In this document: positions 1-53,300 of the stretch, piece by piece
Numbering within the stretch: the stretch's first letter is position 1
How the letters are laid out: each line of letters opens with the position of its first letter
From: Pseudomonadales bacterium
Lineage (GTDB): Bacteria > Pseudomonadota > Gammaproteobacteria > Pseudomonadales > UBA7239
Direction: 5' to 3'
Length of the DNA: 53,300 bases
Assembly: GCA_035456205.1 (NCBI GenBank)
Contig: DATIDQ010000102.1
Location: 1 to 53,300 of the forward strand
Made by a program: the position numbers and the translations under genes
Notes under the pieces: model-generated
What the model was told of the DNA's origin: nothing
The model's database searches: none
The model's input: only the letters and a program-made list of their open reading frames with translations

Positions 1-342
1 CGGGGTGCCAAGAAATGAACGGAAGCGTTCTTCGCCGGTTTCCGGGAAATAACGATACTGCGGGTGTGATTCAGCGTCATCCAGATTGATAGGCTCTTCA
101 CGCTTCGCCACCAGGCCTACCAAGCCTTCGTCGAGCCCCAGGCTGACTTTGCCGACAGAGTCGCGATTCAGGCCCTCAGTCGCCATCAGGATGTAACGCT
201 GGCTGACCGTATCCAACAGGTAAATCGAGCAAACCTGGGTAGACATTTCAGCGCGCACACGTTGCACAATCAGCCACAGAGCTTGCTCCAGGCTGGCAGC
301 AGCGTTGACTTCCTGTACTACCTTGCGCAGGGCGTTGAGCAT
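1..342 (-). CDS. ptsP: Phosphoenolpyruvate-protein phosphotransferase PtsP (EI-Ntr), N-terminal GAF portion only; the gene runs off the left edge
   Basis: Absent from the ORF track because there is no stop in the window. Hand translation of the minus strand from the ATG at 342 gives MLNALRKVVQEVNAAASLEQALWLIVQRVRAEMSTQVCSIYLLDTVSQRYILMATEGLNRDSVGKVSLGLDEGLVGLVAKREEPINLDDAESHPQYRYFPETGEERFRSFLGTP. This is collinear with the GAF domain of enterobacterial PtsP. It starts 10 nt after the rppH stop, matching the conserved rppH-ptsP operon. Confidence 0.8.
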   Translation of the reverse strand, partial: MLNALRKVVQEVNAAASLEQALWLIVQRVRAEMSTQVCSIYLLDTVSQRYILMATEGLNRDSVGKVSLGLDEGLVGLVAKREEPINLDDAESHPQYRYFPETGEERFRSFLGTP

Positions 343-352
343 ATTCGTGTAA

Positions 353-856
353 CTACTCGTTGGGGAGGCGGGCAGTAAGCGCCAAATGGTATGGCGACAG
401 TTCTTTTAGAGCGCTGCGATACACCTCGCGCTTGAAGGGGACCACCCGGGTTAAAGGGTGCCAGTAACTGACCCAGCGCCAGTGATCAAATTCCGGTGGT
501 TCATTGCTGTTGTTAAACTGGATGCGGGATTCATCACCGACCATTTGCAGAAAGAACCATTTTTGCTTTTGACCGATACAGAGCGGGTTTTGGTGGCGGC
601 GAACCAGTCTGGGGGGGAGGCGGTAGCGCAACCAGCCGCGTGTGCAGCCAAGAATGCGCACATCATCGTGCATCAGGCCGACTTCTTCGTGTAACTCCCG
701 AAATAGGGCAGCTTCAGGGTCTTCTTGCTCCTGAATGCCTCCTTGAGGAAACTGCCAGGTATCCATGCCGCCGACACGCCGCGCCCACAGCAGTTCGCCG
801 CTCGCATTGGCCAGCATAATGCCAACATTCGGACGAAAGCCTTCGGCGTCAACCAC
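353..856 (-). CDS. rppH: RNA pyrophosphohydrolase RppH (Nudix)
   Basis: The translation carries a Nudix box ([22 protein letters not shown]) and aligns end to end with E. coli RppH ([33 protein letters not shown]). The track ORF starts at a GTG at 889. I prefer the GTG at 856 ([12 protein letters not shown]), which lies 7 nt after a GGAGGAG Shine-Dalgarno at 864-870. Confidence 0.9.
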
Positions 857-936
857 GTTCAAACTCCTCCTTTTGTGCCATTGTTCCACAGATCAGTGTT
901 ATGGCAAAGCAGCTTTAGTGATCGTCGCTGAATTAT

Positions 937-994
937 CGTTACAAATGGATTTTGGAGGTAACGGAGGTAACAAAAAATGCGTTATTTGGTAACA
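937..994 (+). promoter_or_regulatory. Cluster of GTTAC/GTAAC half-sites; candidate enhancer (UAS) for a sigma-54 activator
   Basis: The sites are cGTTAC (937-942), GTAAC (958-962), GTAACA (967-972), GTTAT (981-985) and GGTAACA (988-994). Two of them form a tandem GGAGGTAAC GGAGGTAAC. The cluster sits 75-145 nt upstream of the -24/-12 element at 1069-1083. The half-sites resemble the TGTTAC...GTAACA sites reported for CbrB, but I cannot verify the spacing from memory. It could instead be part of the rppH promoter on the other strand. Confidence 0.3.
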
Positions 995-1036
995 CTTTGT
1001 GCTGCTAGCCACGAAAAAGAGAATGACTGATTTTTC

Positions 1037-1049
1037 TAATTGCTTGATA
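1037..1049 (-). promoter_or_regulatory. IHF core binding site
   Basis: The minus strand reads TATCAAGCAATTA, an exact match to WATCAANNNNTTR. It lies in an AT-rich stretch between the half-site cluster and the -24/-12 element, about 50 nt upstream of the predicted transcription start. Confidence 0.4.
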
Positions 1050-1068
1050 AATTTATAGAAATATTAAG

Positions 1069-1084
1069 TGGCACACGTTTTGCG
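1069..1084 (+). promoter_or_regulatory. Sigma-54 (RpoN) -24/-12 promoter
   Basis: TGGCACacgttTTGCg matches TGGCAC-N5-TTGC exactly. GG is at 1070-1071 and GC at 1082-1083, giving the canonical spacing. It is the only correctly spaced match I found in the window. The predicted +1 is near 1095. Confidence 0.55.
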
Positions 1085-1094
1085 GTGTTATTAG

Positions 1095-1281
1095 CATAAA
1101 AATAATAATACTGTGACGTAATAATAATAATCAGGCGTCAACCCCCAACAAGAACAAGAGGGGGAATAATAATAAATATGCGGCGATGCTGCAGATGGAT
1201 CGAGGTAGGAAGGATAGCAGTAAAAGACGGTAGTAAAAGACAGAAAGAAGCCAGAGTGGTCCGCTGCTCTGGCTTTTTTTT
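1095..1281 (+). ncRNA. Candidate sigma-54-dependent small RNA, about 187 nt, rich in AAnAAnAA/(ARN)n motifs (CrcZ-like Hfq/Crc sponge candidate)
   Basis: It is bounded by the -24/-12 promoter and a strong intrinsic terminator. There is no SD-preceded ORF inside; the longest ATG ORF is 15 codons.
A-rich tracts:
- 1098-1110, AAAAATAATAATA.
- 1120-1131, (AAT)4, within the loop of hairpin TGACG/CGTCA (1114-1140).
- 1147-1159, AACAAGAACAAGA, which forms the entire loop of hairpin CCCCC/GGGGG (1142-1164).
- 1165-1176, AATAATAATAAA.
- AGTAAAAGAC duplicated at 1219-1228 and 1232-1241.
The exact 5' end is inferred, not observed. Confidence 0.45.
1248..1281. terminator. Rho-independent terminator, probably bidirectional
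   Basis: Stem GCCAGAG (1250-1256) pairs with CTCTGGC (1267-1273) around a 10-nt loop, followed by T8 on the plus strand. On the minus strand the same hairpin is followed by the T-rich run CTTCTTTCTGTCTTTT, and it sits immediately after the FHA gene stop at 1293. Confidence 0.75.
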
Positions 1282-1292
1282 ATGTGCTTGAT

Positions 1293-2246
1293 TCAGATAT
1301 TGAATACGATGTAGCCCAGCACGCTGAGCACGCTTATCCCCAGCACGACAGAAATCCAGAACATCATGCCAAGGTGGTGCTTGCGGGTAGGAACCTCGTG
1401 GTAGCGGTTACCGTGGGAAGTTGGTTTGGTAATCCACTCCTTTTGCTGGTATTCCTGGGACTTCAGGGCCTCGATGTTCTGTAATGTGCTTTCGAGGTTA
1501 ATCAGTTTGCGTGGGCCGGACGTTTCTGGTTGAGTGTGGCGGCTGCTTTCTGTAATGGTAGGGCCTTGCACGCGGAAGCTGTAAACGTCGAAACGCAGGC
1601 GGTCGCCTGGTTTGATGATCTGCTCGCCCTTGATCCGAATTTCATTGACGTGACTGCCGTTGGAGGAGTCCAGATCCTTGAGAACCAGATTGTTGCCCTG
1701 TTTGAGTATCAGTGCATGGTTGCGGGATAAATGGTTTCCCGGGATCACAATATCGCAATCCTTGCCTCTGCCTAGCAGGGTGGAGTCGCCTGCCAGTTCG
1801 AATACTTTGCCTGAGAGCCAGCTGCTATCAGATACCAGACGCCAGCTGGATGAAATATTAACGGCGGACCGTCGCTCCGTGACGGCCGGAACTCGCGTTG
1901 AAGTCAGGTTAGTGTCTTCCACTTCGAGGATATCGAAATGCACATTGCCAATACTGACAACATCGCTGTTGCGCAGTTCTTTGTATTTGACTTTCTTGCC
2001 GTTAACGAAGCACCCGCGGCGACTCTTGTTGTCCTGCAGGAACAGGCGCCCATCATGCTGTATCAAGCGAGCATGGGATTCGTCCACTGTGCTGGTATTC
2101 AATACCAGAGTGTTGTCTTGCGCGCAGCCCAAGGTGCAGATGTTATCTGTCACTGAGAAAATCGGGCGGCTATTGTCCTTGAATCGAAGCTGGTACATCA
2201 AAATCTGCTGGCAATCCGTGTTTAGTAAACCTTCCATCGCTAGCAT
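1293..2246 (-). CDS. Dual FHA-domain protein with a C-terminal transmembrane anchor
   Basis: There are two FHA-like modules: LGCAQDNTLVL...SHARLIQHDGRLFLQDNKSRRGCFVNGKKV and LGRGKDCDIVIPGNHLSRNHALILKQGNNLVLKDLDSSNGSHVNE. The C-terminus is hydrophobic (MMFWISVVLGISVLSVLGYIVFNI). The start is uncertain, with candidates at 2246, 2237 or 2198 (MYQLRF). A TATAAT lies on the minus strand at 2270-2275. Confidence 0.8.
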   Translation of the reverse strand: MLAMEGLLNTDCQQILMYQLRFKDNSRPIFSVTDNICTLGCAQDNTLVLNTSTVDESHARLIQHDGRLFLQDNKSRRGCFVNGKKVKYKELRNSDVVSIGNVHFDILEVEDTNLTSTRVPAVTERRSAVNISSSWRLVSDSSWLSGKVFELAGDSTLLGRGKDCDIVIPGNHLSRNHALILKQGNNLVLKDLDSSNGSHVNEIRIKGEQIIKPGDRLRFDVYSFRVQGPTITESSRHTQPETSGPRKLINLESTLQNIEALKSQEYQQKEWITKPTSHGNRYHEVPTRKHHLGMMFWISVVLGISVLSVLGYIVFNI

Positions 2247-2375
2247 GCAATAGTTGGCATCAGCGGCTGATTATAGCGCCCAAACGGTAAAACGCCATGT
2301 TTGTCTCGATGTCGTCCGTAAGGAGAGCTGCTGGGCTAGAATTGGAGGCAAGTGAATAACGATTAGCGATGCTCC

Positions 2376-3065
2376 ATGAAAGATCTGCCCGCCCGGTTAA
2401 ATGCTCCTGTCTTCTTCGATTGGAATCAGATAGATACTGTATTGCTCGATATGGATGGCACGTTACTGGATCTGTACTTTGATAATTTTTTTTGGCGTAC
2501 CCACTTGCCGCGCCGTTATGCTGAAGCGCGTGGTTTATCCGAAAAGGCGGCTCTGGATTGGTTGCAAACCCGTTTTGCAGAGGAGCAGGGTAAGCTGAAC
2601 TGGTATTGTCTGGATTTCTGGCAGCGCGAGCTTGGTCTGGATATTGTGGCTTTGAAGCGTGAAGTCAGCCATCTGATTGCTATGCGTCCGCATAGCGCCT
2701 CATTTCTTGATGCGCTGGCGGCGGCGGGCAAGTCGGTCTGGCTGGTTACCAATGCGCATATGGACAGTATCGCTCTGAAGCTGGAGCACACTTCGCTCGC
2801 CTATTGGCTTGATCGCATTATCAGTTCACATCAACTCGGCGCTGCGAAGGAGTCGCAAGCATTCTGGCACGCTTTGCAAGCGCTGCATCCCTTTGATGCT
2901 GAACGCACGCTGTTTGTAGACGATACGCAGGCAATACTGAATGCTGCTGGCGTCTATGGCATTCAATATTTATTGTGTATTGCGCACCCGGATAGCAGTG
3001 AGTCAGTGCGCAAGATATCGGAATTTCCTGCAGTGGCCGATTTTGATGAGTTACTGCCAATATAG
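2376..3065 (+). CDS. yrfG: HAD-family GMP/IMP nucleotidase YrfG
   Basis: It has the DTVLLDMDGTLLDL HAD motif I, NWYCLDFW, LVTNAH and LFVDD. It is collinear with E. coli YrfG along its full length. It neighbours hslO, as in enterobacteria. Confidence 0.85.
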   Translation: MKDLPARLNAPVFFDWNQIDTVLLDMDGTLLDLYFDNFFWRTHLPRRYAEARGLSEKAALDWLQTRFAEEQGKLNWYCLDFWQRELGLDIVALKREVSHLIAMRPHSASFLDALAAAGKSVWLVTNAHMDSIALKLEHTSLAYWLDRIISSHQLGAAKESQAFWHALQALHPFDAERTLFVDDTQAILNAAGVYGIQYLLCIAHPDSSESVRKISEFPAVADFDELLPI

Positions 3066-3090
3066 ATGTTGCTTGGAGCGTAGAGGGGTT

Positions 3091-3558
3091 ATGTCAAAAG
3101 CTATGATGCAAAAAATGACTATTGTTTGTTGTCTGTTGATGAGCAGTTTCTCTATGGCGGATGTATATAAATGGGTTGATGAAAACGGAAAAACCCGTTT
3201 CAGCGATAAAGCTCCGGCAGAAAAGCCATCAGAAAATATCGAGAATGAATTAAAGAAAACCAATGTAGATGAAGCCAGTAAAAATTTAAGCACATTCGTT
3301 GCTCCTCCAGCTGAAAAGACTGTTGATGAAGAAATGTTGAAGCTTAAAAAACGCAATAATCTGGAAGAAAAAATTGGTAAAAGATGTAGAAAAATGCAAG
3401 AAGAAATTAATTCTATTGCCAGAGGTGATTTTGTTGTTTTTTTTGATAAAGATGGCAATGAAGAGAAGGTGCTTGAAAAAGACCGTGGGAAAAAGCTGGA
3501 AGAGTGGAAAAATGGATACCGGAAATTAGGTTGCGATACTTTGTATCCACTGGAATGA
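3091..3558 (+). CDS. Secreted DUF4124-domain protein, Lys/Glu-rich
   Basis: The ATG at 3091 follows GAGGGG. The product has a signal peptide (MSKAMMQKMTIVCCLLMSSFSMA) and then the DUF4124 signature DVYKWVDENGKTRFSDKAP. The upstream part of the track ORF (2941 onward) overlaps yrfG and is rejected. Confidence 0.75.
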   Translation: MSKAMMQKMTIVCCLLMSSFSMADVYKWVDENGKTRFSDKAPAEKPSENIENELKKTNVDEASKNLSTFVAPPAEKTVDEEMLKLKKRNNLEEKIGKRCRKMQEEINSIARGDFVVFFDKDGNEEKVLEKDRGKKLEEWKNGYRKLGCDTLYPLE

Positions 3559-3561
3559 AGA

Positions 3562-4434
3562 ATGACAGAAGAAAGTAAATCGGATCAGGTTGTGCGTTTT
3601 TTGTTTGAAGAATGTGCTGTGCGTGGCGTGTGGGTAAATCTACAGAAAAGTTGTGGTGATGTGTTAGCAAAAAAAGGTATTGGGCCAGCTGGTAGAGTCC
3701 TGTTGGGTGAAAGCCTGGCTGCTGCTGTGTTGCTGGGTTCCAGCATAAAACTGCAAGGGCGCGTGGCCATTCAGGCGCGTGGTGATGGAGTGTTAAAGTT
3801 GCTGGTTGCCGAAAGCACGCAGGATGCCGGGATACGTGGCGTTATTAATCTGGATGCCAGTGTAGATTTGCAGGCCATACCTTCGTTAAAGCAGCTGATC
3901 GGTAGCGGTTACCTTGCGGTGACGTTATTGCCGGATGAGGGTGAAAGTTATCAGGGCATTGTGCCTTTGCAAGGCGTGCGCCTGCAGGATTGTCTGGCCG
4001 ATTATTTTGCTTTGTCTGAGCAGTTATCCACGGCGTTGTGGTTGGTGTCAGACGGTGAACGTGCTGCAGGTCTGATGTTGCAGGCAATGCCGGGAGAAGA
4101 TAATGATGGTGAGGATTGGCGGCATCTGCATACGTTGGCAAGCACGTTGACGAGTGAGGAATTGTTGTCACTGCCGTGTGAAGTATTGCTGCATAGGTTG
4201 TTCCATCAGGAAACCGTGCGAGTATTTGATGCCGAGCCTGTGCGCTTCCAGTGTACTTGCAGTGAGGAGCGTTCACGCAATGCCTTGGCTATCCTGGGCC
4301 GCGATGAATTGCACAAATTGTTTTCCGAGCAGCCGGACGTGGATATTGATTGCCATTTTTGTGGTGCAAAATACCGTTACACGGCAAACGACATGGCGGA
4401 TATTTTTGGTGATATATCGTCGTCATTGCACTGA
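3562..4434 (+). CDS. hslO: Redox-regulated chaperone Hsp33
   Basis: It is collinear with E. coli HslO. It has the C-terminal zinc centre CTCSEER...CHFCGAKYRY. Confidence 0.95.
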   Translation: MTEESKSDQVVRFLFEECAVRGVWVNLQKSCGDVLAKKGIGPAGRVLLGESLAAAVLLGSSIKLQGRVAIQARGDGVLKLLVAESTQDAGIRGVINLDASVDLQAIPSLKQLIGSGYLAVTLLPDEGESYQGIVPLQGVRLQDCLADYFALSEQLSTALWLVSDGERAAGLMLQAMPGEDNDGEDWRHLHTLASTLTSEELLSLPCEVLLHRLFHQETVRVFDAEPVRFQCTCSEERSRNALAILGRDELHKLFSEQPDVDIDCHFCGAKYRYTANDMADIFGDISSSLH

Positions 4435-4472
4435 TTGACATCGCACTAACTGACATTGCACCAGGAAGCACA

Positions 4473-5120
4473 ATGTTGATTGAGCCCGGCAGTAAATTAT
4501 TATTCATTGGTGATTCAATTACCGATTGTGGTCGAGCGCGCCCTGTTGCCGAAGGCAATGAAGTCGGCAATGGCTATGTCAGTCAGATCAATGCTCTGCT
4601 GGGGGCGTTATATCCTGCGCATGGTGTCCGCGTTTTTAATATGGGCGTCAATGGCAATACAGTGCGTGATCTGAAAGCGCGCTGGCGTAAAGATGTGCTG
4701 GATCAGCAGCCAGATTGGCTGGTGATTTTTATCGGCATCAATGATGTCTGGCGTCAATTTGATACACCATTACGCACAGAGCAACATGTGTTAATAGATG
4801 AGTATCGGCGGGAACTTGAAAATTTTATTACACAAACCAAGCCGCACTTGCAGGGGTTGGTTTTGATGACGCCGTATTTTCTGGAACCTAATCGTGATGA
4901 TCCGATGCGCGAAGCAATGGATGTTTATGGCAATGTTGTGCGTGAACTGGCCTCCATACACAATGCGATATTGGTCGATACGCAGCTGGCGATGGATGCA
5001 TTACTGGAACAGATACATCCAATGTCGCTGGCATGGGATCGAGTGCACCCTAATCAAACAGGGCATATGGCGTTGGCATTGGCATTTATGCGGGCTGTTG
5101 GTGCGGAGCCCGGGATTTAA
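4473..5120 (+). CDS. SGNH/GDSL hydrolase family protein
   Basis: Block I is FIGDSITD, block III is GINDV, and block V is DRVHPNQTGH. Confidence 0.85.
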   Translation: MLIEPGSKLLFIGDSITDCGRARPVAEGNEVGNGYVSQINALLGALYPAHGVRVFNMGVNGNTVRDLKARWRKDVLDQQPDWLVIFIGINDVWRQFDTPLRTEQHVLIDEYRRELENFITQTKPHLQGLVLMTPYFLEPNRDDPMREAMDVYGNVVRELASIHNAILVDTQLAMDALLEQIHPMSLAWDRVHPNQTGHMALALAFMRAVGAEPGI

Positions 5121-5132
5121 CAGCCAATCGTT

Positions 5133-6797
5133 TTAAATGGCCAACATTTCTTGCGCATGGGCGCGAGATTGCTTGCTGATTTTTTCACCGCCAATCATGC
5201 GGGCAATTTCATCAATACGCGGTTCGCTTTTCAACTGCGTCAGTGCCGTTTCCATGCGTTTGCCTTTCAGTTGCTTGCTGACTTGCAGATGCTGGTGTGC
5301 CTGTGATGCCACCTGCGCCTGATGCGTTACACACAGTACCTGACCGCGCTCCCCGAGCTGCCGCAATAATTGCCCGACTACGACTGCAGTGGCGCCGCCG
5401 ATGCCGACGTCCACTTCGTCAAATACCAACGTAGGAATGTGTGATGTACTGGCCGCTACTACTTGAATCGCTAGCGATATACGCGACAGTTCTCCGCCGG
5501 AAGCAACACGTGCCAATGCGCGTGCCGGCGTATCGGGTTGTGTGCTGATAAGAAACTCTGTGTGTTCCGCGCCGAAACTGTGTGGCTCATTGTTTTCGTG
5601 TGGTTGTAATGCGATATCGAAACGGCAGTGTGCCATTTTCAAAAGACTCAATTGCACATTGACTTGTTTGCTCAATGTATTGGCCGCCTTCTGTCTTTTT
5701 GCAGTCAGGCTTTTGGCGAGTATATGGTATTGCTGCTCATGTTCTTTTTGCTGTTGTTGCAGGCGCATGATTGCGCCGTCACTATCTAGCAACATGGCCA
5801 ATTCTGCATGCAGTTTTTCATGCAAATCCGGCAATTCACGTGCTTGCACACGGTGTTTGCGTGCTAATTCATATAACGTGTTGAGGCGTTGCTCCACTTC
5901 TGCCAACCGTTCCGGATCAATGTTGATATGATCCCTGTAACGTTGCAAATCAGTGGATGCTTCTTCGATCTGTATCAGAGCGCCATTCAGCATTTCGGTG
6001 AGTTGGGGGACGGCTTCGGAGAGTATGGAGCGCGCCAACAATTGTTGTGCAGATGCGAGTGACTGCTGGATATTGAAGCGCTCGTTTTCACAGAATATCT
6101 GTAACAAATTATCGCAATTGCCAATCAGCTCCCCTGCATTGGCCAACTGTTTCTGCTCGGCTTCCAGTGCTGTGAGTTCGTCCGGTTGCGGTGCAATTTT
6201 ATCCAGCTCATCAACCTGGTATTGCAGGAGCTGGATGCGCGCGCTGAAATCCTCTTGTGTACCTTGCAGCTGCTGGATCTGTTGCTGGATGTCGCGCCAT
6301 TGCCGGTACACAACCTGCAGTTTTTTCAGTTCGTCGCCGTGCTGGCCAAAGGCGTCGAGCAGGCGGCGATGCGTTTCTTTTTTCAGTAGGGACTGGTGTT
6401 CGTGCTGGCTGTGGATATCGATCAACATATCGCCCAGTTCGCGCAATTGGGCAAGCGTGGCGGGCTGGCCATTAATCCACGCGCGCGACCGACCTTCACG
6501 CAGAATCACGCGCCTCAACAGGCACTGCTGCTCATCTTGCGGGAAGCCCTGGATTTCCAGCCACTCGCGGGCTTCGGGGATGTGTTGCAGGTCAAACAAT
6601 GCGCCAATATCGGCACGGTCGGCATCGCTGGCAATGGCGTCGGCGTCAGCGCGATCACCTAATGCTAGCCCCAGCGCATCGAGCAGGATGGATTTGCCGG
6701 CGCCGGTTTCCCCCGTAATAACCGTCATGCCGGCTTGCCATTCGGCATCCAGTGAGCGGGCTACAGCGTAATCCCTGATCGTGAGCTGCAACAGCAC
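5133..6797 (-). CDS. recN: DNA repair protein RecN
   Basis: It has a Walker A motif (GETGAGKSILLDAL), a long coiled-coil middle and a C-terminal SMC signature (ASGGELSRISLAIQV). It starts at a GTG, 7 nt after AGGAGG (6807-6812). Confidence 0.95.
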   Translation of the reverse strand: MLLQLTIRDYAVARSLDAEWQAGMTVITGETGAGKSILLDALGLALGDRADADAIASDADRADIGALFDLQHIPEAREWLEIQGFPQDEQQCLLRRVILREGRSRAWINGQPATLAQLRELGDMLIDIHSQHEHQSLLKKETHRRLLDAFGQHGDELKKLQVVYRQWRDIQQQIQQLQGTQEDFSARIQLLQYQVDELDKIAPQPDELTALEAEQKQLANAGELIGNCDNLLQIFCENERFNIQQSLASAQQLLARSILSEAVPQLTEMLNGALIQIEEASTDLQRYRDHINIDPERLAEVEQRLNTLYELARKHRVQARELPDLHEKLHAELAMLLDSDGAIMRLQQQQKEHEQQYHILAKSLTAKRQKAANTLSKQVNVQLSLLKMAHCRFDIALQPHENNEPHSFGAEHTEFLISTQPDTPARALARVASGGELSRISLAIQVVAASTSHIPTLVFDEVDVGIGGATAVVVGQLLRQLGERGQVLCVTHQAQVASQAHQHLQVSKQLKGKRMETALTQLKSEPRIDEIARMIGGEKISKQSRAHAQEMLAI

Positions 6798-6818
6798 AAA
6801 TATGCCTCCTGAAGAAAC

Positions 6819-6838
6819 TAGTGGTTATTTGTACAGTA
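6819..6838 (-). promoter_or_regulatory. LexA (SOS) box-like operator upstream of recN
   Basis: The minus strand reads TACTGTACAAATAACCACTA, which is CTGT-N8-CCAC. This is one critical mismatch from CTG-N10-CAG and close to the E. coli recN box TACTGTATATAAAACCAGTT as I recall it. It abuts a CATAAT -10-like hexamer. It lies 22-41 nt upstream of the recN start, beside the 3' end (stop codon 6839-6841) of the upstream gene. Confidence 0.45.
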
Positions 6839-7990
6839 TTATGGTGCTGCTAGCAACCACTGCATGATTTGATAGGCAAAGTCTTCCAGCGGGTATTCGC
6901 GGTTCACCATGACAACGATGGCCGTACCCTCATCCGGCACCATAATCACTTCGCAAGAGAAGCCTGTGTCGCCACCGGCATGCCCCACCATGTGATGCCC
7001 GGCGGGTCCACCCAGGAACCAACCCAGCCCCAGTGTCTTTTCCCATGGGCTAGGTAACGCAGTGTCGATTTGTGGAGTCCACATGATGTTGTAAGCCGAC
7101 GTTGGCAGGATTCGCACGCCGTCCAGTTCGCCGCGATTGAGTTGTGTCAATGCAAAACGGTTCATGTCGTTTACGTTAGAAAACAGATGTGAACTGGCAG
7201 CATGTTCCCGGCTGTAAGGAAAATAACTGTTCACTGTGAGCATAGGGTTGACTATATGCGGCGCTGCCAATAATTCGCTTTGTACATCGCGCAACAGGAA
7301 ACTGGAGTGAGTCATTTTCAGCGGCATGAAAATATGTTGCTGGATATAGTCTTCAAAACTCTGGCCGGATACCTTAGCAATAACATCGCCCAGCGTTTCA
7401 AAACCGATATCGCTGTACTGCATGGCTTTACCCGGTGCACTGACCATTTTTATTTTGCGGGCGCTGCGAACATGACGCTCCAGCGCGCCGTCGTCGTATT
7501 GTGGTGATTGATAATCCAGTTTGTCACACTTTTCATAATCGATGCAGTAAGGCAATCCGGATCTGTGTGAAAGAATCTGGCGAAGCGTGATTTTTTTGTA
7601 GCGTTTATCTGCGATATGGAAATAAGGAAGATAAGTGGTGATTGACGCATCCAGATCAATTTTCCCTTGCGCTTCGAGTTGCATCATTGCGATGCCTACC
7701 ATCATTTTTGAATCGGAGCCCAGCTGGAAGACGGTTTCAGGCGTTACTGCTGTGCCGCTGCGAATATCGGCTATGCCAAATCCTTTGCTATAAACAATTT
7801 TTTTGTCTTTGATAATGCCGATAGCTAAACCGGGAATCTGTTTTTCTTTCATTGTTTGCGCAGCAGATGCTTCGATTTTTTCAATCAGCGTGCTATCCAG
7901 TGCGGGAGTCTGGATGGCTGGCGTGGTGGCAGGTGCATTGCAGCCCGCTAAAAGTATTGCCAGCAATGTTAATGCGGTTAACGTACGCAA
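6839..7990 (-). CDS. Lipoprotein serine hydrolase, beta-lactamase/PBP-related family (class C-like)
   Basis: It has a lipobox (LLAGC|N), an S-x-x-K motif (SDSK) and a later HAGGDTGF. It starts at a TTG, 2 nt after the stop of the upstream DUF4124 gene. Confidence 0.85.
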   Translation of the reverse strand: MRTLTALTLLAILLAGCNAPATTPAIQTPALDSTLIEKIEASAAQTMKEKQIPGLAIGIIKDKKIVYSKGFGIADIRSGTAVTPETVFQLGSDSKMMVGIAMMQLEAQGKIDLDASITTYLPYFHIADKRYKKITLRQILSHRSGLPYCIDYEKCDKLDYQSPQYDDGALERHVRSARKIKMVSAPGKAMQYSDIGFETLGDVIAKVSGQSFEDYIQQHIFMPLKMTHSSFLLRDVQSELLAAPHIVNPMLTVNSYFPYSREHAASSHLFSNVNDMNRFALTQLNRGELDGVRILPTSAYNIMWTPQIDTALPSPWEKTLGLGWFLGGPAGHHMVGHAGGDTGFSCEVIMVPDEGTAIVVMVNREYPLEDFAYQIMQWLLAAP

Positions 7991-7992
7991 AA

Positions 7993-9552
7993 TTATTCGG
8001 TTCCAATGGCGGAAGAGTTTTCACGATGCGACATGTGTTCTGATAGCCACGGTACCAGTTTTTTCAAGCTATCCAGTAAGCCGGTTGCCGGTTGCTCATT
8101 GGGTGTTTCAGATGCCGGTTTTTCTGCGGGTAATGTTGATGCGTTGAGCGCCTGCTGGAATTGTGCGTTGGATAATAATTGCATTACAGATTGATCCAGC
8201 GCTTGCGAATACACTTCCTCGATATCGCCGTTAACCTGTAAATTGCCGGCGTTACTTTCTGTACGGGTGGTAAATAATTGTGTGCCATCGGAGGAAAACA
8301 ATATCCAGTCGAGATTCAGCTGCAATTGATAACGTTTGTAAGATGAATACGTCACCGATTTTGGCCCATAGGTATTCGAGGATTCATACGTCTCGGGTGC
8401 GCAAGCTTCCAGATACAGGCGTGATACCTGCATTTGCAAAAGCAAACCCTTGATGCGGCGTTGTGTTGCCAGTGCGTTATCGGGGTCGGCTTGCCGTGTC
8501 GTGTAATCAAAATTAGTAAATGATTTTGCGGCGATGTTAGAAATTTTCTGTGTGTCTGGCGCCAGTGATGCGCGCAGGTTGCGGATATCCGGCCACTGTA
8601 GCGGTGTCGTGTTGCGGCAGAACTGACCTGCACGCAGAACGCCCATTTGTTGGCGAGTGTCGGTTAGTGGTAATGCAGTGACTACTATCGGAGAAAGATG
8701 TTGTTGTGGGTTGCGCATCAACAATTTGCGTGCGGCTAATGTATCAACCGGTGCGCTGGGTGCAGGCAAGGCTTGCGACGTGGCCGCTTGAAAAGCTTTG
8801 TCATTTAGTAAGAGTACTGTCGCCTCGGTGATGGCCTCCCGCCAGGTGGTAATAATATTTTCCGGATTGGTGAGGCTGCCGCTTTTGCCGCTGCTGCGGC
8901 CGCGATAAATAACTTTGCCATCCGGTGTAGCCAGTTCCCAGTCCAGTGAGAGAGTGATTTGTGCGCGATCAAACTCAATGGGCAAAACATTTTCCGGGTG
9001 TAAAAAAATATTTGCTGTTTGTTGTCTTGGGGTACACGCCTTGATATCGGCACTGGTAACAACGGTAGTCAGCAACAGTCCGTCACGGTTGCTGCCAGCA
9101 AACTGGTCTGGTGTCAGGTTGGGTTGTAATGGGTAGCCGAACTGGCCAAGCGTCTGCATCAACATTTCTGTTGTTTTTCCGCCATCAGGCACCAGATCCG
9201 GGTGAAAGTTATAGGCATCCGGCCAGTATATCGGCATGGCTTGCAGGCAATGGGTTCCAAAGTGATAGCTGCCAATAGCGCGCTTTTCTTTGGGTAATTC
9301 ACGTGTATAGATAATCAACCTGGGTTTTATATTGGCCGCCGGCGCTGGCAGATCGTCGGTGTCATGTAGCGGTGCAGGAATATTCACGACGCTGGCTTTG
9401 TCAGCAGCTTTATCGGGCTTGTCTCCGTAATGCGTGCGACCTTGTTCATCTACCCATTTGTACAGCTCTGCGTGACAGGGCATTACTGCAGCCATCGTCA
9501 ATATGTATGCAGCGATTACAGCAGCGAGTCGATTAATTTTTATCAGGTTCAT
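7993..9552 (-). CDS. Exported DUF4124-domain protein with two tandem internal repeats of about 190 aa
   Basis: The ATG at 9552 follows GGAAG. The N-terminus is hydrophobic and is followed by ELYKWVDEQGRTHYGDKP.
Two collinear repeats share these elements:
- C...WPD: HCLQAMPIYWPD and FCRNTTPLQWPD.
- A second Cys: IKACTP and LEACAP.
- L.LDW...DG: LSLDWELATPDGKVIY and LNLDWILFSSDGTQLF.
- A LL(N/S)..FQ tail. Confidence 0.75.
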   Translation of the reverse strand: MNLIKINRLAAVIAAYILTMAAVMPCHAELYKWVDEQGRTHYGDKPDKAADKASVVNIPAPLHDTDDLPAPAANIKPRLIIYTRELPKEKRAIGSYHFGTHCLQAMPIYWPDAYNFHPDLVPDGGKTTEMLMQTLGQFGYPLQPNLTPDQFAGSNRDGLLLTTVVTSADIKACTPRQQTANIFLHPENVLPIEFDRAQITLSLDWELATPDGKVIYRGRSSGKSGSLTNPENIITTWREAITEATVLLLNDKAFQAATSQALPAPSAPVDTLAARKLLMRNPQQHLSPIVVTALPLTDTRQQMGVLRAGQFCRNTTPLQWPDIRNLRASLAPDTQKISNIAAKSFTNFDYTTRQADPDNALATQRRIKGLLLQMQVSRLYLEACAPETYESSNTYGPKSVTYSSYKRYQLQLNLDWILFSSDGTQLFTTRTESNAGNLQVNGDIEEVYSQALDQSVMQLLSNAQFQQALNASTLPAEKPASETPNEQPATGLLDSLKKLVPWLSEHMSHRENSSAIGTE

Positions 9553-9573
9553 CAATACTTCCAAAGGTTGCGG

Positions 9574-10434
9574 CTATTTGATGCTGAGAAATGGCACTGC
9601 AGAACCGGGAACCATGGTATTGGGTAATTTCCCGTCCCATTTTTCGGCCTGGATTAATGCGACTAATGCAGGGTTATCGCGTAACGCAGCACCTTTTGCC
9701 TGTATTGCTGAAGCTTCGGCCGCGCCGCGCATTTCAATCGCTTTGGCCTGTGCAGTAGCCTGGGCCAGTTGGGCGTCTGCTTCCGCTTGTGCTTTGGTGC
9801 GGGTGATATCGGCAGAGACTTTTTCTTTTTCCCAGTTCTGTTTAACTTTCTGAACTTCAACTTCTGCCAGCATGCGTTGCTCAATGCTCTGCTCGTAGGC
9901 ATTCGAGAAGTCAATATTTTCGATCTGGATAGATTCGATCACCATATCTTTTCCAGCGGCGTCAACAATAGACTGGTATACATCGGTGCCAAATTTTGCC
10001 CGATCCTGAATAACTGAAACGGCGGTGAACTGACCAAATACCTCTTTGGCAGATTTGTTGACCCTTGGTCTTAGCACCCTGTCGATCATGCCTTCTACGG
10101 ATCCGTAGGTGGAGTAGATATCCTGCGTACTGGATGGCAGTACATGAAAATTGACAGACAATTTTATTTCAGCGGGTTGCTGGTCTTTTGAATATGAAGA
10201 CATTCTTTCAAACTCCACTTTCATACTCTGCATGGAGATGAATACAGCACGGTCAATAATCGGCACTTTGAAGTGCAAGCCGGGTTCTGAAGTGCCAATG
10301 GCTGCGCCATTGCGCAAGATGACAGCGCGTTCACCCTGGTCGACTGTATACCAGGATGAGGTAGTGATGATCAGCGCAATAATGCCCAGTATCAGTGGTA
10401 TAACAATTTTTATTTTCTGGCTTTCATTTTCCAT
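9574..10434 (-). CDS. SPFH/Band-7 (prohibitin-like) membrane protein
   Basis: It has an N-terminal TM helix (IVIPLILGIIALIITT), an SPFH core and an Ala/Gln-rich coiled tail ending in KWDGKLP. I prefer the ATG at 10434, 7 nt after AAGGA. The track start at 10467 would overlap the polA stop by 1 nt. Confidence 0.85.
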   Translation of the reverse strand: MENESQKIKIVIPLILGIIALIITTSSWYTVDQGERAVILRNGAAIGTSEPGLHFKVPIIDRAVFISMQSMKVEFERMSSYSKDQQPAEIKLSVNFHVLPSSTQDIYSTYGSVEGMIDRVLRPRVNKSAKEVFGQFTAVSVIQDRAKFGTDVYQSIVDAAGKDMVIESIQIENIDFSNAYEQSIEQRMLAEVEVQKVKQNWEKEKVSADITRTKAQAEADAQLAQATAQAKAIEMRGAAEASAIQAKGAALRDNPALVALIQAEKWDGKLPNTMVPGSAVPFLSIK

Positions 10435-10466
10435 TGTGGTTTCCTTTTGTAGAGTAAACGGTTGCA

Positions 10467-13241
10467 TTAATGCGCCTCATCCCAGTTGTTGCCTGTACCG
10501 GTATCGACTACCAGCGGAACGTGTAAATCAGCAGATTCTTCCATCAGTCGCTTTACATGGTTGCGCAGGGTTTCGAGATCATGTTCTGCCACTTCAAACA
10601 CGAGTTCATCATGCACTTGCATAATCATTCGTGCATCAATGTTTGCATCTTCCAGCCAATGGTCGACCTTGATCATGGCGCGTTTGATAATGTCTGCCGC
10701 AGTGCCTTGCATGGGGGCATTGATAGCTGTGCGTTCAGCAGCTTGCCGCAAGCCGCCATTTTTAGCGTGGATATCCGGCAAATATAAACGACGACCGAAT
10801 AATGTTTCGACATAACCTTTTTCTGCCGCGTGATGGCGTGTTTCTTCCATGTAACGCAATACGCCCGGGTAACGCGAAAAATACAGGTCGATATATTCCT
10901 GCGCCTGCCCGCGTCCGGTCTGTAATTGTTTTGCCAGACCAAACGCCGACATACCATAAATCAAACCAAAGTTAATGGCTTTTGCGCTGCGGCGTTGTTC
11001 GTGCGTGACTTTGTCCAGTTCCATGCCAAAAACTTCAGCGGCGGTGGCGCGGTGAATATCCAGGCCTTTGGCAAAGGCGTCGCACAAACCGGCATCAGCT
11101 GATAGATGCGCCATGATGCGCAATTCAATTTGCGAATAATCTGCGGCTAGAATTTTGTAACCTTTTGCGGCAATAAATGCCTGTCGTACACGGCGGCCTT
11201 CTTCAGTGCGAACAGGAATGTTTTGTAAATTGGGATCGGTGGATGACAAACGCCCGGTCGCTGCTACCGCTTGATGATAGGATGTATGCACGCGGCCAGT
11301 CGTGGCATCAATCATCTGTGGCAATTTGTCGGTGTAAGTGGATTTCAGTTTGCTCAGGCCGCGATATTCCATAATGACTTTTGGCAATGGATAGTCCAGT
11401 GCCAGTTCAGCCAGCACGGCTTCTGCTGTGGAAGGTTGGCCTGTTGGTGTTTTTTTCAGCGCAGGTAATTGCAGCTTGTTGTAGAGAATTTCGCCCAACT
11501 GCTTCGGTGAACCGAGATTGAATTCCTGTCCGGCCAGTTCAAACGCCTGCTGCGTGAGTTGGTGCATGCGTTCGCCGAGTTCAATGCTGTGCTCATGCAG
11601 GATTTTCGCATCCACCAACACGCCATTTCTTTCGATTTTTGATAACACGGGTATCAACGGGATTTCGATGTTCTCGAATACGGATTGCAATGATGGTTCG
11701 GCAGTGAGTTGTGGCCACAAAGTTTCGTGCAAGCGCAGCGTGATGTCCGCATCTTCAGCGGCATAGAAAGACGCTTTCTCCAGATCAATCTGGTTGAATG
11801 TCAGTTGGTTTGCACCTTTGCCGGCAATGTCTTCAAAACCGACTGTGGTGTAGTCGAGATATTTTAATGCCAGTGCATCCATATTGTGGCGTGTGGCGAC
11901 AGAATCCAGTATGTAGGACTCCAGCATGGTGTCATAGGCAACGCCGCGCAGTGTAATACCGGCGCGTGCCAGTACATTCATATCGTACTTGCCATGCTGC
12001 ATCACTTTCTTGTGTTGATGGCTTTCCAGTAACGGTTGTAGCGCTTGTAATGTTTCGCCGCGTGTTAATTGTTCTGGTGCACCGAGATAATCATGCGCTA
12101 CAGGGATATACATTGCTTCACCGGATGCTGTCGCGAATGACAGGCCAACAATATTGGCTTGCATGTAATCGAGCTGATCCGTTTCGGTATCAAAAGCAAA
12201 GCAGGGTGCAGATTCCAGTTTTTTTATCCAGCGTTGTAGCTCTGCCATATCTGTAATGGTTGCGTAGGTGGCTGTGTTTTCTGCTGCTGCCTCTGTTTCT
12301 GTCGTTTTTTCCGGTTCTGTCGTTGTTGTAGGTTCGGCAAAAATATCCTGCATATTCCCGCGTTCTTTTACGGCGGCAATGACATCGCCGCCGCTGCTGA
12401 TTTCATTGATCCAGCTTTTGAATTCCATTTCAGTAAACAGCGCCAGCAGTGTGTCACGTGCCGGTTCGGTGGGCTGCAGATCCTGCCAGTTTTGCGTCAG
12501 TGCAACATCGGTTTTGATGGTTGCGAGTTGTTGTGACAAGGGTAAAAAACTGAGTGCAGCCCGTAGGTTTTCGCCAATTTTGCCGCCAATGTTATCGGCG
12601 TTGGCCATCACGTTGTCCAGCGTGCCATATTCCTGTAGCCATTTCACAGCAGTTTTGGGGCCGCATTTATCTACACCGGGAATGTTGTCGACCTTGTCGC
12701 CCATCAGTGCGAGATAGTCCACGATTTGTTCCGGTGCGATGCCGAATTTTTCAATCACACCTTCGCGATCCATCACCGTGTTGGTCATGGTGTTCACGAG
12801 CGTGACATGTGGGCCGACCAGCTGTGCCATGTCCTTGTCGCCGGTAGAGATCAGCACTTCGTGTTTGTGTTGACGCGCTTGCATGGCGAGCGTACCGATC
12901 ACGTCATCGGCTTCCACACCATCGACAATCAGTAAGGGCAAGCCCATGGCGCGGATGATGTCGAGTAAGGGTTGCACTTGCGAACGCAAGTCGTCGGGCA
13001 TGGGCGGGCGGTTGGCTTTGTATTCGGCGTACATTTTATTGCGGAAGGTGTCGCCCTTGGCATCGAAGACAACCGCCATTGCGCTGTGTGGGTAATCCTT
13101 GCGCAAGCTGCGCAACATATTCACCACGCCCTTGATGGCGCCAGTAGGTTGCCCTTTGGATGTGGCCAGTGGTGGCAGGGCGTGAAAGGCACGGTAGAGA
13201 TAGGACGAGCCGTCCACCAGTATGCAGTCTGCGTTTTTCAT
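10467..13241 (-). CDS. polA: DNA polymerase I
   Basis: It has a 5'-nuclease N-terminus (ILVDGSSYLYRAFHALP), a 3'-5' exonuclease domain (FAFDTETD) and polymerase motifs (DYSQIELR, RRSAKAINFGLIYG, QVHDELV). The start is taken at the ATG at 13241 (MKNADCILVDG). Confidence 0.95.
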   Translation of the reverse strand: MKNADCILVDGSSYLYRAFHALPPLATSKGQPTGAIKGVVNMLRSLRKDYPHSAMAVVFDAKGDTFRNKMYAEYKANRPPMPDDLRSQVQPLLDIIRAMGLPLLIVDGVEADDVIGTLAMQARQHKHEVLISTGDKDMAQLVGPHVTLVNTMTNTVMDREGVIEKFGIAPEQIVDYLALMGDKVDNIPGVDKCGPKTAVKWLQEYGTLDNVMANADNIGGKIGENLRAALSFLPLSQQLATIKTDVALTQNWQDLQPTEPARDTLLALFTEMEFKSWINEISSGGDVIAAVKERGNMQDIFAEPTTTTEPEKTTETEAAAENTATYATITDMAELQRWIKKLESAPCFAFDTETDQLDYMQANIVGLSFATASGEAMYIPVAHDYLGAPEQLTRGETLQALQPLLESHQHKKVMQHGKYDMNVLARAGITLRGVAYDTMLESYILDSVATRHNMDALALKYLDYTTVGFEDIAGKGANQLTFNQIDLEKASFYAAEDADITLRLHETLWPQLTAEPSLQSVFENIEIPLIPVLSKIERNGVLVDAKILHEHSIELGERMHQLTQQAFELAGQEFNLGSPKQLGEILYNKLQLPALKKTPTGQPSTAEAVLAELALDYPLPKVIMEYRGLSKLKSTYTDKLPQMIDATTGRVHTSYHQAVAATGRLSSTDPNLQNIPVRTEEGRRVRQAFIAAKGYKILAADYSQIELRIMAHLSADAGLCDAFAKGLDIHRATAAEVFGMELDKVTHEQRRSAKAINFGLIYGMSAFGLAKQLQTGRGQAQEYIDLYFSRYPGVLRYMEETRHHAAEKGYVETLFGRRLYLPDIHAKNGGLRQAAERTAINAPMQGTAADIIKRAMIKVDHWLEDANIDARMIMQVHDELVFEVAEHDLETLRNHVKRLMEESADLHVPLVVDTGTGNNWDEAH

Positions 13242-13337
13242 AACATGTCTGGCAAAAAATGAGGTGAGAAGCATAACACCAGCTGCAAAGTTGTCTGTCG
13301 GTGTTATCCTTGTAAATCAAATGTTTTGTAGCATCGG

Positions 13338-15263
13338 ATGACAATGTCGGCAGAAGTACTGTTGCAGCAAGCCCTGCGCGAGGGGCGCTTTTCTACCTCG
13401 GAGACAGGGGAAGGGGATAAGCAAACTAGCGCTACCTTGCTGGCGCGTCTGGTGGGGTTGCAGGATGTTGATTTGGCACCCTGGGAATCTCTTGAGCATG
13501 CAGTGCTGCGCCCGGGGCCTCTGCTGCTGTCGCAGCAAGAAGCCAATCTCCTGTATTTCTGTGACCAGATCTTCGAGCAATGCCATTCGCAAACCGATCT
13601 GGAGCCGGCACTGCTGGATGCATTCATGGCATTGCGTCCACTGATAGCCAGTGTGTTCTTGCGTGATCCCTCTGTGTTAGGTTCGATGCATCATCCGCTG
13701 TTTTCCCTGCTGGATCAGTTGTGGGATGCCGGCCGCTACTGGGGGGCCGATCTTGGCAAGCCGGGTGACAAATACCGGGCGCGCCTTGACGAAATGTTGC
13801 TGCGCATACGCAAGGCCGATCCGTTGGCAGCACCGTTCCAGACGTGGCTGGAAGAACTGTCTGGTCAGTTGGCAAAAGATGCCCAGCGCGCAGAAACACT
13901 GATAGACCGTATTCGCCAGACAGCGCGCGGTACGCTGGCCGGTGAGCAGGCCGAGCGCTTTGTGCGGCAGGAAGTGAGCAAGTTGCTTGAACGCGCTCCG
14001 ATGCCGGATGTCGTGGAAGAATTGCTGAAAGGTCCATTGCGTCATTCGATGAAGGTTATCTACCTCAGTCGCGGTGGAGAGAGTGATGAATGGAAGCAGA
14101 TATCGAGAGCCGCACAGTTGCTCATTGATTCCATGCAGGCGATTGATGCTGAAGCGGATATGCAGCAGGTGTATCAGACGATCCCGAAAGTCCTGCCTTT
14201 ACTATCCAGACAGCTGGTGAGTATTTCTGATGCGGCCGAAATGGAAAGCTGGTTGTCGCGTGTTGAAAAATTGCATATGCAGATTCTGTTGGGCGGCAAA
14301 CTGGAATTGCGTCCGGCACAGCCGTTGTCTGTCTTGAATGAAGAAGCCGGTGTCAATGCGAATATCAGCAGCAGTTTGCTGGAACAGGTCAAACTGATTC
14401 CGGAAGGGCAGTGGTTGATTTATCAACGCGATGATGGAGAAAAATTGCGTTGCAGATTGGTATTAAAAACAGAAGAGGCAGGCCAGTTATTATTTGTGAA
14501 TGTATTGGGTGCAAAATCACTGGAAAAAACTCCGGAGGAATTTGCCTATCTGTTGGCGGCACGCCATGTTCGTTTGTTGGATGCAGACAATAATTTTTCA
14601 CAAATCATGCGCGATACAGTCGCTAATTTCTTGCAACTGTACCAACGCCAGGCGCTGTTGTTGACAGAGGCAACAGAGCGGCAGCGTATTGAAAATGAGC
14701 GTCGACGTCTGGGTCAGGAAAAAGCAAAACGCGAGGCCGAGCGCATAGCCCAGGAAAGACTGGAAGCGCAGGCACGTGCCGAAGAAGAAGCGCGCCAGCA
14801 ATTAGAACGGCATGCCAAAGCAGAGCAAGAGAAAGCGCGCAAGGCGGAAGAAGAAGCACAAAGGCTGGCGCAAGAAGCGCAAAAGGCAGCAGATCAGGCC
14901 AAGACACACGCACTGGCGCAAGCTGCACAGAAAGCTGCTGCGGAAGCTGAGCGTGCTCTGTTAGCAGAAAAGCAGGCGCGAATTGATGAGTGGGAAGTTG
15001 CATTGCAATCTACGCGCACACTGGGCATTGGTGCGTGGGTCGATATCGAGATCAACGGTGAGTGCCAGCGTTGCAAACTGGCCGCAGTGATCAATGCATC
15101 GGACAAGCTGATTTTTGTCGGACGTGATGGGAAAAAACTGATTGAGCCGAAGCGGGATGAGTTGATCAAGTTGATGATTGATGGCAAGGCAAGTGTTATC
15201 CAGCAGGGTGACCAGTTTGAAAATTCATTGGCCAAAGTTATCCAGACCTTGCGTAAGGATTAA
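13338..15263 (+). CDS. Large alpha-helical protein, DUF1631-like, with a charged coiled-coil segment of about 130 aa
   Basis: The ORF is 641 aa and divergent from polA. The family call rests on my recollection of DUF1631 (size, GAWVDIEINGECQRCKLAAVINASDKLIFVGRDGKKL module, PilZ neighbour) and needs an HMM search. The E/A/R/K/Q-rich coil spans roughly 14650-15000. Confidence 0.6.
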   Translation: MTMSAEVLLQQALREGRFSTSETGEGDKQTSATLLARLVGLQDVDLAPWESLEHAVLRPGPLLLSQQEANLLYFCDQIFEQCHSQTDLEPALLDAFMALRPLIASVFLRDPSVLGSMHHPLFSLLDQLWDAGRYWGADLGKPGDKYRARLDEMLLRIRKADPLAAPFQTWLEELSGQLAKDAQRAETLIDRIRQTARGTLAGEQAERFVRQEVSKLLERAPMPDVVEELLKGPLRHSMKVIYLSRGGESDEWKQISRAAQLLIDSMQAIDAEADMQQVYQTIPKVLPLLSRQLVSISDAAEMESWLSRVEKLHMQILLGGKLELRPAQPLSVLNEEAGVNANISSSLLEQVKLIPEGQWLIYQRDDGEKLRCRLVLKTEEAGQLLFVNVLGAKSLEKTPEEFAYLLAARHVRLLDADNNFSQIMRDTVANFLQLYQRQALLLTEATERQRIENERRRLGQEKAKREAERIAQERLEAQARAEEEARQQLERHAKAEQEKARKAEEEAQRLAQEAQKAADQAKTHALAQAAQKAAAEAERALLAEKQARIDEWEVALQSTRTLGIGAWVDIEINGECQRCKLAAVINASDKLIFVGRDGKKLIEPKRDELIKLMIDGKASVIQQGDQFENSLAKVIQTLRKD

Positions 15264-15285
15264 AGTCTATGGAGGATGTTTTTTT

Positions 15286-15675
15286 ATGAAAGATGCCATG
15301 GGATTATGTAATCGCAGTGAATTGCGTATCTGCAAAGAAGTGGCGGTTTTTGTCGAGACACATTCATCGCCTGCTGGCGATGCGCGCAGTCCGAACATCA
15401 TAGTGTCCAAAACGGTAGATATATCAGCGAATGGTTTGCAGATTGTGATGGATAAGCCGGCGGCGCCTGGCAGCATCTTGCAAGTGTGTGTGGAATTTAC
15501 TGGCCATCCAACGCACTACCATCTGACGGGTGAAGTGAAGTGGGTGGCGAAAATCGGCCGTGAAAATGATTTTCTGGTCGGTTTTTTATTGCTGGAATCA
15601 GACCAGACTGATATCGAGATCTGGAAGCATCGCGTAGCGATGCTGATGGAAGATCCTGCTAACCAGGTGCATTGA
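15286..15675 (+). CDS. PilZ-domain protein (c-di-GMP receptor motifs present)
   Basis: The ATG at 15286 lies 9 nt after GGAGGA. It has an RxxxR motif (RSELR) and a DxSxxG motif (DISANG). The upstream part of the track ORF (15178 onward) overlaps the previous gene. Confidence 0.7.
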   Translation: MKDAMGLCNRSELRICKEVAVFVETHSSPAGDARSPNIIVSKTVDISANGLQIVMDKPAAPGSILQVCVEFTGHPTHYHLTGEVKWVAKIGRENDFLVGFLLLESDQTDIEIWKHRVAMLMEDPANQVH

Positions 15676-16900
15676 CAGATATTGCATCGCTGGCTCGCAT
15701 TGCACGCGCCACCCAGCCCAGACATAGCAGCGCTAATCCACCCATCGCCAGAAAAAATGATGGCGCACCCAATTGCTCTGCTATTGCGCCACCCGCCAAG
15801 CCCAACGTGCCAGATGCAATCATGAATAGCGACATTTGCACGGTATAGTCACCGCCTTCATGCCCTGCACGACAAAATCCCATCATGCCGGCAAACAAGG
15901 CAACGGTAGACATGGCATCTGCCATCTGTTCAAAAATAGCGATACTGAATACAGCACTATCGTTGTTCCAGCCCAGCGGCACCAAAGCCCATGCTGCTAA
16001 TCCCAGCGCTTGTAGCACGCCAAACCAGAATAATGCGCGCCAGCCACCCAGCCAGCGTTCGCACAAACCGCCAACAAACGCGGCCAGCATGCCAGTGATA
16101 GATGCCACCATGCCGACTTGTCCGATGTGCTCCAATGAAAAACCGCTATCTACTAACAAGGGGCGAATCATGCCCGAAGCCATGGAATCGGCAATTTTGT
16201 AGGTGAGTAACACGGGCAGCCACAACGGCATGCCGGGTAGGGTGAATAGCGGTTGCCATTCCTGCCAGAGATTTGCGTGCGGCTTTTGCTCCGCTGGTTT
16301 TTGTACAACAGATTTTTCTGCGACAGGCTCGCGAAAGAACCACACAGGGATCATCAGTAATAACAAACCCGCGGCGAGCCAGCGAAAACCGTTTTGCAAT
16401 CCGACGCTTGCCATCAATATCAATAAACCGTTACCACCTGCGAGCATGCCCAGTTTGTATCCCGCCACCTGAATGCTGTTGCCCAACCCACGTTGTTGAA
16501 CGGACAACATTTTTACAGCCAATGCATCGGTGGCGATATCTTGTGTTGCAAGGCAGGTATTGATGAGCAATGCCGCAAGTAAAAACCACGGCAAGTTTGT
16601 ACTGAACCAGTTTTCAGGATGCAGTAGCGATAACGCAGTCAGGGTGAGTAAGCCGATGGATTGCATCAACAAAATCCAGCGGCGATAGTGGTTATGTTTT
16701 CCTGCGCCGATGCGATCTATTGCGGATGCCCACAAGAATTTGAAAAACCAGGGCAGAGCCAATAATTTTGCCAAGCCGATCAGCGTCAGTGATACGCCGT
16801 GTTCACGCAGTAATGCTGGCAGTGCATGGGCAAAAAAACCTGATGGCAGACCCTGTGCGATATACAGGCTGGATAGTAACAATGCCAGTCTTGGGTTCAT
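15659..16900 (-). CDS. MFS permease, AmpG/PAT-family-like
   Basis: It is a 12-TM-type hydrophobic protein. The N-terminal YIAQGLP...[15 protein letters not shown] resembles the AmpG signature. Its ATG overlaps the cobQ stop (ATGA). Its 3' end converges on and overlaps the PilZ gene by 17 nt. Confidence 0.7.
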
Positions 16901-18390
16901 ATTTTAATAAAAGTGTTGAACCAGTCGGGTAAAAAGTATTGCTCGACAGTGTCAGCAAGGCGGTTTATGTCGGCTTCCTGTCTTGCGCGGTAATCGAAGG
17001 ATTCGATATCGCGCAAACCAGCCCAGGCCAACAAACTGGCCAGTGAATCCGTTTGATCAAAAATGCCGTGGACATAACTGCCCATAATCTGGTGATCAAC
17101 GGATCTGGCGCCATCCTGATGGTCGCCGAGATCAATGGCAGGATTGCCTAGTGCCGCACCACTGCTCACACCGCAGTGAATTTCATAGCCGGAAACGTGC
17201 TCGCCATTGGGTAGCAGCGAGCCGTGCACACGCAGCAATTGTTTTTCCGGTTCCAGCACAGTATTGAAATCCAGGAAGCCAAAGCCGCGTGCTGTGCCAG
17301 CTTCACCTTCAATGGCATGTGGATCATCAATGCTGTTGCCCAGCATCTGGAAGCCGCCGCAAATACCCATCAGTTTTCCACCGTAGCGCAAATGTTTTTG
17401 CAAATAATTTTCCCAGCCTTGCATGCGCAAAAATGCCAGATCGGCGCGCACACTTTTACTGCCCGGCAAAATCACCAGATCGGCCGGCGGCAGTGGTTCA
17501 TCCGCCCATACAAAGGTCAGTTCTACCTGCGGATGCAAACGCAATGCGTCGAAATCCGTGTGATTGCTGATACGAGGTGTCACCGGTACTACTACACGCA
17601 AACGTTCGCCATCGCGTTTTTCGCTTTGTTGCTCGACAATGGCATCTTCTGCTTCCAGATGCATGCCATGTAAATACGGCATCACGGCCAATACTTTTTT
17701 TCCAGTGCGAGCCTCCAGCCAATCGATACCTGGTTGCAGTAACGAGACGTCGCCGCGAAATTTATTGATGACAAAACCGATAACCCGGCTCTGTTCGCTT
17801 TCGCTCAACAGATCCAGTGTGCCGCACAAATGCGCAAATACACCGCCGCGATCAATATCCGCGACAATAATCACGGGGCAATCGACAGCTTCAGCAAAGC
17901 CCATATTGGCGACATCGCGGTCGCGTAAATTAATTTCTGCCGGACTGCCAGCGCCTTCAGTAACAATCACATCATACCTGGCAGACAAACGTTCAAAGGA
18001 TTGCAATACGTACTGCATCGCTTCGGTTTTGTAATGGTGATATCCCCAGGCTTCCATATTGCCAATGGCTTTGCCATGCACAATGACTTGTGCGCCGACA
18101 TCGGTATTCGGCTTCAATAAAATGGGATTCATATCGGTGTGTGGTTCGAGATAGCAGGCTTGTGCTTGCACGGCTTGTGCACGGCCTATTTCACCACCAT
18201 CAACCGTCACCGCGCTATTCAATGCCATGTTTTGCGGCTTGAACGGAACAACTTTTACACCGCGCCGTGCCAACACACGACAGATGCCAGCCACTAAGGT
18301 GCTTTTTCCTGCATCGGATGTGCAGCCCTGCACCATCAGGCAATGTTTTGAACGAAAAGAATGTTTTGCACGAAAAGCAATATCACGCAT
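16897..18390 (-). CDS. cobQ: Cobyric acid synthase CobQ
   Basis: It has the [15 protein letters not shown]-loop-like N-terminus and a C-terminal glutamine amidotransferase domain ([10 protein letters not shown] ... HGIFD). The start is uncertain: the ATG at 18390 would overlap the cobT stop by 8 nt, the track gives a TTG at 18459, and 18333 is also possible. Confidence 0.88.
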
Positions 18391-19435
18391 CTGCTTTACC
18401 ATCAATGCCGGCAGAATCAAACGATGCCATTTCATTGAAAAACAGTACGGCTGATTCAATCAGTGGATAGGTGATAGCGACGCCACTGCCTTCACCCAGG
18501 CGCAAACCGAGAGATGCCAGTGGTGATACTTGCAGATAATCCAGCATTTTTTTATGGCCGGATTCATTGGATAAATGTGAAAACACGCAGTAATCACGTG
18601 CATGCGGTTCGAGTGCAAACGCGATTGCGGCTGCGCTGCTGGCGATAAAGCCATCGATCAATACCAGCATGTTCTGTTCACAGGCAGCGAGTATTGCGCC
18701 AACCATCATGGCAATTTCAAAACCGCCAAACGTACAAAGGATAGTGAAAGGATCAGTCAGCTTGCCGTGTTTTGCGAGGGCAGCTTTCAGTACGGCAGTT
18801 TTGTGTAACAGGCCTTTGTCGTCCAGTCCGGTGCCGCGCCCCACGCACTCTTCCACACTGGTGCCGGATAATGCTGAAAATAATGCAGTGGCCGATGAAG
18901 TATTGCCGATGCCCATTTCACCAAAGCCAATCACATTGCAGCCACTTTCGTTTGCTGCGCGAGCCAGTGCTGCGCCGCGCGCAATAGCCTGTTCGCAATC
19001 GGCGGCTGTCATGGCTTTTTCATGCAGAAAGTTTTTTGTACCGTTCGCTACTTTGGCTTGTGTGATCGGCAAGCTGGATAAATCGCCATTCACGCCAGCG
19101 TCAATCACGTCAATAGCAATATTATGTTGTCTGCAAAATACATTGATGGCTGCGCCGCCATTGACGAAGTTGTGCACCATCTGTTGCGTGACCACTTGCG
19201 GGAACGGGCTGACACCCTCTGCAACAATGCCATGATCGCCGGCAAACAATAACATTTGCGGTTTTTGCAATGACGGCGTCAGTGTTTTCTGGATGAGCGC
19301 AATTTGTAGCGCAACATTTTCCAGCACCCCCAACGAGCCGGGCGGTTTGGTTTTCTGGTCTATCTTATGCTGGATTTTTTCAGCCATAGAACGATCAACT
19401 GCTTGTACGATAAATAATTTTTGTGCATCAAACAT
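18383..19435 (-). CDS. cobT: Nicotinate-nucleotide--dimethylbenzimidazole phosphoribosyltransferase CobT
   Basis: It contains [17 protein letters not shown] and GEMGIGNTS, and has the typical 350-aa length. Confidence 0.9.
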
Positions 19436-19447
19436 AATGTTTATTTC

Positions 19448-20260
19448 TCATAGATTGGCTGGAGCGGTGTAAGTGCGTTTCCGATTAAAGAGAGGGCATA
19501 AATATTCGATACGGCAGGCCTGTAATGCGATAGCGGCACTACCAGTGGGCTGGCCATAACGCGCATCGCCTATCACTGGATGTCCCAGCTCGGCAAGATG
19601 ACGGCGGATCTGGTGTTTGCGCCCGGTATCGATATGGATCTGCAAATGTGTCTGCTGGTTGCCGGCATCGTATACGGCATTGTCTATCCAGGTGACGGCG
19701 GTTTTACCATCGATGGCGCTGTCGATTTTAAAGGGCAAGGTTTCTATCTTCCATTCACCGGTGACACGCGCACGGTAATGCTTATCAATCTTGTTGTTCT
19801 GGAATAGATTGGATAATGCCGCAGCGGCTTTTTCAGTGTGGGCTATCAGCATCAGGCCGCTGGCTTCGCGATCGAGTCTGTGTACCAGAAATGTTTTGCG
19901 GTTCATCAGTTGTTCGACAATGCGCAGCAAAGAACAGTGATCACCCTGTTTTGATCCTTGCGACAGCAAACCCGATGGTTTGTACCACACGGAATACTGG
20001 TTTTCGTCAGATACCAGTGTCGGTGTCGGTGGCTCCAGTGCGAGGATGTCGGCATCGTAATAAATATGCAGCGTGGATTTTTCTGGCAATTCGCGGGTGG
20101 CGCGCCGCAGACGCTCCTGTTTTTTTCCTTGCTGTAGCCACACGGCGCCATTGGCCAGTGCTTTTTTTAGTTGCATACGCGAGATTGGCGTGTTTTCTGC
20201 CAGCCAGTCGATAGCGCGTTTACCGTTGCCGGTAATGGGGATGCTTTTTTCAACTTTCAT
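19448..20260 (-). CDS. RluA-family RNA pseudouridine synthase
   Basis: The catalytic motif is HRLDREASGLML. It also has KHYRARV and an S4-like N-terminus. It ends 12 nt upstream of cobT. Confidence 0.85.
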   Translation of the reverse strand: MKVEKSIPITGNGKRAIDWLAENTPISRMQLKKALANGAVWLQQGKKQERLRRATRELPEKSTLHIYYDADILALEPPTPTLVSDENQYSVWYKPSGLLSQGSKQGDHCSLLRIVEQLMNRKTFLVHRLDREASGLMLIAHTEKAAAALSNLFQNNKIDKHYRARVTGEWKIETLPFKIDSAIDGKTAVTWIDNAVYDAGNQQTHLQIHIDTGRKHQIRRHLAELGHPVIGDARYGQPTGSAAIALQACRIEYLCPLFNRKRTYTAPANL

Positions 20261-20279
20261 TCAGGAGGCTTTCATGCAA

Positions 20280-21299
20280 TCAGTGTGTATTTAAATTGGC
20301 AAGAATATGACGATAACTGGCAAGGCGTTCAGGAAAAAATTTCCCGTCTTGTTCTGCGGCTAACAGTGCACAGCCAGGCTCATGTTCATGGCTGCAATCG
20401 CGAAATTTGCAGCCATCGGTGTAAGCACGCAAATCTACAAAATGTGACAGCAATTCTTGCGCGGGTAATTGCTGTAACGTGAATTCCCGAATGCCGGGTG
20501 AATCAATCAGGTCGCCACCTTGCGGTAGATGATAAAGCCGTGCTGTGGTGGTGGTGTGTTTGCCTTTGTCACTGGCTGTCGATAAAGCGCCAACAGTGAC
20601 ATCCACGCCGGGCAGCAAGGCGTTTATCAGAGAAGATTTTCCTACGCCGGACTGTCCGACGATGACAGAAGTTTTAGTACGCAGAAAATCGGCAACGGCA
20701 GTTAATCCAATTCTGTCATAAGAAGACAAGAGAAAAACCGGATAACCAATGGTGCGATAGACGTGGAGAAGCTTTTCTATTGCGGCACGGTTGTCGTCAT
20801 TGATCAGATCGGTTTTGTTGCAGAGGATAACGGGTTGAATGCCGTACAGGTCTGCTGCAACAAGATAACGATCGATCAAAAAAGGAAACGGTTCCGGCAA
20901 TGGCGCAATGGTAATCAACATGGCATCGATATTGGCAGCAATCGGCCGCAATAAGCCGCGGCTGTCGGGGCGCGATAACAGCGTGCGCCGTTCGCAACCG
21001 GCTACCACCAGACCTGTTGCGCCCGCTTCGCTACCTGCAACGGGTAGACGCACAATAACGTGATCGCCGGTAACCAGTTGTGTGATATTGGCGCGCAATG
21101 AGCAGCGCACAATGCGCGTGGCGTCATCAGGGTGTTCCACATCGAGTTTGCGACCGTAATGCGCGATCACCAATGCTTCCTGCTCGCTGCCCAGTCCGGA
21201 TTCGTCGACGGTCTTTTCCGTACTGCCTGCAGCTTCGCGCTGGCGCATCTGGTGTTGTGCAATACGGCGGCGTTGTTGGTCGGTCAGGCGTCTGGCCAT
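20280..21299 (-). CDS. rsgA: Ribosome small-subunit biogenesis GTPase RsgA
   Basis: It shows the circularly permuted GTPase order (NKTDL ... [14 protein letters not shown]) and a C-terminal zinc motif ([14 protein letters not shown]). The start is taken at the ATG at 21299 ([12 protein letters not shown]). Confidence 0.9.
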
Positions 21300-21380
21300 G
21301 CGGTTGGCTTCACATCCACAGGAATAGCGGTAAGAATGGCGCACACGATACCACCCCGACCCCGCCAAGAGACAGACACG

Positions 21381-21938
21381 ATGCCAGCGAAGCCCTCCGT
21401 CAACAAAGACAATCTGATCTGGATCGATCTGGAAATGACAGGCCTGAATCCCGATACCGATGTGATTATCGAGATTGCGACCATCGTGACTGACAGTGAT
21501 CTCAATATTCTTGCAGAGGGGCCATCACTGGCCGTCAGGCAAGCAAAAGCTCTGCTGGACGGTATGGATGAATGGAATACACGCCAACACGGCGGCAGTG
21601 GTCTCACTGCTCGTGTGCTGGCCAGCGATATTGATGCGGCAGAAGCCGAGCGCCAGACCATCGCTTTTCTGGAGCAGTGGGTGCCGAAAGGCGCATCGCC
21701 GATGTGCGGCAACAGCATCTGTCAGGATCGCCGTTTTTTGTGGCGCGGTATGCCGCAACTGGAAGCATTTTTTCACTACCGCAATCTGGATGTGAGCACG
21801 GTGAAGGAATTGGCGAAGCGCTGGCGGCCAGAGATTGCAGATGGCGTGAAAAAAAACAGTTCACATCTGGCACTGGATGATATCCGTGACTCCATTGCCG
21901 AATTACAGCATTACCGTAAATATTTTTTTGTGCTCTGA
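21381..21938 (+). CDS. orn: Oligoribonuclease
   Basis: It contains [14 protein letters not shown] and the DEDDh motifs ([19 protein letters not shown]). It is divergent from rsgA, as in E. coli. The start is the ATG at 21381. Confidence 0.9.
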
Positions 21939-21948
21939 TTTTTATACA

Positions 21949-23955
21949 TTATTTCAGCGTCTGACCAATAAATTCAGGGTGATAGTGGCTGTATGAGCCT
22001 CGCAAATGGTTTGAATCTCGATAGATCACATTACCTTCAGTAGTAACAGCGCTGCACCACTGGCTAACGCATAAAAAATCTGCAGGATCAAGAACAATGG
22101 CGCCGCTGCGTTTTGCGACATCACGCAAAATAGGAGAAATCTTTTGCGTTCTTTTTTTGTGTTCTTCAAGAGATATGCCGCCTTCCAGGCGAATAGTGTT
22201 TTGAAAATGAAGGCCAAGCAGAGAGCGTTTGACCAGATTATGAGGTTCAAATTCCGTACCGCCCGGAATGTTTAATAGCAGATAGACCGTTTTGCCTTGT
22301 TTTGTCATGTCTAGAATAGTTGAAGCCAGTTGATCCATGGCTTTTTGCATTCCTTCGGGGGAGCTTAGTGGGTATTTGTGATCACCCTCTATATACTCAA
22401 AACCAGAGGTGCCCAACCATTGAGCACCAATAACAATGGTATCAATATCGGGGTTGGCCGTTGCAAGTGAGAATGCATGTGCATTGGTTTCTATAGCAGG
22501 ACATTCATAACCTTCTTTAATTTTTTTTCGAGTGTTCAGTATTGGAAGCCGACAGCCGGTTATCATGGCTTTTCTTGAGTCGTCCCCAGCGCTGATTATT
22601 GCGTCTACACCTTGCCAATGTTGCTCCATATTGCTGTCGCCGATATAAAGAGTGATTTTTTTGCCTTTGCCTACGACTCTGTATTCTTGTTTGTCAATTA
22701 AAGTTACATATGTTTTGGATAAAGGGGAGTTAAAAGGATTGTCATTTTTCGTATCGGCTATTTCTTGCAAGAAAATATTTACTTTATGGGTTTGCAATGC
22801 CCCCGAATAAAACATGGCACCTATTCCCGCCGTGATTAGCGTGATTAGCAGAAGGCACAAACTGACGACATTTCCTTTATGGCGCAGCGGCTTTTCAACA
22901 AGATAGTAAGTCAATGCGGCTAAAATTACTGCCAAGGATACTGAAATAATTTTTGTTTCTATTGGAATATGCAGGCCGTATGCAATTTTGGGGAATGATA
23001 AAAGTGGCCAGTGCCATAAATAGAGCGGATAACTGATTAGCCCAATGAATACAAAAAAACGATTCCCGACAATATGCCGATTCATCAATGTTGATGGGCC
23101 GACAGCAATGAGAATGGTTGCTCCCAGTGTTGGCAGCAATGAGGCCCAACCCGGAAATACTGTCTTGCTATCAAGATAAAAAATAGCCAAGCCCAATAAC
23201 AGTATGCCAATTAACGAGCCTGCCTCATTGAGTATTCGCTGTGAGTCAGGTTTGTTGGCAAGAAACTTGAATTGTGTATTCGGGCTGGATTGTATATATG
23301 CGAGTACCCCTCCGCACAATAGCTCCCAGGTTCGACTTAAAGGCATGTAAAAATTAGCTGTTTTCCCCAGAAATCCCGACACGCATAACAGAAATGAGGC
23401 TAGCGTCAGTGCAGTAATCAATAAACCTGGTTTTCTGTATTTGATCAGAAATAATAAAGTGAGAGGCCACAGTGTATAAAACTGTTCCTCAATGCTTAGC
23501 GACCATAAGTGCAGCAGGGGTTTCAGTTCAGAAGCCGTATCAAAATAGCTGTCTTCAGACCACAGGGTAAAATTCAGTACAAAAAAATTGGTGCTTAAGA
23601 CGTGTTTTCCAAGTTGTTTTATCTCGTCGGGAAATAACAGCAGCCATCCAGCCAGCAGGCAACTGATCAATACAAAAATCAGGGCTGGGAAAATTCTTCT
23701 TATTCTCCTTGTGTAAAAATCCAGAATAGAAAATTTTCCTGTTGCAGATGTTTTCAGGATTATCGAGGAAATCAGAAATCCTGAAATCACAAAGAAAATA
23801 TCAACGCCAACAAAGCCTCCGCTGATGTGGTTAGGGAGAGCGTGGAAGCCGATGACCGAAGCTACGGCTATAGCGCGCAACCCATCAATGTCAGGGCGGT
23901 AACCCAGGTGCTGCTCCTGGCGTAAAAATCCTTTTGGCGAAGTATATAAATCCAT
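21949..23955 (-). CDS. Acyltransferase-3 family O-acyltransferase with a C-terminal SGNH-like domain (OafA/YrhL type)
   Basis: The N-terminus reads RPDIDGLRAIAVASVIGFH...GGFVGVDIFFVISGFLI. There are about 10 TM segments, then IGDSNMEQHW and a soluble tail, for 668 aa in total. The gene is markedly AT-rich compared with its neighbours. Confidence 0.85.
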   Translation of the reverse strand: MDLYTSPKGFLRQEQHLGYRPDIDGLRAIAVASVIGFHALPNHISGGFVGVDIFFVISGFLISSIILKTSATGKFSILDFYTRRIRRIFPALIFVLISCLLAGWLLLFPDEIKQLGKHVLSTNFFVLNFTLWSEDSYFDTASELKPLLHLWSLSIEEQFYTLWPLTLLFLIKYRKPGLLITALTLASFLLCVSGFLGKTANFYMPLSRTWELLCGGVLAYIQSSPNTQFKFLANKPDSQRILNEAGSLIGILLLGLAIFYLDSKTVFPGWASLLPTLGATILIAVGPSTLMNRHIVGNRFFVFIGLISYPLYLWHWPLLSFPKIAYGLHIPIETKIISVSLAVILAALTYYLVEKPLRHKGNVVSLCLLLITLITAGIGAMFYSGALQTHKVNIFLQEIADTKNDNPFNSPLSKTYVTLIDKQEYRVVGKGKKITLYIGDSNMEQHWQGVDAIISAGDDSRKAMITGCRLPILNTRKKIKEGYECPAIETNAHAFSLATANPDIDTIVIGAQWLGTSGFEYIEGDHKYPLSSPEGMQKAMDQLASTILDMTKQGKTVYLLLNIPGGTEFEPHNLVKRSLLGLHFQNTIRLEGGISLEEHKKRTQKISPILRDVAKRSGAIVLDPADFLCVSQWCSAVTTEGNVIYRDSNHLRGSYSHYHPEFIGQTLK

Positions 23956-24048
23956 GGATAGCTCTTATTATGTTTTCGGTATTCTAAAGCCTGTCCAGCT
24001 GGAATAGCACAGCCGAATGGGTTTAATCTGGGCCTTATATGGAAGGAC

Positions 24049-25011
24049 ATGATGATGCGAAGATTGGGTAACACAGATATCAACATTAGTGCGCTGGGTC
24101 TCGGCACCTGGCAATTTTCCAACGGTGGCAATTTTGTGGGAGGCTACTGGGATGCGCTCCCTGCTGAGTTGATGCGCGATATTGTTGCAGCGGCAATCAA
24201 TAACGGTATTAACTGGTTTGATACTGCGCAGATGTATGGCAATGGCACATCCGAGCATAATCTCGCACAAGCTTTAAAAGCTGCAGGCAAAAAACCGGGT
24301 GACGCCCTGATTGCTACCAAGTGGTGGCCGGTATTGAAAACCGCAAACAATTTGCGCGCGACAATTGATGAGCGACTGGCGTGTCTGGAAGGATTTCCGA
24401 TCGATTTGCATCAGGTACATCAACCATTATCGATTTCTTCTGTAGAAAAACAGATGCATGCGATGGCAGATTTACTGGATGCCGGAAAAATACGTTCAGC
24501 AGGTGTCAGCAATTTTACTGCGGCAGCCATGTGCAAGGCTGATGATGTGTTGCGTTCGCGAGGACACAGCCTGGCATCCAATCAGGTGCGTTATAACTTG
24601 TTGGCGCGGCAGATTGAACGCAATGGCATTCTGCAAGAAGCAAAAAATCGCGGCATCACGATTATTGCGTGGTCACCGCTGGAGCAGGGCATGTTGAGTG
24701 GGCGTTTCCATCGTGAACCGGCGCGCATCCAACAGTTGCCATGGATGCGCCGTTATGCGCTGCAATTCCAGGCATCACGGATTACCAAAAGTTTGCCATT
24801 GATTGAAACACTGGAGCGTATTGCGTCGACGCACAATGCCAGTGTGGCGCAGGTGGCGCTTAGTTGGTTAGTGAATGCACATGGCGATACGGTAGTCGCT
24901 ATTCCCGGCGCAAGCAGTGTTGCACAAGTGGAACAGAATGCAGGGGCATTGCGCCTGCAATTAAGTGATGCAGAGCGTAACGAGATTGACGAATCGTCTT
25001 CTGGTTTCTAA
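24049..25011 (+). CDS. Aldo/keto reductase
   Basis: It contains LGLGTWQF, DTAQMYGNG, GVSNF and the expected AKR length. The start could be any of three consecutive ATGs at 24049-24057. Confidence 0.85.
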   Translation: MMMRRLGNTDINISALGLGTWQFSNGGNFVGGYWDALPAELMRDIVAAAINNGINWFDTAQMYGNGTSEHNLAQALKAAGKKPGDALIATKWWPVLKTANNLRATIDERLACLEGFPIDLHQVHQPLSISSVEKQMHAMADLLDAGKIRSAGVSNFTAAAMCKADDVLRSRGHSLASNQVRYNLLARQIERNGILQEAKNRGITIIAWSPLEQGMLSGRFHREPARIQQLPWMRRYALQFQASRITKSLPLIETLERIASTHNASVAQVALSWLVNAHGDTVVAIPGASSVAQVEQNAGALRLQLSDAERNEIDESSSGF

Positions 25012-25053
25012 AGATGTGCTATAAGAAATGATAGAAGAGCTAAGGAGAGTGCC

Positions 25054-25341
25054 ATGTCTGCCGCCATCATTATCAAGAAGCCCAGCCAGCAACAGATGGA
25101 TAGTGCGCTTGCTGCAGCGACCCGGTTGCGTGAAAAAGAGGATCCGGAAGCATTAGGGCATTATCTGTTGTATCTGCATGAACGCAGTCAACATCTGGAG
25201 GATATTTATGCCCATGTCCAACATTACTTGCGTTCTGGGCAGGCAGCGCGTGAGCACAGTATGCTATTGCGGGCGATTGAAAAAGCAGAAAAAGCTGCGC
25301 ACCCGCATGAGGATGCTGCAGCTGTGTTCCCGGGAGATTAA
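25054..25341 (+). CDS. Hypothetical 95-aa protein, helical, His-rich
   Basis: A good SD (AAGGAGAG) precedes the ATG. I recognise no family. Confidence 0.5.
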   Translation: MSAAIIIKKPSQQQMDSALAAATRLREKEDPEALGHYLLYLHERSQHLEDIYAHVQHYLRSGQAAREHSMLLRAIEKAEKAAHPHEDAAAVFPGD

Positions 25342-25901
25342 TCCTTGCGTTCGTTGTGATTCAGATTTTTTATAGCTTTGCTATTTTTCTTTTCTTCTTT
25401 ATGTAACTTTTCACGTTCCTTGTTTGTCAGATTGCCATCGGCGTTAGCTGCAGCTTCATCTTTTTTCAATTTATCTTGACGTTCCTGAAGTTCAGTCGCT
25501 TCGCCGGCGGTTAGCTTGCCAGATTTTTGGCCGGCATCAATGCGTTCCTGCTCTCTTGTAGCATGAATATCCAGTTTTGATTCACTGGCACGTCCATTGT
25601 GTTTTTTCGCATGGATTGCTTCGCTGATATCGGCTGCTTCTTGTTGTAGCCTTGAACGCTCTTGTTCAGATGCTTTGCCATTTTTTTTGGCAGCAGCTTC
25701 ACTCGCGTGCAAGTGATTGATGCGTTCTTGTAAGGTGGCGGCTTCACCAGGTGTCAGTGCACCTGTACGTAGCCCCTCATCAAGACGGCTCTGCAAATTG
25801 GCTTCATGTTCGTCGAGTCCTGGTGTATTGGTGCCAGCCATGACGGGCAAGCTGAAAATGGCAGCTGCTGCGAAGGCTAGCAAAACGGATGATTTTTTCA
25901 T
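25338..25901 (-). CDS. Secreted repeat protein (LT.GEA..LQER repeats), possibly Spy/CpxP-like
   Basis: The ATG at 25901 gives a signal peptide (MKKSSVLLAFAAAAIFSLPVMA). There are two clear repeats: GALTPGEAATLQERINHLHASEAAAKKNGKASEQERSRLQQE and GKLTAGEATELQERQDKLKKDEAAANADGNLTNKEREKLHKE. The LTxxQ-like resemblance is only an impression. Confidence 0.6.
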   Translation of the reverse strand: MKKSSVLLAFAAAAIFSLPVMAGTNTPGLDEHEANLQSRLDEGLRTGALTPGEAATLQERINHLHASEAAAKKNGKASEQERSRLQQEAADISEAIHAKKHNGRASESKLDIHATREQERIDAGQKSGKLTAGEATELQERQDKLKKDEAAANADGNLTNKEREKLHKEEKKNSKAIKNLNHNERKD

Positions 25902-25926
25902 AAGTGTTTCCCTGTCATGGTTGGGT

Positions 25927-26721
25927 TTATGGCGCGACAATAGTGCCACAATCCAGTGTTTGTCGCATTTCCAGAGAAGGCTGCGCACATTCGGTTTTGC
26001 CGATCTGTTTAGCCGGCACGCCGGCCATCAGTGCGCAATCTGGTACGTCTTTGAGTATCACGCTGCCCGCAGCAATTTGTGCACAGTGACCAATCTGGAT
26101 GTTGCCCAGAATTTTACTGCCGGGACCGATCATCACGCCGGCACCAATTTTGGGATGGCGATCGCCTGTTTCTTTTCCTGTACCGCCGAGTGTCACATCC
26201 TGCAAGATGGATACATTGTCAGCAATAGTGGCTGTTTCGCCAATGACAATACCTGTTGCATGATCCAGCATCACACCGGTGCCAATTTTTGCAGCGGGAT
26301 GTATGTCTACAGAAAAAATAACCGAGATGCGGTTCTGTAAAAAATACGCCAGAGATTTTCTATCCTGTTGCCATAGCCAATGTGCAACACGCCAGGCTGT
26401 CAGCGCATGAAAGCCTTTGTAAAAAAGCAGCGCTTGTAAATGTGATTGGCAAACCGGATCACGCGTAAAAATGGCATCAATATCCTTTGTCACTGCATCA
26501 GTTATTGCTGTGTCGCCACAGAAGGCCTCGGAAAATACTTCCAGCAATGTCAGCGACGGCAGTGCCTGACAATCCAGTTTTCCTGCCAATAAAAAACCGA
26601 TGGCTGCGCACAGGCTGTTGTGGCGTAACACGGTGTTGTGCAGAAAACTGGCCAGTGCCGGTTCGCGCAGGGATTCCTGTTCGGCAGATTGGTGAATGGC
26701 TTGCCATAAGGTTGTTGTCAT
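25927..26721 (-). CDS. cysE: Serine O-acetyltransferase
   Basis: It has the SATase N-terminal domain (DPVCQSHLQALLFYKGFHAL) and hexapeptide repeats (DIHPAAKIGTGVMLDHATGIVIGETA ... GDRHPKIG). The start is the ATG at 26721. The long upstream extension in the track is rejected. Confidence 0.9.
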   Translation of the reverse strand: MTTTLWQAIHQSAEQESLREPALASFLHNTVLRHNSLCAAIGFLLAGKLDCQALPSLTLLEVFSEAFCGDTAITDAVTKDIDAIFTRDPVCQSHLQALLFYKGFHALTAWRVAHWLWQQDRKSLAYFLQNRISVIFSVDIHPAAKIGTGVMLDHATGIVIGETATIADNVSILQDVTLGGTGKETGDRHPKIGAGVMIGPGSKILGNIQIGHCAQIAAGSVILKDVPDCALMAGVPAKQIGKTECAQPSLEMRQTLDCGTIVAP

Positions 26722-26838
26722 GATGCAGGGGGATCCTCGTGGAGTAGCCATGGTTAGTGTGTGGGTAGAGTAGCAATTGTTTGGAGCAATAGAGTGAGCT
26801 GCAGTATAAAATGATGGCTGTCTTTCGAGAAATACCCC

Positions 26839-29127
26839 ATGTCTTCTGTGCCTACTCCCGCCGTTGCTGATCTGTTCTCCCGCAAGCCCTTTTGGGCCAA
26901 GCGGCTGGGCACTGCGCCGGTGTTGCCCATGTCGCGTGCAGAAATGGACAAACTGGGTTGGGACAGTTGCGACATCATTATTGTGACGGGAGACGCCTAT
27001 GTTGATCATCCCAGTTTCGGTATGGCGGTGATCGGTCGTGTGCTGGAAGCACAGGGTTTTCGCGTCGGCATTATCGCGCAGCCCGACTGGCGTTCGGCGG
27101 ATGATTTCAAAGTGCTAGGCAAACCCAATCTGTTTTTTGGCGTGACTGCTGGCAACATGGATTCGATGATCAACCGCTATACGGCAGATAAAAAAATGCG
27201 CTCCGATGATGCCTATTCGCCGAATGGTGAAGGCGGACGCAGGCCGGATCGTTCCACATTGGTTTACACGCAACGCTGCCGCGAAGCATTTCCTGATGCG
27301 CCGTTAGTGATTGGCGGTATAGAAGCCAGCCTGCGCAGACTCGCGCACTTCGATTATTGGTCAGAGAAAGTTCGCCGTTCTATTTTGCTGGATAGTAAAG
27401 CGGACCTGCTAATTTACGGCAATGCAGAAAGACAGATTGTTGAAGTGGCGCACCGCCTTGCTGGCGGTGAAAGCATCAAGACGATGCAGGATATTCGAGG
27501 CACCGCATTTCTCACCAAAAACCTGCTGCCGGATTTTCGCGAAGTGGATGCTACAGAACCGGATATTTCTGAGCGTGAAAAACTGGCACGTGCTGCACCT
27601 ACTGCCGAACAGCAGCCGTATGTGGTGCCGGAAGAAAGCACGTGCGCGACCAAAAAAGAAGAAGCAGAAGAAACGGTTTATTCCAGCGAGCTGATCGGAT
27701 CGGATAGCAAAAAAGTTGTGCCGCTGGATACATTAAAAAAACGTATGGCAGAAGTGGTGCGTTTGCCGTCATTTGAAGCGGTGAATGAAGATAAAATTTT
27801 ATATGCGCATGCTTCACGCGCTTTCCACAAAGAAACCAATCCCGGCAATGCGCGGCCAATTGTACAAGCGCACGGTGACCGGCTGGTGTGGATGAATCCA
27901 CCGCCAATTCCTCTATCTACCAAAGAAATGGATCGCGTATTTGAATTGCCATACAGCCGGTTGCCGCATCCTTCGTATGGTAAGGCAAAATTTCCGGCGT
28001 ATGAGATGATCCGCTTCTCGGTAAATATCATGCGCGGTTGTTTCGGTGGCTGCACTTTTTGTTCGATTACTGAGCATGAAGGCCGCATCATTCAAAGCCG
28101 TTCCGAGCAATCCATTCTCAATGAAATTGAAATGATCCGTGATAAAGCGCCTGGCTTCACCGGTGTCATTTCTGATCTTGGTGGTCCTACAGCCAATATG
28201 TGGCGCTTGAACTGCAAGGATCCAAAGATAGAGGCGAGCTGCAAGCGCTTGTCCTGCGTATTTCCGACGATTTGCAGCAGTCTTGATACAGACCAGAAGC
28301 CATTAGTGAATTTGTACCGCAAAGCGCGCGCATTGCCGGGTATCAAGAAAATATTGATTGCATCCGGTTTACGTTACGATCTGGCCGTACAAACACCGGA
28401 ATACGTGAAAGAGCTGGTGACGCACCATGTCGGTGGTTATCTGAAAATTGCGCCGGAACACACGGAAGAAGGCCCGCTGACCAAAATGATGAAGCCGGGG
28501 ATTGGCAGCTATGATCAGTTCAAGGAATTATTCGAGAAATATTCGCGCGAAGCCGGTAAAGAGCAATACCTGATCCCGTATTTTGTGGCGGCACATCCTG
28601 GAACTACAGATGAAGACATGATGAATCTTGCGCTGTGGCTGAAGAAAAATAATTTTCAGGCTGATCAGGTGCAGACATTTATTCCGTCGCCGATGGCGAT
28701 GGCCAGCGCCATGTACCACACGCAAAAAAATCCGTTGAAGCGTGTGCGTTCGGATAGTGAAGAAGTCGCAGTGCCTAAAGGCATTAATCAACGTAAATTG
28801 CATAAAGCTTTCCTGCGTTATCACGATCCGGATAACTGGCCGCTGTTGCGCACTGCTTTATACAAAATGGGACGCGGTGACATGATTGGCAATGGTCGCG
28901 ATCATCTTATTCCGCGCACCCAGCCCACACCAATTGATCCGCGTATTAAAGATGCGGATGCTATTTATCGCCGTCGTGCCAATAAATTATTGACACAACA
29001 TACCGGCCTGCCGCCACTGCCTGAAAGTCGTGATAAAAAACTGAAAGGTAAGGCCTCGAATAGTAGAACAACGCCAGCAGGTAAACGTCCCACTTCTGGC
29101 AAAAATTCTCGCCCCCGTTCCCGTTGA
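26839..29127 (+). CDS. ygiQ: YgiQ-family radical SAM protein (UPF0313)
   Basis: It is collinear with E. coli YgiQ as I recall it, including [33 protein letters not shown] and [18 protein letters not shown]. It has a basic C-terminal tail. Confidence 0.9.
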
Positions 29128-29139
29128 TGGTGACAGTGC

Positions 29140-29703
29140 ATGCAGGAGCATACAGAAAAATACCTGCGTATATCTGCTCTGATCTGGTTGTTGTTATTAG
29201 CGCTAACTTTTCCATATCTTTTTCACTATTACGAACAACAGCACGTGTTTCAATGGGAAGACATGGTGCAGCCGCATTGGGAAAAGGTGATTGTGCCTAC
29301 GCCTGCACACACCGAAGATGTTGTCGGATGGAAAAATCTGGATGTGCCAGCAGTATTGCCAGACATGGAAATTGCAGAGCCAAAAAAATCTGTTCCTGTT
29401 GATAAACCGGTGCTGAATAAACCTGTGCCTAAAGCAGTTGCCAGGAAGAAAAATGACAAGCTCACTTTAAAAGTACCTGAAAATATTTATCAGGGCGAAG
29501 TTGCTGCATGGGAGGATAAAAAACAGGTGCCCATGCCTGATTTTTTCGCGCCCAAAAAAGATGGGCCAGACCGTTTCCAGTTTGGTGGTCGGTTGATTAT
29601 TGACGAGGACAACAAAAAGAAAAAAGAATCCGAGGCAGCAGATGCGAGTTATCTGGACGCCGTACAAGGTGCTGAGGTGAATATCTCGATCAGCACACCC
29701 TGA
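29140..29703 (+). CDS. Hypothetical membrane-anchored protein, Pro/Lys-rich
   Basis: It starts 12 nt after the ygiQ stop. It has one N-terminal TM helix (ISALIWLLLLALTFPYLF). I recognise no family, and the SD is weak. Confidence 0.5.
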   Translation: MQEHTEKYLRISALIWLLLLALTFPYLFHYYEQQHVFQWEDMVQPHWEKVIVPTPAHTEDVVGWKNLDVPAVLPDMEIAEPKKSVPVDKPVLNKPVPKAVARKKNDKLTLKVPENIYQGEVAAWEDKKQVPMPDFFAPKKDGPDRFQFGGRLIIDEDNKKKKESEAADASYLDAVQGAEVNISISTP

Positions 29704-29715
29704 GTGCGGTGCAGA

Positions 29716-30024
29716 TCAGGTCCAGCTGCGCACATTGCTCAGGTTGGGTTTGGCTTGCGGGTTTTCTTTGTAAATCAGCGCGACATGGCCGATCTGCTGA
29801 ACCAGTTCGCAGTCACAGACCGTGCACATATCGGCAATCACCTGTTGTTTGATAGCGCGATCACCCACAGCCAGTTTGACCTTGATCAGTTCATGATCAT
29901 TCAGCGCTCTGCGAATTTCTTCCAGTACTGCATCGGAGAGTCCCTTGCCTGCCACCGTCACGACCGGGTTCAGTTTGTGCCCCAGAGCTTTCAGGTTTTT
30001 GCGGGTGCGGATATCAAGTGCCAT
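29716..30024 (-). CDS. yhbY: CRM-domain RNA-binding protein YhbY
   Basis: It contains LKALGHKLNPVVTVAGKGLSDAVLEEI...HELIKVK. It is divergent from rlmE, as in E. coli. Confidence 0.85.
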   Translation of the reverse strand: MALDIRTRKNLKALGHKLNPVVTVAGKGLSDAVLEEIRRALNDHELIKVKLAVGDRAIKQQVIADMCTVCDCELVQQIGHVALIYKENPQAKPNLSNVRSWT

Positions 30025-30112
30025 GGTGGTATTCCGATACGGGTAGGGTGGCGCATTGTAGCGGCTTTAGTGATGCTAGCTGCTATCATGTTGGTAGCAC
30101 AGGAATATCCGT

Positions 30113-30820
30113 ATGACGCTCGGTTCCCCCCCCGACAATCCGAAAAAACAGCCCTCAGCCAGCAAAACGCCTGCTGGCAATAAGCCGCCTAAAAAAAAGG
30201 TCGGCCGTTCCAAAAGCAGTGCAGGTTGGTTGAAAGAGCATTTTGATGATCCCTATGTCAAAGAGGCACAGAAACTGGGTTATCGCTCACGCGCCAGCTT
30301 CAAGTTACTGGAAATCCAGGAGAAAGACCGGCTGATCCGCCCCGGTATGACGGTGGTTGATCTTGGCGCGGCTCCCGGTGGCTGGTCGCAGGTGGCAGTG
30401 AATCTGGTGAGTCATCACGGTCGGGTGATTGCCAGCGATATCCTGCCGATGGACTCCTTGGCTGGTGTCGACTTTGTATTGGGCGATTTCACCGAAGAAT
30501 CGGTGCTACAGAAAATACTGGCGTGTCTTGGCGATCGCAAGGCGGACCTTGTGATTTCCGACATGGCCCCCAATATGAGTGGTATGAATGGTGTGGATCA
30601 ACCCAGAGCCATGTACCTGATAGAGCTGGCTGTGGACATGGCTTCCCAGGTATTACGGCCGGGTGGTGCTTTTCTGACTAAAGTGTTCCACGGGGAAGGT
30701 TTTGACGAATTGTTGAAGCAGATGAAGACCCGCTACACCAAAGTCAGCACTCGTAAACCACAAGCTTCCCGGCCGCGTTCGCGCGAAGTTTATCTATTGG
30801 CGCAGGGCTTTAGGGGGTAA
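30113..30820 (+). CDS. rlmE: 23S rRNA (uridine2552-2'-O)-methyltransferase RlmE/FtsJ
   Basis: It contains [41 protein letters not shown] and DMAPNMSG. It has a Lys/Pro-rich N-terminal extension compared with E. coli. Confidence 0.9.
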
Positions 30821-30857
30821 AGTTGTTACATTCCTTCTTGTTATTGAGGACAACGTT

Positions 30858-32768
30858 TTGAACGATATGGTCAAGAATCTCATTCTCTGGAGCCTGATCG
30901 CCTTGGTGCTGCTGTCGGTGTTCCATAATCTGGCGCCCACTCCGCAGGTTAGCCAGCTCGATTACTCCGGCTTTATCAATGAAATCCAGCAGGAGCGTGT
31001 GGCGTCTGTGGTGATCGATGGTCTGAAAATTGAGGGCAAACGCATAGACGGCTCGTCTTTTGAAACAGTGCGCCCCAGCGTGCTGGATCCGCACCTGATC
31101 GATGATTTGCTCAATAACAAAGTCAAAGTAGAGGGGCGTGAACCCGCGCAACCGGGTTTGTTACAGCAATTATTTTTTGCGGTATTGCCGGTTTTGCTGA
31201 TTATCGGCGTGTTCATGTTTTTCATGCGTCAAATGCAGGGCGGTATGGGTGGCAAAGGCGGCCCGATGAGTTTTGGCAAGAGCAAAGCCCGCTTGTTATC
31301 TGAAGACCAGATCAAAACCACTTTTGCCGATGTTGCTGGTGTAGACGAAGCGAAAGAAGACGTCAGTGAATTGGTGGAGTATTTACGCGATCCTGCACGC
31401 TTCCAGAAACTGGGCGGAAAAATTCCTCGCGGTGTATTGATGTCCGGCCCGCCGGGAACCGGTAAAACCCTGTTGGCAAAAGCGATTGCTGGCGAAGCCA
31501 AAGTGCCGTTTTTTTCTATTTCAGGTTCGGATTTTGTCGAGATGTTTGTCGGTGTCGGTGCGTCACGTGTGCGTGATATGTTTGATCAGGCCAAGAAGCA
31601 GGCGCCATGCATTATTTTCATTGATGAGATTGATGCTGTAGGTCGTCATCGCGGCGGCGGTCACGGCGGCGGTCACGATGAACGTGAGCAGACATTGAAT
31701 CAATTGTTAGTAGAGATGGATGGTTTTGAAGGCAGCGAAGGCGTCATTGTGATTGCTGCTACCAACCGTCCTGATGTACTGGATCGTGCATTGTTGCGTC
31801 CAGGCCGTTTTGATCGTCAAGTGTATGTTGGCTTGCCGGATATTCGTGGCCGCGAACAAATCCTGAAAGTGCATATGCGCAAAGTGCCGCTTGATGAAGC
31901 CGTGAATGCTTCTGTGATTGCACGCGGCACGCCCGGATTTTCCGGTGCGGATCTCGCCAACCTGGTGAATGAAGCAGCGCTGTTTGCAGCACGCAATAAT
32001 CGCCGTCTGGTGACAATGGAAGAGTTTGAAAAAGCGCGCGACAAAATCATGATGGGCGCTGAACGCAAATCGATGGTGATGTCTGAAAAAGAAAAAATCA
32101 TGACGGCATACCATGAAGCAGGGCATGCCATTGTCGGCTTCCTGATGCCAGAACATGATCCGGTGCACAAGGTGACGATTATTCCGCGTGGCCGCGCCTT
32201 GGGTTTAACGCAATATTTGCCGGAAGATGACAAGCATAGCCACAGTCGCCGCTATTTGTTGGGGCGTATTTCATCGGCTTATGGTGGACGTATTGCCGAA
32301 GAATTGACTGGCGGTCTGGATGCAGTATCTACAGGTGCATCGAGTGATATCGAACATGCTACCAGTATGGCGCGCAATATGGTGACCAAATGGGGGCTGT
32401 CAGAAAAATTGGGTCCGTTGTTATATGGTGAAGATGAAGGCCAGTATCCCGGTACGGCACGCCAGAATTATTCTGGTGACACTTCAAAAATTATTGACGA
32501 AGAAACACGTCGTATCATTGATGAATGTTATGCCACCGCAGAGCGTATCCTCACTGAAAATCGTGACATTCTTGAATCGATGAAAGATGCATTGATGGAA
32601 TACGAAACCATCGACAATGAACAGGTAAAAGATTTGATGGAGCGCCGTAAAGTGCGCCCGCCGCGCGATTGGCATGTAAATGATGAGACGCCTTCAACTC
32701 CGGTTTCTCCAAACTCTACGCCTCCCAACAATGTCACGCCGATAGGTGGCCCCGCAGGTGAGCATTAA
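30858..32768 (+). CDS. ftsH: ATP-dependent zinc metalloprotease FtsH
   Basis: It has a Walker A motif (GPPGTGKT), a second region of homology and a HEAGH zinc site. The TTG at 30858 lies 7 nt after GAGGA. The ATG at 30867 (MVKNLILW) is the alternative start. Confidence 0.95.
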
Positions 32769-32782
32769 GTGCTGAAATAAGC

Positions 32783-33628
32783 ATGAAATTGCAATGCGGT
32801 AACAGGCATCTTGATCTCACGCATCCGGTAGTGATGGGAATACTCAACATCACACCGGATTCTTTTTCTGATAGCGGTAAGTTGTTCGGCAGTGGTAGCG
32901 CACATATTGACCACTGTTTGCGCGTAGCAGAGCAAATGATTTCTGATGGTGCAGTTGTGCTGGATATCGGTGGTGAATCTACGCGCCCCGGCGCGTCGGT
33001 TGTGTCCAGCGTGGAAGAAATGGCACGCGTCCTGCCAGTTGTCGAAGCCATAAACAAAAATTTCGATATTGTTATTTCTATTGATACCAGTAACCCTGAA
33101 TTAATGACTGAAGCTGCAAAATATGGCGCAGGGTTGATCAATGACGTGCGAGCATTGCGGCGTGAAGGTGCAATACACGCTGCTGCCAAAACAGGTTTGC
33201 CAGTCTGCCTGATGCATATGCAGGGTGAGCCGGACAATATGCAGAATAACCCGTATTACGCGGATGTCATCAGTGACGTAAAAAGCTGGCTGCTGGCGCG
33301 GGTTGAATCATGTTTGCTTAACGGTATTACGCCAGAAAACCTGTTGTTGGATCCCGGTTTCGGTTTTGGCAAAGCGCTGGAGCACAATCTTGCTTTGTTG
33401 AAGCATCTCAACCAGTTGGCGATGTTGCCTTACCCGTTGGTAGTTGGCCTGTCACGTAAATCAATTGCAGGTAAACTAACGGGTAAGCCGCTGGCAGAAC
33501 GACTGCCCGCTTCGTTGGCGTTGGCGCAATTGGCGCTGGATGGTGGAGCGCGCATATTGCGTGTACATGATGTTGCAGAAACAGTGGATATGTTGAAAGT
33601 GTGGCGTGCTGTCCGCGAAGTGATGTAA
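32783..33628 (+). CDS. folP: Dihydropteroate synthase
   Basis: It contains GILNITPDSFSDSG, DIGGESTRPG and GLSRKS. Confidence 0.9.
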   Translation: MKLQCGNRHLDLTHPVVMGILNITPDSFSDSGKLFGSGSAHIDHCLRVAEQMISDGAVVLDIGGESTRPGASVVSSVEEMARVLPVVEAINKNFDIVISIDTSNPELMTEAAKYGAGLINDVRALRREGAIHAAAKTGLPVCLMHMQGEPDNMQNNPYYADVISDVKSWLLARVESCLLNGITPENLLLDPGFGFGKALEHNLALLKHLNQLAMLPYPLVVGLSRKSIAGKLTGKPLAERLPASLALAQLALDGGARILRVHDVAETVDMLKVWRAVREVM

Positions 33629-33654
33629 AAATTTTTTTGAACAGGTTTTGATGT

Positions 33655-34998
33655 ATGAGTAAACATTATTTTGGTACAGACGGCATACGTGGACGCGTGG
33701 GTGAACACCCCATTACGCCGGATTTCATGTTGAAGTTAGGGTGGGCCGCAGGCAAGGTATTGGCTCGCCATGCCAATGGCAGTCGTAAACTGATCCTGAT
33801 TGGTAAAGACACACGTATTTCCGGTTATATGTTTGAGTCTGCACTTGAATCAGGTTTGATCAGCGCAGGTGTTGATGTTGGTTTATTAGGGCCGATGCCT
33901 ACACCGGCCATCGCCTATCTCACACGCACGTTTAATGCCCAGGCCGGCATTGTCATCAGTGCTTCACACAATCCTCATGAGGATAATGGCATCAAGTTTT
34001 TTTGTGGCGAAGGTCGCAAGTTGCCAGATGATGTAGAGCATGAAATTGAAGCGCAGTTGAATGAAATCATGTCTATTGATGATCCAACGCTTTTGGGAAA
34101 GGCCAGACGTATTGGCGATGCGGCAGGTCGGTATATCGAGTTTTGTAAAAGCACGGTGCCTTTCGGATTTCACTTGCGTGGTTTGCGTATAGTGGTTGAT
34201 TGCGCCAATGGCGCCACCTATCACATTGCACCGAATGTCTTGCGTGAATTGGGCGCAGAAGTATTCGAGTTGGCAGTGAAGCCTGATGGTTTGAATATTA
34301 ACCAGAATTGCGGTTCTACACATCCGGGAGAATTGCAGCGCGCTGTACTGGAACAATCGGCACATCTGGGTATTGCCTTTGATGGTGACGGTGATCGTGT
34401 TCTGTTTGTTGACCATTATGGCGAAGTGGTGGACGGCGATGAGCTGCTCTACATCATTGCTCATGACCAGCGTGCGCGCGGAAAATGCAAAGGTGTTGTT
34501 GGCACCTTGATGAGTAACCTCGGTTTTGAATTGGCGTTGCAGGAACTGGGCATCCCGTTTATTCGTACGAAAGTAGGCGATCGCTTTGTGATTGAAGCCA
34601 TGCAAAAAAATGGTTGGGATCTCGGTGGTGAATCGTCCGGCCATATTGTCTGCAATCATGTCACCACTACGGGTGATGGTGTTGTATCTGCACTGCAAGT
34701 GTTATTGGCATTGCGTAACAGCGGTAAGTCGATCGCTGAAATGAAATGCGGTATGCACAAATTCCCGCAAGTGATGATCAATGTGCGTGCCGGCCAGAAA
34801 TTTGATCTTGCTGCATACCCTCAAATTGCCAATGCTATCAAGGCGACAGAGGATAAACTTGGCGCGCAAGGCAGGGTGTTGTTGCGCCCATCAGGCACAG
34901 AGCCTGTTGTGCGAGTGATGGTGGAAGGCGCGGACCCGGAATTGGTCAGGCCGTTGGCTGTTGATCTTGCTGCGATCGTTGAAACAGCGCTTTCCTGA
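33655..34998 (+). CDS. glmM: Phosphoglucosamine mutase
   Basis: It contains YFGTDGIRG, the active-site SASHNP and FDGDGDR. Confidence 0.95.
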
Positions 34999-35008
34999 GG
35001 AAATAGTG

Positions 35009-35788
35009 ATGACACACCCCTTGCGCAGACCTTTGGTCATTGGTAACTGGAAAATGCACGGTTCGTTGCAGTCGGTCACTGCATTGCTGAATGCTTTGCG
35101 TCACGATCTGCAGAACAATACAGCAGTGGATGTTGCGGTTTGTGCGCCTTTTGTGCATCTGCCTTTATGCCGTGAGTTGCTGACAATTAGTGGCATTCAC
35201 TGGGGGGCGCAGAACGTCAGTGAATATGTGCAGGGTGCTTATACAGGCGAAATCAGTGCTGATATGTTGGCAGATCTTGATTGTCGTTATGTCATCGTCG
35301 GTCACTCTGAGCGCCGGGCTCTGTTTGGTGATACTGATTCGGTCGTGGTGGCCAAGCTCAAACAGGCATTGGCTGCTGGACTCACCCCCGTCCTTTGCGT
35401 GGGCGAGACTTTGGCCGAGCGTGAAGGCAATATTACGGAGGCTGTCATTGCGAGGCAGTTACATGCTGTTCTGGATGCGCTGGAGCCTGAGCAGTTACGG
35501 GGCATTGTGGTGGCTTATGAGCCTGTGTGGGCGATAGGTACGGGCAAGACAGCCAGTCCGGAACAGGCACAAGCTGTACATGCTTATATCCGCACGCTGT
35601 GGGCTGTGCAGCAACCAGAACAGGCGGCTGCATTAATCGTGCTTTACGGAGGCAGTGTGAAAGCGGATAATGCGCGCCTTCTTTTTGCCCAGCCAGATGT
35701 CGATGGCGGCCTGGTGGGCGGGGCAGCGCTGGATCAAAACCAGTTCTGTGCCATTGTGAATGCGGCGGAACAAGCATGGAACCATTGA
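35009..35788 (+). CDS. tpiA: Triosephosphate isomerase
   Basis: The ATG at 35009 follows GAGGA. It contains VIGNWKMHG, VGHSERR and AYEPVWAIGTG. Confidence 0.9.
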   Translation: MTHPLRRPLVIGNWKMHGSLQSVTALLNALRHDLQNNTAVDVAVCAPFVHLPLCRELLTISGIHWGAQNVSEYVQGAYTGEISADMLADLDCRYVIVGHSERRALFGDTDSVVVAKLKQALAAGLTPVLCVGETLAEREGNITEAVIARQLHAVLDALEPEQLRGIVVAYEPVWAIGTGKTASPEQAQAVHAYIRTLWAVQQPEQAAALIVLYGGSVKADNARLLFAQPDVDGGLVGGAALDQNQFCAIVNAAEQAWNH

Positions 35789-36159
35789 TCATTGCACTGC
35801 ACATCCTGATCTGTCTCGGCATTATCGGTCTGATTCTGTTGCAGCAAGGTAAAGGCGCCGAGATGGGCGCTTCTTTTGGCAGTGGTGGCTCGCAAACCCT
35901 GTTTGGTAGTACCGGCAGTGGCAACCTTCTCAGTCACACTACGGCAATATTGGCGACTATCTTTTTTGTCACCAGTTTTGGTTTGTCTGTGTTAGCCAAA
36001 AATAAATCGACTGCCAATCTTGATGCAGGCATTCCTGCTGCAGCGGTAATCGAAGCACATAATGCGACGGCTGAGAAACAACCAGCGCCTGCCGCTGGCG
36101 ATGCGCCGGTGATTGATGCTGCGCCCGCCGTTGATGTACCTGCAGCGCCAGAGAAATAA
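35776..36159 (+). CDS. secG: Preprotein translocase subunit SecG
   Basis: It contains LLQQGKGAEMGASFGSGGSQTLFGS. It overlaps the tpiA 3' end by 13 nt and is followed by tRNA-Leu, as in other gammaproteobacteria. Confidence 0.9.
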   Translation: MEPLIIALHILICLGIIGLILLQQGKGAEMGASFGSGGSQTLFGSTGSGNLLSHTTAILATIFFVTSFGLSVLAKNKSTANLDAGIPAAAVIEAHNATAEKQPAPAAGDAPVIDAAPAVDVPAAPEK

Positions 36160-36168
36160 AAGTTTTAA

Positions 36169-36253
36169 GCCCGGGTGGTGGAATTGGTAGACACGCTACC
36201 TTGAGGTGGTAGTGGCGTAAGCTGTGCCGGTTCGAGTCCGGCCTCGGGTACCA
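36169..36253 (+). tRNA. tRNA-Leu (anticodon GAG), CCA encoded
   Basis: I folded the cloverleaf by hand. The acceptor is GCCCGGG/CTCGGGT, the D arm GTGG-AATTGGTAG-ACAC, the anticodon arm CTACC-TTGAGGT-GGTAG, there is a long variable arm, the T arm is GCCGG-TTCGAGT-CCGGC, and it ends ACCA. It is near-identical in architecture to E. coli leuU. Confidence 0.92.
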
Positions 36254-36290
36254 TATATAATTTTTAGCAAATCCAAGAAAGCCCTATAGG

Positions 36291-36312
36291 CCCAGCAATT
36301 GCTGGGTTTTTT
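36291..36312 (+). terminator. Rho-independent terminator after secG-tRNA-Leu
   Basis: CCCAGC-AATT-GCTGGG is followed by T6. Confidence 0.75.
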
Positions 36313-36348
36313 GTGTCTGTCGGTCTCCCCCTTCACGAGCCGCTCCCG

Positions 36349-36630
36349 TCAAGGCGTATGGGGAGGAGGCGTGTGGGATGGCGGGGTATGCGATTTAGCG
36401 GTATGCGATTTGGCGGTATGCGATCTAGGGGTACGCGATTTATGGGTGTGCGATTTAGGGGTGCGTGATGCAGGGGTGTGCGATTCAGGGGTGTGTGATT
36501 CGGGGGTGCGTGATTCAGGGGTGCGTGATTCAGGGGTATGCGATTCAGGGGTATGGGGATTGGCACTTACCCCTAGTGAGATAAAACCCAAACCGAGAGC
36601 AATTGTTAGCGCGAGCGTGCTGGTTTTCAT
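36349..36630 (-). CDS. Secreted His/Thr/Pro/Ser-rich pentapeptide-repeat protein ([H/R]TPxS about 13 times)
   Basis: The ATG at 36630 lies 7 nt after AGGAGGG. The signal peptide is MKTSTLALTIALGLGFISLGVSA|NP. The mature 70 aa read HTPES HTPES RTPES RTPES HTPES HTPAS RTPKS HTHKS RTPRS HTAKS HTAKS HTPPS HTPPP HTP. The other two frames through the repeat lack a signal peptide and SD. Confidence 0.6.
   Translation of the reverse strand: MKTSTLALTIALGLGFISLGVSANPHTPESHTPESRTPESRTPESHTPESHTPASRTPKSHTHKSRTPRSHTAKSHTAKSHTPPSHTPPPHTP
36352..36561. repeat. 15-bp tandem repeat, about 14 units (plus-strand consensus GGGGTRTGCGATTCA)
   Basis: It is directly visible in rows 36361-36560. The units nearest 36560 are almost identical, and the units nearest 36352 are degenerate. 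Confidence 0.9.
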
Positions 36631-36983
36631 TTTTCTGCCCTCCTGCATCTTCTATCTCGAGTGTAGTTCAGCACTGGGTAAAATCACTATTTGGGGTGCA
36701 ATTTCGTTCGAAAGGGGAGAGCCGGTTATGTATCACCCTGATCACCTGGCAGTGGCTATGTTGGCCTGGGTTCGTTAAGTATTTCCTATAAATATTTTTC
36801 CATGAGACATGAGGTAAGTACTGTAATTTTCCACCCGTTATTCCATGCAAAACTGGCATCTGCACTTGTTTGTGCAAGCGAGTAGTGAAGCAGAACATAT
36901 ACATATATTGAGGATGGGGCAGCTGAAATTTGCGAGCCCAGACTGCATGGATGTTGCAGTGCCTGTCAATCTGGCGGTTAATT

Positions 36984-37060
36984 TGGCCCGCTCGGCGCGA
37001 TTCGAACGCGCGACCACCGCCTTCGGAGGGCGGTACTCTATCCATCTGAGCTACGAGCGG
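36984..37060 (-). tRNA. tRNA-Arg (anticodon CCG), CCA encoded
   Basis: Hand fold of the minus strand gives acceptor CCGCTCG/CGAGCGG, D arm GCTC-AGATGGATA-GAGT, anticodon arm CCGCC-CTCCGAA-GGCGG, variable TGGTC, T arm GCGCG-TTCGAAT-CGCGC and discriminator G plus CCA. The first pair is C1-G72 rather than the usual G1-C72. Confidence 0.9.
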
Positions 37061-37094
37061 ATAATGCAATTGTAAGTGTTATGGCAAACCAATG

Positions 37095-37451
37095 CTAACG
37101 TGCTGGTGCGCGAGCTATCAAAAACACAGCAGTCAGAATACACAAACTCGCAGCGCCATAATGCCAACTCAATTTTTCTTTCATATAAAAAATTGCGAAC
37201 GGTACAAAAACAGCCAGCGCTATGGCTTCTTGATAAATCTTGAGTTGCCCAACTGAAAAATGTTGATAGCCTGAACGGTTAGCTGGAACTTGTAATAAAT
37301 ATTCAAACAGCGCAATAGCCCAACTGATAAGTGCAGCAATAAACCAGGGTTTATTATTGAGGTTTTTCAGATGTGCGTACCAGGCAAAAGTCATAAAAAC
37401 ATTGCTGAGTGCAAGTCCGACAAAAAACCATGCGGGATGTGCTGGATTCAT
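37095..37451 (-). CDS. Small DMT-superfamily membrane protein (DUF486-like)
   Basis: It is 118 aa with 4 predicted TM helices, and its start codon (37451) lies 3 nt downstream of the parB stop (37455). The family call is from memory of the DUF486 length and pattern. Confidence 0.7.
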   Translation of the reverse strand: MNPAHPAWFFVGLALSNVFMTFAWYAHLKNLNNKPWFIAALISWAIALFEYLLQVPANRSGYQHFSVGQLKIYQEAIALAVFVPFAIFYMKEKLSWHYGAASLCILTAVFLIARAPAR

Positions 37452-37454
37452 ATT

Positions 37455-38414
37455 TTACTTAATATGCGCCAGTATGCCGTCCAGTTCATCCAGGCTGTTA
37501 TATTTCAAGACAAGTCTGCCTTTGCCTTTCGCGCTATGTTGTACCAGTACAGGCACGCCAATTTTTTCTGACAGATCATCTTGTAAGCGCCGAATATCCG
37601 GATCCATTTTTATTTCGACTGTTTTGTCCGTTTTTTCTTGATTAGCTTGTTGGTGTAAATTGCGTACCAGTGCTTCAGTCTGGCGTACAGACAATCCCTT
37701 GTTGACGACATTGTTTGCAGCTTCACGCTGTGCATTTTCAGTTAATCCTAATAGTGCGCGAGCATGCCCCATTTCCAGATCGCCGCGTTCCAGCATGCGC
37801 CGCACTTCATCCGTAAGTGTAATAAGACGTAGTAGGTTGGTGACGGTAACACGCGACTTTCCAACAGCATCTGCCACTTCCTGGTGTGTCAAAGTGTATT
37901 GCTCTTTCAGTTGTTGCAGAGCAACTGCTTCTTCCATCGGGTTCAGATTCTCGCGCTGGATATTTTCAATCAGCGCCATAGCGATGGCTGCATCGTCGCC
38001 TACATCGCGAACAACCGCAGGAATAGTGTCAATACCCGCAATTTGTGTGGCTCGCCAGCGGCGTTCGCCAGCGATAATTTCATAACGAATAATAGAGTTG
38101 CTGTCGTTGACAACAGGGCGCACGACAATCGGCTGCATTACACCCTGTGCTTTTATCGAGTTGGCAAGTTCTTCCAGCGCGTCAGCATCCATATCACGTC
38201 GCGGTTGATACTTTCCGCGTTGCAGCCATTCGACCGGCAGTTTGACTAGTTGGCCATCTTTAGGAGTCTTGTCGCGCACGGTGACTACGGGTGCGGCAGC
38301 GATGGCTTCGGCCACCACTTCTGGAGATTTGGTTTCTTCAACCAGTGTTTTTTTCAGCGCACTGCCTAACAATGCATCCAATCCTTTTCCCAGTTTTTTC
38401 TTTTTCATAAGCAT
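37455..38414 (-). CDS. parB: Chromosome partitioning protein ParB
   Basis: It contains LGKGLDALL, the ParB box (IIAGERRWRA), an HTH (LTHQEVADAVGKSRVTVTNLLRL) and a C-terminal dimerisation region. Confidence 0.92.
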   Translation of the reverse strand: MLMKKKKLGKGLDALLGSALKKTLVEETKSPEVVAEAIAAAPVVTVRDKTPKDGQLVKLPVEWLQRGKYQPRRDMDADALEELANSIKAQGVMQPIVVRPVVNDSNSIIRYEIIAGERRWRATQIAGIDTIPAVVRDVGDDAAIAMALIENIQRENLNPMEEAVALQQLKEQYTLTHQEVADAVGKSRVTVTNLLRLITLTDEVRRMLERGDLEMGHARALLGLTENAQREAANNVVNKGLSVRQTEALVRNLHQQANQEKTDKTVEIKMDPDIRRLQDDLSEKIGVPVLVQHSAKGKGRLVLKYNSLDELDGILAHIK

Positions 38415-38430
38415 ATCGCGTCAGAAATTC

Positions 38431-39252
38431 TTATTGGTTAGCTGCAATATCAATAGCAGCGCTGGTTTTATCATTTTCATTGGTTTCACTGTGGCGGCGC
38501 AACATCTCACCCGCAAGAGCAAGATAAGCCAGCGCGCCCTTCGATTGGCGATCATAGTGCATTACCGGTAAGCCATAACTTGGTGCTTCTGCCAGTTTGA
38601 TATTACGTGGAATAACGCTGCGATATAATTTATCGCCAAAATGCTCAGCTAATTGGTTGGATACTTCTGTCGTCAGGCTCATGCGCGGATCATACATTGT
38701 GCGCAAAATACCTTCTATTTCCAACTGCGGATTGATTGCATTTCTAATCTGCTCAATAGAGGACAGTAAATCAGACAGGCCCTCTAGTGCGTAATACTCG
38801 CACTGCATAGCGATCAGCACACCATCGGCAGCGGTTAGTGCATTGACCGCAAGAATATTCAACGCTGGAGGGCAATCGATCAGGATATAGTCGTACTGGC
38901 TGCGAATTTTTTTCAGTTGATGTTTCAAACGTTGTTCTTTCATCATCAGGCTGAGCATTTCTACTTTGGCTGCCGTCAGGTCGCTGTTTGATGGAAGTAT
39001 GTCGCAGCCGGATGTTTCGCTTTTCTGGATAGCTTTTTGTATATCAAATGCGTCATCAGTCAAAACTTCATAGACGCTGTGTTCCAGTTCGTGTTTGTCG
39101 ATACCGAGCCCCATGGTGGCATTGCCCTGTGGGTCGAGATCAACCAGCAGGACGCGGCGTTTAGTTGCTGCCAGTGATGCAGCAAGGTTGACTGAGGTGG
39201 TCGTTTTGCCGACACCGCCTTTTTGATTGGCAATGGCAAGAATTCTGGTCAC
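38431..39252 (-). CDS. parA: Chromosome partitioning ATPase ParA/Soj
   Basis: It starts at a GTG. It has the deviant Walker A motif (NQKGGVGKTTT) and DCPP. Confidence 0.92.
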   Translation of the reverse strand: MTRILAIANQKGGVGKTTTSVNLAASLAATKRRVLLVDLDPQGNATMGLGIDKHELEHSVYEVLTDDAFDIQKAIQKSETSGCDILPSNSDLTAAKVEMLSLMMKEQRLKHQLKKIRSQYDYILIDCPPALNILAVNALTAADGVLIAMQCEYYALEGLSDLLSSIEQIRNAINPQLEIEGILRTMYDPRMSLTTEVSNQLAEHFGDKLYRSVIPRNIKLAEAPSYGLPVMHYDRQSKGALAYLALAGEMLRRHSETNENDKTSAAIDIAANQ

Positions 39253-39265
39253 AAGAACTATTCCG

Positions 39266-39907
39266 TCAGAGGGTGTTCGCGGTTGTGTCGCCGTCGCGCC
39301 GGATTGCGATCAGATGGCGTTCTGCTATACAACCCGGCACGTGCAGGGGTAGGCAGGAGGTCACCTTATAGGGTTTTGGTACGTCGCTCAACTCACGTGT
39401 TTCGATCACGGCTTTCATTGCCCAGAACGTGCCGTTGGGGGCTAACAGGTGCTGGCTGGAGCTGACAAAATCACCCAATGAGGCATAAGCGCGTGACAGG
39501 ATTCCGTCATACAGCACGTCGGTCCGGAAGTCTTCAACCCGTGTTTGCACTGCGTTGAAGTTGTCCAGCTTCAATTCGTTTTTGACCTGTTGCATGAAGC
39601 GCGTTTTCTTGCCGTTGCTGTCCAGCGCGGTGATCTGGCGATCCGGCCACAAAATTACCAGTGGGATGGAGGGGATGCCTGCGCCCGCGCCGACGTCCAG
39701 CAGGCGTTTTGCCTCGATATGCGGTGCAATGGATAAGCTGTCGAGAATATGGCGGCTGACCATCTCGCGTGGGTCACGTACGGCGGTGAGGTTGTAAGCC
39801 TTGTTCCACTTGGCAAGCAGGGCAACATAAGCTAGCCAGAACTCGCGCTGTTGTTCACTGGCTTCAATGCCCAGCTCAGTCAGTCCCTTAACCAGCAATT
39901 GTTGCAT
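39266..39907 (-). CDS. rsmG: 16S rRNA (guanine527-N7)-methyltransferase RsmG (GidB)
   Basis: It contains [12 protein letters not shown] and the SAM motif DVGAGAGIP. It overlaps the mnmG 3' end by 20 nt. Confidence 0.9.
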
Positions 39908-41795
39908 TCTTTCCTGGCAGGGCGGAGATTGCCCCTCTTTTCTTCAGATTGATGAGCAGCAATGAGATAGCAGCCGGCGTTACGCCTGGCACACGCGAAG
40001 CCTGGCCAATGGTGGATGGTTGGGCTTGCGTCAGTTTGTGGGTAACTTCGTGCGATAAACCTTTGACCGTGACGTAATCAAAACCCACAGGAATACTTAC
40101 GGTCTCCGAGCGATGCAGGCGCTCGATTTCTTCTTGTTGCCGATCGATGTAGCCGGCGTATTTCACAGCAATTTCGACCTGTTCAGTGGCTTGTGGATCG
40201 ACTGCTGCTTCGCCTTTCAGATGGGCGATATCGGCGTAACCAAACTCTGGTCGCTTGAGCAAATCGAGCAGGCTCGCTTCGTGCAATAACGGGCTGCTGA
40301 GACGATCAGCCAAGCTATTGGCTTCGGGTGTATTTGGGTGGATGTAGGTTGTGCGTAAGCGCTCGCTCTCGATAACGATGCCGTCAACTTTGGCATTGAA
40401 GCGCGCCCAGCGCAGATCGTCGATCAGACCCAGTTCGCGGCCTTTGGCGGTCAAACGCAAATCGGCATTATCCTCGCGCAGCAACAGGCGGTACTCGGCG
40501 CGGCTGGTGAACATGCGATACGGCTCGCGCGTACCAAGCGTGATCAGGTCATCCACCATCACGCCGATGTAGGCTTCGTCGCGTTTTGGATACCAGCCGA
40601 GCTTGCCCTGCGCTTTCAGCGCACCGTTGATGCCGGCCAATAATCCCTGCGCGGCCGCTTCTTCGTAGCCAGTGGTGCCGTTGATCTGGCCGGCGAAAAA
40701 CAGGCCGTGGATGTGCTTAGTCTCCAGCGTATGTTGTAGGTCGCGCGGATCAAAATAATCGTATTCGATGGCGTAGCCGGGGCGGGTGATGTGCGCGTTC
40801 TCGAAACCGGCAATCGAGCGGATCAGTGCCAGTTGCACGTCGAAAGGCAGCGAAGTAGACACGCCGTTCGGGTACAGCTCGTGCGTGGTTAAACCTTCCG
40901 GTTCGACAAACACCTGATGCGAAAGTTTGTCGGCAAAGCGGTGGATCTTGTCTTCAATCGACGGGCAGTAGCGTGGTCCGATACCTTCAATCACGCCGCT
41001 GTACATGGGCGAACGGTCGAGATTCTGGCGAATAATCTCGTGAGTTTTTTCGTTGGTGTGGGTGATGTAGCAGTTCACCTGTTGCGGGTGTTCACTTACT
41101 GAGCCCATAAACGACATTATCGGCAACGGTGTGTCGCCGGGCTGTGCTTGCATCACCGAAAAGTCTACCGAGCGCGCATCGATGCGAGGTGGTGTGCCGG
41201 TTTTCAGGCGATCAACCCGCAGCGGCAATTCCCGCAGCCGGGCAGCCAAAGCGATAGAAGGGGGATCACCGGCGCGGCCACCGGCGTGGTTATCCAGACC
41301 GATATGAATTTTGCCGCCTAGAAACGTGCCAGTAGTGAGCACAATGCTCGACGCAAAAAAACGGATGCCGGTTTGCGTGACCACGCCGCGCGCGGTATCG
41401 CCTTCCATAATCAGGTCATCAGCGGCCTGCTGGAAGATAAACAGGTTGGGTTGGGTTTCGAGTATCGAGCGAATAGCGGCTTTATATAGCACGCGATCCG
41501 CTTGCGCCCGGGTGGCGCGGACGGCCGGCCCCTTGCGGGAATTGAGAATGCGAAACTGGATCCCGGCCTGATCGGTAGCGCGCGCCATCGCGCCGCCCAG
41601 CGCATCGACTTCCTTGACCAGGTGGCTCTTGCCGATACCGCCGATGGCTGGGTTGCAAGACATCTGACCTAACGTTTCGACATTGTGCGTAAGCAACAGT
41701 GTTTTGCAGCCCATGCGCGCAGCAGCCAGGCATGCTTCGGTGCCGGCGTGGCCGCCGCCGATGACGATGACATCAAAATGTTCGGGGTAATCCAT
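39888..41795 (-). CDS. mnmG: tRNA uridine-5-carboxymethylaminomethyl synthesis enzyme MnmG (GidA)
   Basis: It contains [15 protein letters not shown] (FAD) and [11 protein letters not shown], and is about 635 aa. The start is taken at the ATG at 41795. Confidence 0.95.
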
Positions 41796-41881
41796 GGGCT
41801 TGGTAGTCTGCAAAAGGCAAGCGAGTATAGCGAGTGGCCATTTTTCGATCAATCAAACGTGCATTTATAGCGGATTAGCGG

Positions 41882-42358
41882 TTGCCCCTGAAAGATGAGC
41901 CTCTTATAATGTTCGCCGTTTTGAACGGTCCTCAACCACGAAGTATGTGGCAGAGAGTTTTAGTGGAGTTGGTGGTGAGCGAGTTGCAGCGCGCAAGCAT
42001 TCCCCGCCCTCCGGTTTATCGTATTACGCTTGCCCAACTGGCAGTACTTGTGCCATCAATTACGGCGTTGTGGTTTGTTTGGCCTGGATTGATAAAGGCC
42101 GTGCTGGCCGGCGCAATGATTGAGATGCTGGCGAGGGCGTGGTTCGGATTTTGTGCCTTTCGTTATATGGGCGCGCGTCAAATGGATTTGGCAATCAAGG
42201 CATTTCGATACGGCGAGATCGGCAAGTTTTTGCTGATTTTACTGGGGTCGGCTTTGGTGTTTCAGAGGGCTGATATTTTTTACCCTTGGGCTGTGATTCT
42301 AGGGTTTGCAGTTGCCTGGTTTGTTGGTGTTGTGGCTACGGCCAAGTTAGTAAAATAG
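41882..42358 (+). CDS. atpI: ATP synthase protein I (AtpI)
   Basis: It is a small hydrophobic protein directly upstream of atpB. The start is uncertain. The track gives a TTG at 41882. A TATAAT at 41904-41909 suggests the real start is further downstream, for example the ATG at 41945 or the GTG at 41975. Confidence 0.6.
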   Translation: MPLKDEPLIMFAVLNGPQPRSMWQRVLVELVVSELQRASIPRPPVYRITLAQLAVLVPSITALWFVWPGLIKAVLAGAMIEMLARAWFGFCAFRYMGARQMDLAIKAFRYGEIGKFLLILLGSALVFQRADIFYPWAVILGFAVAWFVGVVATAKLVK

Positions 42359-42366
42359 TGTTCTGA

Positions 42367-43674
<1,308 letters not shown>

Positions 43675-43728
43675 TTGTGCAAATAAAATCTTTTTGGCTT
43701 ATTTAATACAAACAGTAGGGGTACCGGC

Positions 43729-44199
43729 GTGAATATCAATGCGACTATTATTGGTCAGTCACTGTCCTTTCTGTTTTTTGTGGCTTTTTGCTGGAAGCTT
43801 GTCTGGCCGGCCATCATTAATATTATGCTCGAACGTGAAAACCGCATTGCTGCAGGTCTGGATAATGCCGATAAGGCGGGCCGCGATCTGGAGTTGGCAA
43901 AAGAAGAGTCGGCTAGAAAATTGCGTACCGCAAAAGAAGAAGCGGCTGCGATTATCGACCAGGCCAATAAGCGTGCCGGGCAAATTATTGAAGAAGCAAA
44001 AGAACAGGCGCATGTAGAAGGCGATCGTCTGAAACATGCTGCGCAGGCTGAAATTGAAAAGGAAAAAAGCCGTGCGCGTGAAGAGTTACGCAAGCAGTTG
44101 TCCAGCTTGGTGCTTGTTGGTGCGGAGCGTGTGTTGCAGTCGTCAATAGACGCCAATCAACATGGAGACATGTTGGCCAAATTGGCGGCGGAGCTGTAA
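43729..44199 (+). CDS. atpF: F0F1 ATP synthase subunit b
   Basis: It starts at a GTG. It has an N-terminal TM helix and a long charged helix, and its position in the operon fits. Confidence 0.9.
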
Positions 44200-44202
44200 T
44201 CC

Positions 44203-44739
44203 ATGGCTGAGCTCGTAACGTTGGCGCGACCATATGCAAAAGCTGCTTTTGAAGTGGCTGTTGCAACAGGCAAGTTAGCAGATTGGCAAGCGATGCTGAA
44301 CATAGCTGGTGCTGTAGCAGCAAATGATAAGGTGCAGGCGGCATTGTCGTCGCCGGCACTTACCAGTGAGCAGCAAGCAAAATTGATGCTTGATGTCTGT
44401 GGTGATGCACTGGATACAGGTGCGGCAAATTTGGTGCGCGCGTTGGCAAATTATCGGCGTTTGTCCCTGTTGCCGGATATTGCAGCGCAATTTGCTGAAC
44501 TAAAAGCCAAGCAGGAAAAGGTAGTCGCGGTCGAAATTCGTTCCGCTTTCCCGCTGGATGCTGCTGTTGCTGATCGCTTAGCGCAAGCCTTGGGAAAAAA
44601 ATGGCAGTGCCAGGTGGAATTGCAAACACAGGTAGATTCTGCGTTGTTGGGCGGTGTAGTAATTCAGGCTGGTGATACTGTGATTGATGCTTCGGTGCGC
44701 GGTCGTATGTTAAAGCTGGCTGAAGCGCTCAGTGCCTGA
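44203..44739 (+). CDS. atpH: F0F1 ATP synthase subunit delta
   Basis: It contains LARPYAKAAFE and a C-terminal GGVVIQAGDTVIDASVRGRL-like motif. Confidence 0.9.
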   Translation: MAELVTLARPYAKAAFEVAVATGKLADWQAMLNIAGAVAANDKVQAALSSPALTSEQQAKLMLDVCGDALDTGAANLVRALANYRRLSLLPDIAAQFAELKAKQEKVVAVEIRSAFPLDAAVADRLAQALGKKWQCQVELQTQVDSALLGGVVIQAGDTVIDASVRGRMLKLAEALSA

Positions 44740-44865
44740 TTTTTTGCAGTAAATGTTTTTGAAGTATTTTTTTGCAGTAAGGTTTCAAAGTAAGAAAAAT
44801 TTTTAACCGTTATTTTTGCCAGAAGTGCTGCGGTTAGGCAGGCTTCTAAACGAGGATTGGCGCAC

Positions 44866-46410
44866 ATGCAACAACTGAATCCCTCCGAGATCAGCGAAAT
44901 TATCAAGGGTCGTATCGAGAAACTCGATGTCTCTACACAAGCCAAAAATGAAGGCGTAATCGTTTCCGTATCTGACGGTATCGTACGTATTCATGGTTTG
45001 GCTGACGTTATGTACGGCGAAATGATCGAATTCGCTGATGGCGTATACGGTATGGCGCTTAATCTGGAGCGTGATTCGGTCGGTGCCGTTATTCTTGGTG
45101 ATTACGAAAGTTTGGCGGAAGGCCAGACCTGTCGTTGCACGGGTCGAATTCTCGAAGTGCCAATCGGTCCCGAATTGGAAGGTCGTGTAGTTGATGCGTT
45201 GGGCAATCCGATCGATGGCAAAGGCCCAATCAATGCCAAGTTGACTGATCCACTGGAGAAAGTTGCTCCAGGTGTTATCGCGCGTAAATCGGTCGATCAG
45301 CCTGTGCAAACTGGTTACAAGGCGGTAGATTCGATGGTGCCGATCGGTCGCGGTCAGCGTGAATTGATTATCGGTGACCGTCAGGTAGGTAAAACTGCTT
45401 TTGCAGTGGATACCATCATCAACCAGAAAGGTACTGGTATTAAGTGTATCTATGTAGCTATCGGCCAGAAGCAATCTACCGTTGCTAACGTGGTGCGTAA
45501 ACTGGAAGAGCACGGCGCCATGGCGCATACCGTGGTGGTGGTCGCTGCAGCTGCTGATCCAGCGTCTATGCAATTTCTTGCGCCGTTTGCGGGCTGCACC
45601 ATGGGTGAGTACTACCGTGATCGCGGTCAGGACGCTCTGATTATCTATGATGATTTGACCAAACAGGCTTGGGCTTACCGTCAAATTTCTCTGTTGCTGC
45701 GTCGCCCTCCGGGTCGTGAAGCGTATCCTGGTGACGTTTTCTATCTCCACTCACGTTTGCTTGAGCGTGCAGCTCGCGTTAACGCTGAATATGTTGAAGC
45801 ATTTACCAACGGTGAAGTAAAAGGTAAAACTGGTTCATTAACTGCATTGCCGATTATCGAAACACAGGCGGGTGACGTATCTGCTTTCGTACCAACCAAC
45901 GTTATTTCTATTACTGACGGCCAGATATTCTTGGAAACCAGTTTGTTCAACGCGGGTATTCGTCCAGCAATGAACGCCGGCATTTCAGTATCGCGTGTAG
46001 GTGGTGCTGCGCAAACTAAAATCATCAAAAAACTCGGTGGTGGTGTGCGTCTGGCGCTAGCTCAGTATCGTGAACTGCAAGCGTTTGCCCAGTTTGCATC
46101 TGACCTCGATGAAGCAACACGCGCACAGCTGCAACACGGTCAGCGCGTTACGGAACTGATGAAGCAGAAACAATACACGCCTATGTCAGTCGCAGAAATG
46201 GGTGTTCTGTTGTATGCCGCTGACAATAAATATCTTAATGATGTGGAATTGAACAAGATTGTCAGCTTTGAAGTGTCATTGTTGTCTTATTTGCATGCGG
46301 AGCATGCAGAGCTGTTGGCAAAAATTAATGAAAGCGGCGACTACAATGCTGATATTGAAGCGGGTATTCGTGCTGCTCTCGATAAATTTAAAGCCACCCA
46401 GACCTGGTAA
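44866..46410 (+). CDS. atpA: F0F1 ATP synthase subunit alpha
   Basis: The ATG at 44866 lies 9 nt after GAGGA ([14 protein letters not shown]). It has a Walker A motif (GDRQVGKT). Confidence 0.95.
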
Positions 46411-46463
46411 GTTAACTTAAGCATTATTAAGTACACACTTAAACACTTATAAGGTAGAGATAT

Positions 46464-47324
46464 ATGGCAGGGGCCAAAGAGGTACGCACCAAAATCGCCA
46501 GTGTGAAAAGCACGCAAAAAATTACCAGGGCGATGGAAAAGGTAGCGTTCAGCAAAATGCGCAAAGCAAAGGAGCGCATGGAGCACGGCAAACCGTATGC
46601 CACGCGTATGCGTGCAGTGATTGGTCATTTGGCTAATGCGGCTCCAGAGTACAAAAACAGTTATATGTTGGAGCGTCCGGTTAAGCGCGTCGGTTATATA
46701 GTTGTTTCTACTGATCGTGGCTTGTGCGGTGGATTGAATATCAATTTGTTGAAGCTGGCTGTAAGGTCCATGAAGGAATGGCGTGATCAGGATATACAAA
46801 TTGATATTTGCACTATCGGTGGAAAAGCGCAGTCATTTTTTAAAAGCTTCGGCGGTAATGTTGTTGCTTCGGTGCGCAATATCGGCGACGCGCCTTCAGC
46901 TGTGGATCTGCTCGGTGGCGTGAAAGTCATGTTGGATAGTTATCGTGAAGGCAAAATTGATCGCCTGTTTGTGATTAGCAATGAATTTGTTAACACAATG
47001 ACGCAAACCCCTGTCTTGCACCAGCTGTTGCCTTTGCTTGCTGAAAAGAATGAAAAACTTTCTCATAGCTGGGATTACATTTATGAGCCAGATGCACGCA
47101 GCTTATTGGATGGTCTGCTAGTGCGTTACATTGAATCGCAAGTTTTTCAATCTGTAGTAGAAAACATAGCATGTGAAAATTCAGCTCGTATGGTGGCGAT
47201 GAAAAATGCCACAGAAAATGCGGGTCAGATGATCAGTGATTTGCAGTTGTTGTACAACAAAGCGCGGCAGGCGGCCATTACGCAAGAGTTGTCAGAAATT
47301 GTCAGCGGTGCGGCGGCAGTTTAA
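46464..47324 (+). CDS. atpG: F0F1 ATP synthase subunit gamma
   Basis: It contains [28 protein letters not shown] and a C-terminal [14 protein letters not shown]. Confidence 0.95.
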
Positions 47325-47381
47325 GTAAAAAGTTCAGGAGTCAGATTTATAGGTCTGTTTCCTTCATGAAGTTCCAAGTAA

Positions 47382-48788
<1,407 letters not shown>

Positions 48789-48803
48789 GCGTCGGGATAA
48801 TTT

Positions 48804-49232
48804 ATGGCCATGCCAGTACATTGCGATATCGTTAGCGCGGAACAAGCTATTTTTTCAGGCTTGGTTGAGCAAGTGGTTGCCAACGGTTCATTGGGAGATC
48901 TCGGAGTACAGTTTGGCCATGCGCCATTGCTTACCGAACTCAAACCAGGCCCGGTGCGTTTGCGTAAGCAAGACGGTGAAGAAGAAGTATTTTATGTGTC
49001 TGGCGGATATCTGGAAGTGCAGCCCTATAGCATCACCATTCTGGCTGATGTTGCAGTACGCGCCGATGATCTCAATGAGGCAGCCGCAGAAACTGCTCGC
49101 CAAAATGCAGCACAATATTTTACCAATCAAAGCAGCGAGCTTGATTATGCCCGTGCCACTACACAGCTTGCTGAAGCAGTTGCGCAACTTCGCACTATTC
49201 AGCAATTACGTAAAAAGCTTGGTAAGGGCTGA
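48804..49232 (+). CDS. atpC: F0F1 ATP synthase subunit epsilon
   Basis: It contains [15 protein letters not shown], and its position and size fit. Confidence 0.9.
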
Positions 49233-49245
49233 CATGAAGGTGACT

Positions 49246-49273
49246 AAAAAGGCGGCTTCGGCCGCCTTTTTTT
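49246..49273 (+). terminator. Rho-independent terminator after the atp operon
   Basis: AAAAA GGCGGC-TTCG-GCCGCC is followed by T7. Confidence 0.8.
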
Positions 49274-49324
49274 ATGGTTTAATGATTTCCGGTTAGAAAA
49301 AATAGCGCAAGTGCAGGATTAATT

Positions 49325-50692
49325 ATGCCGCTGGATATTGTGATACTGGCTGCCGGCCAGGGAACCAGGATGAATTCATCACTCCCCAAGGTGTTACATA
49401 CCATTGCGGGCAAATCGATGTTGCAGCATGTTATAGATGCTGGTCGGGTGTTTGATGATGCCCGCTTGCATGTAGTAATAGGTCATGGAGCAGAGCATAT
49501 ACGCAACGCTTTCAAGAGCGAAGATATTCATTGGGTAGTGCAAGAGCAGCAGTTGGGCACTGGCCATGCTGTACAACAAGCGCTGCCATTTTTACGCCCC
49601 AAGGCAACCGTGCTCATACTCTATGGCGATGTGCCATTAGTTAATCCGGCCACACTCAAGCAGTTGGTGCTGTCTGTCGATACAAACAGTATGGCGTTAT
49701 TGACTGTCGACCTTGAAAATCCAGCGGGCTACGGGCGTATATTGAGAGATGACAATGGACGTATCATCCGTATCGTCGAACAAAAAGATGCAACAGAGGA
49801 GCAGTTGCGGATTCATGAAGTCAATACCGGAATTATGGCGGCTCCCGTTGCAAATTTTTCCCGTTGGTTGCCAGTACTTGATAATAATAATGCGCAAAAA
49901 GAATTTTATTTAACAGATATTATCGCTATGGCTGACAAAGATAATGTTTGTATTAATACGCAGTCAGCGTTGAGTGAAGCGGAAGTTCTTGGTGTCAATG
50001 ATCGCCATCAACAAGCAAGACTTGAACGAATTTATCAAGACAAGCAGGCTCGCGCTTTAATGGCGCAAGGTGTGACGCTGATGGATCCACAACGTTTTGA
50101 TTGTCGCGGACAAATACATGCAGGGCGCGACGTGATCATTGATGTGAATGTCGTATTCAGTGGGATAGTAGAGCTGGGTGACAATGTTGTTATTGAGCCC
50201 AATTGCATCATCACCAATACAAAAATTGGCAAGAATTCACGTATTAAAGCCAACACGGTGTTGGAAAACGTGGTGATAGGTGATGCGGTTGATGTTGGTC
50301 CATTTGCTCGTTTGCGTCCTGGCACGATCCTGAATAATGGCGCACGTATCGGTAACTTTGTCGAAGTGAAAAATGCTGTGCTGGGCGCAGGTAGCAAGGC
50401 AAATCATCTGGCGTATATCGGCGATGCTGATATAGGTGATGACTGCAATATTGGCGCAGGCACCATCACCTGCAATTACGATGGTGCGAACAAACACAAA
50501 ACCACCATGGGTGATAATGTGTTTATTGGCTCTAACAGCACGCTGGTGGCGCCATTGATTATAGAAGCTGGTGGATTTGTTGGCGCTGGCTCCACTGTGA
50601 CTAAAACTGTTCCGGCAGATAGTCTTGCAGTAGCTCGCGGCCAGCAGCGTAACATTCCTGGTTGGCGTCGCCCTGAAAAAGATAAAAGCTAG
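49325..50692 (+). CDS. glmU: Bifunctional UDP-N-acetylglucosamine pyrophosphorylase / GlcN-1-P acetyltransferase
   Basis: It has the LAAGQGTRM nucleotidyltransferase motif and a C-terminal left-handed beta-helix of hexapeptide repeats. Confidence 0.95.
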   Translation: MPLDIVILAAGQGTRMNSSLPKVLHTIAGKSMLQHVIDAGRVFDDARLHVVIGHGAEHIRNAFKSEDIHWVVQEQQLGTGHAVQQALPFLRPKATVLILYGDVPLVNPATLKQLVLSVDTNSMALLTVDLENPAGYGRILRDDNGRIIRIVEQKDATEEQLRIHEVNTGIMAAPVANFSRWLPVLDNNNAQKEFYLTDIIAMADKDNVCINTQSALSEAEVLGVNDRHQQARLERIYQDKQARALMAQGVTLMDPQRFDCRGQIHAGRDVIIDVNVVFSGIVELGDNVVIEPNCIITNTKIGKNSRIKANTVLENVVIGDAVDVGPFARLRPGTILNNGARIGNFVEVKNAVLGAGSKANHLAYIGDADIGDDCNIGAGTITCNYDGANKHKTTMGDNVFIGSNSTLVAPLIIEAGGFVGAGSTVTKTVPADSLAVARGQQRNIPGWRRPEKDKS

Positions 50693-50726
50693 GCAGCTTT
50701 TCTGAACTGATAAAGAGAATATTGAT

Positions 50727-52559
50727 ATGTGCGGGATTGTAGGCGCCATTGCAGAAAGAAATATCACCGAAATTCTGGTTGAGGGCTTGAAACGGCTTGA
50801 ATACCGGGGTTATGACTCGGCTGGTGTTGCTGTGCTGGAAAAAAATGGATTGATCCGTGATTGTAAGCGGGTTGGGAAAGTGGTCAATGTTCAGCAGGGT
50901 TTGAAAGAGGATCCGATAAGTGGTGTATTAGGTATTGCGCATACGCGCTGGGCAACACACGGAAAACCTAGCGAGGTCAACGCACATCCGCATTTTTCTG
51001 GCGATCATCGAATTGCCGTTGTCCATAACGGAATCATTGAAAACCATCAGCAGCTTCGTGCGGATCTTCAGCAAAAAGGTTATCAATTTGAGAGTCAAAC
51101 CGATACCGAAACGGTTGTTCATCTGATTGATGATTGTTGGAAGGAGGGCGGAGATCTGTTTGCAGCTGTGCGTCGCGCTATTGCGCAACTGGAAGGTGCC
51201 TATGCATTGGCTGTGATTGCGGCAGATGAACCTGAAAAGATCGTCGTAGCACGCGAAGGTAGCCCTCTGGTTGTTGGCGTAGGCTATGGTGAAAATTTTG
51301 TTGCGTCAGACCCTTTGGCATTACGAATGATCACAGATCAGTTTATGTATCTTGCCGAAGGCGATGTGGCGGTTGTGACATTAAATAAAATCACGGTTTT
51401 TGATCGTGATGGATTGCAGCAAGAACGTGATATCGAGCAAGTGGATGAATTGCATGATAGCGCGGATAAAGGCGAATACCGCCATTTTATGCTGAAAGAA
51501 ATATATGAACAGCCACAAGTGTTCGAACAGACTTTGCAAGGCAGGATAGGCAGGGATTATCTGGTTGAAGAATGTTTTGGGGCAGCAGCACGTGAAAAAC
51601 TGGATGTTGCCAAAGCGGTGCAAATTGTAGCCTGCGGCACCAGTTATCACGCAGGAATGATAGCGCGTTACTGGATCGAAGAATTTGCCGGCCTGCCTTG
51701 CCAGGTTGAGGTTGCCAGTGAGTTCCGCTATCGCGAGCGTAAAGCGTTGCCCGGTACATTATTTGTCACTATTTCGCAGTCTGGTGAAACCGCTGATACA
51801 TTGGCGGCATTGCGCAGTCTGGATCGCAGTATGCATGTAGGCAGTCTCTGTATTTGCAATGCGGCAAACAGTTCACTGGTTCGGGAGTCGGATTTTTCAT
51901 TGATGACCTTGGCGGGTCCGGAAATTGGCGTGGCATCTACCAAGGCGTTTACCAGTCAGTTAGTTGCACTGCAATTGCTGGTGTTGGCGTTGGCGCGACG
52001 TAATCAACCGGATGCCGAACTTGAAAAATCATGGGTAGAGTCACTGCATCAATTGCCAAAGCTGTGTAATGAAGTGTTGAAACTGGATGGGGCTATCAGA
52101 AAAATTGCGAAATTATTTGACGAAAAAAATAGCGCCCTGTTTCTTGGTCGTGGCAAGGAATTTCCTGTTGCTTTGGAAGGTGCGCTAAAGTTGAAAGAGA
52201 TTTCTTATATTCATGCGGAGGCCTATCCAGCTGGCGAGTTGAAACACGGGCCGCTTGCGCTCGTAGATAAACATATGTTGGTGGTCGCGTTGGCGCCAGA
52301 TAATACACTGATTGATAAAGTTAAATCCAATCTGGAAGAAGTGCGCGCGCGCGGTGGGCAATTGATTGTTGTTTGTGAAGAGCAACAGGATATGGCAGAA
52401 GACGGTGTGAGTTATATAAAGCTGCCGAGGATGCCAGTCAGTCTTGCGCCCATTCTGTATACCATTCCTCTACAGTTATTGTCCTACCATGTGGCAGTCA
52501 TGAGGGGCACAGACGTTGATCAGCCGCGCAATCTGGCAAAAAGTGTGACGGTAGAATGA
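50727..52559 (+). CDS. glmS: Glutamine--fructose-6-phosphate aminotransferase
   Basis: It has the MCGIVGAI N-terminal nucleophile, two SIS domains and a C-terminal KSVTVE. Confidence 0.95.
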   Translation: MCGIVGAIAERNITEILVEGLKRLEYRGYDSAGVAVLEKNGLIRDCKRVGKVVNVQQGLKEDPISGVLGIAHTRWATHGKPSEVNAHPHFSGDHRIAVVHNGIIENHQQLRADLQQKGYQFESQTDTETVVHLIDDCWKEGGDLFAAVRRAIAQLEGAYALAVIAADEPEKIVVAREGSPLVVGVGYGENFVASDPLALRMITDQFMYLAEGDVAVVTLNKITVFDRDGLQQERDIEQVDELHDSADKGEYRHFMLKEIYEQPQVFEQTLQGRIGRDYLVEECFGAAAREKLDVAKAVQIVACGTSYHAGMIARYWIEEFAGLPCQVEVASEFRYRERKALPGTLFVTISQSGETADTLAALRSLDRSMHVGSLCICNAANSSLVRESDFSLMTLAGPEIGVASTKAFTSQLVALQLLVLALARRNQPDAELEKSWVESLHQLPKLCNEVLKLDGAIRKIAKLFDEKNSALFLGRGKEFPVALEGALKLKEISYIHAEAYPAGELKHGPLALVDKHMLVVALAPDNTLIDKVKSNLEEVRARGGQLIVVCEEQQDMAEDGVSYIKLPRMPVSLAPILYTIPLQLLSYHVAVMRGTDVDQPRNLAKSVTVE

Positions 52560-52587
52560 GATAGCTGGAAGTGTACTGGCGCTTAAG

Positions 52588-52950
52588 TTAGCGCCGGTCT
52601 CCTGCGGTGTAATTAATTTTTATTGCGCGATCTTGTATCAGTCTCCGGATTTCTTCCCGGTCGGCTGCTACAAGCGATGGATGTGAGGCTGCTTCAGGAT
52701 TATTAATAAAAAAATTTTCCAGCGCACTCAGTTCACGATATACCTCTTCGGGAAATCCTTGTCTGGCTTCTCTGCCTTGTTCCACCAGCATCAAGCTGTC
52801 CATGTAATTGAAGAAGGCCGGGAATCCCCACAATTTTTTTATTTTTTCGTAAATGTGCGGCATATTTTTTAGCGCCGAGGAATCCTCAAGCAGTTTCAGA
52901 CCGGATTCCCGGGTTTCCTCTGGCTGTAATTCAGGGATAGTGTCGGTCAT
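52588..52950 (-). CDS. Hypothetical 120-aa protein
   Basis: The start is taken at the ATG at 52950; the track gives a TTG at 52986. I recognise no family. It converges on glmS and shares a GGCGCT-TAAGTT-AGCGCC hairpin (52578-52595) with it. Confidence 0.45.
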   Translation of the reverse strand: MTDTIPELQPEETRESGLKLLEDSSALKNMPHIYEKIKKLWGFPAFFNYMDSLMLVEQGREARQGFPEEVYRELSALENFFINNPEAASHPSLVAADREEIRRLIQDRAIKINYTAGDRR

Positions 52951-53016
52951 GTTCTTTGGCCTGTTGATTCCACAGATGATTTGCAAAGTTTATCACGCTT
53001 TTGGTTTTTTGCTGCG

Positions 53017-53300
53017 CTATGGCTGTTTGAGGAATAGCAAATCCCATACTCCATGTCCCAGTTGCTGGCCTCGTCGCTCAAATTTGGTTTCCGGTCGATA
53101 ATCCGGGCGTGCACTGTATTGCTGTGCGCCGGCTCTGTTCTGGAGATGTTCGCACAATGACGCAGTTTCCAGCATGACTTCTGCATATGGCTTCCAGTCT
53201 GTAGCCATATGCAATACGCCATTATTCCTGAGTTTCTGTGTCACCAAAGTGACAAAATCAGCTTGAACGATTCTGCGCTTGTGGTGGCGACTCTTGTGCC
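53017..53300 (-). CDS. trmB: tRNA (guanine46-N7)-methyltransferase TrmB, C-terminal part; the gene runs off the right edge
   Basis: Hand translation extends the track ORF upstream in frame to the window edge, giving [35 protein letters not shown]...[18 protein letters not shown]. This is collinear with the E. coli TrmB C-terminus. Confidence 0.88.

Follow-up and report, generated by a model that had tools for sequence, protein, structure and literature searches.

The gap between rppH and the neighbouring FHA gene most likely holds, judging from its sequence, a self-contained gene for a ~187-nt non-coding RNA, and we predict with good confidence that this RNA is a sigma-54-dependent sRNA. Nine distinct loci conserve, as one unit, its putative promoter, upstream half-sites, IHF core and A-rich transcript with terminator, while the spacers diverge. 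As to what the RNA does, our analysis leans towards sequestration of Hfq as its main function, with a mode of action like that of CrcZ. Even if this sponge reading should fail, the locus represents, by all its predicted features, a novel conserved family of sigma-54-dependent sRNAs that is missing from Rfam. The features are collected in Table 1; those that the earlier note on this DNA had described are all present at the positions given there.

Table 1. Features of the rppH/FHA gap and of the RNA predicted from it (positions are those of the window; strand as given by the analysis).
Feature	Position	Strand	Remarks
rppH promoter, sigma-70-like	880-907		conserved; well apart from the enhancer
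Half-site F1, cGTTAC, forward type	937-942	.	132 bp upstream of the T of TGGCAC
Additional reverse-type half-site, GTAACg	958-963	.	at -111; 21 bp from the F-type site
Half-site R1, GTAACA	967-972	.	at -102
Half-site R2, GTAACA	989-994	.	at -80
IHF core TATCAAGCAATTA, exact WATCAANNNNTTR	1037-1049	-	between enhancer and promoter
Sigma-54 promoter (predicted), -24 TGGCAC / -12 TTGC	1069-1083	+	TGGCAC-N5-TTGC
Predicted non-coding transcript, ~187 nt	1095-1281	+	+1 inferred; 3' end at the T8 run
A-R-N tract 1, AAAAAUAAUAAUA	1098-1110	+	single-stranded, 5' end
Hairpin UGACG/CGUCA	1114-1140	+	loop (UAA)4 = A-R-N tract 2, UAAUAAUAAUAAU
Hairpin CCCCC/GGGGG	1142-1164	+	whole loop = A-R-N tract 3, AACAAGAACAAGA
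A-R-N tract 4, AAUAAUAAUAAAUA	1165-1178	+	linker
Helix 1, UGCGGC-GAU-GCUGCA	1179-1193	+
Purine box GGAUCGAGGUAGGAAGGA	1197-1214	+	2-3 GGA motifs
Helix 2 remnant, CAGN-loop-NCUG	1218-1243	+	split by a 13-nt tandem duplication; AGUAAAAGAC at 1219-1228 and 1232-1241
Intrinsic terminator	1247-1281	+	10-bp GC-rich stem, UCCG loop, U8

Genomic context and homologues

An sRNA-type locus lies in the rppH/FHA gap of the window (the whole 53.3-kb stretch of DNA that was analysed) and of eight further distinct relatives, all of them uncultured Pseudomonadales/Cellvibrionales-like assemblies. The flanks are the same in all nine loci, with rppH-ptsP divergent on one side and FHA-HAD on the other, FHA being convergent; the earlier note had remarked that the genomic context, beside rppH-ptsP, differs from that of CrcZ. 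The productive route to these homologues was a protein search with FHA together with contig look-ups; a scan for RppH in genome and metagenome contigs returned only two close genomes and one duplicate. At about 155 other rppH loci (from Microbulbifer, Halieaceae, Halomonas and others) a sigma-54 promoter, a GTAAC cluster and an A-R-N cluster were all absent upstream of rppH. The FHA gene itself was found in another context in L167, L168, L170 and L173 (62-67% FHA identity) and in Cellvibrio japonicus (L169); L167 to L170 gave no match to a covariance model built for the 3' domain of the RNA, and L173 has zero intergenic space after FHA. The same model retrieved nothing new from about 0.5 Mb of loci or from the rest of the window, its weak matches being terminators, and a BLASTN search with positions 937-1283 found no match in plasmids and phages.

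The 53-kb window contains no gene for an activator and no crc, hfq or rpoN, and neither an enhancer-binding protein gene nor pcnB was found among the window ORFs scanned. The rppH start is probably the GTG at 856, behind AAGGAGGAG, rather than 889, which would make the rppH/FHA gap about 436 nt long. The earlier note had considered this gap the largest of the window, at 403 nt; the ranking probably stands, the figure probably does not. Two other apparent gaps of the window hold genes, namely a PilZ gene at 15286-15675 and an orn-like gene at about 21400-21938.

Promoter, enhancer half-sites and IHF site

The putative sigma-54 promoter, already recognised in the earlier note, is invariant as TGGCA[CT]-N5-TTGC in the nine homologues, most of which also have it about equally far from rppH. 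The pattern matches once in the whole window and at least once in 31 of 100 shuffles; by itself, the -24/-12 match is no more than chance expectation. Upstream of it, the GTTAC/GTAAC half-sites that had been reported at 937-994, with the tandem GGAGGTAAC GGAGGTAAC at 954-971, were recovered as well. R2 is a GTAACA hexamer in all nine loci, with GGTAAC invariant (9/9); it precedes TGGCA by 79-82 bp, and R1 is 20-22 bp away from it. R1 reads GTAAC[A/G] at -101 to -102 in eight of the nine homologues and GTAGCG at -103 in L171, and its columns are conserved in the alignment of homologues. F1 is present in only three of the nine, N24 from R1, with L165 and L002 carrying TGTTAC at the same -132 position as the cGTTAC of the window, while four of the nine instead carry one more GTAAC, which lies upstream of R1 by 9-11 bp. 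This additional half-site, GTAACg in the window, reads GTAACA in L161, L162 and L163, at -110 to -112. The exact IHF core, reported earlier on the minus strand, is present in five of the nine homologues at the same -31/-32 position, and cores with one mismatch were read by eye in L002 and L171; the columns TAA...TTGAT are conserved in the alignment. The spacers between the promoter and enhancer elements of the nine loci are unalignable, yet their length is kept.

The half-site hexamers and the R1-R2 spacing are, a point unremarked in the earlier note, those of the published CbrB site, TGTTAC-N12-14-GTAACA-N15-19-GTAACA, which drives the sRNA genes crcZ and crcY and whose subsites, 20-25 bp apart centre to centre, lie on one helix face and act with the assistance of IHF (PMC8871633, PMC6296734). 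In the window, R1-N16-R2 corresponds to 22 bp centre to centre, and the cGTTAC matches subsite F1 (TGTTAC) of the CbrB consensus. The two arrangements are not identical, as F1 and R1 are separated by 12-14 nt in Pseudomonas and by 24 nt here, one helical turn more, and the Pseudomonas subsites are described as non-palindromic, whereas here many of the R sites resemble one half of a GTAACA-N5-TGTnAC palindrome. These motifs make it probable that the activator of the locus is CbrB-like; other NtrC/TyrR-type activators recognising GTAAC-like sites could also serve.

Predicted transcript and A-R-N tracts

With the +1 placed by the usual -12 to +1 spacing, the RNA predicted from the window folds with a minimum free energy of -50.2 kcal/mol (RNAfold; z = -4.3), better than 200 of 200 shuffles. 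No Rfam family matches the RNA, either from the window or from the homologues; the covariance search included CrcZ, CrcY and CrcX. The earlier note, too, had not recognised the RNA as any named sRNA family. A leader or riboswitch was considered and rejected, there being no + strand gene downstream.

The earlier note had counted five A-rich tracts built of A-R-N triplets. They are present and predicted to be unpaired, two of them in the hairpin loops at 1114-1140 and 1142-1164 as it had described; the count of five is lineage-specific, the fifth tract sitting in a duplication that only the window has. The predicted mean unpaired probability is 0.79-0.95 inside the tracts, compared with 0.28-0.47 elsewhere. 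The density of these repeats is also apparent from AANAANAA: a 78-nt stretch of the + strand (1098-1175) holds eight occurrences, compared with 104 in 106.6 kb (both strands of the 53.3-kb window).

Across the homologues the A-R-N tracts persist, while their sequence, their number and the hairpins that host them change. An A-rich tract directly follows the predicted +1 in every homologue, each of which has AAnAAnAA motifs in three or more places (4-12 start positions) and between one and five runs of at least four A-R-N triplets. Compared with dinucleotide shuffles, such runs exceed 300 of 300 in six of the nine homologues and, in one more, 299 of 300; long runs are fewer in L165 and L001. A hairpin equivalent to that at 1114-1140 is found in L163 (GUGACG/CGUCA) and L165 (GCGGCG/CGCCG), and equivalents of that at 1142-1164, with differing stem sequences, in L163, L162, L161, L165 and L002. 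Every copy has its tracts placed at the 5' end and in the loops of hairpins with GC clamps, unpaired by prediction. Because the number of modules varies, the MAFFT alignment of the 5' half is unreliable, and pair counts were limited to the 3' domain.

Conserved 3' domain

The 3' domain consists of two short helices flanking a GGAUC...GGAAGG box, followed by the terminator. Over the homologues, 89% of its cells are paired, and sliding the partners lowers this to 31-43%; changes on both sides are seen in nine pairs, and the covariation score was reached by none of 500 shuffles. Helix 1 pairs in 83% of cells, with both-side changes in three of six pairs, and the terminator in 93%, with such changes in five of ten. 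Helix 2 is an intact hairpin of 4-5 bp in seven of the eight relatives, L171 being without it, and its fourth pair covaries (CG 4, AU 2, UA 2). This conserved helix is broken in the window by the 13-nt duplication, which occurs there only; the duplicated AGTAAAAGAC pointed out before (1219-1228 and 1232-1241) is therefore real but is no feature of the family. The GC hairpin with its T8 run, read earlier as a terminator, is supported by both RNAfold and covariation, and a + strand run of four to eight T residues follows the stem across the homologues (T6-T8 in 8/9). A simple terminator scan did not call the terminator at 1247-1281.

Within the RNA body, conservation is strongest at GGAUC and GGAAGG, ahead of the A-R-N tracts, and the purine box that contains them is mostly predicted to be unpaired. 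There are 2-3 GGA motifs in the conserved box and 2-5 in total per homologue. The sponge model leaves this box unexplained. RNAalifold run on the MAFFT alignment paired AGGAAGG with the U-tail, a structure that we rejected in view of its weak G-U pairing and the poor alignment. The box does not appear in the earlier note.

Comparison with CrcZ and NrsZ, and proposed mechanism

CrcZ is 407 nt long and has six A-rich stretches; three of them fall in its first 151 nt, a segment that produces three Hfq shifts, and Hfq is bound by way of its distal face (PMC4063720). With CrcZ, CrcY and CrcX of Pseudomonas and Azotobacter (RF01675 and relatives) the RNA described here has in common, on the evidence of its sequence, a sigma-54 promoter and, as at crcZ and crcY, upstream TGTTAC/GTAACA hexamers whose neighbours are about 22 bp apart on one helix face. 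Like crcZ, it has an IHF site between enhancer and promoter, and it would be non-coding, with several unpaired AAnAAnAA/(ARN)n tracts, each of about one Hfq distal face, and an intrinsic terminator. The differences concern its size (predicted at 147-225 nt across the homologues, against about 370-410 nt), its position between rppH-ptsP and the FHA gene rather than in the cbrB-crcZ-pcnB synteny of crcZ, the frequent placing of its tracts in GC-clamped hairpin loops, the conserved GGAUC...GGAAGG box, and its hosts, uncultured Cellvibrionales-like bacteria that lie outside the stated range of CbrAB and CrcZ. The testable parts of the earlier proposal, a CrcZ-like design at about half the size, agree with these results. 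The Rfam CrcZ model gave no match at gathering score in the window and none at E values up to 10 in 850-1350, and against the eight homologous loci it produced a single match of 16.6 bits (E = 2.4), the gathering score being 95. By sequence, size or synteny, the RNA is not a member of the CrcZ family.

NrsZ of Pseudomonas aeruginosa is a sigma-54/NtrC-dependent sRNA of about 200 nt with repeated stem-loop modules, which adjoins ntrC, uses NtrC sites and base-pairs with rhlA. The RNA predicted here would resemble it in its sigma-54 dependence, its length of about 200 nt, its repeated modules and its NtrC-family activator; unlike in NrsZ, the sites are of the GTAACA type, the repeated modules are A-R-N loops, and Rfam gives no match.

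In the mechanism that we propose, sigma-54 RNA polymerase would bind TGGCAC-N5-TTGC, and an activator of the NtrC family, most likely a response regulator of the CbrB-like kind, would bind the GTAACA/TGTTAC hexamers 80-132 bp upstream, with IHF bending the DNA between enhancer and promoter. Transcription would end at the U8 terminator and yield an RNA with four A-R-N tracts of 12-15 nt, one at the free 5' end, two in GC-clamped hairpin loops and one in a linker, each of which could occupy the greater part of the distal face on a single Hfq hexamer. With the activator on, presumably under carbon limitation or on poor carbon sources, the RNA would accumulate and soak up Hfq (together with Crc, if the organism has one), and this titration would lift the translational repression of mRNAs with A-rich ribosome-binding sites, as CrcZ does in Pseudomonas. 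We infer the transcription, the identity of the activator, the binding of Hfq and the physiological signal from sequence.

Alternative explanations

The same features might belong to a trans-acting, Hfq-dependent base-pairing sRNA of class II, comparable to ChiX and MgrR, although we think this unlikely. The A-R-N tracts and the U-tail would then only load Hfq, the GGAUC...GGAAGG box or another segment would be the seed for pyrimidine-rich mRNAs, and sigma-54 would provide a conditional input, as for Qrr, GlmY and NrsZ. The class II signature consists of A-R-N tracts plus a Rho-independent terminator, and both the A-R-N part (for the distal face of Hfq) and the U-rich terminator (for the proximal face) are found here; the purine box, best-conserved in the RNA body and mostly predicted to be unpaired, would also suit such a role. 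However, class II sRNAs such as ChiX, MgrR and CyaR combine a defined seed with one or two A-R-N motifs, whereas here the tracts are longer, and several per homologue, some of them in GC-clamped loops, go far beyond what loading needs. Moreover, it is these tracts that selection has retained as the sequence drifted, and a target is neither evident nor predictable from a purine box of 6-7 nt. The two or three conserved GGA motifs, in A/U-GGAUC and AGGAAGG, could alternatively bind one CsrA/RsmA dimer, so that the RNA would be a CsrA/RsmA decoy, alone or alongside Hfq capture; we allow this a very small chance, and a small one to the compact two-protein sponge in which the 5' half would capture Hfq and the GGAUC-N6-10-GGAAGG box one CsrA/RsmA dimer. 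GGAUC and GGAAGG are conserved, mostly unpaired and 10-14 nt apart, about the distance that a CsrA dimer bridges; in L171, GGAUC sits in a hairpin loop (CUGUU-GAAGGAUCA-AACAG), and ARGGAU may resemble the CsrA SELEX core. The concept of titrating a global RNA-binding protein with a regulated sRNA is also that of CsrB, RsmY and RsmZ, to which the 2-3 conserved unpaired GGA motifs may be likened. But those RNAs have many GGA motifs, for the most part in hairpin loops and far more than the 2-3 per RNA found here, where A-R-N repeats dominate and the promoter is of the sigma-54 type, not GacA/UvrY-dependent. The Csr/Rsm RNAs have a GacA/UvrY box (TGTAAG-N6-CTTACA) ahead of a sigma-70 promoter; a search for this box near 850-1100 found no match with up to three mismatches. 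The sole Rfam match from the Csr clade scored 8.9 bits and lay on the terminator, and GGAUC itself is altered in L162 (AGAUC) and L163 (which lacks the UC). A GacA-controlled Rsm RNA was rejected, the GacA/UvrY box being absent near the promoter.

That the locus acts mainly in cis is, in our estimate, hardly probable. Its transcription would in that case interfere with the neighbours or control them by antisense, converging from the sigma-54 promoter on FHA and opposing read-through from FHA into rppH-ptsP, or the enhancer would control the divergent rppH promoter. The invariable position of the nine loci between convergent FHA and divergent rppH-ptsP fits such a role, and so does the terminator, which is palindromic and has on its opposite strand a U-rich tract, though a weaker one, that would make it common to FHA, a gene that it probably also ends (stop codon 1293). 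Yet the strong + strand terminator and its T-run would end the RNA 12 nt short of the stop codon of FHA, which leaves little antisense overlap possible, rppH has its own conserved sigma-70-like promoter well apart from the enhancer, and the selection seen on helices and A-R-N tracts inside the transcript would be needless for a purely cis role. To a small protein we give almost no credence. The window does contain an ATG ORF of 37 codons, at 1178-1291, but it lacks a Shine-Dalgarno, in line with the earlier reading that no SD-preceded ORF follows the promoter. Neither it nor a similar peptide is kept in any homologue, no other ORF is conserved across them, three have no ORF of at least 10 aa, and UAA stop codons abound in the A-rich part.

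Discussion

The cascade of CbrAB, sigma-54, CrcZ and Hfq/Crc sets the order in which carbon sources are used; reviews call it exclusive to Pseudomonas and Azotobacter, and CbrAB is stated to be confined to Pseudomonadaceae (PMC8871633, PMC6296734). Our literature search returned nothing relevant on CrcZ in Cellvibrio or on CrcZ-like RNAs, and a CrcZ-like circuit is previously undescribed in uncultured Cellvibrionales-like bacteria. If the RNA is indeed an Hfq sponge, a regulatory design of the CrcZ type would exist in this separate lineage, either because it is old and has diverged past sequence recognition or because it arose a second time. The RNA would then be a minimal natural sponge, 150-225 nt long and with its A-R-N tracts carried in hairpin loops; such an RNA would help to define what makes an effective Hfq competitor RNA and might provide a compact part for synthetic biology. 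The covariance model and the promoter signature would serve to find more members. Should the two-protein sponge be true, a single sigma-54/CbrB-like signal would free the two global translational repressors simultaneously, and this in a lineage for which neither a CbrB-CrcZ circuit nor such a coupling has been described. An Hfq sponge in these bacteria would hint at post-transcriptional catabolite control in environmental gammaproteobacteria that degrade polysaccharides or hydrocarbons.

A conserved sigma-54 promoter with fixed enhancer geometry

Comparison of the rppH/FHA gap with the loci of relatives (nine distinct sequences in all) shows a conserved sigma-54 promoter with enhancer and IHF sites, whose predicted product is structured, non-coding and terminator-ended and displays several unpaired A-R-N tracts (Hfq distal-face triplets). 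The -24/-12 element, the GTTAC/GTAAC half-sites and the exact IHF core proposed in an earlier note were all found in place. The window holds a single -24/-12 match, which alone is not significant, since at least one match arose in 31 of 100 shuffles; conservation in relatives, suggested as a check, held, with TGGCA[CT]-N5-TTGC invariant in all nine loci. Counted from the T of TGGCA, half-site R2 (GTAACA) lies at -79 to -82 in 9/9 loci and R1 (GTAAC[A/G]) at -101 to -102 in eight, locus L171 having instead GTAGCG at -103. Upstream of R1, four loci carry an extra GTAAC at about -111 and three a TGTTAC at -132, and the window has both. The exact IHF core YAANNNNTTGATW is found at -31/-32 in five loci, and with one mismatch, judged by eye, in L002 and L171. 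The sequence between these blocks is unalignable among the nine loci and the distances are constant to 1-3 bp, the signature of geometric constraint in a looping, enhancer-dependent promoter.

In Pseudomonas, the CbrB site reads TGTTAC-N12-14-GTAACA-N15-19-GTAACA; its subsites lie on one helix face, 20-25 bp centre to centre, and activation requires IHF and sigma-54 (PMC6296734, PMC8871633). The hexamers here are identical to those of the CbrB site and R1-N16-R2 (22 bp) fits its spacing; the forward-type half-site F1, where present, lies one helical turn farther out. In the window, cGTTAC and GTAACg are 21 bp apart. Because many R sites (R1/R2; window 967-1011 and homologs) are followed by N5-TGTnAC, e.g. 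GTAACAgtattTGTCAC in L165, an R site may form one half of a 17-bp imperfect palindrome, the kind of site that NtrC-family dimers typically bind; the CbrB subsites of Pseudomonas, by contrast, have been described as non-palindromic. We consider a CbrB-like activator reasonably likely. Genes for a sigma-54 activator, crc, hfq and rpoN were not found within the window.

Features of the sRNA locus, its neighbours and the tRNA genes
Feature	Position	Strand	Remarks
ptsP	from 342, past window edge		after rppH; N-terminal GAF domain
rppH (NUDIX)	353-889	minus	listed ORF
sigma-70-like rppH promoter	907 to 880	minus	TTGCCA-16-TG-AACAAT
Enhancer half-site	937-942		cGTTAC; sequence
Enhancer half-site	958-963		GTAACg; sequence
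Enhancer half-site R1	967-972		GTAACA; sequence
Enhancer half-site R2	989-994		GTAACA; sequence
IHF core, exact	1037-1049	minus	TATCAAGCAATTA; sequence
sigma-54 promoter	1069-1083		TGGCAC-N5-TTGC; sequence
Hairpin with A-rich loop	1114-1140		sequence
Hairpin with A-rich loop	1142-1164		sequence
A-R-N hairpin, window			CCCCC-AACAAGAACAAGA-GGGGG
A-R-N hairpin, L163			GCCCC-AACAAGAAUAAUA-GGGGC
A-R-N hairpin, L002			CGGCU-AUAACAAUAACAAC-GGGCCG
FHA gene	1293-2246	minus	two FHA domains, hydrophobic C-terminal anchor; converges on RNA gene
tRNA gene	36169-36250	plus	Rfam gathering score
tRNA gene	36987-37060	minus	Rfam gathering score

A-R-N tracts in the predicted transcript

With +1 placed 12 nt past the final C of TTGC and termination at the T-run, predicted transcripts measure 147-225 nt across homologs. 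The 188-nt window RNA folds at -50.2 kcal/mol (z = -4.3; 0/200 shuffles fold as well) and contains both A-rich-loop hairpins described previously. The A-rich motif AANAANAA is significantly enriched at the locus, with 8 plus-strand copies between 1098 and 1175, compared with 104 in the window as a whole when both strands are counted. Each homologous RNA is predicted to open with a single-stranded A-rich tract, followed by 0-3 hairpins with GC-rich stems that vary by homolog and loops of 12-17-nt A-R-N repeats, and then by more A-rich linkers. Where relatives have such hairpins, the A-R-N loops, whose retention the earlier note had asked about, recur on stems of different sequence. Mean unpaired probability is 0.79-0.95 in A-R-N tracts compared with 0.28-0.47 elsewhere in the RNA. 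Runs of at least 4 triplets cover 12-63 nt per RNA and beat 300/300 dinucleotide-preserving shuffles in six homologs and 299/300 in a seventh, L165 and L001 being weaker by this measure; this excess over the shuffles argues that selection acts on the three-base period, beyond A-richness.

A covarying 3' domain

The alignable 3' domain comprises, in order, helix 1 (GCAG-loop-CUGC), a purine box (GGAUC-N6-10-GGAAGG), helix 2 (CAGN-loop-NCUG) and the terminator. Its covariance model, run on about 0.5 Mb, recovered only the nine homologs and L172, a second contig with the same sequence as L171. In the model-guided alignment, which was fitted to the structure and holds nine sequences only, 89% of cells pair compared with 31-43% with slid partners, both-side changes occur at 9/20 pairs and 0/500 shuffles reach the covariation score, statistics that are supportive of the helices, short of proof. 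The repeated AGTAAAAGAC reported earlier (1219-1228 and 1232-1241) belongs to a 13-nt tandem duplication (AGTAAAAGACGGT / AGTAAAAGACAGA, 1219-1244) seen in the window only and absent from every relative compared. The duplication breaks the window's helix 2; of the eight relatives, seven have this helix intact and covarying, and L171 lacks it. The arms of the two helices are near-identical (GCAG/CUGC; window 1179-1243 and homologs), so that helix 2 can instead take the 3' arm of helix 1 as partner for its own 5' arm, a large loop then enclosing the purine box; such pairing may represent an alternative fold or a relic of hairpin duplication.

The previously noted GC hairpin and T8 terminator is present, ending at 1281; a crude terminator scan did not call it. 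A gap of 12 nt separates the terminator (1247-1292 region) from the stop codon at which the convergent FHA gene ends (1293). Since its opposite strand carries a weaker U-rich tract, the terminator probably acts bidirectionally.

Neighbourhood and distribution

The true start of rppH is probably GTG 856, not the first in-frame GTG (889), because homologs align only from residues 11-13 onward and GTG 856 has a strong AAGGAGGAG in front of it. Its sigma-70-like promoter lies inside the blocks CATTGTTCCA and GGCAAAG, invariant in all nine loci, suggesting that rppH has its own promoter, separate from the enhancer. The FHA protein has 301-317 aa; beyond it lie genes for a HAD hydrolase, a DUF4124 protein, Hsp33, an SGNH lipase and RecN.

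Of roughly 160 rppH loci that RppH scans of GTDB genomes and JGI metagenomes turned up, only L001, L002 and L081 are close (RppH identity 84-86%) and only they carry the element; L081 is identical to L001 across the region. An FHA protein search gave about 48 proteins 55-91% identical, all from uncultured assemblies and labelled Pseudomonadales where named, and homologs about 40% identical across Cellvibrionaceae (Cellvibrio japonicus, Simiduia, Pseudomaricurvus). Six loci (L161, L162, L163, L165, L166, L171) have the order HAD-FHA-gap-NUDIX-PtsP with a gap of 400-440 nt. The FHA gene is in another context in L167/L168, L170, L173 (62-67% FHA identity) and C. japonicus (L169); the covariance model found no match in L167-L170, and L173 has no intergenic space after FHA. 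As seen, the RNA family is confined to one sub-clade and comprises nine distinct sequences. Directly after FHA, a sister sub-clade (FHA identity 67%) has a MobA-like/XdhC/molybdopterin-hydroxylase cluster (L167 3412-5891, L168 1518-3997, L173 3399-5909), occupying the position of the window's sRNA and rppH; in L167 (663-2297) the FHA homolog adjoins a Ser/Thr protein kinase gene.

The remaining window is housekeeping: polA, cobalamin genes, rsgA/orn, ftsH, folP, glmM, tpiA, secG, parAB, gidAB, the atp operon, glmU and glmS, with an origin-proximal type set at 37455-52559 (parB, parA, gidB (rsmG), gidA (mnmG), atpI, F1Fo ATPase operon, glmU, glmS). Two apparent gaps are genes, for a 129-aa PilZ-domain protein (15286-15675, plus) and, divergent from rsgA, for an orn-like exonuclease of the RNase T family (about 21400-21938, plus). 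Two DUF4124-domain proteins lie less than 6 kb apart (3091-3558, plus; 7993-9564, minus), and ORFs of 132-216 aa at 25338-25988 (minus), 29140-29703, 29704-30183, 36299-36778 (all plus) and 52588-52986 (minus) have no Pfam match (E up to 1e-5).

Relationship to CrcZ and candidate function

At the gathering score, Rfam 15 matches only two tRNA genes in the window. On 850-1350 the matches, none better than E = 0.17, are terminator look-alikes, in keeping with the note, which did not recognise the RNA as any named sRNA family. Among the eight homologous loci, Rfam CrcZ gave a single match (L001 2685-2728, minus), which scores 16.6 bits where the gathering score is 95 (E = 2.4), falls within the A-rich region of the RNA and is probably composition-driven. 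BLASTN of the locus against plasmids and phages gave no match. In its sequence-readable features the RNA resembles CrcZ, as regards the enhancer in part, but it departs from CrcZ/CrcY/CrcX in family sequence/structure model, size and synteny and falls outside their stated host range; it is therefore not to be filed under those names.

The locus very probably encodes a sigma-54-dependent sRNA. A leader RNA was rejected, as no plus-strand gene lies downstream of the promoter. A purely cis role is unlikely, and so is a small protein, there being no conserved ORF across homologs and, in three, no ORF of at least 10 codons. The chief rival is an ordinary Hfq-dependent base-pairing sRNA with the conserved purine box as seed, which we hold possible but doubtful. 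The box contains 2-3 GGA motifs, predicted to be predominantly unpaired, and might instead bind CsrA/RsmA in a dual sponge; no GacA box was found near the promoter, and we judge this improbable.

We lean, if slightly, towards Hfq titration as the main function. The distal face of Hfq binds A-R-N triplets, and six triplets fill one hexamer. CrcZ (407 nt) contains six A-rich stretches, and three Hfq shifts are seen with a 151-nt piece that holds three of them; by titrating Hfq, CrcZ frees mRNAs with A-rich ribosome-binding sites from translational repression (PMC4063720). Under the control of a CbrB-like activator, the RNA described here would titrate Hfq as CrcZ does and lift repression, the window copy, at about 190 nt, having room for as many as about four hexamers. 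Judged by its sequence, it would be a new form of CrcZ-type regulator and an RNA family new to Rfam.
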